Notes under the pieces: generated by a model
Seen by the model: the letters and a program-made list of their open reading frames with translations, nothing else
What the model was told of the DNA's origin: nothing
Database searches by the model: none
DNA from: Trypanosoma brucei
Lineage: Eukaryota
Direction of reading: 5' to 3'
Assembly: GCA_000002445.1 (NCBI GenBank)
Contig: CH464491.1
Coordinates: 1,024,001 to 1,088,000 of the forward strand
Length of the DNA: 64,000 nt
Made by a program: the position numbers and the translations under genes
Shown here: positions 1-64,000 of the stretch, one piece after another
Layout of the letters: the number at the start of each line of letters is the position of its first letter
How positions within the stretch are numbered: the first letter of the stretch is position 1

Positions 1-45
1 TGTGTACGGGTGGGGTCGGTGGCCATTATCGGCGGGGAGGCTCAC

Positions 46-588
46 ATGTTCAAACAACTCTACAAACGTGACGAGAAGTTGCGCCTGTACAGGTCACTCA
101 TCAAAGGGGCGAGCCGATTCCCGCTGCGTTCCCGCAGGGATATTGTAACGGAAGAAGTACGTAGCAGCTTTCGTCACCCACTAAACGATAGCCTTACAAA
201 TGAGGAAGTCGACCGCAAGCTCGTGCTGGGGTGGGAACGGGCCGAGGCAATTAAGACATATGCGCAAAACATGTACTGGTTTCACTCGCGTGATGAGGTG
301 TCGAAGGAAATGATGCATCACTCGTTGGAGCGGGACCGCCAACGAGTACGGGAGATGGAAAGATGCAACACTGTTGGAGCGGCACCACGGAAAACACCTG
401 AGGTGACTGAGTTCAAGTCGTCGATGTACAACGTACATCCGGACTACTATGAAAAGATTGGGCAGAAACCACTGACGCACACAAGGGACATTTGGAGGGC
501 TCGAGGGCAGTATGGCTCCGATGTTGGTGGTCCGCGACAGAAATTTTTTGTGCGGCGTTTCAAGGCCCTGTTTCCCCAGGGTTGGTGA
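46..588 (+). CDS. LYR-motif (Complex1_LYR family) protein, about 180 aa; the reading frame is open to the window edge, so the 5' end may be incomplete
   Basis: N-terminus MFKQLYKRDEKLRLYRSLIKGASRFP carries the L-x-x-LYR-x-x-[LK] ... F signature of the LYRM family. The track ORF 10..588 starts at GTG; the first ATG is at 46. The protein is longer than typical LYRM proteins, so assignment is by motif only. Confidence 0.5.
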   Translation: MFKQLYKRDEKLRLYRSLIKGASRFPLRSRRDIVTEEVRSSFRHPLNDSLTNEEVDRKLVLGWERAEAIKTYAQNMYWFHSRDEVSKEMMHHSLERDRQRVREMERCNTVGAAPRKTPEVTEFKSSMYNVHPDYYEKIGQKPLTHTRDIWRARGQYGSDVGGPRQKFFVRRFKALFPQGW

Positions 589-1294
589 AGAAGTGCCGAT
601 GCTGGGTGGTGCTTTGTGAGCTGTGGCACTCGCTGCCACAGCCGCCATATACATTTTTGCAAAAGAACGCGTATATGTACATGCGTATATTGGCTGAAAA
701 GGATCGTGTGTTGCCACCCGCTTTAATGGGAGGTTCCATTGGCACCAGCCGCCTCAACAGGGCCCCAGCTTCTAACGAACCCCTGTTATGAGGTGAAGTG
801 AGGAGCCGGTAACATCTTATATACGGGAAAAGGCTGTCGCATATGCTTTAGACACGGCAGCTTATGGCACATGCGCCAATACCGTTGTTCTATGACTCCG
901 GCTCGCCCCTCTCGGTTACCAGCCGCGTGTCAGCGGCCTATTAGCATCGTCACGAGGGACAATGTGCTGCCAATTTTTGATACCAAAAGTATGGACCAGG
1001 CTGTACGTCAGTGGCCGATGCGGGGACGTTTCCCACAGGGGCACGGAAAAAGTTTTATCGGTTGTTGTGGGGCGTGCGTTATGGAAAAAAAAAGGTCAAT
1101 TGGATGAGATTGAAGCAACCACATTATCGTTGCAAGCGCTGCGAAATCACTCTCAGTTCGTTCCTTGCTTACGGTCCTCCCCGCCAACCAGTGGGGATGG
1201 CACCGCATACTCAGTCCTTCTTTAACTTACCCGCTTGTAATAGCAACAATAATAGCAAGTATTAGAAACGGTTGACACTCCCCTTGAGAGTTAG

Positions 1295-2290
1295 ATGAGC
1301 GTGCCTCGTTTGCGCGTCCCCGACCAGAACGACGAACAGTCATCCGCAAAACATTTTCCTGCAGATGACTGTCCAGCGAAGTCGTCAAGTGTAAGGACTA
1401 CGGCTGCTAACGGACAAAGTACAGCTCAATCAATCAATGTGAGTGCGCGCTTTTTGCCTTATGATGATATTTGCGGAATCGGACCAACACTTCATAGCAG
1501 CCCGACGGAGGAGAACGAGATGAACTGGTCTCACGAGCACGGCGCCAATAGGTTCCTATCGGATAGGGAAACGCATGGAACGCGCCGCCTTTGCTTCACA
1601 GGCGGCAGCAGTGGCGGTGGTACGCTCAGCGAGTCCCAAGAGACGACGGCGTCGGAGTTTGTGATGGAACTACGGGACGCCCTTAAGCAAACGATGGCGG
1701 AAGGCAACTCACCGACGGACTTGGAGGTTGACGGGAGTGCGGGCCCTGCCATTTGGATGCGCTTGTTTGAGAGGTGGCCCCTGGAGTTGGCCGCCTCGGG
1801 GTATGCGGAGTGGTGGTTGCGACACCCCAAGTGCGGTGAGGACGCTTCCCAGCTGTTCCAAATGTTCATCGATGGAATTGCGAGAGAGGAGTGCCGGCGT
1901 AACCCCCTTGACGGGGAAAAGGATGGAGAGGAACTGCGTGACGGTGTTCTTCAAGGTGCGCTTGTTATGCTTCAAGCTCTCTACGCTGACCCACCGCAGT
2001 CGCTTAGGGCGGCCTTCGGGACACCACTGTACCACCAACAGTTGTTCTTCCGTACCTGTCGCCTTGGTGCTCTCGGGGATGGACGGGAGTTGGCCCTCTG
2101 TCTTTCTCTTGCCGCTGCCATTGCGCAACGCATCGCAGGGAACAAACTGGCGATGCGCCACGACTTGAGCCGCTTCATTGGGAGAGTGCGCCGCAACTGG
2201 CAGGCTCTGCGGGAGAAGTGGTCAGACGAGGAAAAACTCGTCTTAGAGGTTGGAAAGGTGGAGGCTCTTCTTGCATTTGCCCTCGACTGA
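1295..2290 (+). CDS. hypothetical protein, 331 aa
   Basis: Long ATG-initiated ORF in the sense orientation of the cluster, with balanced non-repetitive composition. No motif recognised. Confidence 0.4.
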   Translation: MSVPRLRVPDQNDEQSSAKHFPADDCPAKSSSVRTTAANGQSTAQSINVSARFLPYDDICGIGPTLHSSPTEENEMNWSHEHGANRFLSDRETHGTRRLCFTGGSSGGGTLSESQETTASEFVMELRDALKQTMAEGNSPTDLEVDGSAGPAIWMRLFERWPLELAASGYAEWWLRHPKCGEDASQLFQMFIDGIAREECRRNPLDGEKDGEELRDGVLQGALVMLQALYADPPQSLRAAFGTPLYHQQLFFRTCRLGALGDGRELALCLSLAAAIAQRIAGNKLAMRHDLSRFIGRVRRNWQALREKWSDEEKLVLEVGKVEALLAFALD

Positions 2291-2547
2291 GGCTTAAGGT
2301 TGCGCTTCGCAAGAAGGTTCGTTTCGTTGCTTCCCACATCACGGCCCTTCCTTACTACATGCGCTCTCATCAGGGTGTCCGGCATTTGGGTGGCATGCTC
2401 AGCGCCATCTTCATTCCCTTCTTGTACTTAAGGTGTTCCGTTCATCCTAACCATTACCGCTTCATTCTGCAATGGAAAAGTGATGTTGAGTCTCCGGAGT
2501 TTTCTATTACCTTCTTTTCATCAGCTTGCTTTTAGATTCTGGCTGCG

Positions 2548-3420
2548 ATGTCGACAAAGCCAAAACCTTTAGTCATTTTGGTTGTGGGAATGGCAGGCAC
2601 CGGCAAGACAACGCTAGTGCACAGGCTGCAACACTACGCCGAGGAGAAAGGTAAAAAGACGTATTTCATAAATTTGGATCCGGCAGTTGCGGATGTTCCT
2701 TACGGCGCCAACATCGACATTCGTGACACAGTCAACTACAAGGAAGTTATAAAACAGTATCGACTGGGACCCAACGGTGCTATCATGACATCGTTGAACC
2801 TGTTTGCAACGAAGTTTCACCAAGTCATTGGTATTCTTGAAAAAAAGGAAGGTCTTGAGTGGATCGTTGTGGATACGCCTGGTCAAATCGAAGTTTTCAC
2901 TTGGTCAGCATCGGGGCAAATAATCGCCGAGTCCCTGGCGGCCACGTGGCCAACAACACTTTTGTTTGTCGCTGATACAGCCCGCTGCGCAAGTACACAG
3001 ACATTCATGAGCACCATGCTATATGCGAGCAGCATCATGCTGAAGCAGCAGCTCCCGCTCGTCCTTCTCTTTAATAAAACGGATGTCGTTTCTTCAGATG
3101 CCGCAGTGACTTGGATGAAGGACCCGAATGCGTTGGCGGAAGCGGTTAACAGCGGTACGGATGGGAGTTACGCAGGGAGTTTAGTCCAATCCCTCTCCCT
3201 TTTCACGCACGGCTTCTACGAAAGCATTCCTTTTGCCAGCGCATCTGCTGCGTCAGGAAAGGGCATAGAGGAATTGGAGGAGGCCCTCGTAGTTGCGAAA
3301 GAACAGTATTTAAGGGACCGCGCGCCGCGAGTCGGCGAAAGAGAAAAGTTGGCGAATGAGGACGCGATTGCCGCGGAAGATATGATTCGCGCGTACCGCG
3401 AGGACCGGAAGAAGGATTAA
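2548..3420 (+). CDS. GPN1: GPN-loop GTPase 1 (XAB1/Npa3 family)
   Basis: P-loop VVGMAGTGKTT near the N-terminus, the diagnostic GPN motif (YRLGPNGAI), a VDTPGQIE switch II-like segment, and NKTD (NKxD) guanine-specificity motif. Confidence 0.85.
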   Translation: MSTKPKPLVILVVGMAGTGKTTLVHRLQHYAEEKGKKTYFINLDPAVADVPYGANIDIRDTVNYKEVIKQYRLGPNGAIMTSLNLFATKFHQVIGILEKKEGLEWIVVDTPGQIEVFTWSASGQIIAESLAATWPTTLLFVADTARCASTQTFMSTMLYASSIMLKQQLPLVLLFNKTDVVSSDAAVTWMKDPNALAEAVNSGTDGSYAGSLVQSLSLFTHGFYESIPFASASAASGKGIEELEEALVVAKEQYLRDRAPRVGEREKLANEDAIAAEDMIRAYREDRKKD

Positions 3421-6400
3421 ACTACCCAGCTGCTAAGTCAATGCATGTGAAGTGGGGTATCGTTTAAGGTGTTTTCATACCACATCCCTCCCTTGAGTCT
3501 GTAAAGCTTATGTTCATTTTTTTTTTTAACTCGTTTCACTGCACAATTTTCCTGCGGCACAAGGCACGCCGCCTTTTCTCTTCTTTTTTTTTTCGTTTTG
3601 TCATAGTGCCGTCTCTCTGCAGTGGGAATGAAACATTACGAAGCCCAAAAAAGGTGGGAGCTGGTGACGGGCCTTCACGTCAAAGGCAAAGTGTGTTATT
3701 TCACTGAAGGTATAGAAAATCAAGGAATCGGGGAAAAGCAACCGCTTTTTATGGGAATTGGTTGGCGGGGTCCATTCGAGGTCACCTCAACTGCGGGGCA
3801 ATGCCGGGCGGCTGAAAGAGGACCGGTACATTAAATGGCGCTAGGCTTCGCGTCATGTTGGTCGAGTCTAGGGTCTCGCTATCGAATTCCAACACACCAC
3901 CACAACCCCACTAGGAACCAAACGCAGAAATGATGATTATTATTATTATTAAAAGTTCTTGACAAACATTTGGTCGAGAAAAAAAAAACGAACAACATTT
4001 AAACGTGTAATGCTGTCGAAGTCCCGAGTACGGTCACTACAGGTGAAAGGCGAGTTGCCTGTGATTCACATTGCACTAGCGGTCTCCACACACACACGAA
4101 CACGCAGAAAAAAAAATAGAACGCTGCGCCGCCATGGGCAGAAGCCGGTGTTGTTGTAAGTTTTCTGTAAGCATGCATAATGATAGGGCGTGTGGACATT
4201 TGTATATTCCTTTTTTTCCCCCACGCTTTTGCTGCACAGATAGCGCTGTGGTGGCACAGCTCATTCAAATGGCTTTCAGGAAGGTTAGGTTGGCCACGGT
4301 ACCGTTTCCCCCCTCCAATTTCGCCACCTGTGACATTTAAGCGCGCGGATGGGGGGCTGTCAGTGCTCTTACCGTAAGTAACTGCGGGTCCTCCTCCCCT
4401 CCCTGGCCGTGTGCTCATCTTGGGTGCCTCATCAGCCCTGCTTTTCCGACAATGCGGCACCTGAGTGCATGGCGCTGGTGCATCATCCAACCATCCTTTT
4501 CCACTTCGTTCCTTTCCGCTTGGGGGCTTTGCAATGGCCGCGTTAGCTCCAAGATGAAGTTTCCTGGCGTGCTGCCATAGTCCCGTCTGTGCTCAGCAGG
4601 GCTTTCCACATTAATTCGACATCATATGTTTTTACCGAAAGGCCACTCAGGGGCGTTGCCGTTGCTTCCTCATGTTGTTCTCTTTGCTTCTTTCCTTCTA
4701 CTGTCTCCTCCGCCCTCCCTAAGACCTATTGAGCTGGTCGGTGAATAACCACGCCGCGGCAGCACTCGATCACTGCGGACTCGGTGCTATTTAAAGTGAC
4801 TGATTTTGTAAACTTCCTGCCACACCCCCCTCGATGCGCCCTGAGCCTACCCTTTTCACCCGTGGGGTCGAGCACACTGTTATCCCGTGTCAGGAATATG
4901 GCAACCGTGCTCCATTCGCGGCTCTTCTTCGCAATCGCCACTCTGTAGGTTTCCCTTCAGTCTCTCCCGTGTTGGCGACACCTCATTTATCAGGAGGAGT
5001 TTCCAATCCGCCTGAACTGTTAGTCGTGCTATGAGTCACCGTTTTCAATTTTTCCGCAAGCCCCTTTTCGGGACTCCGGTGCTCATGTCAAATCACTTCC
5101 CTTTCTTTACATAACACGCGGCCGACGGGGCTGTGGCGTCATCGTGTGTCGCTCCGCTTTGCGCCCGGTGTCAAGGAAATGCAGCCGCAGCTGAGGATTC
5201 CGGACGACACAGGAATGCCTTGCAACCCTTCCCTGAGGTGCCATGGGCTTGTGGTCGTATGTTGTTTTGAGAGATCGCCTGCTTTCGCTCGGCCAATTTT
5301 CCAGCTTCATTCCGCACCACTGATACGACCGCCTTGCAAATGGTCATCTTGGTGGTGTTAAACAGCTTCCGGACTTCGTTCTGCCTTTTCCCGCTCACCG
5401 AACCTCGGGAGCGCCCGTGCGCCACATTGAATTACACAAGCCCGAGTACTGACGGGCGGATGCGGCACTGTCCGTGACAGTCATGTTTACAAGGAGGTTT
5501 TGGGCGCCTTTTTGCCCTGTGCCAGCACTGGTGCCCGCACGCGCTTTTCGGCCACATCGTTTGCTGCTGAGTTTCATCCTGACGATAAAAAATGTTTCGG
5601 GGCATATGACCGTGCCTCGGATTCTGGCAGTGCTCCTATTCCGGGGCGGCCGCATTGTGGTTAGTTCGTTGGGAATTATGACGGGCCGGCTGCTCACCAC
5701 TTCTTCCCCTCGACCGCCTCACCGTGTGCACCGGTTTCGGCGCTTATTAGGGGCGATCGCTCTTCGGTATCGCCCAAAATGTTTCGTGGTGCGGGCACGG
5801 AATGATTCAGAGATAGTTTTTCCTGCCCTGCTGAACTTCCCCTTCTTCGGTGCAGGCTTATAGTTACCGCGGTTGCCTCTGCGCGTGCTTGGCCCTAATC
5901 CGGCTTCGAATGTAGCGTGTGCCTCTTTGTGCTTCTGCTTTATGTCTCCCACCAAAATATCAACTTTTATATGTTAGGTGTGTTTTTGTGCAGTTGTTTC
6001 TTCCACTGCAATCTCATCTGCTATTGCACTGTCTTTCCAAACAACGTGGTGGGAGAAATAAGCCGCATAGAAATCACCGCATTCTTTTTACTGATTGTGA
6101 AAATCACCCTTCCATACGCGGCTCGGGATTTCATCCTCCACGCGACTGTCTTTCATTGTTTCCAGTACCGTATTTAGCACCTTTTCAATTGGCACTGCTT
6201 CTGCACGATGGTTGCATGCCCATATTCAGGTGTCCCTTTAATTCTGTATTTTTCCGTGTTGCCGAAGATTATCATTTCTGCAGTGGACTAACTGCCTAAA
6301 CTCACCAGTTCATCTGTTGAAACTTTTCAGTCCTTGTTGTATATCCCTATTTTTTGCGGCGTATGAGCCCTCCTCCATCCGTCTGTTGCGTTTGCTTTTA

Positions 6401-8218
6401 TACCCACCCATGGAGGGCAATTTTGTGCACACTCTGGGACCAGCGTCCAAGGAGCTTTAAGTGTGGAGTACACCTTGATTTTTGGTGTCGGAGCACCATC
6501 CCTCCACTGAATTCAGCCATTCAAGTATTGGATTGTTTCGCGGACATCACCGGCTTACTATGCTTGAAAAGCGCCCTCTTTTAGCGTTTGACATGGGGCG
6601 GTATTCCGTCGTCCTCTTGTTTGCCGGTTTTCAAACAAATATCAGTCGTGCTTTTTTGAGCATGTCTTGTTTGTTCGAGTCCGAGGAAACCACAGCAATG
6701 ATTTGAACTGATTCAGCTTGCGCGCTTTCCGTCTTCCTCCCTTTCAGGTAGAGACATGAGAATCGCCTAAGAGCGACGCCGTAGTTTATCTTTTAGTGGA
6801 CGATTCCGTAGTGGAAGGCTGTAAACGCTTTCTTCCGTGGAGCACCGTTCAGCTAACACTACGGCATTGAGCCTCTCTAAACTTGTTCTTTCTGATTTTG
6901 TCGTTTGGTGAGCATGCTTTTCAATCCTTCTTTCAATGGGTGCAGTGTGGCCCGCGGGCTTTTGGGTCTTTGCATCGTTGGCCATTTTTCCTCGTCAACA
7001 TGAGGCCTTGTGGGTTCCAGATGCCTAATCCAAGTGCTGTGTGCCCCGTCTTTTCCTCCAGCGCTTGCGTATAGCATCTTAGCGGCTGTCGCGCAAACAC
7101 TCTTTCTCCGCTGCGGCGCACCTCCCAGTTTGTTTTCGTCCGAATCCGTCGCTTTGAGGATCGGATTCCTGGTAAATAAACTATCGTTGGGTCCTGGGGT
7201 CTTATTCAGTTCCGTGCTCAACGTTTCCATCGCTCTAAGAAATAGGATGCAGCCTAACGCCGACACCCGAAGAAACCCACGCGTCAATCCCGCGTTCGTC
7301 GAACTCTATAGTCGTTGTCATGATCTTTCTTGTTCAGTGAGGCGGGGAGTTGCTTATCCACCATGTTGGATGTGATATCTACTTTGAACCACCCCATCAC
7401 TCGAGCAACGTAGCTGCGACCCCACTCAATTAAGCCCCATCAAAGAGTTTATAAACACTGCTGCAATTAAGGAACTGTTTTCCTTCGATCCGATAGCACT
7501 CAGAAATTCTAAAACAGAATTAGCGCTGCATATTCATCGTTGGAAACCTGACTATTGTAGCTGAAGCGGCTCTCAGAGGCAGTTTTTTTTTCACTCTACC
7601 AAGTGCCACTCTTCGGATGACACCGACCGCGGTGCCGTCTGGCGCCAGCGGTTGGGATGATTCAACGCCTTTAGCTGATTTGTTCTGCTTAAAGAATGGT
7701 ACTATGGTCCCTCTTGGCTGCTCAGGGAATTTGTTCAACCTTTGGAAGCGGCTGTTAAACTAAGGTAAGAACCACCTTTAACGCTCCCCGGTATGAATTC
7801 CGTTGCATCCAGTCGCCGTCCACACTATATAATTTCCCCGTTACTTTCGATTCGCCACGAAGACGCCATGAATACACAACTGCGCGACTTTAAGGGCATT
7901 AGTGGAACGATTCGTATACTTGTCTGCCAAAGCCCGCAGCCGCCGCCCTTTCGTCGGTGGGTGACTGGTCATTACACTGGAATGGGGGCGGATGGCGGTC
8001 ACAACGCAAATACTGATTTTAGCAGCGCTCAGGTGTTCTTCAGGGTGGATTGTTTCGAGGCGTCCTGCCTCCCTGTCCCTAGAGCTGTTTCGGTTAGCGG
8101 ACTCTTTCTTATTTCGGTGAAGATAGTTCTCTTGGTCGACTTCCTATACTGGTTCATTCTGCTTTCAGGGGTTATCAGTTCTGCTGCTCTATCGAAGGTC
8201 GTTCGGCAGCGGTTGCCG

Positions 8219-8230
8219 TTAGAGTTTCCC
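8219..8230. repeat. Target-site duplication, left copy (TTAGAGTTTCCC)
   Basis: Exact 12-nt direct repeat of 8736..8747, immediately flanking the retroposon. ingi/RIME insertions characteristically generate 12-bp target-site duplications. Confidence 0.75.
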
Positions 8231-8735
8231 CCTGGCGATGCCGGCCACCTCAACGTGGTGCCAGGGTCCAGTACCCCGTATCATCGGGGGAAGCCAAGAG
8301 CCAGCAGCGTTCCTTTCATGGGGAACACTGCTGTGCTCCGGCTACGGCATCATACAGCACAGGGATCAACAGCGTCTTGCTGGGACACTGTTTTTCATTT
8401 GTCGGTCCCTGGGCACGTGCCAGCGTGCCATCAGCAGTATCATCCGCGCTAAGATGCTGCTGTCCGGTGATGTGGAACTCCAAAAAAAAGAATTGCCAAT
8501 TGGCATCTTTTGGAGAGTCCGGAGTGGGGGGCTTCTCGCTCCATCTGCTGTATTCCGTTCATGTGCGGAAATACAACAAAAAATTATAGAGGGTGTGTCA
8601 GGATGAATGAAAAAGGGAGACTCTGCCACAGTCGCCAGACCGATAGCATCTCAGGGCTCTACGGTGATGGCTGATGGCCGCGCCAGTGGGGGGAAACTCT
8701 CATGAAGGCACGAAGAAAATTTCAAAAAAAAAAAA
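8231..8735 (+). mobile_element. RIME-like non-autonomous non-LTR retroposon (ingi/RIME family), about 505 bp, with a 3' A12 tail
   Basis: 5' end CCTGGCGATGCCGGCCACCTCAACGTGGTGCCAGGGTCCAGTACCCCGTATCATCGGGGGAAGCCAAGAGCCAGCAGCG matches the roughly 77-79 nt conserved 5' signature of trypanosomatid retroposons (ingi/RIME/L1Tc/NARTc/SIDER) as recalled from the literature. Length of about 500 bp, a terminal poly(A) at 8724-8735, and an exact 12-bp direct repeat of flanking DNA are all visible in the sequence. Confidence 0.7.
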
Positions 8736-8747
8736 TTAGAGTTTCCC
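8736..8747. repeat. Target-site duplication, right copy (TTAGAGTTTCCC)
   Basis: Exact copy of 8219..8230, lying directly after the A12 tail. Confidence 0.75.
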
Positions 8748-11700
8748 GACTCTTTCAAATTTACCTCATCGCAATGCTTAAGACATGCGTCCTCTGTGGG
8801 AAGATATTTTAATCTAGCTACTCTTTGCCAGACCGGGGTTTCTTCATTAGCAATTGCTAAGACCAGTTCCATTTGCCAATCCACTATGAGCTCACCGCCC
8901 CTCTGAAGCACAGGACTCTCAGCGGCACGGCGATGGGCCCGTTTCCACTTCGGTGCCTGGTGGGTTTTGATTCCCGCTCGGTTGCTCCTGCTTCTCACTG
9001 ATTACGTTAAGACTCTTGGGGGAAACGCACGGAGGTCACAGCGAGACGTCGGTTGTTTGAAAACACCGGCGCAACGATTGCGCTTTCTAAAAGTCCTGTT
9101 GTCTGCGGACTCCTGAAAACAGTTAATCTATCTCGAGGGAGTGCTGAAAATCCTCCGCCTTCTGTTTTGGGGCGGGCCGCCCCAGTGCGTTGGTAGTGAA
9201 TGAGACTGTGTGCCGTACCCTCCCCAGCTTTCATGGACGCCTCCTGCGCCGGATCGGAACCCGCCGCGCCCACGTGGGCCGCTGTCGGCAAGGGCGGCTG
9301 TTCTCCATCTAACGGTGCTTTCGCGTTCCATTGACTTCGCCGGAGGATGGGGTATTGTGGTTCATGGGAATCCCAGCCACGAAGGGAAGGGGGCTCGAGA
9401 AACAGGGAGCGGCGGAGCTGTGTGTTTGCAGTTCCGGGGGCGGTTGCTTAAAGGGTGGGTCTTTCCTCCACGTTATCCCTTTCCAAAAAGCCGCTGCCTG
9501 GCCGCCGCGGAGGTTACCGGTTCAGGGTCAGCGAGAGGTTGGCTTTTGGCTTCGTTTTCACTAGCCGGCTGCCGGTGCCAGTTCATCGGATGGGTTGCAG
9601 TATCACGTGAAAGGACGTTCTCTCGCGTGCGGGAAATCGTTGTGCGAAAAGGTCGGGGGAATGAACCTTGCCAGTGGTATGCCCTCTACCGCTGCCGTCC
9701 TTGTGGTCTTGCAATGCTTTGACCTGTGGGCACGGTTGTTTTCGTTTGGTTATTGATGACATATGCCCACTTTCATCAATCCGCTTCGAGGTGTGTATGG
9801 TTCGCGCGTGGAACGGCTTTGGCTTCTACATTTTTTTAAAAAGTTTGACACTGTCTTCTCAAGTTACTTGGATTTCGTATTTGGGAAAGACGCTGGTGAT
9901 ATATTGTGGTTGTTGTTATACTGGTTGGAGATCTAATGCTCAAAGTAACTATTAATTATTACAACTCGATAAAAAAAAATGTCCCGAGGGTGCTAAAGGA
10001 TATGTATAAATGATGAAGCTTTCAAACGATTTCCCTCTGACTTTGTTCGGCCGGTTGTTCAGGCGTTTTGTAAGATTTTCATTGTTGCGAACAACTATGC
10101 TTGCTTTCCTATTGGTCTATGAGATGTGAAGCTATGGGGATACCTTTGCTTGGGATTAATAAAAAAGACTACTATTCCGTCGCAAGATTCTATTTTTTTC
10201 CCCCCTCTCTTTTGCGTGTATTTTAGCCCGGTAGGTTGTTTTTCTGGTGGTCATATATGATTTTATCTCATGGTGGTGTCGCAACCGATTTTGCTTAAAT
10301 CATATGGTTCATATTTCTTAGTGAAATATTTCTTTTGTTTAATACAGGAATACAGGCCAGTCCGTGGCATGTAGCGCATGCACTGATGAGGTCGCCGTTG
10401 TTCCGCCTCCGTGATATTGTGGAGGTAAGAGTTTCCCAAAATGTCTTCGAACCCTCAATGTAGTTAATGAATATTTGGGAACGGTGCGTTGTTGCTCCTT
10501 AGGGTGGATAAGGGCCACCTGGCGAATGCTTAGCGGTTTATCTTAAGGGCCTGAGGTTGGGGATGGGGACACACATCTAATTTGTAAGTGTTTTACACAC
10601 TTTTCTGATTTTGCTTTTGAGGGAAAATTGTTTGCGTCCCTCAGTGGGCAAAAAGGCGCTTAAACTCATTAGGCCACCATATTTTAAATATTGTGATCAA
10701 TGATGTTAAATATAGGTAAACTACTGTGCCCTCGCTTGACTCAAGGAGTTCAACCAACGATGATTCCACTGCCAATGACAAATGCATGTTCGAAACAAGA
10801 GGGGATGCGGTCGTTTTTCCGCGGGCGGCGTGCAAAAAAAAAAAAAAGGACGGCGAAGTGCAGTAACAACAAAACACTTTATAAAAATAATGCCACTCTC
10901 AGCGACACGTGCTGCTAATAGAGATGGTGCTACCCCTTGGATAATTATCCGTTAGCATGGCCACTGTGCCCACTTGTTGTCATGACTCTGTTGGGCTGTC
11001 ATCTTAACTGTTTGCCTTACCGATAGGTGCCCGTGAGGCATATCCGTAACAAGCAGTTGCTTATTCCTTTTCGTCTGGGTTACTTTCCAACAAACAAAAT
11101 TTGGTTGTACAATGCGCATCGTGAGGCTTCAGCAGAGGAACGACATCATTTCCTATTGAGGATTGTATGCTTGTACATAAAATATGTGAGTGCGTTTGAT
11201 TTTTTTTAACCTTTAAGGACAAATTAGTAGCATCCGTAGCAAAGGAGTGAATGTACAAGTGTCGGTGTGAATATAATTTCTCGTTATTCACATCGCTTTT
11301 TTGGGATGACTAAACCGCTGCGTGTATTGGCGTATCGGGTTATGCTGATATAGTTTTGATGTAATGCGGTCTAGTTTGTTGGACACATGTTATTGTGTTG
11401 GACTCGAATTTGGTGGTTTACTGTTTCGGTTCTTTGAATATTTTCATTGTGGTCCGTACAAAAGTTTTGGTCAGTTATATGTGGAGGGTTGTTTAAAAAT
11501 ATTTTCTCTTCGTTACTTTTTTGTTTTATTTACAACTGCTATAATCCTATTTCCCCATTTTACCTCTTGATAGAGGTATTTTCAAAGCAATTATTAACGG
11601 CGAATACACGACATCACCATCGATTGTTGACGGGCGAGTGTTTACACTTGGGGTATACTACTAAGTGAGGCCGAGTTTGATTATTTCCCCATGTGCTGTG

Positions 11701-13042
11701 ACGTTTCTATTGTGTTAGTTTTTACACTGGTCATATACTTAAATATTATACATTATATATATATACATATATTAAATTTTGAACCTGCGTCGCATCTTCT
11801 TCAGGAAAAAATTTTCTTACTCCCAATTCTGATAGTTATTTGCATTAATCGACCAGGCGTTTGTTGTGGAGACTGTTCTTTGGTCCTTGTTAATGGATCT
11901 GTGGTCAGGTGTGCGCGTGCATGCTATCTAAAATTTGATGTTTGCATGAATCTTGGGGGTCATATATTGACGAAGATAAAGATTCTGTTCATGGAATTGA
12001 GGTACGTAATTTTTGTGCTTTTCCGATCCGGTTATTACCAAATGACAGAAACACTGTTGTATTGCCACTTCGCGTAGGGGCGTTCAATTTCTAAATTTAT
12101 ATGTTTTTGTATCTGGTCCCGTGCCTAGCCAAAATTATCCGACGCTTCCGCTGATAATGATGTTGACCATTTCCTGTGTGGAATGGAAAGTATTCTCTTA
12201 ATGCTCAGCCGTCCTAGGGCCCCACCGTACTTTTCTAAAAAAAAGAAATGATGGTGACGAGGTGTTGTAGGTTGCGTATGAGGCGAATCGGTTGAGTGCA
12301 AAGACCTGTTGTCACTTGAGGAAGACGGTTTTATGCGTGGCTTTCCTTTAAACTGTTGGGAGGTTTGAGGCAGTCGATGCGATACAGAGCCTTCTGGGTG
12401 CTTGTTTGTTGTGAATATATTTTTTAATTTGTGTTGGATTGACACGATGGGTCGCCACGGTGCCAAGTGATGTTCCTTCTACTTTTGTGTTAGGAAAATA
12501 TCCTCTGTTAACTACATGTCTACCGTTGACTTTATTAATGGTGTGATGCCTAGCGTCGTCCTAATTGTTCTCTGTGGGTGATGGTTGGAAGAGGGTAAAT
12601 ATGTACGCATAGTTTCGTCGTTGAATTTGTTTTCCACTGTACGTGACAACAAGTGTACTGTTTTCTCTGATGCAAGGTGAGCAAACTCGGCTGTGCTTTT
12701 TATATGTTTTAGCTTCTTCAACATATACATATATTTAAGGTAAGTACACCTGGAAGAACGTACAATACTTTGCGTATTTTCTTTTTTAATGACTATTCCG
12801 ATCTTGACATACAACTTGTTTGTCTTTACTTGCTACGTTGTTGCGGCGGAACCATCGGGAATGTGGCATATTCTTTTTTACACCCTTTGTTTAGCTAAAA
12901 GTGTTGTGTCGTTATCCTATGTCTTGTTCTTTTGCCTTCTCTACCTGTTCACGCAGTTTATTAGACGGAAAGGAAAGAGAAGGATCACACATATTTGTTG
13001 GGCACCGCAAGAATAGGAGCATACGCTGAAGAGAAAAGTAAG

Positions 13043-15658
13043 ATGTCCACGATCGAACGGGATACTCTCCCAAGCGATCCAACACCGCACCACTACAAAG
13101 TCAGTATTGTTCCTGACTTCGAAACGTTCAAGTTCACCGGTCATGTTGACATAAAGATAACCGCCGAAAAACCTCAACAGAAAATCACTCTCAACTATAG
13201 TGATTTAACGTTTGTGAAAGTAAGGGTTACGCCAGGGGGGAGTGCATCGGAAACAGAGGAACTTCCCGCGGAATCCATAAGCCTCGACAAAACCGGGATG
13301 AAGGCAACGTTTTCTTTGCACAAGGCATTTCAAGGAGAGGCAACACTCTCGATTGATTACACGGGAATCATAAATGACAAACTGGCAGGATTTTACAGGA
13401 GCAAATACACTGTTAACGGAAAGGAGTCGTATATGGGGACAACACAGTTTGAAGCTGTTGACGCACGCCAGGCAATCCCCTGCTGGGATGAGCCTGCAGT
13501 GAAAGCTGTGTTTGAAATAATTATAACTGCTCCTTCGCACCTAATGGTGCTATCCAACACTCCATCTTACAAGAAGGAGGTGGTTGATGATAAGACACGT
13601 TGGTTCTTTGAGCCCACGCCCAAAATGTCGACTTATCTTCTCGCGTGGACGATAGGTGTGTTCGAGTGTATTGAGAGGCGCATCCAGAAGGTACACAAAG
13701 GAGCAGGTGGTCAAACTGAAGAGACCATTATACGCGTGTTTACTCCTGAAGGTAAAAAGTCAAAAGCTTCTTTTGCTCTGGATGTGGCTTCTAAAGTGTT
13801 GCCATTGTATGAAGAGTTCTTCGGATCAAATTACGTGCTTCCAAAAGTTGACCTTTTGGCAATTCCTGACTTTGCCGCCGGGGCAATGGAAAATTGGGGG
13901 CTTATAACATATCGTGAAACAGCCCTACTATGTGATGCCGAATCAAGTGCGGCTCAGAGGTACTATGTCGCTCTAGTGGTTGCCCATGAACTGGCCCACC
14001 AGTGGTTTGGAAACCTCGTGACCATGCAATGGTGGAAGGAGCTCTGGCTTAACGAATCGTTTGCCACGTACATGGAGTACCGGGCGGTGGATAAGTTGTT
14101 CCCAGAGTGGCGTGTCTTCACGCAGTTCGTCCACGATGAGGTTGCTCGAGCCTTTCAACTGGATTCGATGCGTAGTTCCCATCCCGTTGAAGTGGATGTC
14201 AAATACGCTAAGGAGATCGACGACATTTTTGATGCCATTAGTTACAGCAAGGGTGGGAGCATCATTCGCATGGCAGTTAATTTCATCGGAGAGGAGGCAT
14301 TCCAAAAGGGAATGTCGGAGTATTTGAAGCACTTCGCCTATGGTAATGCAACAACGAAGGATCTGTGGAATTTTCTTGGAAATGCTGCAGGCAAACCCTT
14401 GGCCCCTATACTGGAGTACTGGACGGGGCGGCAAGGTTATCCTTACCTTATTGTTACGTCGTCACCTGACAAAAAGACTTTGAACATAACTCAAAAGCGC
14501 TTTCTAGCTACAGGTGACGTCACCGCCGACGAGGATGAAACAGTGTGGAAGGTACCTTTGCTTATCTCGACTCCGGAAGACGGGGTTCAGCGTTATATTC
14601 TTGAGAAACGGGAAAACCCAATACCGGTAAAGTATAACTCGTGGATAAAGGTAAACAGTGAGCAATCGGCCTTCTGCCGTGTCCACTATCAAGGCAACGG
14701 TTTGCTCGAAGGTTTGCTTCCCGCCATTGCTTCGAAGAACCTCTCTGATATAGACCGATTTTCTATTATTTCCGACTACCACGCCTTTGCTCGTGCCGGT
14801 TACTGCAGCACCGTCGACGTGCTCAAGATTCTTTCTTCTTATGTTGACGAAGACGATTATACTGTGTGGTGCTCCGTCGTTGGCTTTGAGAAAGAGATAC
14901 GGATGCTGGTGTCCAGCCAGGGTCGAAGTGCTGTTGATTCACTGAATGCTTTCTGTCGCAACTTGTACTCGAATGCCATGAAACGACTCGGCTACGCGCA
15001 GAAGCCTGGCGACGATAATCGTTTGACTCAACTGCGCAGCGTTCTCTTCGACAGACTCGTAACATCTGAGGATAAGGAGGCCGTTGCCTATGCTTGCAAG
15101 CTTTATGCGGAACGGCAAAAGGTGCCAATTCCTTCGGACTTGCGGTACACTGTGTACGCTACGCACGTTAAATTAAACGGCGAGCCCGCGTTTCAGGAGG
15201 TGAAGCAACTTGCTGAGGTTACTGTGGACGCGATGGAGCGGACTCATTACCTTCGTGCGCTTGCATCTTCCGAAGTTGATGGTGTGGTGAGTCAGCTCTT
15301 TCAATACTCTCTCTCCGAAAAAGTTCGGAGCCAGGACGTTTTGGCCATTCTTGGCGCACTGGCCAGCAACGCTGCGAGGGTTAAAGCATACGCCGAAGAA
15401 CTGAAGCAGATGTGGCCAAGGTTGGGGAAGGAGCTTCCCGGACTTATACTCGGGAGGGCGCTAAAATATTTGGAAAATGGTGCTGATGCAGCGGTGGCCG
15501 ATGAAATGGAACAGTTCTGGAGCCACCTTGCTGATGAAGCTAAATTCGGGATGACCCGCAGCTTCCAACAGGGTGTGGAGGGACTCCGCAACAACGCAAA
15601 ATGGGCGGCGCGAGACGTGAAGACTGTGGTCGAGTTTCTTTCGGTTGCAGCGTTATAG
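13043..15658 (+). CDS. M1-family zinc aminopeptidase (aminopeptidase N / puromycin-sensitive type), 871 aa
   Basis: GAMEN exopeptidase motif (AAGAMENWGLITYRE) and the zinc-binding HELAHQWFGNLVTMQWWKELWLNESFA (HExxH-x18-E) motif. The track ORF begins at TTG 12995; the first ATG is at 13043 (MSTIERD...). Confidence 0.85.
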   Translation: MSTIERDTLPSDPTPHHYKVSIVPDFETFKFTGHVDIKITAEKPQQKITLNYSDLTFVKVRVTPGGSASETEELPAESISLDKTGMKATFSLHKAFQGEATLSIDYTGIINDKLAGFYRSKYTVNGKESYMGTTQFEAVDARQAIPCWDEPAVKAVFEIIITAPSHLMVLSNTPSYKKEVVDDKTRWFFEPTPKMSTYLLAWTIGVFECIERRIQKVHKGAGGQTEETIIRVFTPEGKKSKASFALDVASKVLPLYEEFFGSNYVLPKVDLLAIPDFAAGAMENWGLITYRETALLCDAESSAAQRYYVALVVAHELAHQWFGNLVTMQWWKELWLNESFATYMEYRAVDKLFPEWRVFTQFVHDEVARAFQLDSMRSSHPVEVDVKYAKEIDDIFDAISYSKGGSIIRMAVNFIGEEAFQKGMSEYLKHFAYGNATTKDLWNFLGNAAGKPLAPILEYWTGRQGYPYLIVTSSPDKKTLNITQKRFLATGDVTADEDETVWKVPLLISTPEDGVQRYILEKRENPIPVKYNSWIKVNSEQSAFCRVHYQGNGLLEGLLPAIASKNLSDIDRFSIISDYHAFARAGYCSTVDVLKILSSYVDEDDYTVWCSVVGFEKEIRMLVSSQGRSAVDSLNAFCRNLYSNAMKRLGYAQKPGDDNRLTQLRSVLFDRLVTSEDKEAVAYACKLYAERQKVPIPSDLRYTVYATHVKLNGEPAFQEVKQLAEVTVDAMERTHYLRALASSEVDGVVSQLFQYSLSEKVRSQDVLAILGALASNAARVKAYAEELKQMWPRLGKELPGLILGRALKYLENGADAAVADEMEQFWSHLADEAKFGMTRSFQQGVEGLRNNAKWAARDVKTVVEFLSVAAL

Positions 15659-16229
15659 CTTTTCTTTCGCCTTCATATACGTTATTACCATTAGAATTGG
15701 CTGTTGCTAAATTAGTGGATGCAGCTGTTGGCTAAAATTAGGTGGGAAAATGAGTAAAAAACTTTAGGGATAGAAGTGAATGTAGTAAAAGGTGGCTCAA
15801 TCATGGGTAGGAAAGTAAAAACGAGTTGGATTTTGATGAAGGGGGAATATCGTCGAGGAATGGTCCATTCTTCCTCGTCGCGATGATTTCGTAGTGGGCA
15901 CGTGCCACAGTGCTTCTGGCGGGAGAGTGGGTTTGTCAGGAGGTGCGGCGATAAAGGAATAGTTGTATTGGGTGTATACACGTATACTTGCACACTTGTT
16001 TCACACCAACGCTTCATCACTTTTAGGTTGTCGACATTTTTTCGCTTTAGGTAAGTATCCATATTACCTTTAGTGTTCTGCTTTACCTGTGATGCTCATC
16101 TACACCTTGCATCCACTTTTCTGTCACTTCAGTGTGTTGGTACTGTGCTGACCTATATTTGTTTTACTTTGCCTCTCTGTTTGCAAACCTGGGGCGCTGG
16201 AGCGAAGAAATAGGGCGGAGGCGTTGACC

Positions 16230-17537
16230 ATGACACACAACAGGAGCGGGGCTGTTCGAAGGAAAGTCGTTCAACACGACTTTTATGATTCAGCTGACCA
16301 GGTTGGTGGAGTGGTGTTGCTGAACAACCCTACCAACGGCTCCTGGGAATATGATGAGTACCTTCGGCTGCTCACAACCAAAAGGTACTCTCGTATTCCT
16401 TCGTGGGAAGCACATTCCACTGCGCAGTGCTACTTTGTCTGCGCTGACGGTGTATATCCTAAACTTCAGTCATACGTCAAGGAGCGGCAGGTGAGCCATC
16501 CGCATCTTCGGTTGTTTCAATTTTTTCCTCTATGTGATGCTGTCATCGGTGATATGGACTCTTATGTCACTTCTTACGAAAAGGATGGTTGTGAAAGGCC
16601 TTCATCAACTCCAGAGGGCGGTTACGGCACTGTGGACGATATCCCTGTTGAGGTACTGGACACGATCCATCACAGGTGCCGCTCTGCGGCCGCGCTTTTT
16701 CGGGAGGTGGATGGGAGTGTGCCGGACACGCCACTGAATGGATGGAAAATGTTGCATGAAGAGCATTCCCACCCGTTACTTCGTCCGCTTTGGCTGCATA
16801 TCCAGTGCCAGATTACGACGGACTTCAAAAAGGCGCTGACACTCCTGAAACGGCTGCGCAAGCGGTACCCTGACGAGAACGCTGTCGTGTTACCTCCTGT
16901 TCTGCGTTCACCTGGTGCCGCGCGTATACTGGAAACCGGTGGCGGTGTTGTGGACCAAAGAAACTGCGGGTGCGACAACGACCCGATCCAGGAGCGTGAG
17001 CTGTGCGTTGCGGCCAGCCAGGTTGAAGCATTACTTCTGCCCACCGTTGTCGCTGTCGGTGCCTTCGGTGGTCGCTTTGACCACGAGGTGGGAGCCATCT
17101 CTACGATGCTTTCTGAGAGTCATGATGCACATATAGTGCTTATAAATTTGTTTAATACGGTGTTTGCGTGTCAGGGAGGTGGGTGGACACAGATTGTGCG
17201 GCAACCCGAGTATGAAGACAAGACTTGCGGTCTTGTAAACTACGGAAGAATGACTGAGTGCGAGACGAGTGGTTTGCTCTGGAATGTTGTGAAGGGCAGG
17301 GGGAGGCCAAGTGTTACAAACGATTTCGTTTTCGACTTTGGGGCGTTTATTTCCGTCTGCAACATTGTTCGCCGCGAAGTTATAACGGTTGATTTGCGGT
17401 GCCTTTTAACGAGTGTGGGGGAGTCACCTGCGGATGCGACGACCGCTACAGGCGCTTCTGATTGCGAAGCGCAACGCGGTCGTGGCCCACCTGTAGTGTT
17501 CTCCATACTTCGGCGGCAAAAAAAGGAGGGGGGCTAG
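16230..17537 (+). CDS. thiamine pyrophosphokinase-like protein (extended, 435 aa)
   Basis: TPK catalytic motifs VCADG...IGDMDSY (compare CADGGAN...GDxDS), QITTDFKKAL (compare DQDSTDFxKAL) and GAFGGRFDHEVGAI (compare LGGRFDQ). Large insertions relative to the roughly 250-aa canonical enzymes. The track ORF starts at TTG 16224; the first ATG is at 16230. Confidence 0.7.
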   Translation: MTHNRSGAVRRKVVQHDFYDSADQVGGVVLLNNPTNGSWEYDEYLRLLTTKRYSRIPSWEAHSTAQCYFVCADGVYPKLQSYVKERQVSHPHLRLFQFFPLCDAVIGDMDSYVTSYEKDGCERPSSTPEGGYGTVDDIPVEVLDTIHHRCRSAAALFREVDGSVPDTPLNGWKMLHEEHSHPLLRPLWLHIQCQITTDFKKALTLLKRLRKRYPDENAVVLPPVLRSPGAARILETGGGVVDQRNCGCDNDPIQERELCVAASQVEALLLPTVVAVGAFGGRFDHEVGAISTMLSESHDAHIVLINLFNTVFACQGGGWTQIVRQPEYEDKTCGLVNYGRMTECETSGLLWNVVKGRGRPSVTNDFVFDFGAFISVCNIVRREVITVDLRCLLTSVGESPADATTATGASDCEAQRGRGPPVVFSILRRQKKEGG

Positions 17538-17967
17538 GTGCGTGTTTTCTTTGAGCTCTATTCGTCCTTGTTTTATTTATTCATCGTTTTCCTTGTGTTT
17601 GGTTACCCTGCTGTACACGAGAGTCCCACCAACATTGTACTGATATTTCCATCTTTTTTAGCGTTTCATTCTTAAACGCACCGTTTCTGGAGTGCGTATC
17701 CACGGCAATATAAGAAAACTTCACGAGTGCTAATGGGTGATCCTATCGATGATTTATTGCACCATTTTTAACGGCCATTTATTCGGGTATTCTGATCTTT
17801 TCTGTAAGTGTGTAATCTACTGCTGTCAACCGTTCTTAGGTGATAACGTCTGCGATTGTCTTACAGTATACCCATGTACATTTACTTTCAACATTCCCTT
17901 GTATATGTGTTACGTGCCTGTGTATGCGACATCCATACCATACATAAAACAGAAAGGAACCTGAAAC

Positions 17968-18789
17968 ATGGCCAAGAAGCACCTAAAGCGCCTGTATGCC
18001 CCCAAGGACTGGATGCTGAGCAAACTCACTGGTGTGTTTGCCCCTCGTCCACGTGCTGGTCCCCACAAACTACGCGAGTGCCTTTCGCTTCTGATTATTA
18101 TTCGCAACCGGCTGAAGTATGCACTAAATGCCCTCGAAGCGCAGATGATCCTTCGTCAGGGACTCGTGTGTGTAGACGGCAAGCCCCGCAAGGATGGTAA
18201 GTACCCAGCCGGTTTCATGGACGTGGTGGAGATTCCCAAGACGGGCGACCGCTTCCGCATCCTATATGACGTGAAAGGACGCTTTGCGCTTGTCCGCGTG
18301 AGCGAGGCTGAGTCGAGCATCAAGATGATGAAGGTTGTCAACGTATACACCGGCACGGGACGCATTCCTGTTGCTGTGACACACGACGGCCACCGGATTC
18401 GCTATCCCGACCCCCGTACGAGCCGTGGAGACACTTTGGTGTATGACGTGAAAGAAAAAAAGGTTTTGGACCTAATCAAGATTGGCAACGGCAAGGTTGT
18501 GATGGTGACAGGTGGTGCCAACCGTGGTCGTATTGGAGAAATTGTGTCCATTGAACGTCACCCTGGCGCCTTCGACATCGCCCGCCTCAAGGATGCGTCT
18601 GGTCACGAATTCGCAACTCGTGCCACAAACATTTTTGTGATTGGCAAGGACATGTCGAGTGTTCCAGTTACGTTACCTAAGCAACAGGGTTTGCGTATCA
18701 ACGTGATTCAGGAGCGTGAGGAAAAACTCATAGCCGCCGAAACACGCAGAACAACTCAGGCGCACAGCAAGCGAAAGACTAAGGTGTAA
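17968..18789 (+). CDS. RPS4: 40S ribosomal protein S4 (eS4), copy 1
   Basis: 273-aa protein with the canonical eS4 N-terminus MAKKHLKRLYAPKDWMLSKLTGVFAPRPRAGPHKLRE and a KOW-like region. Identical in amino-acid sequence to copy 2. Confidence 0.95.
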   Translation: MAKKHLKRLYAPKDWMLSKLTGVFAPRPRAGPHKLRECLSLLIIIRNRLKYALNALEAQMILRQGLVCVDGKPRKDGKYPAGFMDVVEIPKTGDRFRILYDVKGRFALVRVSEAESSIKMMKVVNVYTGTGRIPVAVTHDGHRIRYPDPRTSRGDTLVYDVKEKKVLDLIKIGNGKVVMVTGGANRGRIGEIVSIERHPGAFDIARLKDASGHEFATRATNIFVIGKDMSSVPVTLPKQQGLRINVIQEREEKLIAAETRRTTQAHSKRKTKV

Positions 18790-19037
18790 GTTGGTCTCTT
18801 TCTGCTGACTTTTTTTTTTACGAAGAAGCAAGGATTTTGGTTCCATTCATACTAATTTATTTTACGTTTTATAATCTATTGATTTATGTTGATCGAGACC
18901 CGTCACTATCACTAACATCAGCAAGGCAAGTGTGCACACTTGCAGTTCCCCCTTGTCGATAGTGTATAAAAGATACGCATTTCCTCCCCCGAAAACAATG
19001 TCTTCCGTTTAAAAAGTGGTTTGTTTAGCCGTCCCCA

Positions 19038-19859
19038 ATGGCCAAGAAGCACCTAAAGCGCCTGTATGCCCCCAAGGACTGGATGCTGAGCAAACTCACT
19101 GGTGTGTTTGCCCCTCGTCCACGTGCTGGTCCCCACAAACTACGCGAGTGCCTTTCGCTTCTGATTATTATTCGCAACCGGCTGAAGTATGCACTAAATG
19201 CCCTCGAAGCGCAGATGATCCTTCGTCAGGGACTCGTGTGTGTAGACGGCAAGCCCCGCAAGGATGGTAAGTACCCAGCCGGTTTCATGGACGTGGTGGA
19301 GATTCCCAAGACTGGCGACCGCTTCCGCATCCTATATGACGTGAAAGGACGCTTTGCGCTTGTCCGCGTGAGCGAGGCTGAGTCGAGCATCAAGATGATG
19401 AAGGTTGTCAACGTATACACCGGCACGGGACGCATTCCTGTTGCTGTGACACACGACGGCCACCGGATTCGCTATCCCGACCCCCGTACGAGCCGTGGAG
19501 ACACTTTGGTGTATGACGTGAAAGAAAAAAAGGTTTTGGACCTAATCAAGATTGGCAACGGCAAGGTTGTGATGGTGACAGGTGGTGCCAACCGTGGTCG
19601 TATTGGAGAAATTGTGTCCATTGAACGTCACCCTGGCGCCTTCGACATCGCCCGCCTCAAGGATGCGTCTGGTCACGAATTCGCAACTCGTGCCACAAAC
19701 ATTTTTGTGATTGGCAAGGACATGTCGAGTGTTCCAGTTACGTTACCTAAGCAACAGGGTTTGCGTATCAACGTGATTCAGGAGCGTGAGGAAAAACTCA
19801 TAGCCGCCGAAACACGAAGAACAACTCAGGCGCACAGCAAGCGAAAGACTAAGGTGTAA
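19038..19859 (+). CDS. RPS4: 40S ribosomal protein S4 (eS4), copy 2
   Basis: Protein identical to copy 1. The CDS differs only at synonymous sites (for example ACG/ACT at 18243/19313 and CGC/CGA at 18747/19817). Flanking sequences are unrelated. Confidence 0.95.
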   Translation: MAKKHLKRLYAPKDWMLSKLTGVFAPRPRAGPHKLRECLSLLIIIRNRLKYALNALEAQMILRQGLVCVDGKPRKDGKYPAGFMDVVEIPKTGDRFRILYDVKGRFALVRVSEAESSIKMMKVVNVYTGTGRIPVAVTHDGHRIRYPDPRTSRGDTLVYDVKEKKVLDLIKIGNGKVVMVTGGANRGRIGEIVSIERHPGAFDIARLKDASGHEFATRATNIFVIGKDMSSVPVTLPKQQGLRINVIQEREEKLIAAETRRTTQAHSKRKTKV

Positions 19860-20151
19860 CGGCTAAATTCACATACAGTTACTTTCATTCTTTACACACC
19901 ACCTTGATCAACTGCACATATTAAATACTTGCCTGTAAAATGAGCAGTATCATCCCCACTTAAGGAAACTGTAAGCTTAGTCACTTCCCTCCTTTCTCTT
20001 TCTTTTTGTACGAAGGTTAAAGCCACAAGACTCTCTTACTGAACTCAGGCAAGTGAACAACACCGCACTAAACCAGAATCGCATAAGTTACATCCACTAT
20101 CCATCCACTCGGGTTTAACTGAATTGCATCGCTGGATACCTTTCGTGTGCA

Positions 20152-21459
20152 ATGGCTCTTGGATTTTCCTCTGCGGGGGAAGTGTACATGTACGCAACAT
20201 GCATCCTTCTTGGAGTGTCCCTTCTAATGCCCCTTAACGCTCTCGTTTCCGCACCGCGCTTTATGGTGGACTACTACAAGTACGTATCTGGTAAAGAGGA
20301 TGCCGAACCGAACCTTCCCTTTTTCTGGAAGAATATTTTCACGTTCTACAATGTTGTATCGCTTGCGTCGCAGGTGATTGCTGGACCGACCGTTCTAACT
20401 CGTGCAGCCCGTCGACTTTCATTATCTGTGCGCTTTGCCCTTTCCATCACGTTGATGATGTCGGAGGTATTTGTAGTTCTCATGATGCCTGTGATCAAGG
20501 TACCTCAAACAGTTGCCATTGTTCTTCTCTGCCTTGTGACAATATTTGCAGGTATTGGGAAATCATACCATGAGGCGACGTGCTACGTTCTGGTGGCGTC
20601 GATGCCATCTAAGTTCATGTCTGCTGTTATGTTTGGAGTGTCACTATGCGGTGTAATAACGTCCACACTACAGTGCATCATCAAGGCATCGATGGAAGAT
20701 ACCTATGAGTCCGTGCTGACGCAGTCATACATTTATTTTTCACTTGGTCTACTGATAATGGCGGGTACACTTGCGATGGCTCTCTGTCTACGATATAATT
20801 CCTACGCGCAGGAGCACGTTGCTGAGTACCGTATGCTCAAACTACAAGAACAAGGAGTAGATGCTGAGTCTCAAAATGATGAGAATGAACCCGTGGCTGA
20901 AGGTAAAGGTGAAGGTGAAGGTAAGAGTGAGGGTGCCATGACGACAGCAGAGCAACTGACGGCAACTGCTGTTATGCCCGTAGCGAGGATAATCCGTATG
21001 ATGTTAGTGACAGTCTTCTGCGGCTTCTTCCTCACCTTATTTATCTTCCCCAGTCTTATTATTCCCATCGATCGTGACCACAATTGGTTTGCGACAATTG
21101 CCATTCTGCTATACAACTGTGGGGATGCTATTGGACGTTTCTCCACCTCGTTCAAGTGCGTTTGGCCGCCCCGCCGTGCTCTGCTGTACGCCACCTTCGC
21201 CCGCTTCATTTTTGTTCTGCCCTTCATGTTATGCATTTACCAATACATCCCTGGCCATGTCGGTCCGTATATCTTCTCGTTTCTCCTTGGCCTGACCAAC
21301 TGTGTGGGTGCCATGTCGATGGTGTATGGCCCAATAACCCCTGGTCTTGAGACTGCGGGTCAGAAATTGATGGCTGGACAGTTGATGGGGATTTCGCTGC
21401 TTTCTGGAATTGCCGCTGCATCTGTGCTTGCGATGATTGTGGTTGTCTTCCTACCATGA
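20152..21459 (+). CDS. ENT-family (equilibrative nucleoside/nucleobase) transporter, array copy 1, 435 aa; resembles the T. brucei NT8 nucleobase-transporter cluster
   Basis: Multi-pass membrane protein with ENT-family topology: TM1 near the N-terminus, a large acidic cytoplasmic loop (EGKGEGEGKSEG) between TM6 and TM7, and 10-11 hydrophobic helices. Tandem triplication next to RPS4 and ADSS is reminiscent of the T. brucei chromosome 11 NT8.1-8.3 locus; this is recalled from memory, not verified. Confidence 0.85.
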   Translation: MALGFSSAGEVYMYATCILLGVSLLMPLNALVSAPRFMVDYYKYVSGKEDAEPNLPFFWKNIFTFYNVVSLASQVIAGPTVLTRAARRLSLSVRFALSITLMMSEVFVVLMMPVIKVPQTVAIVLLCLVTIFAGIGKSYHEATCYVLVASMPSKFMSAVMFGVSLCGVITSTLQCIIKASMEDTYESVLTQSYIYFSLGLLIMAGTLAMALCLRYNSYAQEHVAEYRMLKLQEQGVDAESQNDENEPVAEGKGEGEGKSEGAMTTAEQLTATAVMPVARIIRMMLVTVFCGFFLTLFIFPSLIIPIDRDHNWFATIAILLYNCGDAIGRFSTSFKCVWPPRRALLYATFARFIFVLPFMLCIYQYIPGHVGPYIFSFLLGLTNCVGAMSMVYGPITPGLETAGQKLMAGQLMGISLLSGIAAASVLAMIVVVFLP

Positions 21460-21567
21460 GTACGCTTAATGGAGGAGCCGCCTCTCACTAACACCACTTT
21501 GTTAGTACGTGACGTGTTTTAAGTGATGGAGCATCGTTGATGTTTTATCAAAGATACTATCTTAACT

Positions 21568-21569
<2 letters not shown>

Positions 21570-21598
<29 letters not shown>
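21570..21598. repeat. (TA)n microsatellite of about 14 units. The paralogous tract at 24549-24571 is 3 units shorter.
   Basis: Direct reading of the sequence. The length polymorphism between otherwise identical repeat units indicates replication slippage. Confidence 0.9.
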
Positions 21599-21602
<4 letters not shown>

Positions 21603-21693
21603 TAGTTTATATCTTTTTTACATTAACAAGATTATTTTATTTTAATTATTTATTTTTTTTTGATTTTCCTTTAACTGAAGGCATGTGCGGGTA

Positions 21694-21721
21694 AGGCAGC
21701 ATAAACTATTTTGGACTGCCT
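21694..21721 (+). promoter_or_regulatory. Conserved 3'-flank hairpin of the transporter genes (copy 1); candidate cis-regulatory stem-loop. Identical elements lie at 24667-24694 and 27598-27625.
   Basis: A-GGCAG-(16-nt loop)-CTGCC-T stem-loop about 235 nt downstream of each stop codon. It is preserved in the otherwise diverged flank of copy 3. Confidence 0.45.
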
Positions 21722-22900
21722 CAGTACGCTAGCCCCTTTATAACATACGTTTTTGTTTATTTTTTTTGTCTTAGGACTGCTTCCCCGCTACTGGGTATGT
21801 TGAGGGAAAAAACGTCAGACACTTTCTCTCGGCACCTGGTGCGGTGTGTCCGGCATTTACTTCCCTTCCTTTTTTTTTATGATGCACATTACGTTGCCTG
21901 CTGAAGATATTGTTTGGAGCAATGTGCTTGTGGTGTTTGGGTGTACTGAAATTTGTGGTGAGACGGTGCGACTCTTGTGTGGTTAAGTAAAGGAATGTGA
22001 ACTGATTGTACGATATGCCACTGGTGTCGCTACCATTCACTGTCAACGAGCTTCAACCATTATTAGTGGTGTGATTTTAGTGGATATAAATAAGAAATAA
22101 ATTCCTAGTGTGTGTTTTCTCCCGTTTCCTCCTTCTTTCATGTAGGCCAACTTTAGTGCGTATGTACGGAGGTATAATATTAGTGTTTAGTAATTTCTGC
22201 GTAAATACCTGCGGTTTCCTTGTTTGCAGCAACACGTTACCTTTCAACTATAGACCTCCGTTGCGTGCTACAATCGTTATTTGTGTATTATAATTATCTA
22301 TTTTAAAAAAATTTTCTATATATATATATATATGTTTGTTTGTTGTATAACTTCGGGGAAGCGCTGTTTTGTAAGGCTGTGTTAGGAAATCTATATTACT
22401 GGTAACAGTAGTAATAAATGGGAGATCGTCTAATTTGTGTGCGTCACGGGGTTTAATGATTATTGTGATGTGCGGTTGTATTGCTGTTATTTTCTGCATC
22501 TGATATGCTTTAGGTTTAAGTACTCAATACCTTCTCCATCCATATAGATATTGTTTCCTTCTCTTTCTCCTTTTCTTTCCTTTCTTATATCTTATTCCTA
22601 CTGCCCCATTGCGATAGTGATAGCGTCAAGTTTATGTATGTTGTTGTAGTTGTACTTGCCGCGCTGCTTCGAAGCTGTTGGCTCACCAATGGTTTTACTG
22701 GATATGGTGTTCCGAAGTTTTTGGAGGACCTATTGCATATGTCCATGTTGCTGTACCGTTGTGTTTGCCTTTCGATGAACTCCCGTGGATTTGCGTGCTC
22801 GTGTTTTTGCTTTTTGCTTCTGTTATGTGGTAATGGCGGATGTGTATACGATGGCGATATCCACATATATGTGATAAGGATGGTGCAGAACCGCAACCAC

Positions 22901-25871
22901 TAAATACTTGCCTGTAAAATGAGCAGTATCATCCCCACTTAAGGAAACTGTAAGCTTAGTCACTTCCCTCCTTTCTCTTTCTTTTTGTACGAAGGTTAAA
23001 GCCACAAGACTCTCTTACTGAACTCAGGCAAGTGAACAACACCGCACTAAACCAGAATCGCATAAGTTACATCCACTATCCATCCACTCGGGTTTAACTG
23101 AATTGCATCGCTGGATACCTTTCGTGTGCAATGGCTCTTGGATTTTCCTCTGCGGGGGAAGTGTACATGTACGCAACATGCATCCTTCTTGGAGTGTCCC
23201 TTCTAATGCCCCTTAACGCTCTCGTTTCCGCACCGCGCTTTATGGTGGACTACTACAAGTACGTATCTGGTAAAGAGGATGCCGAACCGAACCTTCCCTT
23301 TTTCTGGAAGAATATTTTCACGTTCTACAATGTTGTATCGCTTGCGTCGCAGGTGATTGCTGGACCGACCGTTCTAACTCGTGCAGCCCGTCGACTTTCA
23401 TTATCTGTGCGCTTTGCCCTTTCCATCACGTTGATGATGTCGGAGGTATTTGTAGTTCTCATGATGCCTGTGATCAAGGTACCTCAAACAGTTGCCATTG
23501 TTCTTCTCTGCCTTGTGACAATATTTGCAGGTATTGGGAAATCATACCATGAGGCGACGTGCTACGTTCTGGTGGCGTCGATGCCATCTAAGTTCATGTC
23601 TGCTGTTATGTTTGGAGTGTCACTATGCGGTGTAATAACGTCCACACTACAGTGCATCATCAAGGCATCGATGGAAGATACCTATGAGTCCGTGCTGACG
23701 CAGTCATACATTTATTTTTCACTTGGTCTACTGATAATGGCGGGTACACTTGCGATGGCTCTCTGTCTACGATATAATTCCTACGCGCAGGAGCACGTTG
23801 CTGAGTACCGTATGCTCAAACTACAAGAACAAGGAGTAGATGCTGAGTCTCAAAATGATGAGAAGGAACCCGTGGCTGAAGGTAAAGGTGAAGGTGAAGG
23901 TAAGAGTGAGGGTGCCATGACGACAGCAGAGCAACTGACGGCAACTGCTGTTATGCCCGTAGCGAGGATAATCCGTATGATGTTAGTGACAGTCTTCTGC
24001 GGCTTCTTCCTCACCTTATTTATCTTCCCCAGTCTTATTATTCCCATCGATCGTGACCACAATTGGTTTGCGACAATTGCCATTCTGCTATACAACTGTG
24101 GGGATGCTATTGGACGTTTCTCCACCTCGTTCAAGTGCGTTTGGCCGCCCCGCCGTGCTCTGCTGTACGCCACCTTCGCCCGCTTCATTTTTGTTCTGCC
24201 CTTCATGTTATGCATTTACCAATACATCCCTGGCCATGTCGGTCCGTATATCTTCTCGTTTCTCCTTGGCCTGACCAACTGTGTGGGTGCCATGTCGATG
24301 GTGTATGGCCCAATAACCCCTGGTCTTGAGACTGCGGGTCAGAAATTGATGGCTGGACAGTTGATGGGGATTTCGCTGCTTTCTGGAATTGCCGCTGCAT
24401 CTGTGCTTGCGATGATTGTGGTTGTCTTCCTACCATGAGTACGCTTAATGGAGGAGCCGCCTCTCACTAACACCACTTTGTTAGTACGTGACGTGTTTTA
24501 AGTGATGGAGCATCGTTGATGTTTTATCAAAGATACTATCTTAACTTGTATATATATATATATATATATATGTATTAGTTTATATCTTTTTTACATTAAC
24601 AAGATTATTTTATTTTAATTATTTATTTTTTTTTGATTTTCCTTTAACTGAAGGCATGTGCGGGTAAGGCAGCATAAACTATTTTGGACTGCCTCAGTAC
24701 GCTAGCCCCTTTATAACATACGTTTTTGTTTATTTTTTTTGTCTTAGGACTGCTTCCCCGCTACTGGGTATGTTGAGGGAAAAAACGTCAGACACTTTCT
24801 CTCGGCACCTGGTGCGGTGTGTCCGGCATTTACTTCCCTTCCTTTTTTTTTATGATGCACATTACGTTGCCTGCTGAAGATATTGTTTGGAGCAATGTGC
24901 TTGTGGTGTTTGGGTGTACTGAAATTTGTGGTGAGACGGTGCGACTCTTGTGTGGTTAAGTAAAGGAATGTGAACTGATTGTACGATATGCCACTGGTGT
25001 CGCTACCATTCACTGTCAACGAGCTTCAACCATTATTAGTGGTGTGATTTTAGTGGATATAAATAAGAAATAAATTCCTAGTGTGTGTTTTCTCCCGTTT
25101 CCTCCTTCTTTCATGTAGGCCAACTTTAGTGCGTATGTACGGAGGGATAATATTAGTGTTTAGTAATTTCTGCGTAAATACCTGCGGTTTCCTTGTTTGC
25201 AGCAACACGTTACCTTTCAACTATAGACCTCCGTTGCGTGCTACAATCGTTATTTGTGTATTATAATTATCTATTTTAAAAAATTTTTCTATATATATAT
25301 ATGTTTGTTTGTTGTATAACTTCGGGGAAGCGCTGTTTTGTAAGGCCGTGTTAGGAAATCTGTATTACTGGTAACAGTAGTAATAAATGGGAGATCGTCT
25401 AATTTGTGTGCGTCACGGGGTTTAATGATTATTGTGATGTGCGGTTGTATTGCTGTTATTTTCTGCATCTGATATGCTTTAGGTTTAAGTACTCAATACC
25501 TTCTCCATCCATATAGATATTGTTTCCTTCTCTTTCTCTTTCTCCTTTTCTTTCTTATATCTTATTCCTACTGCCCCATTGCGATAGTGATAGCGTCAAG
25601 TTTATGTATGTTGTTGTAGTTGTACTTGCCGCGCTGCTTCGAAGCTGTTGGCTCACCAATGGTTTTACTGGATATGGTGTTCCGAAGTTTTTGGAGGACC
25701 TATTGCATATGTCCATGTTGCTGTACCGTTGTGTTTGCCTTTCGATGAACTCCCGTGGATTTGCGTGCTCGTGTTTTTGCTTTTTGCTTCTGTTATGTGG
25801 TAATTGCGGATGTGTATACGATGGCGATATCCACAAAATATGTGATAAGGATGGTGCAGAACCGCAACCAC
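22901..25871 (+). repeat. Transporter tandem-array repeat unit 2 (2971 bp)
   Basis: Direct repeat of unit 1. The length difference is mainly in the (TA)n tracts at 24549-24571 and 25297-25312. Confidence 0.9.
23131..24438 (+). CDS. ENT-family transporter, array copy 2, 435 aa
   Basis: Differs from copy 1 by a single residue in the acidic loop (NDENEP versus NDEKEP). 5' and 3' flanks are near-identical to those of copy 1. Confidence 0.85.
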   Translation: MALGFSSAGEVYMYATCILLGVSLLMPLNALVSAPRFMVDYYKYVSGKEDAEPNLPFFWKNIFTFYNVVSLASQVIAGPTVLTRAARRLSLSVRFALSITLMMSEVFVVLMMPVIKVPQTVAIVLLCLVTIFAGIGKSYHEATCYVLVASMPSKFMSAVMFGVSLCGVITSTLQCIIKASMEDTYESVLTQSYIYFSLGLLIMAGTLAMALCLRYNSYAQEHVAEYRMLKLQEQGVDAESQNDEKEPVAEGKGEGEGKSEGAMTTAEQLTATAVMPVARIIRMMLVTVFCGFFLTLFIFPSLIIPIDRDHNWFATIAILLYNCGDAIGRFSTSFKCVWPPRRALLYATFARFIFVLPFMLCIYQYIPGHVGPYIFSFLLGLTNCVGAMSMVYGPITPGLETAGQKLMAGQLMGISLLSGIAAASVLAMIVVVFLP

Positions 25872-28260
25872 TAAATACTTGCCTGTAAAATGAGCAGTAT
25901 CATCCCCACTTAAGGAAACTGTAAGCTTAGTCACTTCCCTCCTTTCTCTTTCTTTTTGTACGAAGGTTAAAGCCACAAGACTCTCTTACTGAACTCAGGC
26001 AAGTGAACAACACCGCACTAAACCAGAATCGCATAAGTTACATCCACTATCCATCCACTCGGGTTTAACTGAATTGCATCGCTGGATACCTTTCGTGTGC
26101 AATGGCTCTTGGATTTTCCTCTGCGGGGGAAGTGTACATGTACGCAACATGCATCCTTCTTGGGATTTCCCTCCTCATGCCTCTCTGTGTCCTGGTTTCC
26201 GCACCAAGCTTTATGTTGAACTACTACAAGTACGTATCTGGTAAAGAGGATTCCGAACCGAACCTTCCCTTTTTCTGGAAGAATATTTTCACGTTCTACA
26301 ATGTTGTATCGCTTGCGTCGCAGGTGATTGCTGGACCGACCGTTCTAACTCGTGCAGCCCGTCGACTTTCATTATCTGTGCGCTTTGCCCTTTCCATCAC
26401 GTTGATGATGTCGGAGGTATTTGTAGTTCTCATGATGCCTGTGATCAAGGTACCTCAAACAGTTGCCATTGTTCTTCTCTGCCTTGTGACAATATTTGCA
26501 GGTATTGGGAAATCATACCATGAGGCGACGTGCTACGTTCTGGTGGCGTCGATGCCATCTAAGTTCATGTCTGCTGTTATGTTTGGAGTGTCACTATGCG
26601 GTGTAATAACGTCCACACTACAGTGCATCATCAAGGCATCGATGGATGATACCTATGAGTCTGTGCTGAAGCAGTCATACATTTATTTTTCACTTGGGAT
26701 TTTAATAATGTCCGCAACACTTGCGATGGCTCTCTGTCTACGATATAATTCCTACGCGCAGGAGCACGTTGCTGAGTACCGTATGCTCAAACTACAAGAA
26801 CAAGGAGTAGATGCTGAGTCTCAACATGATGAGAATGAACCCACTGCTGAAGGTGAAGGTGAAAGTAAAGGTGAGGGTGGCGAAGGTGATGCTGAAGGTG
26901 GCATGACGACAGCAGAGCAACTGACAGCAACTGCTGTTATGCCTGTCGTGAAGATTATCCGTATGATGTTATTATGTGTCTTCTGCGGCTTCTTCCTCAC
27001 CTTATTTATCTTCCCCAGTCTTATTATTCCCATCGATCGTAAACACAATTGGTTTGCGACAATTGCCATTCTGCTATACAACTGTGGGGATGCTATTGGA
27101 CGTTTCTCCACCTCGTTCAAGTGCGTTTGGCCGCCCCGCCGTGCTCTGCTGTATTTCACTTTTGGTCGCTTTATTTTTATTTTGCCTTTTATTCTGTGTA
27201 TTTACAAACACATCCCTGGTCACGCAGCTCCGTATATCTTCTCGTTTCTCCTTGGCCTGACCAACTGTGTGGGTGCCATGTCGATGGTGTATGGCCCAAT
27301 AACCCCTGGTCTTGAGACTGCGGGTCAGAAATTGATGGCTGGACAGTTGATGGGGATTTCGCTGCTTTCTGGAATTGCCGCTGCATCTGTGCTTGCGATG
27401 ATTGTGGTTATCTTCCTACCATGAGTACGCATAATGGAGGGGCCGCCTCTCGCTTAAACATTCTTTTTTATGTATTAATTTTTTGTAATTTCTTTTTTGT
27501 TTTTAATATATGTAAAGTATCTTAACGTAACATTTTTGGTACTTAATTATTTTGTTGTTTTTTGTGATTTTCTTTTAATTGAAGGCAAGTGTGGGTGAGG
27601 CAGCATAAACTATTTTGGACTGCCTCAGTACGCTAGTCGGTTACTAAATTTGAAAATTTTGTCTTAGGACTGCTTCCCCGCTACTGGGTATGTTGAGGGA
27701 AAAAACGTCAGACACTTTCTCTCGGCACCTGGTGCGGTGTGTCCGGCATTTACTTCCCTTCCTTTTTTTTATGATGCACATTACGTTGCCTGCTGAAGAT
27801 ATTGTTTGGAGCAATGTGCTTGTGGTGTTTGGGTGTACTGAAATTTGTGGTGAGATGGTGCGACTCTTGTGTGGTTAAGTAAAGGAATGTGAACTGATTG
27901 TACGATATGCCACTGGTGTCGCTACCATTCACTGTTAATGGCCTCGACCATTTTTTTTTTTGACATTAATGGGGAAATTTTTGTTTTTGTAAAACGGCAT
28001 GAAGAAAGTAATAATACTGGTATCAGTAGTAATAAACGGGGATTCACCTAACTCTCGTGTAGTTTGCGGTTATTCTGCTTGTTGTTGTACCTACTGTGCT
28101 TTAATGCAATGTGGTTGGTGGGTCCTTCATTTCTCTATCTTTCTCTGCTTCTTCTTTAATTTTTTTTCTTATCTCTTAATCTTAATGTTTCACTGCGGCA
28201 GTTATTGCTCCAAGCTTGTGTATGTTGTAGCTGTACTTGGTGAGTTGTTCTTCTTTGTGT
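25872..28260 (+). repeat. Transporter tandem-array repeat unit 3 (diverged; the 3' flank decays after about 27935)
   Basis: The 5' flank and most of the CDS are identical to units 1 and 2. The 3' flank retains the conserved blocks 27598-27625 and 27650-27935, with residual similarity to about 28260. Confidence 0.8.
26102..27424 (+). CDS. ENT-family transporter, array copy 3 (diverged paralog, 440 aa)
   Basis: Same family. Long stretches are nucleotide-identical to copies 1 and 2, interrupted by diverged tracts in TM1, the TM6-7 acidic loop (5-aa insertion), and the TM9-10 region. Confidence 0.85.
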   Translation: MALGFSSAGEVYMYATCILLGISLLMPLCVLVSAPSFMLNYYKYVSGKEDSEPNLPFFWKNIFTFYNVVSLASQVIAGPTVLTRAARRLSLSVRFALSITLMMSEVFVVLMMPVIKVPQTVAIVLLCLVTIFAGIGKSYHEATCYVLVASMPSKFMSAVMFGVSLCGVITSTLQCIIKASMDDTYESVLKQSYIYFSLGILIMSATLAMALCLRYNSYAQEHVAEYRMLKLQEQGVDAESQHDENEPTAEGEGESKGEGGEGDAEGGMTTAEQLTATAVMPVVKIIRMMLLCVFCGFFLTLFIFPSLIIPIDRKHNWFATIAILLYNCGDAIGRFSTSFKCVWPPRRALLYFTFGRFIFILPFILCIYKHIPGHAAPYIFSFLLGLTNCVGAMSMVYGPITPGLETAGQKLMAGQLMGISLLSGIAAASVLAMIVVIFLP

Positions 28261-28371
28261 TTTACCTTTTTATTTGTTCCTTTATATTGTTTGATTTCCC
28301 ATTTCCCATTTCTTTTCTTCTTTTATTATTTTTTTGTTATTTTGTTTCATATTCATTAGTATTTTTGTGTA

Positions 28372-28929
28372 ATGTTAAAGTGCTCCTTGTGCTATCTAGC
28401 AAGCAAGGTGACTGCGGGTAATGCGAAAAATCAAGCCGGCCACCCAAGGCGGAGGGCTAAACTATTTCATGTTGTTCCTGGTACTCCAGTTACTCCATTT
28501 GAGAAGCTAAAGGAACAGAGGCGGCGGTTTGGTCAGGATCGTCATTCGCGTTTACCTGAATATCGACCAGGGAATAATGTCCGTATGGATCCTAATACAT
28601 ACACGTTGTACGCCACAAAGAAGGGCGTGATGACGATACGTGAGAGCCGCATTAATCCCAAGTATAAATGGCTTGATGTGGAACCTGACATTCAAAAGGT
28701 TTATCGCAGTAGAGAATTGCGACGGGCACTTCAGGAAAGGGAAATGGCCTCTATGGCGGTTGGTGAAAACTCGAACTACCGGGTAGAACTGGACTTGTTG
28801 CTGGAACCGGATTGGCGTGAGCGTGTCATGCATGTGCCGAAGGCTACGGAGCGCTTCAAGGACCCCAATCTCTTTACCCGTGGTGTTGTTAACGAGCTGT
28901 CACCCTTGGATAGGTACAGTTACACATGA
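28372..28929 (+). CDS. hypothetical protein, 185 aa
   Basis: First ATG after a very long T-rich polypyrimidine tract (28130-28370). Composition is non-repetitive and coding-like. No motif recognised, and the start codon is uncertain. Confidence 0.35.
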   Translation: MLKCSLCYLASKVTAGNAKNQAGHPRRRAKLFHVVPGTPVTPFEKLKEQRRRFGQDRHSRLPEYRPGNNVRMDPNTYTLYATKKGVMTIRESRINPKYKWLDVEPDIQKVYRSRELRRALQEREMASMAVGENSNYRVELDLLLEPDWRERVMHVPKATERFKDPNLFTRGVVNELSPLDRYSYT

Positions 28930-31002
28930 AATAGGTAGATGGCAGTAGGTTTTTACCTTGCGTTTGCTCGCTCTCTCACATGCCTCTATGGGTTTGATCT
29001 TTATGTGAGGAAAGCAGGGGACTTAGTCCGTATGGACGGTGTCTGTATGTGCTCTTAAAGTTGCGAGGCGGACCTGCGACAGTTGTGGGAGACACACTTC
29101 GTTTTCCCGTAGTGTTCCACTGTGAGGAGTCAGTAATTAACACAAATCGTGAAATAATAGCAATGACTATACTTATAGTTGATTGCCGACAAATATCGAC
29201 CAGGAGCTAAACATTTTTTTTTGCAAGACTGCACTGTATGCAGAGTTTGCTTCTCTTTCTGTCGTTCTCGTGCATTTGTGCGTATTATTACAGGTTAAAC
29301 ATTGGTGGACTATGGGTTGCCGCAGTTTTTGGTACTGTTTCATATTGAACGCACGTGGTTCGGTCGGGCTGCGCATATGTGTATCGTGTCAGCTAACGTT
29401 GCATTGCTAGTTAATGGGGCTCCTGCGATGGCAGTGGTTAACGCAGGTTATGAAGCAGGAATTGACGACTAACAAAACCATCTGGTCCGGAATGTAAGCC
29501 AAAGTTACTACTGAGTGCATGGGTCGGAAGGGTACGAGCCAAACTGCTTTGTGACTGCGTTGGTGGTTACTTTACCATCTATTCTCTGGAGTGCTGTCCA
29601 TGGTGACGCCGGAAACGCTGCGTTACCAGCGGTTCACCATGGCGCCCTACCACAAATCCGTACCAAAGAAATATATGATACTAACCAACTTAACGGGCTC
29701 CCGTGCTGTGGCACTACACTGAACCATGTGAGTGGCCCACTGAGTTATGTTGGGGGAGTTACAAAATCTAGAGGTCATCGGTGCCGAAGTGTAACCGAAA
29801 GCCTTTGCAATCTTCCTCGTTTGGTGGCAGCGTATCGTAGCGCCACACATCACTGCACCGACCGGCACCAGTGTGAATAAGTAGGGCCTGTACGCGAAAC
29901 CCCGTGTTGTAGCGGAGTGGGTTGTACGCGGTTGGGCGCGTTTGCAGTTGGCTGGACTCGCAGCGATATCTGTTCGCCTCCCATTCCTGTTATTTATCGT
30001 CCCTGTAGCCGCTGTTGTGTCATGTGTATGTGTGAAGTCTCATTTCTGCGCGGACGTTTGGTGATGCTTCCGCCAGAGAAAGGGGTGTTAAGGTACCACA
30101 TTCCTCAAATCATGGAATGTTAGCGTTGCTTGTTGTATAAAAGGCTGTTGCTCTTCATTCCCGTCCTGTAGCGAAATTTAGAACTGATGGCGGCAAACAT
30201 CCCTCGAGCTGTGATACGTGCCCCATGTTGCACCGAAGGCTTTCAGTGAGGTATAACGGATCGGTTGAATGTGGATGAGCTCGACCTGCTTGTCTCTTCG
30301 GGTGAATGAATGGGGTGGTATGGTATTTCTTCGCAGTAGGAATACATTCCAAAATGATCCCCTTTTCACTCAGCCCCTTTCTTTTTGTTGTATCATTTAT
30401 TATTATTGTTATCGGTGCCAGTTTTTCTTGTCGGGGTTGCTGATACGAATTTTAGCTGCCGCCACCTCTGTGTATGTGTACACCAGGTGGGCGTGGTGGC
30501 GTTGCGCTGTTGGTTACTTTTCATGTTGTTTCCCGTCTATTACGTTGGTTCAATCGGCGAAGCGTCACTGCTCCCAAGAAGAAAAAATTTTGTCAAACCA
30601 AACGAACCAAAGAAAAGGGCCGAAAAGGAGGAGGAGGGTTTGGCAGGGAAGTGGGGTCGCGGGTTGGAAACAGGGATGATGAGGAGGAGCGAAGCAAGTT
30701 CAAGAGGAAAAGAAACAGAACGAAGCGTGGAGGGGGAGGGAACCGTATTAAATAACTTAAGAGTGTGGCCGGGAACTCGGAAAGGACGGGGGAACTCATT
30801 TGTAACGAAGAAAGAAGCTCCGCTTTATTTTTTACCCTTCGTTATTCCCAGTTAAGTAAGAGCGTACACACATCCAAGCAAGTAGGTTAGATATAGGAAG
30901 TTAAGAGCTGGTGAAGAAGAAACTGAGACGAAATACAGAGAAGATACCGAAGGAAAGGGATATCATTTGCATCTGCTCTTTACTGCGAGGCTACAGTGAA
31001 AC

Positions 31003-32811
31003 ATGGCCGCGGCTCCAAGTGCGACAGCACCTAAGCATAACTACACACTCGGAACAAATGCTTCGCAACTCGAGCTGTACAAGTACCTCAAGACTGTTCC
31101 TCCCATCCCAGAGCTGCGACAGGCGGTAACAATTAAGAAGTACGAAGAGGCTTCTGTTGATGATACCTTGTACCCGTTGATTGATGAGCACCAGATCATC
31201 ATGGTGGTCGGTGCTTTCTTCGGAGATGAGGGAAAGGGGAAGACAGTGGATGCCGTTGCTCGCCACCCCGCATGCACGTGCGTCGCCCGAGTTAACAGCG
31301 GAGAAAATGCTGGACACACAGTCTTTGATGACATTGGCCGCAAGTATGTGTTTAACCTTGCCCCATCCAGCCTTCTCACGCCCAACACGCGCAACTACGT
31401 GAGCTCGGAGTGTGTTATGGATCCCATTAGCTTCATGGAGAGGGAGATAGGACAATTTATCAAATCAAATATGCCCTACAAGGACAAGCTCTTTGTTGGC
31501 AATGTTTTTGTGGTTACACCCTACCACAAGTTGCTTGATTTGCTTGGATCCGCACCAAACTCCTCAACCTTGAAGGGCATGTCCCCCATCCATGCCTCAA
31601 AGGTGACGAAGCGTGGCATCCGCCTGGACCACATTTTCAATGATGAGGGGGTTCTCCGAGCCCGGCTTGCTAAGGACATGGACACATACTATGGATTGCT
31701 AAAAGTTAAGGGACTAACCGATAAGGATGTGGTCCGCCGCTGTCAAGAGGAGAATGCTGATGGTGTGGAGCGTGTGCCAGGTTATGTGGTAGACTTTGCG
31801 CGGGCGGAGAATAAGATCGACTATTTGGTGAAACTCTACACTGAGCGAGTGAAGAACAACAAGGACTTCCCACGGCGTTGTGACGTGACCCATGAATTAC
31901 GCGCGGCACTTGCCAGGGGTGAGAAATTGCTGTTGGAGGGCCCGCAGTCCTACTGGCTGAGTAACGCCCGTGAGAAATTCTGGGAGAGCACCACCTCCGC
32001 GGACACGACGGCAGGTGGACTACTGGCCTCTGCTCAGTTCAACTTTCAGCGGTATAAAGTTTTGGTGATTAATGTGCACAAGGCACCGGGAAGCAGCCGT
32101 GTTGGAATTGGCGCAAACCCCAGTAGCTTTGTCCCGCAAGATTATTACTCCGCCCAGGACATAAAGACCCTTGAGGCGCTACCCAAGGGTGGGTGCGTTG
32201 ACTTCGACAAGATTCAAAACTTCTTTTACACTAAGGCGTTTAACACCGAGTCGAAAACCTTTAACGGCATATATGAGCCGCTGGAGTACGAGGATGCCAC
32301 TGGGAAGTATAACATTGGCGTCGCGATGTCCATCGCTTCTGCCCGCCATCATGGGGAATGCGGTGCAGTCACCAAAAAACCGCGCGTCTGCGGGTTCTTC
32401 GACTGCGTGTTGCACTTTGAGGTTAACGCGGTCCAGGGGCCGTACCTTTCCATCTCTGCAGTCGACCGTGGTGACGACTACGATAGGATTGGTATTACAA
32501 TTGCATATGTTTACTACGATGTGGGAAATAAGATGGTGGACGCGAACGGCCGTGTGTACAAGAATGGAGATATCATCAAAGCCGGAGACCCGGTGCCTTG
32601 CGAGATGGCGTTGTACCACTGCTATCCAATTGTGAAAGTTATCAACGGATGGAAAGGCGCTCCCATTGCGGCTTCGAAGCGTCGTCCTAACGAGCCACTG
32701 CCGAAGGGCGTGTGTGAATTCATCGCAAATGTGGAATTCTTCACTGGCGCAAAAGTTATTTCCATTGGCAACGGCCCGAGGGGTTCAGACATTATATACC
32801 TCAAGCAATAA
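31003..32811 (+). CDS. ADSS: adenylosuccinate synthetase (long kinetoplastid-type, 602 aa)
   Basis: GTP-binding P-loop GAFFGDEGKGK (compare QWGDEGKGK), TLKGMSP (compare TTxxGIGP) and a LLLEGPQ segment (compare LLEGAQG). Kinetoplastid ADSS enzymes are known to be about 600 aa with insertions. Confidence 0.75.
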   Translation: MAAAPSATAPKHNYTLGTNASQLELYKYLKTVPPIPELRQAVTIKKYEEASVDDTLYPLIDEHQIIMVVGAFFGDEGKGKTVDAVARHPACTCVARVNSGENAGHTVFDDIGRKYVFNLAPSSLLTPNTRNYVSSECVMDPISFMEREIGQFIKSNMPYKDKLFVGNVFVVTPYHKLLDLLGSAPNSSTLKGMSPIHASKVTKRGIRLDHIFNDEGVLRARLAKDMDTYYGLLKVKGLTDKDVVRRCQEENADGVERVPGYVVDFARAENKIDYLVKLYTERVKNNKDFPRRCDVTHELRAALARGEKLLLEGPQSYWLSNAREKFWESTTSADTTAGGLLASAQFNFQRYKVLVINVHKAPGSSRVGIGANPSSFVPQDYYSAQDIKTLEALPKGGCVDFDKIQNFFYTKAFNTESKTFNGIYEPLEYEDATGKYNIGVAMSIASARHHGECGAVTKKPRVCGFFDCVLHFEVNAVQGPYLSISAVDRGDDYDRIGITIAYVYYDVGNKMVDANGRVYKNGDIIKAGDPVPCEMALYHCYPIVKVINGWKGAPIAASKRRPNEPLPKGVCEFIANVEFFTGAKVISIGNGPRGSDIIYLKQ

Positions 32812-33099
32812 AGTGGAGGTGAATAATGTGATGCGGTGAATATGTTTGCATGTGTGTTTGCTGTAGCTTTATGGATTGTGTTGGGTGGCGGGGGGTGGGA
32901 GCAATAAAGCAAAGAAGGAATGTAATTTATTTTAAGAGTGTAATGGTATTTTGTTAACGACGCAAAGCAAGGTGAGCAGCAACTGGGCTCAAGTGAAGGA
33001 AATGCATGAAAGGTCCATACGAGTTGCCAGCAATGACTGGACGTGCAAGAGGGGAGAAGGAGGGTAGTGGGATTGGTGTGAAGACAATGCAGTAAGGTG

Positions 33100-36000
33100 C
33101 ATTGTACTATGAAGAAGGATAAGGAATAGGGAACCACTTTTTCTTTCTTTCTTTTTTCTCTTTTTTTTTTCTGACTAATTTAGCCCATTCCTTATTTTGC
33201 TTTTATTATTATTATTATTATTTTGCGCCACCGCCTCTCCTCCCTGCACTCGTTTCGCACGTCCGCAATAGCGGCAACACCACCAAAAAGCAAGAAAAAT
33301 CTGAAAGAGGGGTTGAAGGAATGAAAAAAATTAAAGAAAAAAAAAGAGAAATGTGTGTTAACGGACCGTGAGGGCGGAGAATGACCGATAACCTTCCATT
33401 AATATTAATCTTTTATTATATCATTATTATACTGAAAATAAAAGGAAGGAAAAAAACAACAACAACAAAAAATGAAGGGGATTTCCCAATGGTTTTTGTA
33501 TATTCAACCCTTTGTCTTTGTCTTTTCTTTCCTTTTTGTTTTGTTTCATTCTCGTTAAATACGCACATGCAGAGAAAGAGGAAAGAGAGGAAGAAAGGAA
33601 AGCAAAAAAAAAAAAGATAATTTGGGGAGTTTGGGAATCCGAAGCGGGAAATTTATATTACGCCAAGCGGAAAGGAGAGGTTAAGATATTATGATAATAT
33701 TTTTATAATATAATTTGAGGGGGAAAAAAAAGAGAAGAGAGAGGGGAAGTAAACCATTTAACAAAAAAAAAAAGAATAAACAGTAAGTAAAGCATAAAAC
33801 GAAACAAAAACAAAGCCAAAGAAAAAGAAACAAAAAGTGAAAATAAATGTGGAGATGGGAGAAGGAGTGGGATCGAAATGAGTGTTTTGGCACTGGTGGG
33901 GACTGCGGGGTCAAGAGAGAAAAGAGAAACTAAAATATTTTGTGATAATTTATATGGATTGTGTTTAATTGCTCTGCCCCATTCCATCATTGCGCGTGTT
34001 TTTTTTTGTTTTTTTTTCTTCAGAAAGAAAGGAACAAAATGAATAGCTATAGGGGCAAAAGGGAAGGAGTGAGGAGGGAGAGAAAAATAAAGGTAAAGGT
34101 AAAGACAGAAGAAACGCTGCGCGTACTCGTGTTGTTGTAATTTGAGAGGGGTAACTGATGTGTAGGTTTTTATTCCATCGGCTCGCTGTGCAGTTGATGA
34201 ACGAATAAATCGGAAATAAAATACACACGCCCATTAAAAAAAAAAAAAAGGAAAAGAAAGAAAGAAAGAAAGGGATGAAAAAAAAAATAATTAAAACATT
34301 TACTGATGCAGCAGTTTTCTTCCCTTTTTGTTTCGTTTTTCGTCTTGTGGAGATTGTCTACGTTTGGTTGCTTTTATGGATATAGTGAGGAAGAAAGGCA
34401 AAAAGTTTTTCTTGTACTTTTTCGTCTTGTCTTTTGTTTTTAAAGGGGGGGAAAAAAATGGTCGAAGTAATATTAGGCTGGTGGGGGAGGGAAACTAATG
34501 GAAAACAAAAAGAAAAAAGAAAAAAAACAAGGAGGGAAGATGAGGAAAAGGGGATGAAATGGGAGGGACGCGACAGAAGGCAAATTATGTGAGTAATAAA
34601 AGCAATATTATTATTTATAATCGTAGGAACGATACTGATAGAAATAGTAATAATTGTTTTGGGGACCACGTGATGGTGCTGTTGGGTTAATATGGAGAAG
34701 AAGATAAGGGAAGACGAAGGAAAAAGAAAGGAAAGTGTGGTTGAATTTAAGGAAGTGAGAGAGGTGTTTTTTTTTTTTCAACCTCGTACCGATTCTTTTT
34801 TGTCCCTAATTTTTCTTTGCTTGTACATTTTGCCGGTAACGCCTTTTTTTTCTTTTTATTTTTCCTTTAACTGCTATTGTTACTATTGTTAATATTATTC
34901 GCTGAGTCTCCTTGGGGCGCCAGTATATATATATATATATATATACATATGTATCTTTCCAAATTTGTGTGTGAATGTGTGCATATGGCGCGGACTTTAT
35001 GTAGTCGAACCCATTCATTTATTTAGTGCCGTGGTGCATTTGGGTGTGAGGAGGGTTTCAAGGGAAGGCATTTTTTTTTTGCAAAATTTGGTTTTCTTTT
35101 TCTCTTTTTTTCTTTCTTTTGGCTGTTGTTTTCTCACTCTCCTTCTCTCCACATATATATTTTTTCCATTTCTGTTTTCATTTTTCTTTTCCTTTTTTTT
35201 TCCCTTTATGACCCTGGCACACGCGCACACAGGCATCATACGCTTACAGGATGGTTCCTTCTTTTACAATTGGTAGACGAATGTGTACTTTTTTTTTTAA
35301 AAAAATTATTGATTGACCGTTGATAATCATCATGTTTGCCTCATTTTTTCCCCTCCTCCATGTGTGTACTTCCCCCCTTTTTTTGTGGCAGTAAGAAATG
35401 AACCAGATAAAGAGAAACACAAACAGCAGAAGAAGACGGATGTTTGTTTGTGTTTGTGTGGATCATGCCACCTGTTTGCCGTAAGGTGAAGCGCACACTT
35501 CCTTCCGTGTTTCCACGTCTTTTCACATCGAATGGACAGTGACATGTTAGTAGTTGCCAGCTTCCTTTTCATCTAATTGTAGGGAAAGCCAATATATATT
35601 TATATGTTTATATAATTCGGTTGTGTGCGGGTACCCACTGGCTCTCTGTTTTGTTTCGTTTTTCTGTTTTTTTTGTGTTCTATGTTTCTTCCGGTTGCAT
35701 ACTCCCAATCCACCCTTCTCCACATATCTGTGTGCCGGGACCTGCGACCGCAGCCATTCGGCGCACTAGGAGGTTCAAATGTTTGCTGAATATTCTCATA
35801 TCTGTTAATTTACCAGCAGTGAACATTTTGTTTTTTTTTTTAAAAAAAAAAAGAGAGGAATAGTAATAATAAAATGAGAGAACAACAGGCGGCAAAAGTA
35901 ACCTGGTGACCCGTCCGTCTCCACCCTCTCCCTTTTTTCCCTTTTCCCTCCGTGGCTGAAGGCTTTTGGTGACTGATGAGGGCGGAGGTGGCTGGTAGCC

Positions 36001-36340
36001 GTTCCGCCTGCATTAACTCGGGAAGTAAAAAATAAAAAGTAAAAAAGGAAAGGAAAGTCAATGGACGGTACTCCGCATTCCACTCGCTGAGCGGAGCTGA
36101 ACTTCACTTTGCATCCTTCTTCTTTTCTTTTCTTTTTCTTTTTCTTTTTCTGCTTTCATACATTTTTCTCATTTTTGTAATTTCTGCTTCGCTGCGGTTG
36201 CGTTTTACCGATTATGCCTTCCGCCGTTCTTTGTGGCAGAGTGCAAAAGGTGCGAAGGCCATTGAAAACAGGGTTGGGGGTTCGTACCGTATAAATTAGA
36301 GTTTTCGTACTTGATAGATAAAATAAGGAAGCCAAAACTG
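33100..36340. repeat. Low-complexity spacer with alternating purine-rich (GA/GAAA) and pyrimidine-rich (CT/T) blocks
   Basis: Examples are (GAAA)n at 34256-34272, poly-purine runs at 33290-34300 and 34450-34760, and CT-rich runs at 34770-35330. No ORF shows protein-like composition. Confidence 0.8.
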
Positions 36341-36375
36341 TATTGTGGAAAGAAACTGGAGAGCGTGCTGAAACA

Positions 36376-36726
36376 ATGGCAGATAACCACGAAGAACCCC
36401 ATGAAGATGTGACTGTCAACAGCGATGTTATCCAGGAAGAGGTGGCAACGCTGCTCCGCATGAAGTTTGGGCAGGAGGTATGGAATCCACGCAAGGTGGA
36501 CAGTTGGGTCGACGATGTTGTCGACAGTGTTCTAAAGAACCTCACGGACTTGAAGAAACCCTTTAAATTTGTCGTCAGTTGTGTGATTATGCAGCGCACC
36601 GGGGCTGCCATTTCCACCGGCTTCATTAGTTTATGGGACAACACCTTTGATGGTGTTGTGCATGTGCCCTACGAGAACGAAACACTTCACTGCTTCGTGA
36701 CTGTCTTCTTCGTTAAACTGGATTAG
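36376..36726 (+). CDS. Tctex-1 family dynein light chain, 116 aa
   Basis: Size and C-terminal signature FISLWDNTFDGVVHVPYENETLHCFVTVFFV are typical of DYNLT/Tctex-1. The track ORF begins at TTG 36343; the first ATG (MADNHEE...) is at 36376. Confidence 0.6.
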   Translation: MADNHEEPHEDVTVNSDVIQEEVATLLRMKFGQEVWNPRKVDSWVDDVVDSVLKNLTDLKKPFKFVVSCVIMQRTGAAISTGFISLWDNTFDGVVHVPYENETLHCFVTVFFVKLD

Positions 36727-37885
36727 TGGGTATCATATCCTCGGGCACTGCGTTTCGCCGCCCCCACCGGCATAAGCCACATGTAAAGATTTGAGAGGGA
36801 AGATAACAGCGATGAATACCAAAGGAAAGGAGAGTGGAGAGGAGGGGAGGGGAGGGGGAGCAACAAATGCCGCACCGTGCACATACGGGAAAAGTGATAT
36901 ATATATATATATTTATTTATTTATTTTATACGTACGTGTTTGTGTGTGTGCTTGTTGGTTTGCGATTGGTTATTTGTTTACGTGAAGTGTGGTGAAATAG
37001 GCAGGTTGCGTGCGTGCGTGTTTTCAAATAGACGAGTAGAGGATTGTGTGTGGAAAGCGATTGGGAAGGACGAAAAGGGCATCAGGGGGTTTGGATTGCT
37101 TATGTTCTACTGGACTCGAGAGGTTTCTTTCACCCCCACTCAATTTATCTACTTTCCTACCTTTTTCGGAATTTGGGCGCGTCTGCGCCGTCCACTTGGA
37201 AAGATGCTGCAGCATACACATCCATGGGAATGTTCGCATTGCATTCCCCCCTTTTCCCACCTGTGGTCTGTTCCCCTGCATACTGTCTTATACCCGTTCT
37301 ACCTTAGATTTCTTTCCCTTCGACCACACATTTGCGCAAGTGTAATCTTTACGTTCTCGCCCCACCCTTCTGTTTTTTTTTTTACTCTTCACTCGACTCT
37401 CCCGTGTGCTGAAGGTGCGTGAATTTATCTTTGTTCGAGCTGCACGGTATTGAAGTGGCGTACCCGCATGTATCTGTGTGTGAAGTTTTTGGCGTTTCTG
37501 CCACTTTATTCCCATCCGTCATCGTACTCTTTGCCCCAGCCCTGTCACAATTTTTCTTTACCACTATAACTCTCTCGGTTTTCTTCCTTTATAATGTTTT
37601 CTTCCCTTCTTATGCATACCATTTATCAGGCATTATCCGCACCTGTGTTCTCACCCAGCCGCTGTAATCCCACTGCTGGTAGGCGTGTGTGTGTGTGTGG
37701 GGCAGCAAGGGGGAGGAGACACACCACCGTGGGCGGTTACAGAATAAGTGGGAATAACAATACCGAGTACACAAAAGCTGGCGACGCGTTGTTTTGTTTT
37801 TTTTTTTTGCACCCACGCGCATTGGCACTCACGGCTTTTTTCTTTCAGCGTTGTCGCCTCCACTTTTGCAGTGCATATCTTTTCT

Positions 37886-39259
37886 ATGCTCGTATGTTGT
37901 CGAAGCAGCTTATCTCTCCTTGCGCGCGCGACCATGCCGTTGTGCTGTTCTCGGCGTTTTTTGACCCATCAGAACAACATTGATGATATCAGCGGCCTCG
38001 TAGACACTAACAGCAACTCTGTTAGTGACGGGCGGCTGCATTGCAGCACGGGGGAAGGTGGAAAGGCTTCGACGTGTGAGCGCGTATCGTTGCGGACCAT
38101 CGCCGAATCGCTGGGAGCAGCGGCAGCGGCGGAACTGCGAGCCGAGGTGGAACGTGACACGCGAGATGGCGTTGCGGCGATTCCACCGCTACCGCCACTT
38201 GGCTGGAGGGTTCGCCATCCTTCAGGGTCTAATTATTTCGTTATGACGCGCACTTTAAAGAACGGCGTCCAGTCTGCGGAGCTGAACAATAGGCGTTATC
38301 GTAGCGTTCACGATATTTTTTTGCAGTCTTTACAAAAAGGTGGGCACAAGTATGCGCAAAAGGGGAAAGGGAGCGAAGGTAGGCAGAAACATGCCAAAGA
38401 GGAGGAGGAACCACCCTCACAGGAAGACGGCAAGTCTTCACCGAAGGTTACTGTTGGGTACGACCGGGAGGGGCGCGGTCACCGCGCCACACTTCAACGA
38501 ATGGACGAGTTGCACGACTCCCCCAAGCTGAGTCGTGCTGATGTGCATCTGACGGTATTTGCACCTTTCCGCGTGTACGACCCGTCATTACATGACCCCA
38601 CAGTGGACATTTGCGAGTGGTCCTCTTTTGACTTAGTTGTGCAGAAAACGGTGCCTGACAACAGGGTTGCAAACAAGCTTCTTCAGCCACTCTCGTGTAC
38701 CCCACAGGACGGTGCTCTCAGCATGTACGTATGTCTCGCCAGTGTTAACAGTGAGATGCGCATTCGATCCATACAGCTTCTTTCCATGAAGGAAGCGCAG
38801 GCTCTTGTTGAGCACGCATGTTTCGGGAATGGTGAGCCGCTCTTCTTGGAACTCCTTCGGCGAAGGGGACGGCGTCGGCCGCTGGTGGAGAGACGCTTTG
38901 ATGATCCTCGACTGCGATATGAGGAAGTTGCGCAACCTCAACAAGTAGCTGATGAGGCCGCCGTGGCGTGTTCTTCTTCATGCTACGGACCTTATTATCC
39001 TGCATTTGAGATGCTGATGGACTCCTGTGGTAGTGCGGGTGAGTACAGTCGTGCTCTTTGCTACGGAGGTCCCTACGTGAGTGAATTGTCAAGGGAATTG
39101 TGTGACGCTTTATTGGATTACATCAAAGGCGACTTGGGTGTATCAGATCAACTGTGCGAGTATGTGTGTCAAATGCAATTCTTCCTAGAGCAGGAGGAGT
39201 ACATGACGTGGCTGGGACAAGTACAGCATGTGGCAAATGCTGTATCGCGAACTGCATAG
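37886..39259 (+). CDS. hypothetical protein, about 457 aa
   Basis: The track ORF starts at GTG 37748 and runs through a poly-T tract. The first ATG after the candidate acceptor site (AG at 37857-58) is at 37886. No motif recognised. Confidence 0.4.
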   Translation: MLVCCRSSLSLLARATMPLCCSRRFLTHQNNIDDISGLVDTNSNSVSDGRLHCSTGEGGKASTCERVSLRTIAESLGAAAAAELRAEVERDTRDGVAAIPPLPPLGWRVRHPSGSNYFVMTRTLKNGVQSAELNNRRYRSVHDIFLQSLQKGGHKYAQKGKGSEGRQKHAKEEEEPPSQEDGKSSPKVTVGYDREGRGHRATLQRMDELHDSPKLSRADVHLTVFAPFRVYDPSLHDPTVDICEWSSFDLVVQKTVPDNRVANKLLQPLSCTPQDGALSMYVCLASVNSEMRIRSIQLLSMKEAQALVEHACFGNGEPLFLELLRRRGRRRPLVERRFDDPRLRYEEVAQPQQVADEAAVACSSSCYGPYYPAFEMLMDSCGSAGEYSRALCYGGPYVSELSRELCDALLDYIKGDLGVSDQLCEYVCQMQFFLEQEEYMTWLGQVQHVANAVSRTA

Positions 39260-39851
39260 GGAAGAAATTATGCAGACGAATGTGTTGGCGGGTTTCTGGT
39301 AACGGATTGATTTGTTTCCTCATATGTCAGCCTAAACATATGTGCTTGCTCATCTGTGTGTGTGTCTTTGTGCCTGTATCAAGGGGTGAACGCAGTGTGG
39401 TGTTTATCGTAGTGCGTGCCTTAAATGCTCTGTTTCTGTGCTTGCTTTCTTCTGTGTATTTGCGTGTTTCATCATTTGTTCCCATGCTTTTTAACTCTCC
39501 TTTAAATAAAAAAAAATGTGCGAAAAGTTTTGCCCTGAAATATATTTTTTTCTGTGAAGAAGAGGGGATCAGGTTGGAATTAGTGTTTTATCGAGGTAAG
39601 GGGAGAAAACACTACGTGGTTGCGGAGACGTATCAGCGAGTGGATATTCGACGAGTTCAAGGGTAAAAGTTGAGTAATAGGAAGGAAAAGGGTGAAGCGC
39701 TTGTAACCTTGCGGAAAGGATACTGCGGGAACACATATACACACAAATATATATATATAGTCCGTCTGAACTAAAGTGTACGACCTTCCATTGTATTGGA
39801 GAGGGGTGAGGAAGGCTCACAAAGCAAACAAAATAATAATATATTTGAGAG

Positions 39852-40322
39852 ATGGCAAATGCTGTTAGCGAAAAGGAGTTAGAAGAGTTTCGAGAGATGT
39901 TTGATCTTGTGGACACCACCCGCAGCGGCCGCATTTCCTGCACTGAGCTTCGCAGGTTGATGGAGACACTTCGACTTCGACCCACGGAGGAGGAACTCGA
40001 GCATATGCTCCGTAGCGCCGACGGTAATGATCCAGACAATGGTATTGATTTTGATGGGTTCGTTGCTATGATGTCGAAGCGAGTACAGACGGATTATACC
40101 CCTGAACAGTTGCGTACGGCATTCAAATTGTTTGAAACAGATGACATGCCAACTGGTTTCGTCTCTACAGAAGTTTTGACGCATGCGCTTGTATCATATG
40201 GAACGGAGAAACTCACTCACGACGATGCCATTAGGCTTCTCTCCACTCTGGATCCAGACAGAACAGGTCGGATCAATTACCTTGAGTTTGTGTCACTGGT
40301 AGGGGGCGGCGGTGTTATGTAG
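39852..40322 (+). CDS. EF-hand calcium-binding protein (calmodulin/centrin-like), 156 aa
   Basis: Canonical EF-hand loops DTTRSGRISCTEL and DGNDPDNGIDFDGF, plus the paired EF-hand architecture typical of calmodulin-like proteins. Confidence 0.7.
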   Translation: MANAVSEKELEEFREMFDLVDTTRSGRISCTELRRLMETLRLRPTEEELEHMLRSADGNDPDNGIDFDGFVAMMSKRVQTDYTPEQLRTAFKLFETDDMPTGFVSTEVLTHALVSYGTEKLTHDDAIRLLSTLDPDRTGRINYLEFVSLVGGGGVM

Positions 40323-40963
40323 AGGGGGATGAGATAGGATGAGATGGAGTAAGTGCGTTTGTATTGTACAAGGGCGAAGTAATGGTCTTTTTTTCCCCCC
40401 CCCTTTGCTGCCACCGTCGTCGCTGGTGGGAGTGGCTGTATCCCATGTTGTGGTATCATCATCTCCTTTTAGATTCCGCCTCCCAGCGCTAGTGTGATAT
40501 TTTTATTTCGCCTTGAAAATGGCTCCGCCCGTCTCGCAACACCTCAGCGCAACTTTAGAGTACAAAGGAGAGAAAGAGTCGCACTACTTCTGTTTCTCCC
40601 CTTCCTCACTTCCATTCATATGTTTATGTGAGATTTTTACGGGCATCTGTGCACCTGCTTCGTAGTTCTTGCTTATACCTACTTTGACCGACATACACGT
40701 AGATGCTGTTCCCACTCGCTTTCCTTTTCCCCTCCAAGTGTGTTTTGGTGTTTATGTGTGCCAGTGCGGCTGCATGTTGCAACTCTGTCCTCTCTTTTAC
40801 TTGCTTTCCTTTCTTTCGACTGTCCCTTTCCTGCGTGCTCTTCAAAAGCAGGAGGGGGCCAGTGCTCACACAGCCGTGCAGGGAAGCCAGAGGTTTTTAG
40901 TACGTAATAAGGTGAAGGACGGATACAGGTAGACCAAAGGAGCAAGTTTGAATAGTCAACGCA

Positions 40964-42091
40964 ATGAAAACTTTAGCCAAGAAAACACTGCAAGGAGGTG
41001 TTTCAGGGAAATGCGGCTCACAGATCATCATAGCGCATGGCCTGTTGGGCAACAGCACCAACTGGATGTCGGTGGGACGTCGGCTTGCTGCACATGATGG
41101 GGTACGCGGAAGGCTTGAGGAAATCCACATGCTTGACATGCGGAATCACGGAGAAAGTCCCCACTTCAATGCACACACAAATGCAACGATGGCATCGGAC
41201 ATCGAGCACTTTGTACTTCAGCAACAACGGCAGTGGCAATCTCGAGCGGGGGCGGAAGGTGACGGGGGAATAGTGTTAATCGGGCACAGTATGGGCGGAT
41301 TTGCCGTAATGGGTTCGATGCTTCGCCGTGCTAATGAGACCTCGCTGCTGTTGCAGTCGGGTGTGGAGGAACTCGAGCAGCGCTGCAAACGCGGTGACTA
41401 CTACGGTTGGTGTGACGAACAAGGGAATGCAGCGGAGATGCGGGCTGTGAACCGTGCGATGGGTTTGCCGGAGACGCAACCGTTATACGACATATTGTAT
41501 GACTGCAAGGGAGACAACGTTGCTCGTCCCCCGCGTGTGAAGGCGGTCGTCATTGTGGACATTACACCATCCACTGCCTTGGGGACACATCGGCAGCATG
41601 GTCAAAACTCATCGGAGACGCTTGATGCCATGGTGGCTGCTGACTTGTCTCGGGTACATAGTTTTGGTGATGGGAATGCAGAACTTGAGCGAGTGGGTGT
41701 TTCGAATAAGGCAATGCGTGATTTCCTGCTGACAAACCTTCGCCTCGATCCAAGAACAAAGGAGGCAACGTGGCGGTGCAACCTGCCAGTCCTTCGCGCA
41801 GACTATAATTCTATTGCACTAGGGGTGTCTGGTTGGTTTCTCTCTGCAAGTGAGAAAGTCTCACGTGACCGAGGCGGTGAGTTGGTGGCTCCGTTGAGGT
41901 GTTCGCTGCCTACATTGTTCGTTTTTGGGCAAAATTCACCCTACAACACACCTGAGGACCGTCGCCTCATTCCTCGGTTTTTCTCAAATGCGATTGAAGT
42001 TGAGGTGGAGGGCGCTGGCCACTTTGTCCACTACGAAAAAATGCAAGAGTTTGTGAACGTCGTAGTGCCGTTTTTGACGGAGTATTTGTAA
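40964..42091 (+). CDS. alpha/beta-hydrolase fold protein (ABHD11-like esterase/lipase)
   Basis: Nucleophile elbow GHSMGG (G-x-S-x-G), N-terminal IIAHGLLGNSTNW oxyanion-hole region, and a C-terminal catalytic His in GAGHFVHYEK. Confidence 0.7.
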   Translation: MKTLAKKTLQGGVSGKCGSQIIIAHGLLGNSTNWMSVGRRLAAHDGVRGRLEEIHMLDMRNHGESPHFNAHTNATMASDIEHFVLQQQRQWQSRAGAEGDGGIVLIGHSMGGFAVMGSMLRRANETSLLLQSGVEELEQRCKRGDYYGWCDEQGNAAEMRAVNRAMGLPETQPLYDILYDCKGDNVARPPRVKAVVIVDITPSTALGTHRQHGQNSSETLDAMVAADLSRVHSFGDGNAELERVGVSNKAMRDFLLTNLRLDPRTKEATWRCNLPVLRADYNSIALGVSGWFLSASEKVSRDRGGELVAPLRCSLPTLFVFGQNSPYNTPEDRRLIPRFFSNAIEVEVEGAGHFVHYEKMQEFVNVVVPFLTEYL

Positions 42092-42637
42092 ACGGGGATC
42101 GGCTCGTATCAAAGCTCTTATTCGAGGGTTGTGGACATGTTTGGCTTTGCTCCCGATTTGCAGAAAGAGAGGATGGGTTCATTTCTCTCGCAACTTGACG
42201 TGACCGATGCCAAGAATATGAATGCGTGAGGAAAAAAAGAAAGGATAAGTGAGGGGCACCGGAGGGAAAAGATCCCTTCTAAAGAGCTGAATATTAAGAA
42301 AAAAAAAGCGGAGAAACGGAGTAAATAAAGTAACATGCAAATGGAAGCAAGGAGAGGATGCTAGGAGATTACATGGGAAGCGGATCTGTTCCCTTTTCCA
42401 CTCCTTTCCCGAACGCCTGCTCCTCCTAATTTCATCGTTTTGACACCTGTGTGTTCATCATTGAGGTGCCTTCCATACTTCACTATTCTCCCCTCGCCCC
42501 TTGGCGGTGCTGCCACTGAGCTGCCTATTCGCCTCCCAGCGCCGGCTGTAGTTAGCGAGCGCTATTAGCGTATTTTTAACCAGGGCGTATCGTAATCGAC
42601 AACCAATGTAATTGGGTTGAACCGAGTGTTAAACGGA

Positions 42638-44377
42638 ATGATTACATCGGCTGCTCATTTCGCTTGGTGTTACTCTAATTGTTTTTCATCCCTTCGCCAC
42701 TGTAGCCGTAGTAAACTGAAGATTGACATGACTGACAGCGAGTCGGATGCAGGGTTCATCCAACTGCGGAACCGGCTGCTAGAACTACTGTATAGTAGCA
42801 ACTCATCCTTTTCCGTGGATCAAATTGCGCGCATACTCGCTGTGGATGAGTCAAAAATTGTGAATGAACTAAAACACGTTGCTCACAATGACGTGGCGTA
42901 CGATGAGGCAAAAGGAATTGTGCAAGTACGCGCGGATATGTGGAAACCACGGTCAATGAAGGCTGGAGATGTTGTTATTGACACGGCCGCGACAACGACC
43001 CCCGCGGCTGTTGCTGATGTGGCTCCTGGAAGTGTCGCTGTGGAAGCCTATGGTGGTGGCACCTCTGGTGGTGGGGTTGAGCGAAGGAACATAAATGCAG
43101 GGGGGCCGCTTACGCCTTCACCGGTGTTGGGTAGTCCATTGAATCCCATGTTTAAGGCCTACCCAAAGTACGGCAGCCACAATTATTACCCCAATCGTGG
43201 CATGCGTGTTCTGGCGCCCAAAGGGGCGTTACGTAAAACGAAGTACCGCCGTACCGGTGATGCTGAAACGCTCGGTAAAGGTGGCGGCATGAGAGATGAG
43301 GGAACGTCACCAACGGGGCGTGTTGGTTATGTTTGTGTTGCGGATGAGTTCCGTCTCAGTGAGATGGAGTCATACTACTGTGCACAGGGTTATTATGCAA
43401 AGTTTGCTTTCGATGTTCTTCATATTCGCTTCTCTGACAGGGAGATGAAGGCAAAGGACCCACGCGGTGATGGCTTGGGGGCTGGAGGCAGCGGTTGCCA
43501 GGATGGCTCTGGTAACAATTTGGATAATTCAAGCACCAACCCTGCTGGAGGTGAAAAGGTTACCGATCGGACCACTTCATCTGCATTTACGAAACTATCC
43601 CGAAGTGCCGGCTTTGATCTGTTTGTGTTTGGGTACGGGGCGGTGGTGTGGTGGGGATTCGACCAGCGTTTTTTCAAAATTGTGGAGAACGACTTTATGT
43701 TGTCCAGCAGCCCTATTTCCAACCTTATGGTGAACCGCTATGCCACGCATTTGGTGAATGCAAACTACCCTGTGTGGTGTACATACAATCTTGCCCGCAA
43801 AGAATCGCTGGAACCTGATGAACACTTTCGGGAGCAACTCCGCTTCGATCACTTTCTCATTCCATGTGGTCGTGGGGATTTTTCTACAGGTAATGTGTGC
43901 ATGTTATGCGTTTCGCACGCCCTTGCGCAGTCAGCAAAAATTGACTACCTTGAGCTGAAGGTGCAAGAACTGGCGGAGAGATGCTCCCCGCTGCCGCGGG
44001 AACTGCGTGAAAATGGTCGAGTGACCATTGCGGAACGGCGGCTTCTGCAACTCCGTGGGGAGGTGCTGTCGTATCGGTTGATGCTTAAGAGCGGATCTAA
44101 TCTCATGGATGAACCCGACTTCTTTTGGGAAAACGCTTACTTAAAGCCAGTGTTTCAAGCTACCAAGGAGTATTTTGAAATTGCGGAGCGTGTTGAGGCA
44201 CTGGATAATAAACTGGACGCAGCAAACGAAATATTGTCGATGATTGCGGAGGAGTTCTCACAACGTCATGGTGCGCGGCTGGAGTGGATTGTCATTTGGC
44301 TCGTCTTCGTGGAGGTTATTCTTGGTGTGCTGGAGTTGATTATTAACATCAAGCCTTGGGTGGAACGCGGGAAGTGA
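42638..44377 (+). CDS. DUF155 / RMD1 (Sif2)-like protein with a C-terminal transmembrane helix
   Basis: FDLFVFGYGAVVWWGFDQ matches the DUF155 core. There is a coiled region and a terminal TM helix WIVIWLVFVEVILGVLELI. The track ORF starts at TTG 42617; the first ATG is at 42638, and the N-terminus resembles a mitochondrial presequence. Confidence 0.5.
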   Translation: MITSAAHFAWCYSNCFSSLRHCSRSKLKIDMTDSESDAGFIQLRNRLLELLYSSNSSFSVDQIARILAVDESKIVNELKHVAHNDVAYDEAKGIVQVRADMWKPRSMKAGDVVIDTAATTTPAAVADVAPGSVAVEAYGGGTSGGGVERRNINAGGPLTPSPVLGSPLNPMFKAYPKYGSHNYYPNRGMRVLAPKGALRKTKYRRTGDAETLGKGGGMRDEGTSPTGRVGYVCVADEFRLSEMESYYCAQGYYAKFAFDVLHIRFSDREMKAKDPRGDGLGAGGSGCQDGSGNNLDNSSTNPAGGEKVTDRTTSSAFTKLSRSAGFDLFVFGYGAVVWWGFDQRFFKIVENDFMLSSSPISNLMVNRYATHLVNANYPVWCTYNLARKESLEPDEHFREQLRFDHFLIPCGRGDFSTGNVCMLCVSHALAQSAKIDYLELKVQELAERCSPLPRELRENGRVTIAERRLLQLRGEVLSYRLMLKSGSNLMDEPDFFWENAYLKPVFQATKEYFEIAERVEALDNKLDAANEILSMIAEEFSQRHGARLEWIVIWLVFVEVILGVLELIINIKPWVERGK

Positions 44378-44892
44378 GGGAAAAAGAAAGTATTAAGAGA
44401 GGAAAGTGTAGGTATAAGAGGGTGCAAAGAGAGCAAAAAAAGAAATAATAATAATAAATGGAGTACCAGGTTTCTGTGTTTGTGGAATGGGTGCCACAAC
44501 AAAGTGCCTGTGGAGAATGTGGTGTTGGTTGTGCGTTTCCAATGTTTCTAACATTAACGGAGGCGCTGAAACGCAATATGGGAGAGGTGGTACAATTTGG
44601 TGCCTTGCATAATAATTTCCCATTGTTTCTTCGCTGTTGGTTGCCGATTTATGCGTTGCAGTTAAGAAATGGATGAAAATAAAGGGAACTTCGTTTCAAG
44701 CCCTATTGGTTCATTTTTTTAGTTCGGGCTACATCCACTTCATATTTGTTTAATATTTAGTACTCAGTTGTTTCTTTTTCTCTAAATAAAAGAATATATA
44801 TATTCTTTGTTATACCCTCCTCCTACTATTGTATTTTGGCCCCTTTAGTTTCGCATTCTTCTGGACGTGTGCTTAGACAAAAGAGTATCCAT

Positions 44893-44895
<3 letters not shown>

Positions 44896-44923
<28 letters not shown>
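44896..44923. repeat. (TA)14 microsatellite
   Basis: Direct reading of the sequence. Confidence 0.9.
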
Positions 44924-44926
<3 letters not shown>

Positions 44927-45266
44927 TTCGTGTGTGTGCTTCTGTTCATGCGAGGGGTAATTTGATCGTTTCCTCTTCTCTTTATCCTTCAACCAATTTG
45001 ACCTATTCTTTCTTTTTCTTCACGTGGTCACGTTAAGCTTTAGAGGTATCGACATCCCGCCTCTTTGCCTGCAGAAGTAAAAAGAAATTGCACCTGTGGC
45101 AGGCCAGCACGAAGAACTGAAGCACTGTCGTGTGTGTAATATCAGTTGGGGTTTCAGTGGTGTAGGCAGAGTGAGGCATAATACAAATATTGTGAGGGAA
45201 TTTGCCATATTATTCGACATCAGACAGAGGGGAAAGTCAAACAAAGGGAAAAGTACGAGTACATAG

Positions 45267-45482
45267 ATGATCATTCCTGTTCGGTGTTTCACATGCGGCA
45301 ACGTTATTGCAGACAAATATCTGTTGTATCTTGACCTTGTTGCTGAGGGCTCGTCAGAAGAAGCTGCATTGGATGCTTTCAACCTTTGGCGGTTCTGCTG
45401 CCGCCGCATGTTTCTCACACATGTGGACTTCTCCGATCTCTTGCTGAAATATAACCCGGCTGACTCCAGTGTTGCGGTGTAA
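45267..45482 (+). CDS. RPB10: DNA-directed RNA polymerases I/II/III subunit RPB10 (RPABC5), 71 aa
   Basis: MIIPVRCFTCGNVI...RFCCRRMFLTHVDFSDLLLKYN matches the universally conserved RPB10 zinc-bundle sequence (MIIPVRCFTCGKVI...YCCRRMLLTHVDLIEKLL). Confidence 0.85.
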   Translation: MIIPVRCFTCGNVIADKYLLYLDLVAEGSSEEAALDAFNLWRFCCRRMFLTHVDFSDLLLKYNPADSSVAV

Positions 45483-46179
45483 GCGAAAGAAGCCGTTATG
45501 AGCGCAAGGTTGAGAGGGGGGGGGTTGAGATATATGCGCGTGCCACCTGCCTTTTGTTTGTTTTGATTTGAATAAGCTCTTCGGTTTGAGAGGGGTGGTG
45601 GGGAAATTACATGTGCATGCAAAGAAAGTGAAGGGTATATATGTGTGTGCGTGTGTTATGCATCACGTTCCATGAAATACTCGCAGTTTGTGGGACATGT
45701 TCAACTCTCCAGTTTTATTGACTCCATTCCTTACTGTCCCTGACTAACGTGTGTGTCCTGCTCGTTATTATGCTGCGCTTTATCTTCTCCTGTTTTTTTT
45801 TTAAAAAAAGACACATGCACGAAAAAAAAAAGGAAAATGGTGTAGGGCGCGGAGTAAAAGTTTATGTCTTGTCCACTCGAGTTTGTATTTTTTGTGTTTT
45901 ATCGCCGCATTTTGAATTCTTTGGTCACCATAATGGTGCACTCACTTCCTCCCGGCATTATGCTTTCTCTTTTCCTTGCCCTTTTCTCATTTCTCAGTTT
46001 GTTTAGTTAATTACTCACTCCCTCTAGGTTTATTTACACAGATTAGTTGCGGTTACCTCCCACTGCCTGCTGCGTCCGTTGTCAGCACCACCGCTGCAGT
46101 GTTCTATCAAAAAAGAGAAAAGCAAAAAAGAAAAGAAAAGAAAAGAACGAAGTTGTGACAGGTTAGCAAACATACAAAT

Positions 46180-47727
46180 ATGGTAGGGCAAACCCAATCG
46201 ACAAAAGTGTTGTCGTCCTCAACGTCTCAAGTTGGTCGAGCACGTGTTGACCCTAAGCGAAGGTACGGCTTCGCAAATGCCGTGGCAAAGGGTTCGTTGG
46301 CACGACGCGTGGGTGTAATGAGCGAAAGTGAGCTTTGCAACATCCGCCACATCCTTACTGCTGATGAAGACAGCTACAACGCATATCGCCGCCATGTGGA
46401 TGAACAGCGGGCGGAAGCATCGAAGGCACGTGTTGCTGACTGGCCTGATACTCTCCAAGCTAAGCAGGAAGCATTTTTACGCCTCCGTGAACAGGAAAAG
46501 AAAGAGGAGGAACGCCGCAAAGCAATGCTGATTGAGTTGAGTGGCCAACACCAGGAAGAGGAAAGGAAACAAAAGCAGGCACATATGGCGATGAAACTGC
46601 TTCAGGAAGACCCACGTAGCCATCATGTGCGTAGTCTTATTCTGCTGGACGAAGCGATAAAGGACCGCGATGCGCAGCTTGCCGTGAAGGCGCAGGTTAA
46701 GAAAGCGGAGGAAGAACAACAGAAGAGGGAGCAGGAGATACTTATGAGCGGGGCGCACGATCACATATTGAAGGAGCAGCAGGAGAAGTATGACCGCATC
46801 GCCCGTGAAGTAGATCTCAAGAATAACCACCTTCAACAGATGATGTTCCAGATTGCTGAGAGAAAGAAGCTGAAGGCCTTGAGCAAGGATGACGCGATTG
46901 AGGCCAAGCGTGCAGCAGAGGAGGAGGAGCAGGAAAATTTGGAAGAGTTCATGGACATGCGGAAGAAGATGGCAGAGGTGGACAAATACAATCGAAGTAT
47001 AGCGAAACCACCGCTTTCTAAGCATGGTCGCCTCCTGGAACGCATCAAACGCGACGAACTTGAGGAGAAGGAGCACTCAAGACAGGAACAGGCCCTTGAA
47101 GAGGCCAAGAAGGATATTAAAGCACGGATTGAAAGGAAGCGGGAATACTTTGAGAGGGCCAAGGAAATCAGCCACAAAGCGTTTGAAGCGGAGCACCGTG
47201 CGACGCAGCAAATTGCACAAACCCAGGACGTGTTTGAGAAGCGGTGGACTGATATGGTTGGTCGTATGGCTGCTGACGATGACGCGCGCAAGCAGCAAAT
47301 GGTAGAGGAGCGGCGGCGCAAGGCAGAAGAATTGCGTCGCAGGACGATGGGTGAGGTGGAGCCAGAGGTGCTTCCAGAAAACATCCGTAAGGCACAAACA
47401 CACCGTGCTGGCTTCATGGACGATGAGGAGGCACGGGCTTATCAATTAGAGATGCGAAAGCACCCGGAGAGGGTGCGGATGGAACAGCGGTTAGAAGCGG
47501 AGCGGCTGCGCAGAGAGGCGGAATTGCTGCAACACATCCACAAGCTGCAAGCGGAGGAGAGAAAGGAGAATGAGCGACGTGAGGAAGCAATGGAATTGGA
47601 AGCGCAGCGGTTACTGGAGGAGGCAGTAAAGGAGGATGAAGAGCGCTATAGGGCATATGTGGAGTCGCAGTTACCAGCCAACATGAATCCTTACCTGCGT
47701 CAGAAAGCAATGGAGTTGCACGTGTAA
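46180..47727 (+). CDS. coiled-coil protein rich in E/K/R/Q (trichohyalin-like), 515 aa
   Basis: Continuous heptad-like charged repeats (EEERRKAM..., REQEIL..., EEARAYQLEMRK...). The overlapping antisense ORFs are compositional artefacts. Confidence 0.5.
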   Translation: MVGQTQSTKVLSSSTSQVGRARVDPKRRYGFANAVAKGSLARRVGVMSESELCNIRHILTADEDSYNAYRRHVDEQRAEASKARVADWPDTLQAKQEAFLRLREQEKKEEERRKAMLIELSGQHQEEERKQKQAHMAMKLLQEDPRSHHVRSLILLDEAIKDRDAQLAVKAQVKKAEEEQQKREQEILMSGAHDHILKEQQEKYDRIAREVDLKNNHLQQMMFQIAERKKLKALSKDDAIEAKRAAEEEEQENLEEFMDMRKKMAEVDKYNRSIAKPPLSKHGRLLERIKRDELEEKEHSRQEQALEEAKKDIKARIERKREYFERAKEISHKAFEAEHRATQQIAQTQDVFEKRWTDMVGRMAADDDARKQQMVEERRRKAEELRRRTMGEVEPEVLPENIRKAQTHRAGFMDDEEARAYQLEMRKHPERVRMEQRLEAERLRREAELLQHIHKLQAEERKENERREEAMELEAQRLLEEAVKEDEERYRAYVESQLPANMNPYLRQKAMELHV

Positions 47728-49133
47728 GAAATTATGTAACACTTGCTTCCCATCCTCTCTTTTGACACAACACGGAGGAGCCGCGAGACAATACGCAAGC
47801 CAAGTGAAGTGAAGTGAAGTGCATTAGAGCGGGTGTGCGTGCACTTACACGTTCGTGTGAACCTGCGACGGAAGTTATGGTATGTATGTGTGTATGTGTA
47901 TTTTTCATTTTTTGTTTTTTGTTATGGTGGTGACATATATAGAGTAGTGCAAAAAACAACACTAAAAAGAAAGGTGGATGAGGGAGGTTGTGCGAGGTAA
48001 ATATGAGAAGAACAGGTGTAGAATTGGATTGACTGTTGTGTTTTCGTGTTTACCGGTGGTTCCGATCGATACCTCGTGCTTCTCCTCTAGGCGATTATGG
48101 GAAGAAAGACAATGGATCGAAAAGAACAACGGAGACAGAAAAAAACAACAACAACTCGAGAACGGCACAAAGAAAAAGTAGAAAAAGAGGACGGTTTCGA
48201 CCAAGGGCGCCTCATGCGCCCAATATTGAATGTTGAGCTAGATGTATCTGTACTGGTCCAATCGTGGGCCCCCTTTTACCGAAGCCGCTGCTGTTTTTGT
48301 GGTTTCGTTTCCTTTTAGAGTTGGGTAGTTTATCTTGCTGCTCTCCGTCATTTTAAAAGGAAAACGAACAAGCCAAAGAAAAAAAGGGGAAGGATTTCTT
48401 ACAGGCAGCATCGCCTGAAGGGGGAAACGAGTTGCGCCGCGAAGGCCCATGGCCCCATCCGTACGTTTGTTTTCTGTCGGACCACCATGGCTTTCTTTTT
48501 TTTTTAATTTTTGTTCTCTCTCACTCCCGTGCCCCTATTGTTATTTCAAATGATGTGTTTCACTCCCAAATGGATCGATGGCAGCCCTTGTTCAAATTAT
48601 TTGCATAATAATGATACCAAAAACCTCCCTTATTTTTCTCTTCTCTTGCATTCCTTTGATTTGAATGTTGCATATTCTTTTCACCCCCTTCAAAAAAAAA
48701 AAAATAATAATAATAACAATAACTGAAATAAAGAAGGCAACCCGTATTTAAACTACTACAGGAACAGCATTTATTGCACTCGCTCTCATTTGAGTGGTTT
48801 GCCGTGTGGCTGGTCAGTTGTTGTAGCTTTGTGGAATCACACTTTGCTGTGGAAGGTGGGAGTGTGACAGTGACTGAAAGAAAAATAAAATAAAAATTTC
48901 AAAAATAAAAGAAGGCGGTGCCACATTTCGACAACAAATTGGGGAAAAGAAAGGACATTTCTGATTTTGATTTCAGCAAGTGATCGAAAGTAATTGCGGT
49001 AAAGGGGGAAGTCGGCCAATATACACGCATATATATATATATATATATATATTCGTTTGCTTTCTTCGCGGAAATTAGAGGCACTATCATACGGCAGTGG
49101 GAGGGACCTAGTGAAACTTCTCTCGCGCACTTC

Positions 49134-50516
49134 ATGATCCGTTGGGACCATGGGGGGTTGGTAACGTCCCCCGCAACTACTGCAGCAAGTGCAGGGATGG
49201 GCTGCGAATATCCTTTTCACCAGGATAATAACCAAACGAGCATATATCCCTCACCACCACCAGGCGTCACTGGGGAGCCGCAAAATATCAGCACGGCGAC
49301 AAGAGTAAATGATGTAGGGGGAGGGGCTGTGGAAGCTCCACACAATATTCCTGCTGGAGCACCATCATCCAACCGTCATCCGTTGGCAGAGAGCGGTGCA
49401 GGGCTTCCTTTCCGCTTTTCACAAAGGGGGTTACCGCCCCATTCCACGCATTTTGTGGATCCGTACAGTCACAACTATTCGATGTACAACAGTTGTGGCC
49501 CACCGCCATCCTCAGTAGGTTACCAACGGTTATGTGGTGGGGCCCCACCTCCTCTACAATTCCGCTCAGGGTCTTCACAGATGTGGCATACTACGGTGAT
49601 GGTTCCCACCCAACACTGGGGAGCGGTTGGTTATTTCCCTGCAATAGTTACCCGTCCCTCGCAACTGAATTTTTCCGGTTCATATGATCCAGTGGCGTGG
49701 TCGGGCCCACCGAGCTATCCTGGGCAATTTGCAGCGGGTAATCGCCGTCAGTTGGGTCAACAAGAACAGTATCGGCAACCGTACTCTAACTACCATAACC
49801 GACCACAACCTCACCGCCAAATGCATGCACAACCACCATATATGGCTCACCGTATGACGGTAAATGCAGTTACGTATGGCTTTGGGGATCCTACACTGGG
49901 GGTTTACCGCACCTCTGCTGATGGGTGGAAATACCGCGGGGCATATGGTGGTGGACGGCGCCCTTCACCTCCATTCCAAGCGATGGTCACTCGACCACTG
50001 GTTTCTAGCAACGGACGCCGCAGGCGGGGGACTCACGCCAGAGCAAACATGGCTGGTGGCTGGGGAGATTTGGATACCTACGACTTATATGCGTTTGAGG
50101 CCGGTGAAAACCTTGATGTGGATAATATGTCTTATGAGGAGTTGTTGGAGCTCACAGAGCGTCTCGGAATGGTGGAGCGTGGTGTGCAACCCGCGAGACT
50201 GAACGAACTGCGTGTTGTGATTACACCTACTCACGTGAAGCAACAATTAGAATCCGATAGGATGGTAGCTGGCCGTAATGGGCTCGTTAAGGGGGGTGCA
50301 AATATTGACCAGGAGGAAAAGGAAGCAAATGAGAAAATGTGCGAGGAAGATCCAATCAAATGTTGTATTTGTCTAGATGGCGTCCTAGTTGGACAAACGG
50401 CCACGCGAATGCCTTGCTGCCGAAACTTTCTTCACGCGTCGTGTGCCGCTCCATGGTTCGAGTCACACTTCCGTTGCCCAATCTGCAAGTCTGATATCCG
50501 TGGCGGCGATCATTAG
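49134..50516 (+). CDS. RING-type zinc finger protein with a Q/P/Y/G-rich low-complexity N-terminal region, 460 aa
   Basis: C-terminal CCICLDGVLVGQTATRMPCCRNFLHASCAAPWFESHFRCPICK fits the C3HC4/RING-H2-like pattern C-x2-C-x14-C-x4-H-x2-C-x12-C-x2-C. Confidence 0.65.
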   Translation: MIRWDHGGLVTSPATTAASAGMGCEYPFHQDNNQTSIYPSPPPGVTGEPQNISTATRVNDVGGGAVEAPHNIPAGAPSSNRHPLAESGAGLPFRFSQRGLPPHSTHFVDPYSHNYSMYNSCGPPPSSVGYQRLCGGAPPPLQFRSGSSQMWHTTVMVPTQHWGAVGYFPAIVTRPSQLNFSGSYDPVAWSGPPSYPGQFAAGNRRQLGQQEQYRQPYSNYHNRPQPHRQMHAQPPYMAHRMTVNAVTYGFGDPTLGVYRTSADGWKYRGAYGGGRRPSPPFQAMVTRPLVSSNGRRRRGTHARANMAGGWGDLDTYDLYAFEAGENLDVDNMSYEELLELTERLGMVERGVQPARLNELRVVITPTHVKQQLESDRMVAGRNGLVKGGANIDQEEKEANEKMCEEDPIKCCICLDGVLVGQTATRMPCCRNFLHASCAAPWFESHFRCPICKSDIRGGDH

Positions 50517-51577
50517 CTATTTTTGTTCGACCGTCATGCTACCCAGTTGCAACACCTTCTCGCTCTTGTCACTTTGCAGTGCAATGGCTTGCGAGGGAAA
50601 CAAAGGGAAAATGTAATGTGTTAAAAAGAGGGGAAAGGGAGTTGGGAACATGTTACTAAGGTTGTAACCCATTTTCACGGGTTCACTTTACTTTGCTTTG
50701 ATTTTCTTCTCTCTCTCTCTCTCTCCTTTTTTTTTTCCACCGGTTGCTTTAATGAGTTTCCAAACTGCTGTTTTCCTACTCTACTAACCGCTTTCTTTCC
50801 CCCTCCTCCTCTCAAGGGAGTTTCGGTTGATAGGAGAAATTTCATTGCCCACCAATGACCGTCTTTATTATTATTATTATCATTATTATTATTATTTATA
50901 CTCTTGTCGTTGCCGTTGGTGTTTTGCTTCCCTGTCTTCCCCTACCGTCACGCTAACTACTCTTCTGCATTATGGTCGTATGTAAAAGTGTCCGTAAAAA
51001 AAAAAAATAATAATGAAAGAAGGAGTACCGTAAAAATACAGCGCGATTTGTTTGTAAAAAAAGAAACAAAAAGATAAAGAAAGAAAGGATGTGTGCGTGT
51101 CTGTATTTGTGCGGAACGGACTAGTGGGAAAAGGGATCATGGGATGCAAAATGTTAGGGGAAGGGGGAGTGAGATGATATAAGTGAGGAAAAGAGAATCA
51201 TGGTGGCGGTGAACACTGAAAGACGGTGATTTCTTTTCTTTTTCTTTTTTTTTTTTGGAACGTGCACGTTTTTTTTTCTTTTTTCTTTTTTGCTGATCGA
51301 CGTTATATGATACGTATTCATGTAAATATATTTATTCATTTACATATTTATTTATATCTACATTAACCGAGGAAGTTGCTGTTGTTCATAAATGCCTCTC
51401 ACGGGGAAAAGAACCGATGGCGGTGATGGGGAATGGAGGTTAACAAAAGGGGGATTGATGTCCGGGGAAAGGAAAAGAAAAGAATAAAAAAATTAGAAAA
51501 AAAAGAGAGGAAATAAAATAAGAAAAGGGAGTTAAGAAGGAAGGAGGAAACACAAATGTTGAACAGGAAAAGAGACT

Positions 51578-51581
<4 letters not shown>

Positions 51582-51619
<38 letters not shown>
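51582..51619. repeat. (TA)19 microsatellite
   Basis: Direct reading of the sequence. Confidence 0.9.
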
Positions 51620-51622
<3 letters not shown>

Positions 51623-54243
51623 GAAGGGAGCGTTGGATGAGAGGCGCGTATTTATATAAAATGTAAAAAGCAAGCGCGGAGAAAAGAATTTAGCGGTTAC
51701 TAAGAAAGCATGCGTGCGTGTTTAAAAGAAGAGAGAAGGAAGTGAAATAATAATAAGAAAAAAAAACGAAAAATTAAGACCCGAGTTCCTCCCGCTTCCC
51801 TCACCGCGAACCAAATGGTCCTTAACCCGTGTTCCTCTATTCTTATTTTTCCTTTTTCTTTGAAACTCCTTACAATTCTTTTTGTTTCGTTTTTGTTCTT
51901 TTCTTTTTCTCTTTTTCCCGGTTACCCTCTGCGGTTTATTTACCTACATTTTATGTTTATGTTTGTGCTTGTTTTTTTTTTCTTCCCTTCCCTCATGATT
52001 CGATGACCTTATCCTTTTCTTTTCGGTTGTTGGTTTGTGTTCTTTTTTTTTGTTTTTGTCGCCTTCTTCGTATTAGCTTTTCTTGAAGGTGCTTGTGTTT
52101 TGTTCGCGGTGTTCTTTTTTTTCTTTCTTCCTTTTTTTTTCTTTTTTTCTTTTTCTTTTTTTTTTTTTACAATTAGTTTGTTTGTGTCTTTGGGTTTACT
52201 CCAGTTTTCACTTCTTCCTTTTCTCCTCATATTACTTACTTCTGTTCGTCTTTTTTTTTTCTTTTTTGTTACTGTAAGTGTTTACTCTGCTAGCGATAAG
52301 CTGACAGTAACTTCTCGCCCCTTACTCTCCCTGTTTCTCCCTTTTTTTTCATTTTTATTTATTTATTTGTTTGCCTACTTACTTCTTTCTTACTTTTTTA
52401 GATAAGTTTCCCTCGGCGTATATGTCTGTGTGCGTTGCTACTGCTGTGGAGGGGATTTTTATTTTTATTTTTTTTCTTTTTGTTATTATGAGTACAAGAG
52501 GGAGCTTAAAGAAAAAGTGAAAGATGCATATGTGGTTTTCCACACACTCAGAGTGAATGACTGAAGTGGTGGTTGTATGAAATACACAAATATATACGTA
52601 TATATAAATATATATATTTCTTTATGTATTCATACATATATTCACATATTTACATATTTTTATATAAATGTGTGTATTAATAATGATACTACTAGTAGTG
52701 ATATATATGTTTATATGTATTTATTTATATATATTTATGTACTCGTGTGTGCCCTTATGCTTACGTAGGATAACAGATACATATGCACACAAACAAGAAA
52801 AGAAAAAAAAGAAGAAAAAGAGAAAAGGAGGAAAGAAGAAAATGAACATTTACACCCCAGTGCTTTCCTGTGGATTTGTTCTTAATCGAACACACTCCCT
52901 CAAATCCCCCCCGTTTTTTTATATATTGAGTAAAAGCTGCCTCTTTTCTTTTTCTTTTTTTTTTCGTAATGATTGTTTTATTTAAAATATAAAAACTAAT
53001 ATTTTTGTTTTTGTTTCATTTTTGCCTCTTTGAGGAAGGGAAGGAAAGGGAAGGAGGGGAGAAGGGAGGACTCACGAGGGTGATTGAGGGGAGTTCTACA
53101 AAAAAAGTTGATTTTTGGCAGGGTGGCATTTCGTTAAAATTTTTTTATTTTCTTTTTTCTTTTTTTTTTTGCTTCGGTGTGGTGAAGGGCGATGATGGAG
53201 CTGACGTGGATTTACCCACGTTTATCTCTTTTTCTTTCTTTCCTTCTTGTTTCGTTTTTGTTTCGTTTCGTTGTGTTTGTGATTGTGCTTGTGTCTTACT
53301 TGCGTGTCATAATTTGTGAAAAAGAAGGGGTGGGGTTTGTAAGGAAAGGAAAAAGGAAAAAAAATTAGAAATAAAAATAGAAGGGAAGGGAAGAAAAGAG
53401 GGAAAAGAAATAAATGAATAACAAAGGGGGAAAGGAATGAAGGTATTGCAGGAAGTTAAGTTGTAGGTGTTTGTTGGGTGGTCGGTAACAGAAATAAAAA
53501 CGAAAAGAATCGCACATTTTTTTAAAAAAATTTCGAAACGATCATCGAATATATATATATATATATATTATGCCGAAAGAAAAGATTCATTCTCCCCGTT
53601 TTCATATCTAATTTTCATTATTATTACTATTATTGTATATTGACTTTTTCTTGCTTTCCTTCCCCTGGGCATTATGTTGTTTGCCGTCGTCGTAATTCTT
53701 AAGGGAATGTGGTCAACCACTCACGCCCCCCTTCTTAGCATTTTTTTTTTGTTTCACCACCCTTTCCTCAAATCCAGGAACAAAAAATAACCGAAATAAC
53801 CAAAACAAACAAACAATAAATGAGCGTATCGTCTCTATGAAAAGTTAAGCGGTGTCTTTTCTTTTTGTTTCGTCGCCGTCTTTAATTCATCCACCTTCTT
53901 TTTTTTTTCCTGCGGTTCCTCTTGTGATTGTGTGTCATATGAAGTGTTGGAATCTGAGGCACACTCTAAAAATCACGTTGTGGCAACTTCCATGGTTTTT
54001 TTTTCTCCCTTCGACTATCATATTCCCTTTTTATCTTGTTCTTTCTGCTTTTTTTTTCCTTTCCTTTTCTCTACGTTTTTTTTAGTTTAATTGGTTTTCT
54101 TTCGTGACTTTTTTTTTCCTTCTTTTAATGATGTTTACTGGTTTGTTCTGGCGCTTCTTATTATGCCCCTTTCTTTCTTTCTTGCTTCTGGTTTCCGCAT
54201 CCGCTATTTGTACTTTTCTGCTACCGCCGTGAATTGCAAAGTT

Positions 54244-54343
54244 TCTTCCCTCTTTTTTTTTCCCCCTCTTCTGGTTTTTGTCCATCAACTTGTGTTTTAA
54301 TTATTTTGTATTGTTGTTGTTGTTGGTTCTGATGCTTGACAAG
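54244..54343 (+). promoter_or_regulatory. Polypyrimidine tract (54244-54285) and first downstream AG (54342-54343) upstream of LeuRS
   Basis: CT-rich run TCTTCCCTCTTTTTTTTTCCCCCTCTTCTGGTTTTTGTCC, then a T/G-rich stretch with no AG until ACAAG at 54339-54343. Confidence 0.4.
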
Positions 54344-54517
54344 CGGTTTAAGTCAAGCTATTGGTTATAATAGCCAACTGGCGGCAAGTAAACATATTCA
54401 TCGCAACAGTGCTTTAAGGGGAGCAACATACTAAAACAAAATTTCCATAAGGTAGTAAGTGAATAAATAGGGGAATAATATAAAAGCATAAACTCGAAAA
54501 AAAAAAGAAAGAAACTC

Positions 54518-57500
54518 ATGTCGACTGTACGACGTGATAGACTTGTAAGCATCGAAGCCGAGGCACAAGCACGATGGTCGAAGGAGAAAATTTACGAGTT
54601 GGATGCTCCACTAAAAGGTGAAGAAACGCAGCCGAAGTTTTTCACAACGTTTCCGTATCCCTACATGAATGGGCGGTTACATCTCGGTCATACCTTCTCC
54701 CTTACAAAATGTGAGTTTGCCACACGTTTCTGGCGGATGAAAGGGTACCGGTCGTTATGGCCATTTGGTCTTCATGTAACGGGAACGCCCATCGCTGCCT
54801 GCGCACAGAAAATAAAGTTGGAGATGGAACTTTACGGCAACCCTCCACAATTTCCCGCGGAGGTGGAGGACAAACCGTTGGAGAAGAAAGATGAGGTGGC
54901 TACAATTGGTCAACACAAGGGCAAGCGTGGTAAAGCAGGTCCTGCAAAACCACAATGGATTATTATGCGCACGATGGGGATCGAGGAGAGTGAAATACCA
55001 AAATTCGCCGATCCGCTGCACTGGTTTGACTTCTTCCCTCCACTCGCTATTCAAGACTTAAAGCGCCTTGGTTGCCATATTGACTACCGCCGCTCCTTCA
55101 TTACGACGGACCGCAATCCGTATTATGATCGCTTCGTCTCATGGCAGTTCCGAAACCTTCGCAGCTCCAATTACCTCCACTACGGCAAACGATATTGCAT
55201 TTACTCTCCACTGGATAAACAACCTTGTGCTGATCACGACCGAGCAAGTGGTGAGGGCGCCCTGCCGCAAGAATATACCGTTGTTAAGCTGAAGGTAAAG
55301 AATCCCCTGGAGCAGCCGGCACTTGCACCATTCAGCGAAATTATTGGTAATCGTTCAGTGATTCTTCCGGGGGCGACTCTGCGCCCGGAGACGGTCATTG
55401 GCCAAACAAACTGTTGGGTTTCTCCCAACTTCTCGTACATGGCATACAGCATTCTTAATGGCACTGGGGAGGAGGAGATTTACATTATGACTTCTCGGGC
55501 TGCGAGAAACCTTGCCTATCAGAACTTTACGGTGAACGGGAAAACTGGTGTGGACCCGTCGCCACTGTTTGAGGTGGATGGTGCCAAACTCATTGGTCTG
55601 CCGCTCTCTGCACCTTTGTGCCCGTACGATACGATTTACACACTTCCAATGCAAAGCATCATTGAGACAAAAGGTACTGGTGTGGTTATGTCCGTTCCGG
55701 CTGATAGCCCAGACGACTACATCAACTACGTGCAACTTGTGAACAAACCCGACTATCGGGCGAAGCTTGGTTTGAAAGACGAGTGGGTAGCTAATAAAAT
55801 TGTTTCACTAATTGAGGTTCCAGGGGAAATGGGCCGTGAAAGTGCCAAATACATGTGTGAGAAACTGAAGATTAACGGCCCCAATGCCACGGATTTGCTT
55901 GAGGAGGCCAAGAAGGTAATTTATCAAGCTGGGTTCTACCAAGGCGTGATGATTGCTGGGCCATTCGCGGGTGAGAAGGTTTCCGCTGCGAAGGTGAAGA
56001 CAGTGAAACTTCTGGAGGAGCAGAACGCCGCCATTCGTTACTACGAACCCGCGCGCATCGTCGTTAGTCGTTCAGGGGAGGAATGTGTTGTCGCCCTATG
56101 CGACCAGTGGTACATTGAATACGGCAAGGAGGAGTGGAAGGAGATGGTTATGCGGCACCTAAAGAACATGAACCTGGCTCCTGTCGTCCGCAATGGGTTC
56201 GAGGAGACACTCAATTGGCTTGCCGACTGGCCATGCAGCCGCAACTTTGGGCTTGGGACCAAGTTCCCCTCTGACGAAGGAGGGACAATGATTATCGACA
56301 GCTTGAGTGACTCCACCATCTATATGGCGTACTACACAATTGCTCACTTCTTGCACAAGGGGGCCGATGGTATTCACCGTCTTGACGCGCATCACGAAAA
56401 TGCGCTTGGTGTGGAGCCGGAAATGTTCACAGATGAGACATTCGATTACATTTTCCGCGGTAGAGGCACACCGGAGTCCGTTCATGCTGTTAATGGTCTC
56501 CCCACAGAAGCGGCCGAAAAGATGCGGCGGGAATTTTTATATTGGTATCCTGTTGACCTCCGGTGCTCTGGGAAGGATCTCATTCAAAACCACCTAACGA
56601 TGTTTCTCTATAATCATGCGGCGATTTGGCCCGACGACGAGAGCAAGTGGCCGCGATCGGTTTTCGCCAACGGTCACGTCCTCGTAGACAACGAAAAAAT
56701 GTCCAAATCGAAGGGGAATTTCATGACATTAGAGGAGGCAATAAACGAATACGGCAGTGACGCAACTCGCCTGGCCTGCGCGGATGCAGGTGACACATTG
56801 GATGACGCGAACTTTGTCCGTGAAACCGCTACAGGATTTATTATGAAATTAACGACAGTAATTGATGGGTCGGAGGAGCTGTTGAAGAACAAAAGATCTC
56901 TGCGGGGCGGAGAGTTTAACATTTTTGATAGAATATTCAGCAACACCATTAATACTATCATCATTCGCGTGGAAAAGTACTACACAAATATGCAGTTCCG
57001 CAATGTGCTTAATGCGGCCTACCATGAGTTGTCTAACGAGTTCAGTCAGTACAAACTGAACTGTGACACGATGCAAATGCATGCGGATCTTGCTGAACGT
57101 TACCTCGAGGTGATAACACTCCTCCTCGCCCCTATTGCCCCCCACTTTTCAGAGTACATGTGGACGACTGTGCTTGGTCGAAAAACTTCTGTTGTACTGG
57201 AACCGTTTCCGAAGGTAACGGCCCCTGTCGAGTATGCCACACTTGTTGCGAGTCGCGTTTTGACAGATGTCGTGAAGGAGATCCGTGCGCAGGTAACGAA
57301 AGCACAAAAGAAACGTGGCCCCATCACTGAGGTTTGTGTGTACACTTCTGGTGCCTACTCCGAGTGGCAGGTGAAGGCGCTTGGGCTTCTACGCGAGTTG
57401 TATGAGGCCAACAACAAGTCATTTCCCGCAGAGTTCTCGAAGGCTGTGATGGCGCGGCGGCAGGACTGGATGACAAAAGATATCCTTCCCGATGTGATGG

Positions 57501-57742
57501 CTTTTGTTTCTTTCACCAAAATGAACGTGGAGCAGTACGGGGAGGAGGCGCTAGCATCAACTCCAGCAATTAACGACATGGAAGTATTGAAGGAGGTACA
57601 TGCGAGCGTATGCAAGTTATCAGGTGTGCCAACGGTACATATTCTATCCAATGAAGACGAGACGTACACAGAACATCGTGTGGCACGTAAGAAGTGCCGT
57701 CCGGGTGAGCCTTCCGTAGCCTTTCCGGACAAGAAGGCATGA
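54518..57742 (+). CDS. LeuRS: leucyl-tRNA synthetase, cytoplasmic type, 1074 aa
   Basis: Class I HIGH motif (PYMNGRLHLGH), KMSKS motif (KMSKSKGN), CP1 editing-domain length, and overall size typical of eukaryotic/archaeal-type LeuRS. Confidence 0.95.
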   Translation: MSTVRRDRLVSIEAEAQARWSKEKIYELDAPLKGEETQPKFFTTFPYPYMNGRLHLGHTFSLTKCEFATRFWRMKGYRSLWPFGLHVTGTPIAACAQKIKLEMELYGNPPQFPAEVEDKPLEKKDEVATIGQHKGKRGKAGPAKPQWIIMRTMGIEESEIPKFADPLHWFDFFPPLAIQDLKRLGCHIDYRRSFITTDRNPYYDRFVSWQFRNLRSSNYLHYGKRYCIYSPLDKQPCADHDRASGEGALPQEYTVVKLKVKNPLEQPALAPFSEIIGNRSVILPGATLRPETVIGQTNCWVSPNFSYMAYSILNGTGEEEIYIMTSRAARNLAYQNFTVNGKTGVDPSPLFEVDGAKLIGLPLSAPLCPYDTIYTLPMQSIIETKGTGVVMSVPADSPDDYINYVQLVNKPDYRAKLGLKDEWVANKIVSLIEVPGEMGRESAKYMCEKLKINGPNATDLLEEAKKVIYQAGFYQGVMIAGPFAGEKVSAAKVKTVKLLEEQNAAIRYYEPARIVVSRSGEECVVALCDQWYIEYGKEEWKEMVMRHLKNMNLAPVVRNGFEETLNWLADWPCSRNFGLGTKFPSDEGGTMIIDSLSDSTIYMAYYTIAHFLHKGADGIHRLDAHHENALGVEPEMFTDETFDYIFRGRGTPESVHAVNGLPTEAAEKMRREFLYWYPVDLRCSGKDLIQNHLTMFLYNHAAIWPDDESKWPRSVFANGHVLVDNEKMSKSKGNFMTLEEAINEYGSDATRLACADAGDTLDDANFVRETATGFIMKLTTVIDGSEELLKNKRSLRGGEFNIFDRIFSNTINTIIIRVEKYYTNMQFRNVLNAAYHELSNEFSQYKLNCDTMQMHADLAERYLEVITLLLAPIAPHFSEYMWTTVLGRKTSVVLEPFPKVTAPVEYATLVASRVLTDVVKEIRAQVTKAQKKRGPITEVCVYTSGAYSEWQVKALGLLRELYEANNKSFPAEFSKAVMARRQDWMTKDILPDVMAFVSFTKMNVEQYGEEALASTPAINDMEVLKEVHASVCKLSGVPTVHILSNEDETYTEHRVARKKCRPGEPSVAFPDKKA

Positions 57743-58670
57743 GTTGATTTTTCATAAGGTTTGTTGAGAATACACCATTATAACGCGTGCCCTTGCAAGC
57801 TTGTGAAGAGACGAAAAGCCAAAAGGGAAGGTTGAAAACAGGAGTGAATAATATATATATATTTTTTTTTTTCTGGGGAATCTGGAAGGGGGATGAGGAC
57901 ATGTGTCAATACTGATCAAGGGAGGTGAGGTCGGTGAAGCTCTAGTTTTTCCCCCTGACTTATAACCTTTAAAAGAAGGATTTCCCTTATGTTATTTCGT
58001 GATGCGTGAGTGTATAGATGCGCGTGATAAAATGTTTGATGAGAGAAGGGAGCTGACATGTTTGCTATCGTGTCAAAAGGAGGGGAAAAGGGTTACATTT
58101 TCCCCTCCTTTTGTCTTTGGTTGTGCCCGGTAGTGCTCACACAAATCTCATTTTTGTTTTCTACATCGTCCCGTTCTCCACTTATCCTGCATTTTGGCGT
58201 GCTGCCATCTGTGCACCATCGCATCCCGCAGTGCGAAAGCCACTTCAACTCCTTTCCCCATTTTCCTCCTGCGCTGCTGAATGTGCATTCGTAAGAGAAG
58301 GCAACGTGGCTTTCATGTTTTTATCGCGAAAACAATATATATATATATATATTTATTTGTTTATTCATTACTGAATTCCCGGATAATGCAACAATTGGTA
58401 ATTGGTTATAGTTATAAATGAACTATTAAGGAGGTGGTGCTTTACCCTCACTCGCTGTCACTCTTCTTTGGTGTTAGTGTCAACGAAACGTCTTTTTTTA
58501 AAGTCGTAAACCCCATGCTAGTCACGTTTAACCGCTTCCTCTCCCCCCCCTTTCCCCTCGTATCATTCTTTAGGAAGGTGATTTGGCAACTATATTGTTG
58601 AAACCCCTCTTAGACGCTTCTACATTCCTTGTATTGAACGCATATTGCCGTCACTGCGGTAACTTCATTT

Positions 58671-58702
58671 AGTTACTTTCCTTTCTGTGCTTCTTTTTGT
58701 AG
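58671..58702 (+). promoter_or_regulatory. Polypyrimidine tract and AG trans-splice acceptor candidate for RPT2
   Basis: TTACTTTCCTTTCTGTGCTTCTTTTTGT followed by AG at 58701-58702, 25 nt upstream of the ATG. This is the typical kinetoplastid trans-splicing signal arrangement. Confidence 0.5.
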
Positions 58703-58726
58703 AACGCAGGTGCCGGTTTGAGAGGA

Positions 58727-60040
58727 ATGGGGCAAGCAGGTGGGAAGGAGCAGAAGCGCCAACAGGAGAAATGGGAACCTCCGGTGGCGACGGATATTGG
58801 AAAAAAGAAGAAGCGTCATGGCCCTGATGCGGCGGCAAAACTGCCGAAGATATACCCCTCCAGGGCCTGCCTCTTGAAGCAACTACGTCTTGAGCGGTGC
58901 AAAGACTACCTATTGTTGGAGGATGAACTACTCACAATGATTACGTCGCAGTGGGACGCACAGGAAAATCTTGAGGAGGGTGCCATGTCACATTATGAAG
59001 CAGAACTAAGCAAAGTAGATGCTTTGCGTGGGATGCCACTCGAGGTCGGCACCCTTGAGGAGGTTATCGACGATACGCATGCCATAGTTTCCACAGCCGG
59101 CTCGGAGTACTACGTTGCGATGCTTTCGTTCGTTGATAAGGAAAAGTTGGAACTTGGTTGCAGCGTGCTACTCCATGACCGCTACCATAATGTTGTGGGA
59201 CTTCTGGAGAGTAACACAGATCCGCTCGTAAGTGTCATGAAGGTTGATAAGGCACCGCAGGAAACCTATGCTGATATTGGCGGATTAGAGGATCAGATTC
59301 AGGAGATAAAAGAGGCGGTTGAGTTCCCTTTGTCACATCCTGAATTGTTTGATGAAGTCGGCGTAAAGCCACCGAAAGGAGTTATCCTCTACGGTGTCCC
59401 AGGCACTGGTAAGACTTTGCTCGCAAAAGCTGTGGCAAATCAAACGAGTGCCACGTTCCTGCGTGTGGTGGGGTCTGAACTTATTCAAAAATACTCCGGT
59501 GAAGGACCCAAACTCGTCCGGGAATTGTTTCGTGTGGCTGAGGAAAACAGTCCGTCCATCGTTTTTATCGATGAAATTGATGCAATCGGGACAAAAAGGT
59601 ACGATACAGACAGCGGTGGCGCCAAAGAAGTGCAGCGTACCATGTTGGAGTTGCTCACTCAACTCGATGGATTTGATAGCTGTAATGATGTGAAGGTCAT
59701 TATGGCAACAAATCGCATCGAAACATTGGATCCGGCGCTCATTCGTCCGGGCCGTATCGACCGGAAGATTGAGTTCCCGTTTCCCGATGAGAAGACAAAG
59801 AAGATGATTTTTGAGATTCACACGAGCCGCATGTCCCTAGCAGAGGATGTTGATCTGTCGGAGTTCATCCACGCAAAAGACGAGATGAGCGGGGCTGATA
59901 TCAAAGCCATTTGTACCGAGGCTGGTCTCCTGGCCTTGCGCGACCGGCGCATGAAAGTATGTCAGTCCGATTTCGTAAAGGGAAAAGAAAATGTGCAATA
60001 CCGCAAGGATAAGGGTCGCTTCTCCAAGTTTTACCTTTAG
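58727..60040 (+). CDS. RPT2: 26S proteasome regulatory subunit RPT2 (PSMC1/S4 AAA-ATPase)
   Basis: Aligns along its whole length with PSMC1: N-myristoylation start [18 protein letters not shown], Walker [17 protein letters not shown], Walker [12 protein letters not shown], and C-terminal HbYX-like ...FSKFYL. The track ORF starts at TTG 58718; the conserved MGQ start is at 58727. Confidence 0.9.
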
Positions 60041-60683
60041 CGGCGTGGTCGGGAATGAGTTGTGTGGGAGGCGGGATGGGTGTAAAAGTCATGCAAAGCA
60101 CAGGGAAAGGCCACAATTCCATATGTGTTTCGACTTTTCTAGTGGCCGCTCGTTCCCTTTAAACTCGTTTCCCTCACTGTCCCGCCTACACCAAAGGTTG
60201 TGGAGTGCCTTTTCTCCCATAATCCCCTCATTTATTACTTCCCTCTGATGAATCTGACAGATGTTGAGTGAATACAGGACTGTGTGTGCGCATGTGTAGT
60301 TGGGTTATATATGCGTCCGCACCGTGAAGAGAAACGACGAGACCGTTGATGTTTCTGGTGTCATGAAACGTACAAAATGATGATTTCCCCCCCTTTCATC
60401 TTCTGACACCTTGCGCAGTACATTTTCAGCGTTTCTATGCATATTACAAATATGTGGGGCAAGTAAAACCGTTTTCTTTTTGTTGGTTCTGTTTTGCACT
60501 ACTTTGCGGTATATCGTCTCCCCGTCTTGTTGTTCCCTTTATTTTGCATTCGCCACAAACGCGGCCTTTGGTTTCCACAGTAGACACGCAAAATACAATC
60601 AGTAAATAAAAAGGTAGCGCAGAGGCGACAGGTGGCACTGACAGTTTGCCACTTTTAACGCACTTGTCTCTGCAAGATAGCAG

Positions 60684-60728
60684 GGAGGCTGTTATCTTTC
60701 TTTTCGGTTGAAGCTGTTTTTTTTTTTT
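60684..60728 (+). promoter_or_regulatory. Polypyrimidine tract and AG acceptor candidate for cytochrome b5 reductase
   Basis: T-rich run TCTTTTCGGTTGAAGCTGTTTTTTTTTTTTTTGTTCTATAG with AG at 60727-60728, about 87 nt upstream of the ATG. Confidence 0.45.
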
Positions 60729-60814
60729 TGTTCTATAGGTGTATTTATATTCTTTTTTTGTTATTATTATCGTTACCCTTGGAAGACAGCCAATCACTTT
60801 GTTGAGTCGCAGGA

Positions 60815-61735
60815 ATGATGCTCGCAGTTATCGTAGCTTTTGCGGTCATTTTTTTTGTTACGTTGGCTCTTGCCGGCCGGGGGCTTCTTCCTTTTTATCG
60901 TTATCCTCCCATCGCCCTCAACCCAGACGTATATCAGTCGTTCAAACTTGTGAAGAAAACTCGCGTGACGCATGATTCTTTCATTTTTCGCTTTGCCCTC
61001 CACGCCTCGCATCAATGCCTTGGTTTACCGACGGGTCACCACATTCGGTTCCGTGTCGCGTCCAAACACAACTTTACGGGCACCCCACAAGTTGTTCAGC
61101 ACTCTTACACTCCCATTTCATCAAATGACGACAAGGGATTCGTGGATTTCCTTGTGAAAATATATTACAAGGGCTCCAATCCGGCATTCCCCAACGGTGG
61201 GCGGCTCTCACAACATCTTGACAGTTTGTCCATTGGTGAGGCTGTGGAGATGTTGGGCCCAGTGGGGAAGTTTCAGTACATGGGAAACGGTGACTATACG
61301 GTGGAGATGGGTAAGGGAGAGGTAAAGCGGCAGCATGTAGCTGGTTTTGCAATGGTTGCTGGTGGTACAGGGATTACACCAATGATGCAAATTATTCATG
61401 CCATACTTAAATCACCTGAGGATCCCACGCGGCTTTGGTTAGTCTATTCCAACCACACAGAAGAGGACATTTTACTGCGGGATGCACTAGCCGAGGCATG
61501 TAAGGACCCGCGTGTGAAGGTATGGCACACTCTCACTCGCAGTGCCCCCCCGGATTGGGCGTATGGAAGAGGGCGTGTTAACGAAGAGATGCTTCGCACT
61601 CACCTCCCCCCACCGCAGCTGGAGGAGGGCTCAGTAACCGTATTGTTATGTGGTCCCCCGCTTATGCTTCAGGACGCAGTGAAGCCAAACCTGCTCAACA
61701 TTGGGTACTCACAAGACAATATATTTACCTTTTAA
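60815..61735 (+). CDS. NADH-cytochrome b5 reductase (FAD/NAD-binding ferredoxin-reductase family) with an N-terminal membrane anchor
   Basis: FAD-binding RxY(T/S)xxS-type segment (HIRFRVASKHNF ... HSYTPISS), NAD-binding GGTGITPMMQII motif, C-terminal CGPPLM motif, and a hydrophobic N-terminus MMLAVIVAFAVIFFVTLALA. Confidence 0.85.
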   Translation: MMLAVIVAFAVIFFVTLALAGRGLLPFYRYPPIALNPDVYQSFKLVKKTRVTHDSFIFRFALHASHQCLGLPTGHHIRFRVASKHNFTGTPQVVQHSYTPISSNDDKGFVDFLVKIYYKGSNPAFPNGGRLSQHLDSLSIGEAVEMLGPVGKFQYMGNGDYTVEMGKGEVKRQHVAGFAMVAGGTGITPMMQIIHAILKSPEDPTRLWLVYSNHTEEDILLRDALAEACKDPRVKVWHTLTRSAPPDWAYGRGRVNEEMLRTHLPPPQLEEGSVTVLLCGPPLMLQDAVKPNLLNIGYSQDNIFTF

Positions 61736-62821
61736 TGAAACGTTCAGTAGGGTTTGTTGTTGGTGTTGTTGGGGGCAAAGGGAGCGTCGCAAATTCAAGT
61801 GCTCTAGCGGACGAGTGTAAATAATATGAACAATAAAACACAACCGAGCACGTGCCAACAAATGGTGGCACGCATAGCCAGTTGGCACAAAGACTGCACT
61901 GGAGCTGCTCCCTTGTGCATCGTCTCTCCATAATCCCCTTCTTCGGTCGTAATCATGCGACGCAAATTTACAATAACAAATTAATCAGCTCAGTGAGGTT
62001 AAGGCACCGAGACACATTTCTGTACAGTTGTTACAACAGGTGGAATGAATGAGGAATGAGGGAGAGGGGATCAGAAAAGTACTCAACTGTGGTTGCTTGT
62101 CGCGGTGTTTCGTGCAGCTTTCTTTCAGTGAAGAAATGGTTATCGTACGATCGTATTTTACCCCACATACACTCCGTTTTCTTGCCTTAATATGATACGG
62201 TGTGGAAGCAAAACTCTGACAGTGATTTCCCCTCGCTCGTGTATTTTACCCGTCGTAACGAAATGATATTTTCCGTGCTCTCTTTTCTTCTTTTCACCGC
62301 CAGGCCGCAGAGACGGTTAGGTTTGGGAGTGATACCGTTTTGTTTTTTTTTGTTTTTTTTGTAAAGGAGAGAATAATAAAGACAAAGTGTTCTGTAACCT
62401 TCCTCTTTTGTGTGTGGAAAAATAAAAGAGGATACAAAGAGGGGAGAGAGGCGTATAGTCATCAAAGTTCCCGAGCGGGAAGAGAAGAAAAGGGGGAAAA
62501 AGTAAAGGGACAGGAAAAGAGGTCGAAATACTCGTTCGTCTACAGTCTTTGCCTTCTTTCAGCTGTGACTGAAGCGGGGAACTCAAGTACACTTTTATTT
62601 GGGTGGGGGAAGTGAGAGTAGGTTCTCTAAAAAAGAATTTAACGTCCGCTGCGTCACACACACACACACACTCATATACATATATAGGAAACTAGGGGGA
62701 AAAGGTAAGAAGAAGGGAGTAGGTAATTGTAAACGATAAGAGCCTGTCAAAAGGTACAGGTAAATCGACAGAAACAAACAGTAGGGACACATTTTCACTT
62801 CCAACCGACCCAAATACATAT

Positions 62822-63544
62822 ATGGAAACGAAAGAGAGTTGCAGGGAGCAGGACCCTGACGTGGTGTGTGGACAGGAAGAAGCACAAACCCCTGAAGCCA
62901 CATGTGGGGAAGAAGCGACAGAAACACAAGAGGCGCCCGAGGCTACAGAAATGAAAGGAGAGGAACAACAGGACGACAATCCTTCGTGTGAAAATGAGGA
63001 AGCACAAAACGCCGGTGCTCCCCCTGATGAAGAGGAGGGAGACGTAACCGAACCCCCGGATGCAGCAGCCGGGTCCCATACGTCACAGGAAGCTGGAGTG
63101 AACTCCGTTACTGCTGAAGGGGGTTCCGCTTGCACTTCCCCAAAGGGCGTAAGTGTTACGGCACCTTCACCTACTGAAGACAATTTTCCGGATCGACAAC
63201 CACAAATTCGACGGCGGTTGTCATGTGCAGGGCTGCGAATCGGGGAACACTCGCGTCAGGTCGATGAGGAATACGGTTATCCTCCGTCACATTATCACAC
63301 ACTTACTGTGAATTGCGGTGGTGCCAACGGGGATGGCGATAATATTAACTGTGGGCAACCCTTTGCTCCCATGGCGAGGGGAGTGGGACTTGTTGATCTT
63401 CCGTCCATGTATGCGAAAAAAGATAACGCTAATGGAGATGCCGTTCTCCCAGCCGCCTCACTGTTTGCGCATGGAAGCCCGGGGGAGGAATGGGAATCCA
63501 CCTTCACCGTTAAGATGGGTTTACATGCCAATGATGATGACTGA
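62822..63544 (+). CDS. acidic hypothetical protein, 240 aa
   Basis: ATG-initiated ORF on the cluster sense strand with an E/D/T-rich N-terminal half. No motif recognised. Confidence 0.4.
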   Translation: METKESCREQDPDVVCGQEEAQTPEATCGEEATETQEAPEATEMKGEEQQDDNPSCENEEAQNAGAPPDEEEGDVTEPPDAAAGSHTSQEAGVNSVTAEGGSACTSPKGVSVTAPSPTEDNFPDRQPQIRRRLSCAGLRIGEHSRQVDEEYGYPPSHYHTLTVNCGGANGDGDNINCGQPFAPMARGVGLVDLPSMYAKKDNANGDAVLPAASLFAHGSPGEEWESTFTVKMGLHANDDD

Positions 63545-63820
63545 TTGAAATGGTGTTATTGTTCGCCCTGCGAGGTCCTTTCTTTTCATTTTCTTTCCTT
63601 TTGTTTTATTTTATTCTTATCCTTATTATTTTATACCATTGTTTTAAGCAGCAACTAGTTTACTCCGTTTTCCTCCTTTTTTTTTTTGCGTCTGTGTTTT
63701 GTAACACTATTGCTTGTAGGGTGAGAATGGGATATTCCGCTAAGGAGGGAGAGGGGTTACAAAAGAAGAAAAAAAAAAGAAAAGAATGGGATGGGATGGG
63801 ATGGGATGGATGGATGAGAA

Positions 63821-63921
63821 GGGGGGGGACACAAATCCAACATAACCTGAAGAAGAGCGTACTTTTGCATGCGTATGTTTTTTTTTGTGTGTGTGATTAT
63901 GTTGGATTTGTGTCCCCCCTC
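63821..63921. repeat. Near-perfect 25-bp inverted repeat (hairpin with a 51-nt loop), preceded by (GGGAT)n
   Basis: GGGGGGGGACACAAATCCAACATAA (63821-63845) is the reverse complement of TTATGTTGGATTTGTGTCCCCCCTC (63897-63921). There is one G-U wobble and 23 consecutive Watson-Crick pairs. Confidence 0.85.
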
Positions 63922-64000
63922 CCAATTCCTTTTTTGTTTTCAGTTTGCCTCCTTCCCGCTGCGAAGTGTGTAGTTATATTACGCCTCTATACCCTTTTTA

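What the first reader, a model, noticed from the sequence alone, without database searches (positions are those of the whole stretch)
3421..13042. 9.5-kb stretch without any intact gene inside a dense same-strand gene cluster
Elsewhere in the window, intergenic distances are 0.25-1.5 kb, apart from two low-complexity spacers. Between GPN1 and the aminopeptidase there are 9.6 kb with no ORF longer than 219 aa on either strand. The stretch has two compositional compartments. The first, about 4380-9700, is comparatively GC-rich with balanced composition and many short ORFs on both strands, which looks like former coding sequence or a degenerate retroelement; it hosts the RIME insertion. The second, about 9700-12990, is AT-rich. 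Possibilities are a degenerate ingi-related element (DIRE) or RHS-type pseudogene that later served as the RIME landing site, a lineage-specific pseudogenised gene block, or a long non-coding transcript.
Basis: seen in the sequence. Interest (0 to 1): 0.55.

Follow-up and report, generated by a model that had tools for sequence, protein, structure and literature searches.

The report
Fossil retrotransposon fills a gene gap
The 9.6-kb gene-free stretch in this Trypanosoma brucei chromosome 11 window is ordinary spacer DNA plus a dead, about 5-kb ingi-type retrotransposon (a DIRE) lying backwards relative to the genes, into which a small RIME element later jumped; this kind of element is well known in trypanosome genomes.

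Summary
Window 3421-13042 has no ORF above 219 aa, whereas 20 long open frames lie on the + strand elsewhere.

The window is T. brucei TREU927 chromosome 11, between GPN1/XPA-interacting protein and an M1 aminopeptidase.

The GC-rich compartment (about 4200-9700) is a degenerate ingi/L1Tc-related element (DIRE) on the minus strand:
- Endonuclease, reverse-transcriptase, RNase H and C-terminal remnants lie in the canonical order.
- Clade-specific HMMs, tblastn and a shuffle-controlled tblastx chain detect them. Pfam does not.
- The RT catalytic FADD box has decayed to FTRN.

A 505-bp RIME (8231-8735, + strand) with an A12 tail and a perfect 12-bp target-site duplication interrupts the DIRE.

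The AT-rich compartment (9701-13042) has no repeats, Rfam matches or coding signal. Its composition matches the other intergenic regions of the window.

The whole interval, RIME included, is conserved at about 99.3% in T. b. gambiense and T. b. equiperdum. Its substitution rate is like that of other intergenic DNA.

The endonuclease-like gene that occupies this interval in T. cruzi and T. theileri has left no trace here.

The feature is of a known kind and of low interest.

The parts
3421..4200 (+). Sequence downstream of GPN1 (presumed 3' UTR and intergenic DNA), with T-runs and an (ATT)5 microsatellite
   Evidence: GC 0.46, no coding signal. 99.5% identical in T. b. gambiense. Its role as a UTR is inferred.
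4201..8218 (-). DIRE, 3' four-fifths: C-terminal, RNase H and reverse-transcriptase remnants. The 3' end is approximate; there is a possible A7 tail remnant at 4211-4217.
   Evidence: Collinear tblastx chain to a T. vivax Tvingi. Chain score is 322.7, against 212 +/- 29 (maximum 294) in 100 shuffles. The purine-content switch at about 4200 is.
5722..5973 (-). DIRE post-RNase H / C-terminal remnant
   Evidence: tblastx 5859-5728 against Tvingi, E 7e-6. Full-length HMM positions 1158-1211.
6091..6225 (-). DIRE RNase H remnant
   Evidence: tblastx 6219-6142 aligns to the Tvingi RNase H segment 'ACSYRAECVAMEAGL'. HMM positions 1032-1056. Weak individually; supported by collinearity with the other hits.
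6601..8184 (-). DIRE reverse-transcriptase remnant. Motifs are recognisable, and the catalytic FADD box has decayed to FTRN.
   Evidence: RT-fragment HMM against all 2452 six-frame peptides of the window: 6880-7305 E 4e-5, 7844-8143 E 2e-3, 7523-7759 E 0.024, all collinear. tblastn: T. vivax P0305 to 8181-7981, E 1e-7; Strigomonas P0247 to 7287-6601, E 3e-5.
8219..8230 (+). Left copy of the RIME target-site duplication, TTAGAGTTTCCC
   Evidence: Exact 12-bp direct repeat flanking the RIME
8231..8735 (+). RIME: 505-bp non-autonomous retroposon with a 5' ingi-clade signature and an A12 tail
   Evidence: The first 75-80 nt are 80% identical to the 5' end of a T. vivax Tvingi. A12 tail at 8724-8735. 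Present in gambiense and in equiperdum IVM-t1.
8736..8747 (+). Right copy of the RIME target-site duplication, TTAGAGTTTCCC
8748..9700 (-). DIRE, 5' fifth: apurinic/apyrimidinic-type endonuclease remnant (8654-9447). The 5' end is approximate.
   Evidence: Full-length HMM: 9010-9447 matches positions 19-134 (E 0.045) and 8654-9001 matches 177-203. tblastx 9024-8944 and 8902-8846 against the Tvingi endonuclease region. GC falls from 0.57 to 0.46 at 9700.
9701..13042 (+). AT-rich, non-repetitive intergenic/UTR-type DNA upstream of the aminopeptidase
   Evidence: GC 0.40 and G+T 0.58, within the range of 18 other intergenic regions of the window. No tandem or dispersed repeats. No Rfam or tRNA hit. 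No coding signal. No endonuclease-gene remnant. 0.42% substitutions against gambiense, like other intergenic DNA.

Best explanation
The gap is a composite of retroposon fossils and normal spacer DNA.

Proposed history. An autonomous ingi/L1Tc-clade non-LTR retrotransposon of about 5 kb inserted between GPN1 and the aminopeptidase, antisense to the polycistronic unit, in an ancestor of T. brucei. It then decayed by substitutions, stops and frameshifts into a DIRE (about 4200-9700, minus strand). Later a 505-bp RIME inserted into the DIRE between its endonuclease and RT parts. The RIME is non-autonomous and is mobilised in trans by ingi-encoded endonuclease/RT through target-primed reverse transcription. 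The insertion created the 12-bp TSD TTAGAGTTTCCC and an A12 tail. It was fixed before the T. brucei subspecies diverged.

The remaining 0.8 kb (3421-4200) and 3.3 kb (9701-13042) are ordinary AT-rich UTR/intergenic sequence. The interval is presumably transcribed as part of the polycistronic precursor and discarded during trans-splicing and polyadenylation. No function is required to explain it.

Shown: identity, order and strand of the retroelement remnants; RIME anatomy; presence of the interval in three subspecies; intergenic-like divergence.

Inferred: the order of events, the mechanism of insertion, and the lack of function.
For: Source. The aminopeptidase is 100% identical to the T. brucei TREU927 protein on a 5.26-Mb contig. 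GPN1 and the aminopeptidase have consecutive GenBank accessions, so no protein is annotated between them.

DIRE:
- An HMM built from 120 Tvingi/Tcoingi RT fragments was searched against all 2452 six-frame peptides of the 64-kb window. The top four hits all lie on the minus strand at 6880-8280, collinear with the model, with E 4e-5, 2e-3, 0.024 and 1.9.
- An HMM of 20 full-length endonuclease-RT-RNase H proteins puts 7 of its 9 best hits on the minus strand between 9447 and 5722, in strictly ascending model order from position 19 to 1211.
- The tblastx chain to a T. vivax Tvingi scores 322.7. The plus strand scores 221, and 100 local shuffles give 212 +/- 29 with a maximum of 294.
- tblastn with kinetoplastid RT proteins gives E 1e-7 and 3e-5.
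- The remnant spans about 4.98 kb without the RIME. Published DIREs are about 5000 bp (PMC3820030).
- The + strand is pyrimidine-rich across the element.

RIME. It has 505 bp, an exact 12-bp TSD and an A12 tail. A 12-bp TSD is the published hallmark of Tbingi/TbRIME (PMC3820030).

Age and constraint. The interval is collinear and 99.3% identical in T. b. gambiense DAL972 and T. b. equiperdum IVM-t1, RIME included. Substitutions against gambiense are 0.4-0.8% in the interval, 0.2-0.6% in other intergenic DNA, and 0-0.04% in the neighbouring single-copy coding sequences.
Against: - General Pfam models (RVT_1, Exo_endo_phos) find nothing in any frame at E <= 1. Detection rests on clade-specific profiles and on collinearity.
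- Most single hits are weak.
- The 5' 76-79-bp signature expected of DIREs was not detected above background: local alignment score 36, within the null range up to 42.
- No convincing TSD or poly(A) tail for the DIRE: best 10/12 match, which is about chance. Its ends are therefore defined only by composition and by extrapolation from the profile.
- No T. brucei ingi reference sequence was available to me. Assignment to an ingi subfamily, and the ingi-end composite structure of the RIME, were not tested.
Confidence: 0.9

Rival explanations
1. The interval is the decayed remnant of a lineage-specific host gene (or gene block) that once lay between GPN1 and the aminopeptidase. The candidate is the DNA/RNA non-specific endonuclease-like gene found there in other trypanosomes.
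For: In T. theileri the order is GPN1, an Endonuclease_NS gene (442 aa), then the aminopeptidase. T. cruzi has the same gene (460 aa) directly upstream of the aminopeptidase. Homologues were found only in non-salivarian trypanosomes: T. cruzi, T. c. marinkellei, T. rangeli, T. conorhini, T. grayi, T. theileri and T. melophagium. Loss in the T. brucei lineage is therefore possible.
Against: tblastn with the T. theileri and T. cruzi proteins finds nothing in the window. An HMM of eight orthologues also finds nothing: its best hits have E > 2, are scattered, and none lies on the + strand within the interval. No + strand codon-usage signal. The gene may equally be a gain in the non-salivarian clade. 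The homologue search is word-indexed and could miss distant copies.
Confidence: 0.04
2. The interval has been co-opted as a functional unit. It could be a boundary inside the same-strand gene cluster where RNA polymerase II terminates and re-initiates, or a long non-coding or unspliced transcript driven by the RIME 5' internal promoter (Pr77).
For: Retroelements of this clade accumulate where polycistronic transcription starts, and their first 77 nt act as an internal promoter in T. cruzi (abstracts of PMC4748587 and PMC1874656). The RIME points the same way as the downstream genes. The gap is the longest in the window.
Against: No tool here reads chromatin or RNA. Composition (G+T 0.58) is the same as in other intergenic regions. 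No Rfam match. Divergence between subspecies is as high as in other intergenic DNA, so there is no sign of constraint.
Confidence: 0.05
3. It is a centromere-like or RHS-type repeat domain: either a retroelement plus an AT-rich array, or a retrotransposon-hot-spot pseudogene.
For: T. brucei centromeric domains contain a DIRE or ingi element next to AT-rich DNA (PMC1868937). RIME and ingi elements often sit in RHS pseudogenes (my own knowledge).
Against: - Published centromeric AT-rich DNA consists of tandem arrays of 2-8 kb lying between directional gene clusters.
- Here Tandem Repeats Finder finds only microsatellites of at most 31 bp, and there are no dispersed repeats.
- All flanking genes are on one strand.
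- No RHS (or any other) Pfam domain in six frames.
Confidence: 0.01

Closest known systems
[quoted passage not shown]
   Same: About 5 kb long. It carries vestigial endonuclease-RT-RNase H coding sequence of the ingi/L1Tc clade, riddled with stops and frameshifts. It lies in non-coding DNA of a core chromosome.
   Different: The 5' 76-79-bp signature, the poly(A) tail and a TSD are not detectable in this copy. It lies inside a same-strand gene cluster rather than at a strand-switch region.
TbRIME (ribosomal mobile element), the non-autonomous partner of Tbingi
   Same: 505 bp, non-coding, with the conserved 5' signature, a poly(A) tail and an exact 12-bp target-site duplication.
   Different: Nothing unusual was found. 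It is nested in an older, oppositely oriented relative. It shows 2.6% substitutions against the gambiense copy, which is higher than in its surroundings.
Tvingi copy at the corresponding position in T. vivax (locus L002, 593-5743, minus strand)
   Same: Same side of the aminopeptidase and the same antisense orientation. Same domain order. It also has a gene-free AT-rich stretch of 4.3 kb between it and the aminopeptidase.
   Different: The T. vivax copy is much younger. Pfam recognises its RVT_1 domain, it has ORFs up to 217 aa, it is 60-83% identical to other T. vivax copies, and its 5' signature is intact. It is probably an independent insertion. The upstream neighbour is not GPN1.

Membership tests
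DIRE | Protein-level similarity to the ingi/L1Tc-clade polyprotein, with domains in the canonical order (endonuclease, RT, RNase H, C-terminal region) | tested here: met
   Collinear minus-strand hits from 9447 down to 5722 covering HMM positions 19-1211. RT HMM E 4e-5, 2e-3 and 0.024. tblastn E 1e-7 and 3e-5. Shuffle control.
DIRE | Length of about 5 kb | tested here: met
   About 4200-9700 minus 517 bp of RIME plus TSD gives about 4.98 kb. Published size is about 5000 bp (PMC3820030). The ends are approximate.
DIRE | Degenerate: no intact ORF, many stops and frameshifts | tested here: met
   The longest minus-strand open frame is 197 codons. The remnants lie in different frames. The FADD box is replaced by FTRN. 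Pfam detects nothing.
DIRE | Conserved 76-79-bp signature (Pr77) at the 5' end | tested here: inconclusive
   The best local alignment of the RIME signature to the minus strand of 9200-10100 scores 36. The null from 141 other blocks has mean 22.7 and maximum 42.
DIRE | Vestigial poly(A) tail and 12-bp TSD | tested here: inconclusive
   There is only an A7 run (4211-4217, minus strand). The best flank match is 10/12, about what chance gives.
RIME | About 500-bp non-coding element | tested here: met
   505 bp between the TSD copies. No Pfam hit.
RIME | 5' signature shared by the ingi clade | tested here: met
   Positions 1-75 are 80% identical to the 5' terminus of the T. vivax Tvingi. It also matches the RIME/ingi 5' sequence as I remember it; that is a recollection, not a test.
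RIME | 3' poly(A) tail and 12-bp target-site duplication | tested here: met
   A12 at 8724-8735. TTAGAGTTTCCC at 8219-8230 and 8736-8747. The 12-bp TSD is stated for Tbingi/TbRIME in PMC3820030.
RIME | Composite of the two ends of ingi | not testable with these tools
RHS (retrotransposon hot spot) pseudogene | Similarity to RHS protein domains | tested here: not met
   Six-frame Pfam scan: 0 families at E <= 1.
Pseudogene of the DNA/RNA non-specific endonuclease-like gene of non-salivarian trypanosomes | Residual similarity on the + strand between GPN1 and the aminopeptidase | tested here: not met
   tblastn and an eight-sequence HMM give only scattered hits with E > 2.
T. brucei centromeric domain | AT-rich tandem repeat array of several kb beside a DIRE or ingi, between directional gene clusters | tested here: not met
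   No tandem array. All flanking genes are on the + strand. Definition taken from PMC1868937.

The most novel reading that the evidence does not exclude
The GPN1-aminopeptidase interval may be a recurrent, tolerated landing pad for ingi-clade retroposons in salivarian trypanosomes. It holds an old antisense DIRE plus a RIME in T. brucei, and an independent young antisense Tvingi in T. vivax. It may have been co-opted as an internal boundary of the polycistronic unit, with termination upstream and re-initiation downstream, possibly helped by the sense-oriented RIME Pr77 promoter. This may have coincided with the absence of the endonuclease-like gene found there in other trypanosomes.
Probability: 0.06. 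Interest if true: 0.4.

Novelty: already known. Interest (0 to 1): 0.1.

Why it matters
It matters little beyond correct annotation.

DIREs and RIMEs are catalogued components of the T. brucei reference genome. PMC2323293 states that all ingi/RIME and DIRE copies in T. brucei were identified and annotated.

What this check adds:
- It removes an apparent anomaly: a 9.6-kb hole in a dense gene cluster.
- It shows that general Pfam models can miss such fossils entirely, while clade-specific profiles plus collinearity recover them.
- It flags two small evolutionary points. Ingi-clade elements inserted repeatedly upstream of the same aminopeptidase in two salivarian species. And a syntenic endonuclease-like gene is restricted to non-salivarian trypanosomes.

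Tried and rejected
- Six-frame Pfam scans with stops masked as X gave no family in any frame. At first this argued against a retroelement; clade-specific profiles overturned it.
- Rfam at E <= 1 gave only two sub-threshold chance hits. ARAGORN found no tRNA.
- The codon-usage scan found no hidden gene.
- Endonuclease_NS remnant searches were negative.
- The Pr77 signature at the DIRE 5' end was not above background.
- The TSD search for the DIRE gave chance-level matches only.
- The tandem and dispersed repeat search in the AT-rich part was negative. That excludes a centromere-type array.
- Exact look-up of the TREU927 aminopeptidase in the contig collection failed twice. Subspecies copies were reached through cluster members instead.
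- The first RT homologue search returned only short T. vivax and T. congolense fragments and no full-length T. brucei ingi. The representative-library profile search supplied longer relatives.
- The T. equiperdum OVI contig ends inside the DIRE with an inverted internal RIME fragment. I treat this as an assembly artefact, not as an alternative allele.
- The Leishmania aminopeptidase locus is not syntenic.
- A paper search for gene identifiers I guessed from memory was uninformative.


Full report
**Source and observation**

The aminopeptidase ORF (13043-15655) is 100% identical to the T. brucei brucei TREU927 protein, which lies on a 5.26-Mb contig. The upstream 290-aa protein is the GPN-loop GTPase / XPA-interacting protein of TREU927. 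The two have consecutive GenBank accessions, EAN79325 and EAN79326, so the deposited annotation has no protein between them.

The longest ORF in 3421-13042 is 219 aa (7793-8452, +). All 20 open frames of at least 270 codons in the window are on the + strand and outside the interval.

A codon-usage log-odds scan trained on those genes gives +0.1 to +0.34 in the correct frame of real genes. It never rises above about +0.1 in any frame inside the interval.

The two compositional compartments are real. GC is 0.51-0.57 in 4201-9700 and 0.40 in 9701-13042, with a sharp change at about 9700. There is also a purine-content switch at about 4200. The + strand of the GC-rich part is pyrimidine-rich, which pointed to coding-derived sequence on the minus strand.

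**The RIME**

Reading the sequence and a repeat search define a 505-bp element at 8231-8735 on the + strand. It has an A12 tail (8724-8735). It is flanked by the exact 12-bp direct repeat TTAGAGTTTCCC (8219-8230 and 8736-8747).

Its first 75-80 nt are 80% identical to the 5' terminus of an ingi-type element in T. vivax. A 12-bp target-site duplication is the published hallmark of Tbingi/TbRIME (PMC3820030).

**What the GC-rich compartment is**

General Pfam models found nothing in any of the six frames, with stops masked, at E <= 1. No RVT_1, endonuclease or RHS domain was recognisable in that way.

Synteny gave the lead. The T. vivax locus upstream of the orthologous aminopeptidase (L002) carries a frameshifted Tvingi on the minus strand (593-5743). 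It has a 2A-like DVERNPGP motif, an endonuclease, an RVT_1 domain, RNase H and C2H2 fingers.

tblastx of the T. brucei interval against this element gave one significant hit: 5859-5728 on the minus strand, E 7e-6. It also gave a series of weak hits on one diagonal. These run 9024-8944, 8902-8846, 7975-7919, 7587-7429, 7091-6951, 6219-6142, 6010-5975 and 5859-5728 against element positions 643 to 3746.

With the RIME removed, the best collinear chain scores 322.7. The plus strand scores 221 and the reversed sequence 214. One hundred locally shuffled sequences give 212 +/- 29 with a maximum of 294.

An HMM built from 120 Tvingi/Tcoingi RT fragments was searched against all 2452 six-frame peptides of the whole window. 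Its four best hits all lie on the minus strand of 6880-8280 and are collinear with the model, with E 4e-5, 2e-3, 0.024 and 1.9.

The alignments show RT motifs. 'RGTIVPFFKQNK' aligns with 'hgiiVpLLKpnK', and 'GFLRVSALGCILF' with 'GvpqgSvlGpllF'. The catalytic FADD box has decayed to FTRN.

A profile search of the representative library supplied longer relatives. tblastn with them hit the minus strand again. T. vivax P0305 matched 8181-7981 (E 1e-7) and Strigomonas culicis P0247 matched 7287-6601 (E 3e-5). A further T. vivax protein and a Perkinsela protein also hit.

An HMM of 20 full-length endonuclease-RT-RNase H proteins put 7 of its 9 best hits on the minus strand between 9447 and 5722. They fall in strictly ascending model order:

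| Window (minus strand) | HMM positions |
|---|---|
| 9010-9447 | 19-134 |
| 8654-9001 | 177-203 |
| 7523-7759 | 509-532 |
| 6880-7305 | 662-692 |
| 6634-6792 | 826-874 |
| 6091-6225 | 1032-1056 |
| 5722-5973 | 1158-1211 |

Extrapolating from the T. vivax element puts the 5' end at about 9600-9700 and the 3' end at about 4200-4300. Both agree with the compositional boundaries.

Without the RIME the element is about 4.98 kb. This is the size given for DIREs, the long vestigial ingi-related retroposons found in all trypanosomatid genomes (PMC3820030).

I therefore call 4200-9700 a DIRE on the minus strand. The RIME splits it between its endonuclease and RT parts.

Three expected features could not be shown:
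- The 5' 76-79-bp signature is not above background.
- No convincing TSD for the DIRE was found.
- There is at most an A7 tail remnant at 4211-4217.

**The AT-rich compartment**

The stretch 9701-13042 has GC 0.40 and G+T 0.58. Both are inside the range of the 18 other intergenic regions of the window, which have GC 0.35-0.51 and G+T 0.42-0.59.

It has no tandem array; Tandem Repeats Finder finds only microsatellites of at most 31 bp. It has no dispersed repeats, no Rfam or tRNA match and no coding signal.

This rules out a centromere-type organisation. Published T. brucei centromeric domains pair a DIRE or ingi with kilobase-scale AT-rich tandem arrays that lie between directional gene clusters (PMC1868937).

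Other gaps between long ORFs in this window are 3.6, 4.9 and 4.0 kb. The 4.1 kb left after subtracting the retroelements is therefore unremarkable.

**Synteny and the pseudogene rival**

In T. theileri the order is GPN1, a 442-aa Endonuclease_NS-domain gene, then the aminopeptidase. T. cruzi has the same gene (460 aa) directly upstream of the aminopeptidase.

Homologues were found only in non-salivarian trypanosomes.

Neither tblastn nor an eight-sequence HMM finds any remnant in the T. brucei window or the T. vivax locus. A decayed host gene is therefore not supported.

The RT HMM finds no retroelement in the T. cruzi or T. theileri intervals. The Leishmania aminopeptidase locus is not syntenic.

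**Population and subspecies evidence**

T. b. gambiense DAL972 and T. b. equiperdum IVM-t1 carry the entire interval, RIME included. It is collinear and about 99.3% identical.

Substitutions against gambiense:

| Segment | Substitutions |
|---|---|
| DIRE | 0.5-0.8% |
| AT-rich part | 0.42% |
| Other intergenic regions | 0.2-0.6% |
| Neighbouring single-copy coding sequences | 0-0.04% |

The interval therefore evolves like unconstrained spacer. The RIME insertion predates the split of the subspecies.

**Comparison with what is known, and verdict**

The feature is a DIRE with a nested RIME. Both families are long described. PMC2323293 states that all ingi/RIME and DIRE copies in the T. brucei genome were identified and annotated.

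The DIRE lies on the minus strand, and the AT-rich half is ordinary intergenic DNA.

The most novel reading not excluded is that this interval is a recurrent landing pad co-opted as an internal transcription-unit boundary. It rests only on position, and I give it about 6%.

Interest is low.

Noticed in passing
L002 (T. vivax) 593-5743, minus strand: A near full-length but frameshifted Tvingi lies upstream of the orthologous aminopeptidase. It has a 2A-like DVERNPGP motif, an endonuclease, an RVT_1 domain, RNase H and C2H2 fingers, and its orientation is the same antisense one as the T. brucei DIRE. A 4.3-kb gene-free AT-rich stretch follows it. It looks much younger than the T. brucei DIRE, so it is probably an independent insertion. 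GPN1 is not within 10 kb upstream there.
   Followed up: partly
L004 (T. theileri) 7446-8774; L005 (T. cruzi) 7805-9187: A DNA/RNA non-specific endonuclease-like gene (Pfam Endonuclease_NS) sits directly upstream of the aminopeptidase (in T. theileri between GPN1 and it; no GPN1 within 10 kb in T. cruzi). Homologues were found only in non-salivarian trypanosomes. No trace of it is present in T. brucei or T. vivax at this position.
   Followed up: yes
window 4218-4988 and 8369-8734: Substitutions between TREU927 and T. b. gambiense cluster in two places. There are 23 in 770 bp at the 3' end of the DIRE and 13 in 503 bp of the RIME. Elsewhere in the interval the rate is about 0.4%. Possible causes are ectopic gene conversion with other copies or old haplotype divergence.
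   Followed up: no
L001 (T. equiperdum OVI) 14077-14928 = window 6612-7419: The contig ends inside the DIRE, with 67 nt of internal RIME sequence in inverted orientation. Identity to TREU927 falls to 91-96% over 5201-7419, against 99.9-100% in the flanking genes. This is most likely a collapsed-repeat assembly artefact.
   Followed up: partly
window 4000-4419 (-) and 7793-8452 (+): Automatic annotations call a 139-aa minus-strand gene here in T. b. gambiense (presumably CBH17287) and a 219-aa plus-strand gene in T. b. equiperdum IVM-t1. Both lie in retroelement or spacer sequence with no codon-usage support and are probably spurious.
   Followed up: partly
window 17968-19859; L009 14926-18954; L005 16226-22404: The tandem 40S ribosomal protein S4 genes vary in copy number. 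There are 2 in TREU927 and gambiense, 4 in T. b. equiperdum IVM-t1, and at least 6 in T. cruzi. Tandem nucleoside-transporter genes follow them.
   Followed up: no
window 27422-30999, 32809-37747, 50514-54478: Three further gaps of 3.6-4.9 kb lie between long ORFs. The last has GC 0.35. They were not examined for small genes or retroelement fossils.
   Followed up: no

What the first reader, a model, noticed from the sequence alone, without database searches (positions are those of the whole stretch)
8219..8747. Intact-looking RIME-type retroposon with a perfect 12-bp target-site duplication
Three hallmarks of a retrotransposition event are visible directly in the sequence. First, the 505-bp insert begins with CCTGGCGATGCCGGCCACCTCAACGTGGTGCCAGGGTCCAGTACCCCGTATCATCGGGGG..., which matches the conserved 5' signature shared by ingi/RIME/L1Tc/NARTc/SIDER elements as recalled from the literature. 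Second, it ends in a pure A12 tail. Third, it is bracketed by an exact direct repeat, TTAGAGTTTCCC. A 12-bp target-site duplication is the specific product of the ingi-encoded endonuclease. The perfect TSD and uninterrupted poly(A) suggest a relatively recent insertion. The element is in the sense orientation of the gene cluster, so its 5' region (an internal promoter in the L1Tc family) and its transcripts (a known siRNA source in T. brucei) could influence downstream expression.
Basis: partly seen in the sequence, partly recalled or inferred. Interest (0 to 1): 0.6.

Follow-up and report, generated by a model that had tools for sequence, protein, structure and literature searches.

The report
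Ordinary RIME retroposon with empty-site proof
This is a normal, full-length copy of RIME, the well-known 0.5-kb non-autonomous retroposon of Trypanosoma brucei; a related strain still carries the uninterrupted target site, so it is a real but ordinary insertion.

Summary
An exact 12-bp direct repeat (TTAGAGTTTCCC, 8219-8230 and 8736-8747) brackets a ~505-bp insert that ends in A12.

The insert is a genuine RIME:
- Its first 77 nt match the published L1Tc Pr77 oligonucleotide (61/77).
- It is 92-96% identical over its full length to two other 0.5-kb copies in T. b. gambiense, each with its own 12-bp duplication.
- Its two halves are the two ends of a 5.25-kb ingi element that encodes endonuclease, reverse transcriptase and RNase H.

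The window is very probably T. b. brucei TREU927 chromosome 11. The same insertion, with the same duplication, is present in T. b. gambiense DAL972 and in a T. b. equiperdum assembly.

So the event is real and polymorphic within Trypanozoon, but it is older than the common ancestor of three of the four genomes compared, not strain-specific.

Two small corrections:
- The canonical first base is 8230, so the boundary is ambiguous by 1 nt.
- The pure A12 tail is seen only in this strain.

The suggested promoter effect on neighbouring genes has no support in T. brucei. The family is textbook knowledge, so interest is low.

The parts
8219..8230 (+). Upstream copy of the target-site duplication, TTAGAGTTTCCC. 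Its last C is also the canonical first base of the element.
   Evidence: A single copy of this 12-mer is present at the empty orthologous site in T. equiperdum OVI.
8230..8735 (+). Full-length RIME retroposon: 506 nt counted from the canonical CCC start, or 505 nt from 8231. GC is 53.2%, against 46.3% for the window.
   Evidence: 95.7% and about 93% identity (blastn) over its full length to independent copies in T. b. gambiense (L003, L002). Orthologous copies are present in L005 and L006. GC agrees with the 53.8% published for RIME (PMC2323293).
8230..8308 (+). The '77-79-bp signature' / Pr77 hallmark of the ingi/L1Tc clade. Helices P1, P2, P3 and P4 of an HDV-like ribozyme can be drawn on it.
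   Evidence: 61/77 identity to the published L1Tc R77 oligonucleotide. Identical across the T. brucei copies apart from single substitutions. Helix check, using my own helix assignment. No Rfam hit.
8254..8257 (+). CGTG, the downstream promoter element motif of Pr77, at +25 to +28.
   Evidence: motif and position as published for L1Tc in PMC4748587. Function in T. brucei is not shown.
8230..8477 (+). 5' half (RIME A) = the first 248 nt of ingi.
   Evidence: 97.6% identity to nt 1-248 of the 5.25-kb ingi in L004.
8482..8489 (+). Internal A8 run at the junction of the two halves. Its length varies between copies (A6 to A16).
8482..8723 (+). 3' half (RIME B) = the last ~250 nt of ingi.
   Evidence: 90.3% identity to the 3' end of the ingi in L004.
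8724..8735 (+). Poly(A) tail, A12.
   Evidence: The orthologous copies read A10TA.
8736..8747 (+). Downstream copy of the target-site duplication, TTAGAGTTTCCC.
8238..8606 (+). 122-codon ORF inside the element, probably not a functional gene. It served as the handle for finding other copies.
   Evidence: No Pfam family. Homologues at 77-96% identity on at least 6 different large contigs of DAL972 and T. b. equiperdum, annotated 'hypothetical protein, unlikely' or 'T. brucei spp.-specific protein'.

Best explanation
This is a full-length copy of RIME, the 0.5-kb non-autonomous partner of the ingi LINE of Trypanosoma brucei. It was inserted by target-primed reverse transcription into an ORF-free stretch of a + strand polycistronic unit on chromosome 11.

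Inferred mechanism, from what is established for the ingi clade:
1. A polyadenylated RIME RNA was used in trans by the ingi-encoded endonuclease and reverse transcriptase.
2. The endonuclease made two single-strand nicks 12 bp apart in the target ...GCCG/TTAGAGTTTCCC/GACTC....
3. The cDNA was primed at the first nick on the poly(A) tail.
4. Repair of the staggered ends duplicated the 12 bp.

The insertion happened on one haplotype lineage of the T. brucei group. It came after that lineage separated from the haplotype now seen in T. equiperdum OVI, which is empty. It came before the common ancestor of the TREU927, DAL972 and T. b. equiperdum (GCA_003543875.1) haplotypes, which are all occupied.

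Today the copy is a passive passenger. It is presumably co-transcribed in sense orientation with the gene cluster. As a family member it probably contributes to, and is targeted by, the ingi/RIME siRNA pool. No effect on neighbouring genes is shown.

Shown here: identity, architecture, duplication, empty site, distribution among four genomes. Inferred: the enzymology, transcription, and siRNA involvement of this particular copy.
For: - Exact 12-bp direct repeat and A12 tail.
- 5' end matches the published L1Tc Pr77 sequence at 61/77, and 35/39 over the first 39 nt. The best score elsewhere in the window is at background.
- Two independent full-length copies in DAL972, at 95.7% and about 93% identity. 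Each has its own 12-bp duplication (TGAAAAAAGATT, TTTAATTATTTA) and an A tail.
- The element's nt 1-248 and ~253-504 are the two ends of a 5,254-bp element in L004. That element's internal ORFs hit Exo_endo_phos_2, RVT_1, RNase_H and a C2H2 zinc finger. This is the published definition of RIME versus ingi (PMC2323293, PMC3447711).
- A 12-bp duplication is the characteristic length for Tbingi/TbRIME (PMC3820030).
- ORF homologues are dispersed on at least 6 large contigs.
- The same insertion with the same duplication is at the orthologous site in DAL972 and T. b. equiperdum.
- A precise empty site with a single TTAGAGTTTCCC lies in a gap-free stretch of the orthologous T. equiperdum OVI contig.
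- The OVI haplotype is 2.7-2.8% diverged in the flanks, against 0.28-0.40% among the occupied haplotypes. Its coding differences are mostly synonymous (9 of 13), so they are real divergence.
Against: Nothing contradicts the identification. The limits are these:
- The empty site comes from a fragmented short-read scaffold assembly. Its upstream part (before an N gap about 750 bp away) contains questionable joins. OVI could be heterozygous, with only the empty allele assembled.
- The conserved upstream endonuclease-recognition motif could not be checked, because the papers that define it are not held.
- No Rfam model matches the 5' end, and its nested fold is not better than shuffles (z = -0.61). 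The ribozyme reading therefore rests on analogy.
- Transcription and siRNA production of this copy were not tested.
Confidence: 0.96

Rival explanations
1. A complete 5.25-kb ingi inserted here, and its central 4.7 kb was later deleted in place. On this view the 0.5-kb structure arose locally, not by retrotransposition of a RIME RNA.
For: RIME is by definition ingi minus its core (PMC2323293), so a local deletion would give a similar product with the same duplication.
Against: The junction between the halves (…GATGTGGAAC-TCC-A(n)-GAATTGCC…) is the same in the independent copies L002 and L003. Those copies sit at other loci with different duplications. The deletion therefore happened once, in an ancestor of the family, and the short form then spread by retrotransposition. 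None of the four orthologous loci carries a long form.
Confidence: 0.02
2. The OVI 'empty site' is not ancestral. It is either a secondary precise loss by recombination between the two 12-bp repeats, or an assembly collapse. On this view the insertion is fixed and older than all four genomes.
For: Recombination between the duplications would leave exactly one copy, which cannot be told apart from an ancestral empty site. The OVI assembly is fragmented and shows odd joins nearby.
Against: The empty allele sits on the haplotype that is the outgroup to the three occupied ones: 126 private substitutions against 4-7 for each of the others. That is what an ancestral empty state predicts. The junction lies in a gap-free stretch with its own flanking SNPs. 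Twelve base pairs is very short for homologous recombination. This rival changes only the dating, not the identity of the element.
Confidence: 0.1
3. The element is functionally active at this locus. Either its Pr77 drives transcription of downstream sequence, or its HDV-like ribozyme cleaves the polycistronic precursor, and this alters expression of the aminopeptidase gene.
For: The Pr77 hallmark is intact, with CGTG at +25 to +28 and CCACC at +16 to +20. P1 and P3 are identical to the active L1Tc ribozyme, and P2 is kept through a compensatory A-U to U-A change. The element is in sense orientation in the cluster. Ribozyme activity of ingi/RIME is mentioned in the literature, but only as unpublished work (PMC3185411, PMC4035085).
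Against: Reporter assays with RIME A, the first 500 bp of ingi and the first 55 bp gave no transcription in T. brucei (PMC1874656, discussion). The next gene starts 4.3 kb downstream. The locus functions in a strain without the element (the OVI gene is intact). There is no Rfam match.
Confidence: 0.1
4. The flanking repeat is a chance match, and the sequence is an old degenerate remnant (SIDER/DIRE-like), not a discrete insertion.
For: None beyond the general fact that short two-copy repeats can arise by chance.
Against: The 12-mer is exact and placed precisely at both ends. The element is full length and 92-96% identical to other copies, whereas TbSIDERs are 8-18% diverged from their consensus (PMC2323293). 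The empty site exists.
Confidence: 0.01

Closest known systems
TbRIME (ribosomal inserted mobile element) of Trypanosoma brucei, ingi4 subclade; Hasan et al. 1984, Bringaud et al. 2004
   Same: Length of about 0.5 kb. 79-bp 5' signature. The two halves equal the two ends of ingi. A-rich junction, poly(A) tail, 12-bp target-site duplication. GC about 53%. No coding capacity for endonuclease or reverse transcriptase. Dispersed in T. brucei-group genomes.
   Different: Nothing of substance. This copy has three private substitutions (element nt 140, 160, 334) and an A8 internal run.
Tbingi, the 5.25-kb autonomous LINE of T. brucei
   Same: The first 248 nt and last ~250 nt are shared at 97.6% and 90.3% identity. 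Same 5' start (CCCTGGCG) and A tail.
   Different: [quoted passage not shown]
L1Tc/NARTc of Trypanosoma cruzi (Pr77 promoter / L1TcRz HDV-like ribozyme)
   Same: The first 77 nt are 79% identical. P1 and P3 are identical, and the DPE motif is at the same position.
   Different: Beyond nt ~40 the sequences diverge and P4 is a different hairpin. NARTc arose by a 3' deletion, not an internal one (PMC2323293). Promoter activity is shown in T. cruzi but was not detected for RIME/ingi in T. brucei (PMC1874656).
LINE1/Alu-type autonomous/non-autonomous retroposon pairs
   Same: The short element is mobilised in trans by the LINE's machinery, with target-primed reverse transcription, a poly(A) tail and target-site duplications.
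   Different: RIME derives from its LINE partner by internal deletion, not from a small cellular RNA (PMC2323293). The duplication has a fixed length of 12 bp.

Membership tests
TbRIME (ingi-clade non-autonomous retroposon) | Conserved 77-79-bp signature at the 5' end | tested here: met
   61/77 identity to the published L1Tc R77 oligonucleotide, starting at window 8230. Near-identical over nt 1-79 to five other T. brucei-group copies.
TbRIME (ingi-clade non-autonomous retroposon) | About 0.5 kb, made of the 5' ~250 bp and 3' ~250 bp of ingi with the central ~4.7 kb missing | tested here: met
   Element nt 1-248 and ~253-504 match the two ends of a 5,254-bp element in L004 that encodes Exo_endo_phos_2, RVT_1 and RNase_H. 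Definition taken from PMC2323293 and PMC3447711.
TbRIME (ingi-clade non-autonomous retroposon) | 3' poly(A) tail | tested here: met
   A12 at 8724-8735. A10TA in the orthologues; A7 to A12 in the paralogues.
TbRIME (ingi-clade non-autonomous retroposon) | 12-bp target-site duplication | tested here: met
   TTAGAGTTTCCC on both sides. A single copy at the empty OVI site. The two paralogous copies also have 12-bp duplications. The 12-bp length is stated in PMC3820030. The boundary is ambiguous by 1 nt because of the shared C.
TbRIME (ingi-clade non-autonomous retroposon) | No coding capacity for the retrotransposition enzymes | tested here: met
   The internal 122-codon ORF has no Pfam family. 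tblastn with the ingi ORFs finds nothing in the window.
TbRIME (ingi-clade non-autonomous retroposon) | Dispersed, multi-copy, with low divergence between copies (published median 4% from consensus) | tested here: met
   ORF homologues on at least 6 different large contigs. Pairwise identity to the paralogues is 92-96%.
TbRIME (ingi-clade non-autonomous retroposon) | Conserved motif upstream of the insertion site (presumed endonuclease recognition site of the ingi4 subclade) | tested here: inconclusive
   The motif itself could not be retrieved. At the five T. brucei-group insertion sites available, a G-rich run lies 6-12 nt upstream of the 12 nt that precede CCCTGG, and position -13 is C in 4 of 5. 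That is too few sites for a test.
HDV-like self-cleaving ribozymes (L1TcRz type) | Nested double-pseudoknot fold (P1, P1.1, P2, P3, P4) with cleavage 5' of +1 | tested here: inconclusive
   P1 (7 bp) and P3 (4 bp) are identical to L1Tc. P2 is kept with one compensatory change. P4 is a different 5-bp hairpin (my own helix assignment by analogy). No Rfam HDV-family hit even at E<=10. The nested fold has z = -0.61. P1.1 and the catalytic C were not assigned.
HDV-like self-cleaving ribozymes (L1TcRz type) | Demonstrated self-cleavage | not testable with these tools
   For ingi/RIME this is cited only as 'manuscript in preparation' (PMC3185411, PMC4035085).

The most novel reading that the evidence does not exclude
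The 9.6-kb ORF-free gap between the GPN GTPase and aminopeptidase genes may be a conserved, retroposon-accumulating boundary inside a head-to-tail gene cluster, for example an internal Pol II termination/re-initiation region. Ingi-clade elements have landed there independently in T. brucei and in T. vivax. In T. brucei the RIME is in sense orientation, with its 3' end 4,308 bp from the aminopeptidase ATG. In T. vivax a full-length Tvingi-like element is in antisense orientation, with its 5' end 4,261 bp from the ATG. In addition, the T. brucei copy is still presence/absence polymorphic and shows gene-conversion-like exchange with paralogous copies.
Probability: 0.2. Interest if true: 0.3.

Novelty: already known. 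Interest (0 to 1): 0.1.

Why it matters
It matters little beyond correct annotation. RIME/ingi are the most abundant and longest-known transposable elements of T. brucei, and the copies in the TREU927 reference genome have been catalogued in the literature.

The one modestly useful result is that this copy is a clean presence/absence polymorphism within Trypanozoon. It is occupied in TREU927, DAL972 and one T. b. equiperdum assembly, and empty in T. equiperdum OVI. The flanks are well defined, so it could serve as a lineage marker of the kind RIME-based typing already uses.

Its orthologous copies diverge about six times faster than the flanks. That is a small, concrete example of sequence exchange among dispersed retroposon copies.

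Tried and rejected
- Rfam at gathering threshold on the whole window, and at E<=10 on 8100-8900: no relevant family. The weak miRNA/snoRNA rows are chance.
- Minimum-free-energy fold of nt 1-79: not better than shuffles. This is uninformative for a pseudoknotted ribozyme.
- Other copies inside the window: none.
- Exact-sequence look-ups of four window proteins and of the TREU927 aminopeptidase record: no contigs. The orthologous loci were reached through cluster members instead.
- Whether the RIME interrupts a gene: the 219-codon ORF 7793-8452 and the 206-codon frame restored in the in-silico empty site have no Pfam family. TREU927 has consecutive protein accessions for the two flanking genes. 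Rejected as a gene disruption. In particular this is not an RHS hot-spot insertion.
- ingi-derived coding remnants (DIRE) in the window: none.
- Tandem repeats in the gap: none.
- Nucleotide conservation between T. brucei and T. vivax in the 4.3 kb upstream of the aminopeptidase: none.
- Papers defining the upstream insertion motif (Bringaud 2004, 2009) and the original ingi paper: not held.
- An apparent 6-nt match suggesting that the reversed RIME in the OVI scaffold came from this locus: coincidental, because its flank is different.

Full report
**Observation.** The sequence is as described. TTAGAGTTTCCC lies at 8219-8230 and again at 8736-8747. These are the only two exact copies in the window. 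Between them are 505 bp that begin CCTGGCGATGCCGGCC... and end in A12 at 8724-8735. The insert is single-copy in the window, so all comparisons needed outside sequence.

**Where the window comes from.** All ORFs of at least 200 codons but one lie on the + strand. They encode a GPN-loop GTPase (2548-3420), an M1 aminopeptidase (13043-15658), thiamin pyrophosphokinase, two RPS4 genes, three tandem nucleoside transporters and adenylosuccinate synthetase. The GTPase is identical to XP_828437 and the aminopeptidase is 871/871 identical to XP_828438 of T. b. brucei TREU927, on the 5.26-Mb chromosome. The window is therefore very probably TREU927 chromosome 11. The element sits in a 9.6-kb stretch (3421-13042) without convincing ORFs.

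**Family identity.**
- *5' signature.* Heras et al. 2007 print the 77-nt L1Tc Pr77 oligonucleotide (PMC1874656). It aligns to window 8230-8306 at 61/77, and at 35/39 over the first 39 nt. The rest of the window scores at background.
- *Dispersed copies.* The 122-codon ORF inside the element finds homologues at 77-96% identity on many large contigs of T. b. gambiense DAL972 and T. b. equiperdum, and in a TREU927 expression-site clone.
- *Full-length paralogues.* DNA fetched around three of those hits gave two full-length 0.5-kb copies in DAL972: L003 at 95.7% and L002 at about 93% identity.
- *An ingi.* The third locus, L004, holds a 5,254-bp element. The element's nt 1-248 form its 5' end (97.6% identity) and nt ~253-504 form its 3' end (90.3%). 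The 4.75-kb interior encodes an endonuclease (Exo_endo_phos_2), a reverse transcriptase (RVT_1), RNase H and a C2H2 zinc finger.

This is the published definition: RIME (0.5 kb) is ingi (5.25 kb) without its central 4.7 kb (PMC2323293, PMC3447711). The junction between the halves is the same in all short copies, so the short form spread as such. The element's GC content (53.2%) matches the 53.8% published for RIME.

**Target-site duplication.** L003 and L002 carry their own 12-bp duplications, TGAAAAAAGATT and TTTAATTATTTA, directly before CCCTGGCG and after the A tail. PMC3820030 states that 12 bp is the conserved duplication length of Tbingi/TbRIME. In all other copies the element starts CCCTGGCG. 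The published positions of CCACC (+16 to +20) and the CGTG element (+25 to +28) fit only with +1 at window 8230.

**Occupied and empty orthologous sites.** Cluster members of the aminopeptidase gave the orthologous loci of three further genomes.
- *Occupied.* T. b. gambiense DAL972 (L005) and T. b. equiperdum GCA_003543875.1 (L006) carry the same element at the same position, between the same two TTAGAGTTTCCC copies. Their tail reads A10TA.
- *Empty.* In T. equiperdum OVI (L007) the alignment passes from window 8230 straight to 8736 with a 12-nt overlap. The contig reads ...GGTCGCCGTTAGAGTTTCCCGACTCTTTC..., with one copy of the 12-mer and no insert, in a gap-free stretch. Two SNPs within 141 nt show that it is an independent haplotype.

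**Dating.** Over about 5 kb of flank, the three occupied haplotypes differ by 0.28-0.40%. The OVI haplotype differs from each of them by 2.7-2.8%, with 126 private substitutions. Its 13 differences in the aminopeptidase gene are 9 synonymous and 4 non-synonymous, 10 of them at third codon positions, so the divergence is real and not assembly error. The simplest reading is that the insertion occurred on the lineage leading to the occupied haplotypes, after it split from the OVI-type haplotype and before their common ancestor. It is polymorphic within Trypanozoon but not a strain-specific recent event. The uninterrupted A12 cannot be used as evidence of youth, because two of three orthologues have an interrupted tail.

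**Mechanism and function.** The insertion mechanism is inferred from the ingi-clade literature, and the anatomy fits it completely. The steps are trans-mobilisation of a polyadenylated RIME RNA by ingi-encoded enzymes, two nicks 12 bp apart, and target-primed reverse transcription. Present-day activity is a different matter.
- The Pr77 hallmark is intact, and HDV-like helices can be drawn on it. P1 and P3 are identical to L1Tc, P2 is kept through a compensatory change, and P4 is a different hairpin (my own assignment).
- Rfam has no match, and the nested fold is unremarkable.
- Ribozyme activity of ingi/RIME is cited only as unpublished work.
- Promoter assays with RIME A and the ingi 5' end were negative in T. 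brucei (PMC1874656).
- The ingi/RIME/RHS group supplies 52% of small-RNA reads in procyclic T. brucei (PMC3447711). Membership of that pool is likely for this copy but untested.
- The nearest downstream gene is 4.3 kb away and is intact in the strain that lacks the element. An effect on expression is speculative.

**Rivals.**
- Local deletion of a resident ingi is disfavoured by the shared junction.
- Chance repeats are excluded by the empty site.
- Secondary precise loss or assembly collapse in OVI cannot be fully excluded. It would change only the dating.

**Verdict.** This is a correctly recognised, ordinary member of a textbook retroposon family in a reference genome. Novelty: already known. 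Interest: low.

Noticed in passing
window 3421-13042; L008 (T. vivax) 278-10000: There is a 9.6-kb stretch without convincing ORFs inside an otherwise dense + strand gene cluster. It has no Pfam hits, no tandem repeats, no Rfam hits and no ingi coding remnants. T. vivax has a similarly long gap upstream of the orthologous aminopeptidase. That gap contains an independent full-length Tvingi-like element on the opposite strand (L008 641-5740). Its 5' end is 4,261 bp from the ATG, compared with 4,308 bp for the RIME 3' end here. No nucleotide conservation between the two species was detected in that 4.3 kb.
   Followed up: partly
window 8231-8735 versus L005 5192-5695 and L006 5171-5673: The orthologous RIME copies differ about six times more than their flanks: 12/503 against 20/5006 substitutions versus DAL972, Fisher p = 1e-5. 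The DAL972-specific changes cluster at element nt 253-300, and every one matches a state present in paralogous RIME/ingi copies, which looks like an ectopic gene-conversion tract. The TREU927- and equiperdum-specific changes are mostly private.
   Followed up: partly
L007 (T. equiperdum OVI, CZPT02001941.1) 4953-15805 versus window 7472-18789: The OVI haplotype of this chromosome 11 region is 2.7-2.8% diverged in non-coding flanks. TREU927, DAL972 and the other T. b. equiperdum assembly differ among themselves by only 0.3-0.4%. The two 'equiperdum' assemblies therefore carry very different haplotypes here.
   Followed up: partly
L001 14862-14928; L007 1-4942; window 7403-7681: The OVI contig carrying the GTPase gene (L001) ends at window position 7419, joined to 67 nt of reversed RIME interior (nt 207-140). 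The scaffolded upstream part of L007 holds a VSG gene, a reversed RIME interrupted by an N gap, and an 80%-identical paralogue of window 7403-7681. These are probably repeat-induced assembly joins, but a second, reversed RIME near 7404-7419 in OVI cannot be excluded.
   Followed up: partly
window 17968-19859; L006 14926-18954: RPS4 gene copy number varies. There are two tandem copies in the window and in DAL972, and at least four in the T. b. equiperdum assembly.
   Followed up: no
window 20152-27424: Three tandem nucleoside-transporter genes (435-440 aa) with a repeat period of about 2,975 bp. T. vivax also has at least three at the syntenic position.
   Followed up: no
window 8185-8218; L002, L003, L004, L007 insertion sites: At the five T. 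brucei-group RIME/ingi insertion sites available, a G-rich run (GGnnG) lies 6-12 nt upstream of the 12 nt that precede the element, and position -13 is C in four of five. This may reflect the published endonuclease recognition pattern, which could not be retrieved.
   Followed up: partly
window 8482-8489 and the homologous position in other copies: The internal A run at the junction of the two RIME halves is length-hypervariable. It is A8 here and in L006, A6 in the DAL972 orthologue and in L003, and A16 in L002.
   Followed up: no

What the first reader, a model, noticed from the sequence alone, without database searches (positions are those of the whole stretch)
26102..27424. Third ENT transporter copy is a mosaic of identical and roughly 20%-diverged tracts, a signature of gene conversion with selective retention
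Copies 1 and 2 differ by one amino acid. Copy 3 is nucleotide-identical to them over long runs: 26102-26162, about 26225-26640, about 26705-26815, about 26985-27150 and about 27235-27424. It is sharply diverged in four discrete blocks. These are TM1 and its extracellular end (26163-26225: GVSLLMPLNALVSAPRFMVDYY to GISLLMPLCVLVSAPSFMLNYY), the TM5/6 region (MEDTYESVLTQ...LGLLIMAGT to MDDTYESVLKQ...LGILIMSAT), the acidic cytoplasmic loop (a 5-aa longer EGEGESKGEGGEGDAEGG variant), and TM9-10 (LLYATFARFIFVLPFMLCIYQYIPGHVGPY to LLYFTFGRFIFILPFILCIYKHIPGHAAPY). In ENT transporters, TM1, TM5 and TM9-10 line the permeant pathway. The retained differences therefore sit where substrate specificity or affinity is set, while conversion homogenises the rest. 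This looks like an actively diversifying nutrient-uptake module.
Basis: seen in the sequence. Interest (0 to 1): 0.6.

Follow-up and report, generated by a model that had tools for sequence, protein, structure and literature searches.

The report
Patchwork nucleobase transporter gene NT8.3
The last gene of a three-copy purine nucleobase transporter array in Trypanosoma brucei really is a patchwork of stretches identical to its neighbours and old, roughly 20%-diverged stretches. This is ordinary gene conversion in a trypanosome tandem array, not demonstrated adaptive diversification.

Summary
The window is T. brucei brucei TREU927 chromosome 11. The three genes are NT8.1, NT8.2 and NT8.3 (Tb927.11.3610, .3620, .3630). 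NT8.3 differs from NT8.1 by 78 substitutions and one 15-nt indel. These fall in four blocks plus three isolated spots. Clustering is significant (P<1e-5), also at third codon positions alone.

Inside the blocks, synonymous divergence is high (pS 0.44) and dN/dS is about 0.2. Outside them pS is 0. The blocks are therefore old sequence under purifying selection, and the rest has been homogenised.

The array-terminal copies of T. b. gambiense and T. b. equiperdum are different mosaics built from the same diverged bases (35 of 36 shared sites agree). PHI gives P=0.0002. Only the TM6 patch, two TM7 sites and the proximal 3'UTR are diverged in all three. The TM9 block and the loop insertion occur only in TREU927.

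Two of the four blocks lie on peripheral helices (TM6, TM9) and one mostly in a disordered repeat loop. Only N29C in TM1 aligns with a cavity-facing hENT1 residue.

Gene conversion is supported. Selective retention at specificity sites and active diversification are not. Subspecies-specific mosaics are already documented for most T. brucei tandem arrays, though I did not find this array in the main text of those surveys.

The parts
20152..21459 (+). NT8.1 (Tb927.11.3610), an 'A-type' ENT nucleobase transporter CDS of 435 aa. It is a likely donor of the homogenised tracts.
   Evidence: ORF. Pfam PF01733, 93.7 bits. Identical protein is P0048, NT81_TRYB2. Gene identifiers from PMC8776092.
23131..24438 (+). 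NT8.2 (Tb927.11.3620), A-type. It differs from NT8.1 by 1 nt.
   Evidence: P0053.
26102..27424 (+). NT8.3 (Tb927.11.3630), the 3'-terminal copy of the array, 440 aa. It is a mosaic of A-identical and diverged 'B-type' tracts.
   Evidence: 100% identical to XP_828444. Alignment. Pfam PF01733, 100.8 bits. AlphaFold model has the ENT fold.
26164..26252 (+). B-type block 1: outer half of TM1 plus the start of extracellular loop 1 (V22I, N29C, A30V, R36S, V39L, D40N, A51S).
   Evidence: 18 differences; pS 0.43, pN 0.12. TM1 is residues 8-32 in the model. Residue 29 aligns with hENT1 N30. The same bases at alignment columns 63-93 occur in T. b. equiperdum copies c1 and c4.
26253..26646 (+). Longest A-identical (homogenised) tract, 394 nt, covering TM2 to TM5.
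   Evidence: The T. b. equiperdum terminal copy carries diverged bases inside this interval (alignment columns 268-286 and 373-444). Whether those are remnants of the same old paralogue cannot be confirmed from sharing, because they occur in that copy only.
26647..26716 (+). B-type block 2: TM5-6 loop and TM6 (E182D, T190K, L200I, A204S, G205A).
   Evidence: 12 differences; pS 0.41, pN 0.09. TM6 is residues 185-215. Its 3' part (alignment columns 598-615) is the only coding patch of several sites that is B-type in the terminal copies of all three subspecies.
26825..26977 (+). B-type block 3: disordered acidic cytoplasmic loop with a 15-nt insertion in a degenerate TGAAGG hexamer repeat (26848-26900), plus the cytoplasmic end of TM7 (A278V, R279K, V286L, T287C in NT8.1 numbering).
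   Evidence: pLDDT is below 50 for residues 239-263.
27041..27043 (+). Isolated two-nucleotide codon change D309K (NT8.1 numbering) in the TM7-8 loop.
27154..27228 (+). B-type block 4: TM9, the TM9-10 loop and the first residues of TM10 (A347F, A350G, V355I, M359I, Q364K, Y365H, V370A, G371A). It is the most diverged block and, among the assemblies compared, is present only in TREU927.
   Evidence: 23 differences; pS 0.82, pN 0.15. TM9 is residues 346-367. Absent from the gambiense and equiperdum copies.
27425..27656 (+). B-type proximal 3'UTR, heavily diverged with indels. It is B-type in the terminal copy of all three subspecies.
   Evidence: 139 non-identical alignment columns against the A-type UTR.
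27599..27624 (+). Core of the purine-response stem-loop (PuRE), conserved exactly inside the diverged 3'UTR. The same core is at 21695-21720 and 24668-24693.
   Evidence: Exact matches. Predicted fold of -20.3 kcal/mol, z = -3.6 for the copy-3 version. PMC4066783 states that all three NT8 genes carry the element.
27657..27952 (+). Distal 3'UTR tract that is again A-identical (homogenised). Array homology ends at about 27952.

Best explanation
NT8.3 is the 3'-terminal member of the NT8 tandem array (RPS4 x2, then NT8 x3, then a 185-aa ORF, then adenylosuccinate synthetase). My reading is that it began as an older paralogue ('B-type') that had diverged from the NT8.1/8.2 lineage by about 20% of all sites and about 30% of third positions. 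That split came after the T. brucei lineage separated from T. congolense and T. vivax, and long before the T. brucei subspecies split.

Repeated short-tract, non-reciprocal gene conversions from the neighbouring A-type units have since overwritten most of it. The A-identical runs are about 60 to 400 nt. What remains are B-type islands in the coding sequence and in the proximal 3'UTR.

The process is ongoing and goes both ways. Each subspecies has a different subset of B islands, and one internal T. b. equiperdum copy has received the B-type TM1 patch. Copy number also varies (3, at least 5 and at least 5), so unequal crossing-over acts as well.

What is shown: the mosaic, its statistical support, the homogenised silent sites, the shared B bases across assemblies, and purifying selection in the B tracts.

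What is inferred: that the B tracts are in-situ remnants rather than imports, that conversion runs mainly from A into the terminal copy, and that an end copy is homogenised less because it has array homology on one side only and a diverged 3'UTR.
For: - Identity and context.
- Mosaic and clustering.
- Silent sites: pS 0.44 in the blocks against 0 in the other 228 synonymous sites; dN/dS 0.2.
- Age of the split: A-B block distance is 0.20 (third positions 0.31), against 0.34-0.37 (0.57-0.66) to T. congolense and T. vivax. Outside the blocks A-B is 0.004 while the interspecies distance is unchanged.
- Polarity is mixed: each type carries derived states relative to the outgroups.
- Other assemblies: terminal copies are different mosaics, 35 of 36 shared non-consensus sites carry the same base, and an internal equiperdum copy has the TM1 patch.
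- Recombination tests: PHI P=0.0002 and 301 of 741 incompatible site pairs.
- The 3'UTR is also a mosaic, with a B-type proximal part in all three subspecies.
- Published precedent: sequence mosaics in 31 of 35 variable T. brucei arrays, including the chromosome 2 adenosine (ENT) transporter array (PMC2854126). Divergent end copies with distinct UTRs are described as 'mixed dynamics' arrays (PMC1855330).
Against: - No intact B-type gene was found, so the ancestral paralogue is a reconstruction.
- An ectopic donor elsewhere in the T. brucei genome could not be searched at the DNA level. The protein search found only the two NT8 clusters in T. brucei.
- Only three subspecies assemblies were compared. 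The gambiense array has a 100-N gap, so its copy order is uncertain.
- Block limits were set by the differences themselves, which inflates the within-block divergence somewhat.
- Some diverged sites in the equiperdum terminal copy are private to it and cannot be confirmed as B-type by sharing.
- The conserved TM6 patch and proximal 3'UTR in all three lineages could reflect selection rather than shared ancestry.
Confidence: 0.8

Rival explanations
1. One reading: gene conversion homogenises the gene, while selection holds on to the differences at residues that set substrate specificity or affinity. NT8.3 would then be a functionally distinct, actively diversifying uptake module.
For: - The ORF is intact in all three subspecies, and the B tracts evolved under purifying selection, so the B-type protein has been functional.
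- N29C in TM1 aligns with hENT1 N30, a cavity-facing residue (PMC9678926).
- The TM6 patch and the proximal 3'UTR are B-type in all three terminal copies.
- Several kinetically defined T. brucei nucleobase transport activities (H1-H3) have no gene named against them in the review table (PMC10208901).
Against: - dN/dS is 0.2 in the blocks, so there is no excess of replacement changes.
- Three of the four blocks, or most of them, are missing from the gambiense or equiperdum terminal copy.
- Blocks 2 and 4 sit on support helices TM6 and TM9, and block 3 is mostly a disordered repeat loop.
- The non-coding 3'UTR shows the same patchwork, so no protein-level selection is needed to produce the pattern.
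Confidence: 0.12
2. The diverged blocks were imported by ectopic gene conversion from a diverged NT8-like sequence elsewhere in the genome, for example a subtelomeric copy or a pseudogene.
For: T. congolense has dispersed NT8-like genes next to VSG genes, so dispersed copies exist in a related species. The T. brucei genome could not be searched at the DNA level with these tools.
Against: - The protein search returned no other T. brucei ENT closer than the two NT8 clusters.
- B tracts are found almost only in the array-terminal copy, at homologous positions in three subspecies, and are contiguous with a B-type 3'UTR.
- Jackson 2007 reports that ectopic conversion is rare in T. brucei arrays.
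Confidence: 0.05
3. The mosaic is an assembly chimera of collapsed repeats, or simply reflects uneven selective constraint along the gene without any recombination.
For: Tandem arrays are prone to misassembly. The gambiense array has a gap, and an internal copy there carries an array-end 3' flank.
Against: - The same B-type bases recur in independent assemblies of two other subspecies.
- The A-identical gaps between blocks are at most 394 nt. I infer that single Sanger reads would span neighbouring blocks.
- The ORF is intact.
- Uneven constraint cannot explain identity at third codon positions over 146 consecutive third positions (P<1e-5), nor pS of 0 against 0.44.
Confidence: 0.03

Closest known systems
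Subspecies-specific sequence mosaics and concerted evolution in T. brucei tandem gene arrays (Jackson 2007, PMC1855330; Jackson et al. 2010, PMC2854126)
   Same: A tandem array in a polycistronic unit. Near-identical internal copies, including their intergenic regions. Recombination tests are positive. Copies differ between T. b. brucei and T. b. gambiense as recombinants of shared sequence types. There is a divergent copy at the array end with a distinct UTR ('mixed dynamics'). The chromosome 2 adenosine (ENT) transporter array is a listed example.
   Different: The NT8 array is not in Table 2 of the 2010 paper, and 'nucleobase' does not occur in the main text of either paper. I did not check the supplements. 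Unlike the 'mixed dynamics' arrays, the divergent copy here does not keep orthology with a divergent copy in other species: B is closer to A than to T. congolense or T. vivax, and the T. vivax array is almost homogeneous.
TbNT8.1 / TbNBT1 (the H4 purine nucleobase transporter) and the NT8.1-8.3 locus
   Same: It is the same locus. NT8.1 and NT8.2 are the characterised transporter type. All three genes carry the 3'UTR purine-response stem-loop bound by PuREBP1/2 (PMC4066783, PMC8053114). The whole locus has been deleted to make a nucleobase-uptake null background (PMC8776092, PMC9331716).
   Different: I found no paper in the searchable library that characterises NT8.3 on its own or describes its mosaic structure. 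The original cloning papers (Burchmore 2003, Henriques 2003) are not held, so I could not check them.
Segmental gene conversion that builds mosaic VSG genes in T. brucei
   Same: Short-tract, non-reciprocal transfers between diverged paralogues produce patchwork genes in the same organism.
   Different: VSG mosaics are selected for antigenic novelty and draw on a large archive of donors. Here there are two sequence types in one array, and the net effect is homogenisation.
Human ENT1 (SLC29A1; PDB 6OB6, 6OB7)
   Same: Same fold: Foldseek TM-score 0.83-0.87 on the target. hhalign probability is 98.6%. Both have 11 TM helices and a large TM6-7 loop.
   Different: About 16-23% identity. NT8 is a high-affinity purine nucleobase transporter in a protozoan. 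It is consistent with the published residue numbers L26, N30 and M33.

Membership tests
Equilibrative nucleoside transporter family (ENT / SLC29, Pfam PF01733) | Significant match to the family profile | tested here: met
   PF01733 at 100.8 bits (NT8.3) and 93.7 bits (NT8.1), against a cut-off of 29.8.
Equilibrative nucleoside transporter family (ENT / SLC29, Pfam PF01733) | 11-TM MFS-like fold with a large cytoplasmic loop between TM6 and TM7 | tested here: met
   The AlphaFold model (pLDDT 83, pTM 0.84) has 11 long helices and a disordered 239-263 loop. The best PDB matches are hENT1 structures, with target TM-score 0.83-0.87. hhalign probability is 98.6%.
Equilibrative nucleoside transporter family (ENT / SLC29, Pfam PF01733) | Transport of nucleobases or nucleosides | not testable with these tools
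   Shown in the literature for NT8.1/NBT1 only (PMC10208901). I found no data for NT8.3.
Interlocus gene conversion / concerted evolution within a tandem array | Paralogues within the species are more alike than orthologues between species at a syntenic locus | tested here: met
   A-B distance is 0.004 outside the blocks and 0.20 inside, against 0.31-0.37 to T. congolense and T. vivax. The array is syntenic in T. vivax.
Interlocus gene conversion / concerted evolution within a tandem array | Differences are significantly clustered, including at silent sites | tested here: met
   Permutation P<1e-5 for all sites and for third positions. pS is 0 outside the blocks and 0.44 inside.
Interlocus gene conversion / concerted evolution within a tandem array | Phylogenetic incompatibility between neighbouring sites (recombination tests) | tested here: met
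   PHI observed 0.144 against a permuted mean of 0.407, P=0.0002. 301 of 741 site pairs fail compatibility.
Interlocus gene conversion / concerted evolution within a tandem array | An identifiable donor for the transferred tracts | tested here: met
   The identical tracts match NT8.1/NT8.2 exactly. No donor was found for the diverged tracts, which I interpret as remnants.
Positive (diversifying) selection on a paralogue | Excess of non-synonymous over synonymous change in the variable regions | tested here: not met
   dN/dS is 0.16-0.46 per block and 0.20 overall, by Nei-Gojobori.
Positive (diversifying) selection on a paralogue | Variable regions are retained consistently across lineages despite conversion | tested here: not met
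   Only the TM6 patch, two TM7 sites (columns 843 and 855) and the proximal 3'UTR are shared by all three terminal copies. The TM9 block and the loop insert are unique to TREU927.
Positive (diversifying) selection on a paralogue | Changes lie at substrate-contacting positions | tested here: inconclusive
   N29C aligns with cavity-facing hENT1 N30. Blocks 2 and 4 lie on TM6 and TM9, and block 3 in a disordered loop.
'Mixed dynamics' tandem arrays (Jackson 2007) | A divergent copy at the array end with its own UTR | tested here: met
   The terminal copy has a B-type proximal 3'UTR.
'Mixed dynamics' tandem arrays (Jackson 2007) | The divergent copy keeps orthology with a divergent copy in other species | tested here: not met
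   The B blocks are closer to A than to any outgroup copy. The four T. vivax copies differ by at most 10 nt.
PuRE-regulated NT8 mRNAs | The purine-response stem-loop is present in the 3'UTR | tested here: met
   The exact 26-nt core is in all three 3'UTRs and is predicted to form a hairpin. Regulation of the NT8.3 transcript in particular was not tested.

The most novel reading that the evidence does not exclude
NT8.3 is kinetically distinct from NT8.1. The cause would be its B-type residues, above all the cavity-facing N29C/A30V pair in TM1, together with a distinct proximal 3'UTR. On this reading it encodes one of the T. brucei purine nucleobase transport activities (H1, H2 or H3) that have no gene named against them in the review table. 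Strain-specific conversion mosaics would then produce heritable differences in purine and purine-analogue drug uptake between T. brucei subspecies.
Probability: 0.12. Interest if true: 0.55.

Novelty: new member of a known kind. Interest (0 to 1): 0.27.

Why it matters
The NT8 locus supplies purine nucleobases to a parasite that cannot make purines, and it takes up purine antimetabolites. The annotated 'NT8.3' is not a fixed third isoform. It is a strain-specific patchwork, so results obtained with one strain's NT8.3 need not transfer to another. Gene-level comparisons, RNA-seq read assignment and RNAi or knockout design at this locus should allow for that.

As evolutionary biology it adds one clear example to a phenomenon already documented across T. 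brucei arrays. It shows an old paralogue being eroded piecemeal in different ways in three subspecies. It does not change how the process is understood.

Tried and rejected
- phmmer of NT8.3 against PDB sequences found nothing at E<=0.001. A profile of the N-terminal 60 residues did not retrieve hENT1 either. Only residues 66-228 and 281-451 of that sequence are corroborated by the PDB alignment.
- The Burchmore 2003 paper (PMID 12707261) is not held, so I could not check what the original cloning papers said about NT8.2 and NT8.3.
- Searches for NT8.3 and the gene identifiers found only papers that name the locus, none that describe the mosaic.
- I considered whether B-type is simply the ancestral state and A-type the derived one. 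Outgroup polarity is mixed, so both lineages have changed.
- I looked for the same pattern in T. vivax. Its four copies are nearly identical, with only a small cluster at positions 222-234 in the first copy.
- I did not search the metagenome or prokaryotic genome collections for a donor, because they do not hold trypanosome genomes.
Full report
**What and where.** The copy-3 protein is 100% identical to XP_828444/EAN79332, 'nucleobase transporter, putative', of Trypanosoma brucei brucei TREU927, on a 5.26-Mb contig (chromosome 11). Copies 1 and 2 fall in the cluster that holds NT81_TRYB2/TbNT8.1 and TbNBT1. The literature calls the three genes NT8.1, NT8.2 and NT8.3, or Tb927.11.3610.3620 and .3630 (PMC8776092 and PMC9331716). 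All long ORFs around them are on the + strand, as expected for a trypanosome polycistronic unit. The gene order is M1 aminopeptidase, a TPK-like gene, two RPS4 genes, the NT8 array, a 185-aa ORF, then adenylosuccinate synthetase. T. vivax has the same order, with four NT8 copies.

**The observation.**
- Copies 1 and 2 differ at one base.
- Copy 3 differs from copy 1 by 78 substitutions and a 15-nt insertion.
- Nearly all differences lie in four blocks: 26164-26252, 26647-26716, 26825-26977 and 27154-27228.
- Three outliers remain: A51S at 26252 (I count it with block 1), the D-to-K codon at 27041-27043, and V-to-I at 27410.
- Identical runs reach 394 nt.

Random placement of 78 differences gives a mean longest identical run of 79 nt and never more than 235 nt in 100,000 trials. 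The test is equally extreme when only third codon positions are used. The pattern is therefore not chance, and it is not just uneven protein constraint.

**What the blocks are.** Nei-Gojobori counts give pS 0.44 and pN 0.12 inside the blocks, so dN/dS is about 0.2. Across the remaining 228 synonymous sites pS is 0. The blocks are old sequence that evolved under purifying selection, and everything between them has been homogenised down to the silent sites.

In the blocks, the distance between the two types is 0.20 (0.31 at third positions). The distance to T. congolense and T. vivax genes is 0.34-0.37 (0.57-0.66). Outside the blocks the interspecies distance is unchanged but the A-B distance is 0.004. 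The second type ('B') therefore split from the NT8.1 type ('A') within the T. brucei lineage, long before the subspecies diverged. Outgroup polarity is mixed, so both types carry derived states.

**Evidence from other assemblies.** The 90% cluster of NT8.1 holds variants from T. b. gambiense DAL972, T. b. equiperdum and two cloned genes. I fetched both arrays and aligned all CDSs. In each subspecies the copy next to the adenylosuccinate synthetase side is the divergent one, but each is a different mosaic.

| Copy | Diverged tracts (alignment columns) |
|---|---|
| TREU927 c3 (terminal) | 63-151, 546-615, 724-876, 940-942, 1053-1127, 1309 |
| gambiense c5 (terminal) | 598-629, 843-855, 1309 |
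| equiperdum c4 (terminal) | 63-93, 268-286, 373-444, 540-615, 798-876 |
| equiperdum c1 (internal) | 63-93 |

Single stray differences are left out of the table. Where two or more copies are non-consensus, they carry the same base at 35 of 36 sites. On ten sequences the PHI test gives P=0.0002, and 301 of 741 informative site pairs are incompatible.

Copy number differs as well. TREU927 has 3 copies. The gambiense locus shows at least 5, though its assembly has a 100-N gap. The equiperdum locus shows at least 5, because its first fetched copy is preceded by internal spacer.

These data show ongoing conversion in both directions plus unequal crossing-over. They also make an assembly chimera very unlikely, because independent assemblies share the B bases. 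In TREU927 the blocks are separated by at most 394 nt.

The patchwork continues into the 3'UTR.
- 27425-27656 is strongly diverged, with indels. This part is B-type in the terminal copy of all three subspecies.
- 27657-27935 is again identical to the A units.
- Array homology ends near 27952.
- Inside the diverged part, the 26-nt core of the purine-response stem-loop (27599-27624) is conserved exactly. This agrees with the published statement that all three NT8 genes carry the element (PMC4066783; PuREBP1/2 binding in PMC8053114).
- The spacer upstream of copy 3 is A-type: about 7 mismatches over 1.6 kb by subtraction from the whole-unit alignment.

**Structure.** NT8.3 matches Pfam PF01733. 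An AlphaFold model (pLDDT 83, pTM 0.84) has 11 long helices, and its best PDB matches are the hENT1 structures. From the model and the hENT1 profile alignment:
- Block 1 is the outer half of TM1 plus the start of extracellular loop 1.
- Block 2 is the TM5-6 loop and TM6.
- Block 3 is mostly the disordered TM6-7 loop, where the 15-nt indel lies in a degenerate TGAAGG hexamer repeat and may be simple slippage. It also includes four changes at the cytoplasmic end of TM7.
- Block 4 is TM9, the TM9-10 loop and the first two residues of TM10.

In MFS-type folds TM3, TM6 and TM9 are outer support helices (general knowledge). For hENT1, TM9 is described as filling the place of MFS TM9 and TM12 (PMC9678926). 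There, N29C aligns with hENT1 N30, which 'faces into the central cavity' (PMC9678926). That single position is a reasonable lead for functional difference, but no more than a lead.

**Interpretation.** The best-supported account is an old paralogue at the end of the array being overwritten piecemeal by short-tract conversion from its neighbours, with different remnants surviving in different lineages.

'Selective retention' is not excluded for the TM6 patch and the proximal 3'UTR, which are B-type in all three subspecies. With three related lineages, though, shared ancestry explains that equally well. The other blocks are demonstrably dispensable in at least one subspecies. 'Active diversification' is contradicted by dN/dS of 0.2.

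**Comparison with what is known.** Jackson (2007, PMC1855330) and Jackson et al. (2010, PMC2854126) showed that variable T. brucei arrays evolve in concert by gene conversion and unequal crossing-over. They found mosaics in 31 of 35 arrays compared between T. b. brucei and T. b. gambiense, often subspecies-specific, and noted that divergent copies tend to sit at array ends with distinct UTRs. The chromosome 2 adenosine transporter (ENT) array is in their table. The NT8 array is not. I found no paper in the searchable library that describes the NT8.3 mosaic, but the original cloning papers are not held.

This is a new documented example of a known kind of event at a well-known locus.

**Verdict.** Interest is modest. 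The main practical point is that 'NT8.3' is a strain-specific patchwork rather than a stable isoform.

Noticed in passing
window 17968-18789 and 19038-19859: Two tandem 273-aa RPS4 genes just upstream of the NT8 array differ by only 2 of 822 nt. This is a second small homogenised array, and T. vivax has the same duplication at the syntenic place.
   Followed up: partly
window 26102-27424 compared with 20152-21459: At the sites where the two types differ, the homogenised A-type has G/C and the B-type has A/T in 46 cases, against 18 the other way (binomial P=0.0006). Block 4 has GC 0.51 in A and 0.36 in B. This fits GC-biased gene conversion or codon-usage selection in the much-converted copies. 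The trend in the equiperdum terminal copy is weaker (28 against 16, P=0.10).
   Followed up: partly
window 27599-27624 (also 21695-21720 and 24668-24693): The purine-response stem-loop core is conserved exactly within an otherwise heavily diverged proximal 3'UTR of NT8.3. An A-to-G change just 5' of it lengthens the predicted stem in copy 3 (-20.3 against -13.3 kcal/mol for the 52-nt context).
   Followed up: partly
L001 (T. b. gambiense FN554974) 6304-7563: An internal gambiense copy (4996-6303) is followed by array-end type 3' flank, then a 100-N gap (7464-7563) and a 256-aa gene fragment. The DAL972 array is probably misassembled or incomplete here, so its copy order and number are uncertain.
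   Followed up: partly
L003 10001-14223 and L005 1983-6187 (T. congolense IL3000): Two T. congolense NT8-like genes are each followed directly by a VSG_B-domain gene. L003 also has cathepsin-like peptidase genes nearby. T. congolense therefore has dispersed NT8 paralogues in VSG-containing regions, unlike the single syntenic array seen in T. brucei and T. vivax.
   Followed up: no
proteins P0054 (AAO60071, TbNBT1) and P0055 (AAM64205, TbNT8.1): The two originally cloned genes carry single B-type-like states: S51 in both, as in TREU927 NT8.3, and P90 in TbNBT1, as in the equiperdum terminal copy. This hints at very short conversion patches or old polymorphisms in other strains.
   Followed up: no
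window 28372-28929: A 185-aa ORF between the array and adenylosuccinate synthetase has no Pfam match. A gene of the same length is called at the same place in T. vivax, and one of 191 aa in T. b. equiperdum. I did not compare the sequences.
   Followed up: no
L004 5622-6932 (T. vivax first array copy): The first T. vivax copy differs from the other three mainly by a tight cluster of 5 differences at CDS positions 222-234. This is a small mosaic patch in an end copy of an otherwise homogenised array.
   Followed up: no
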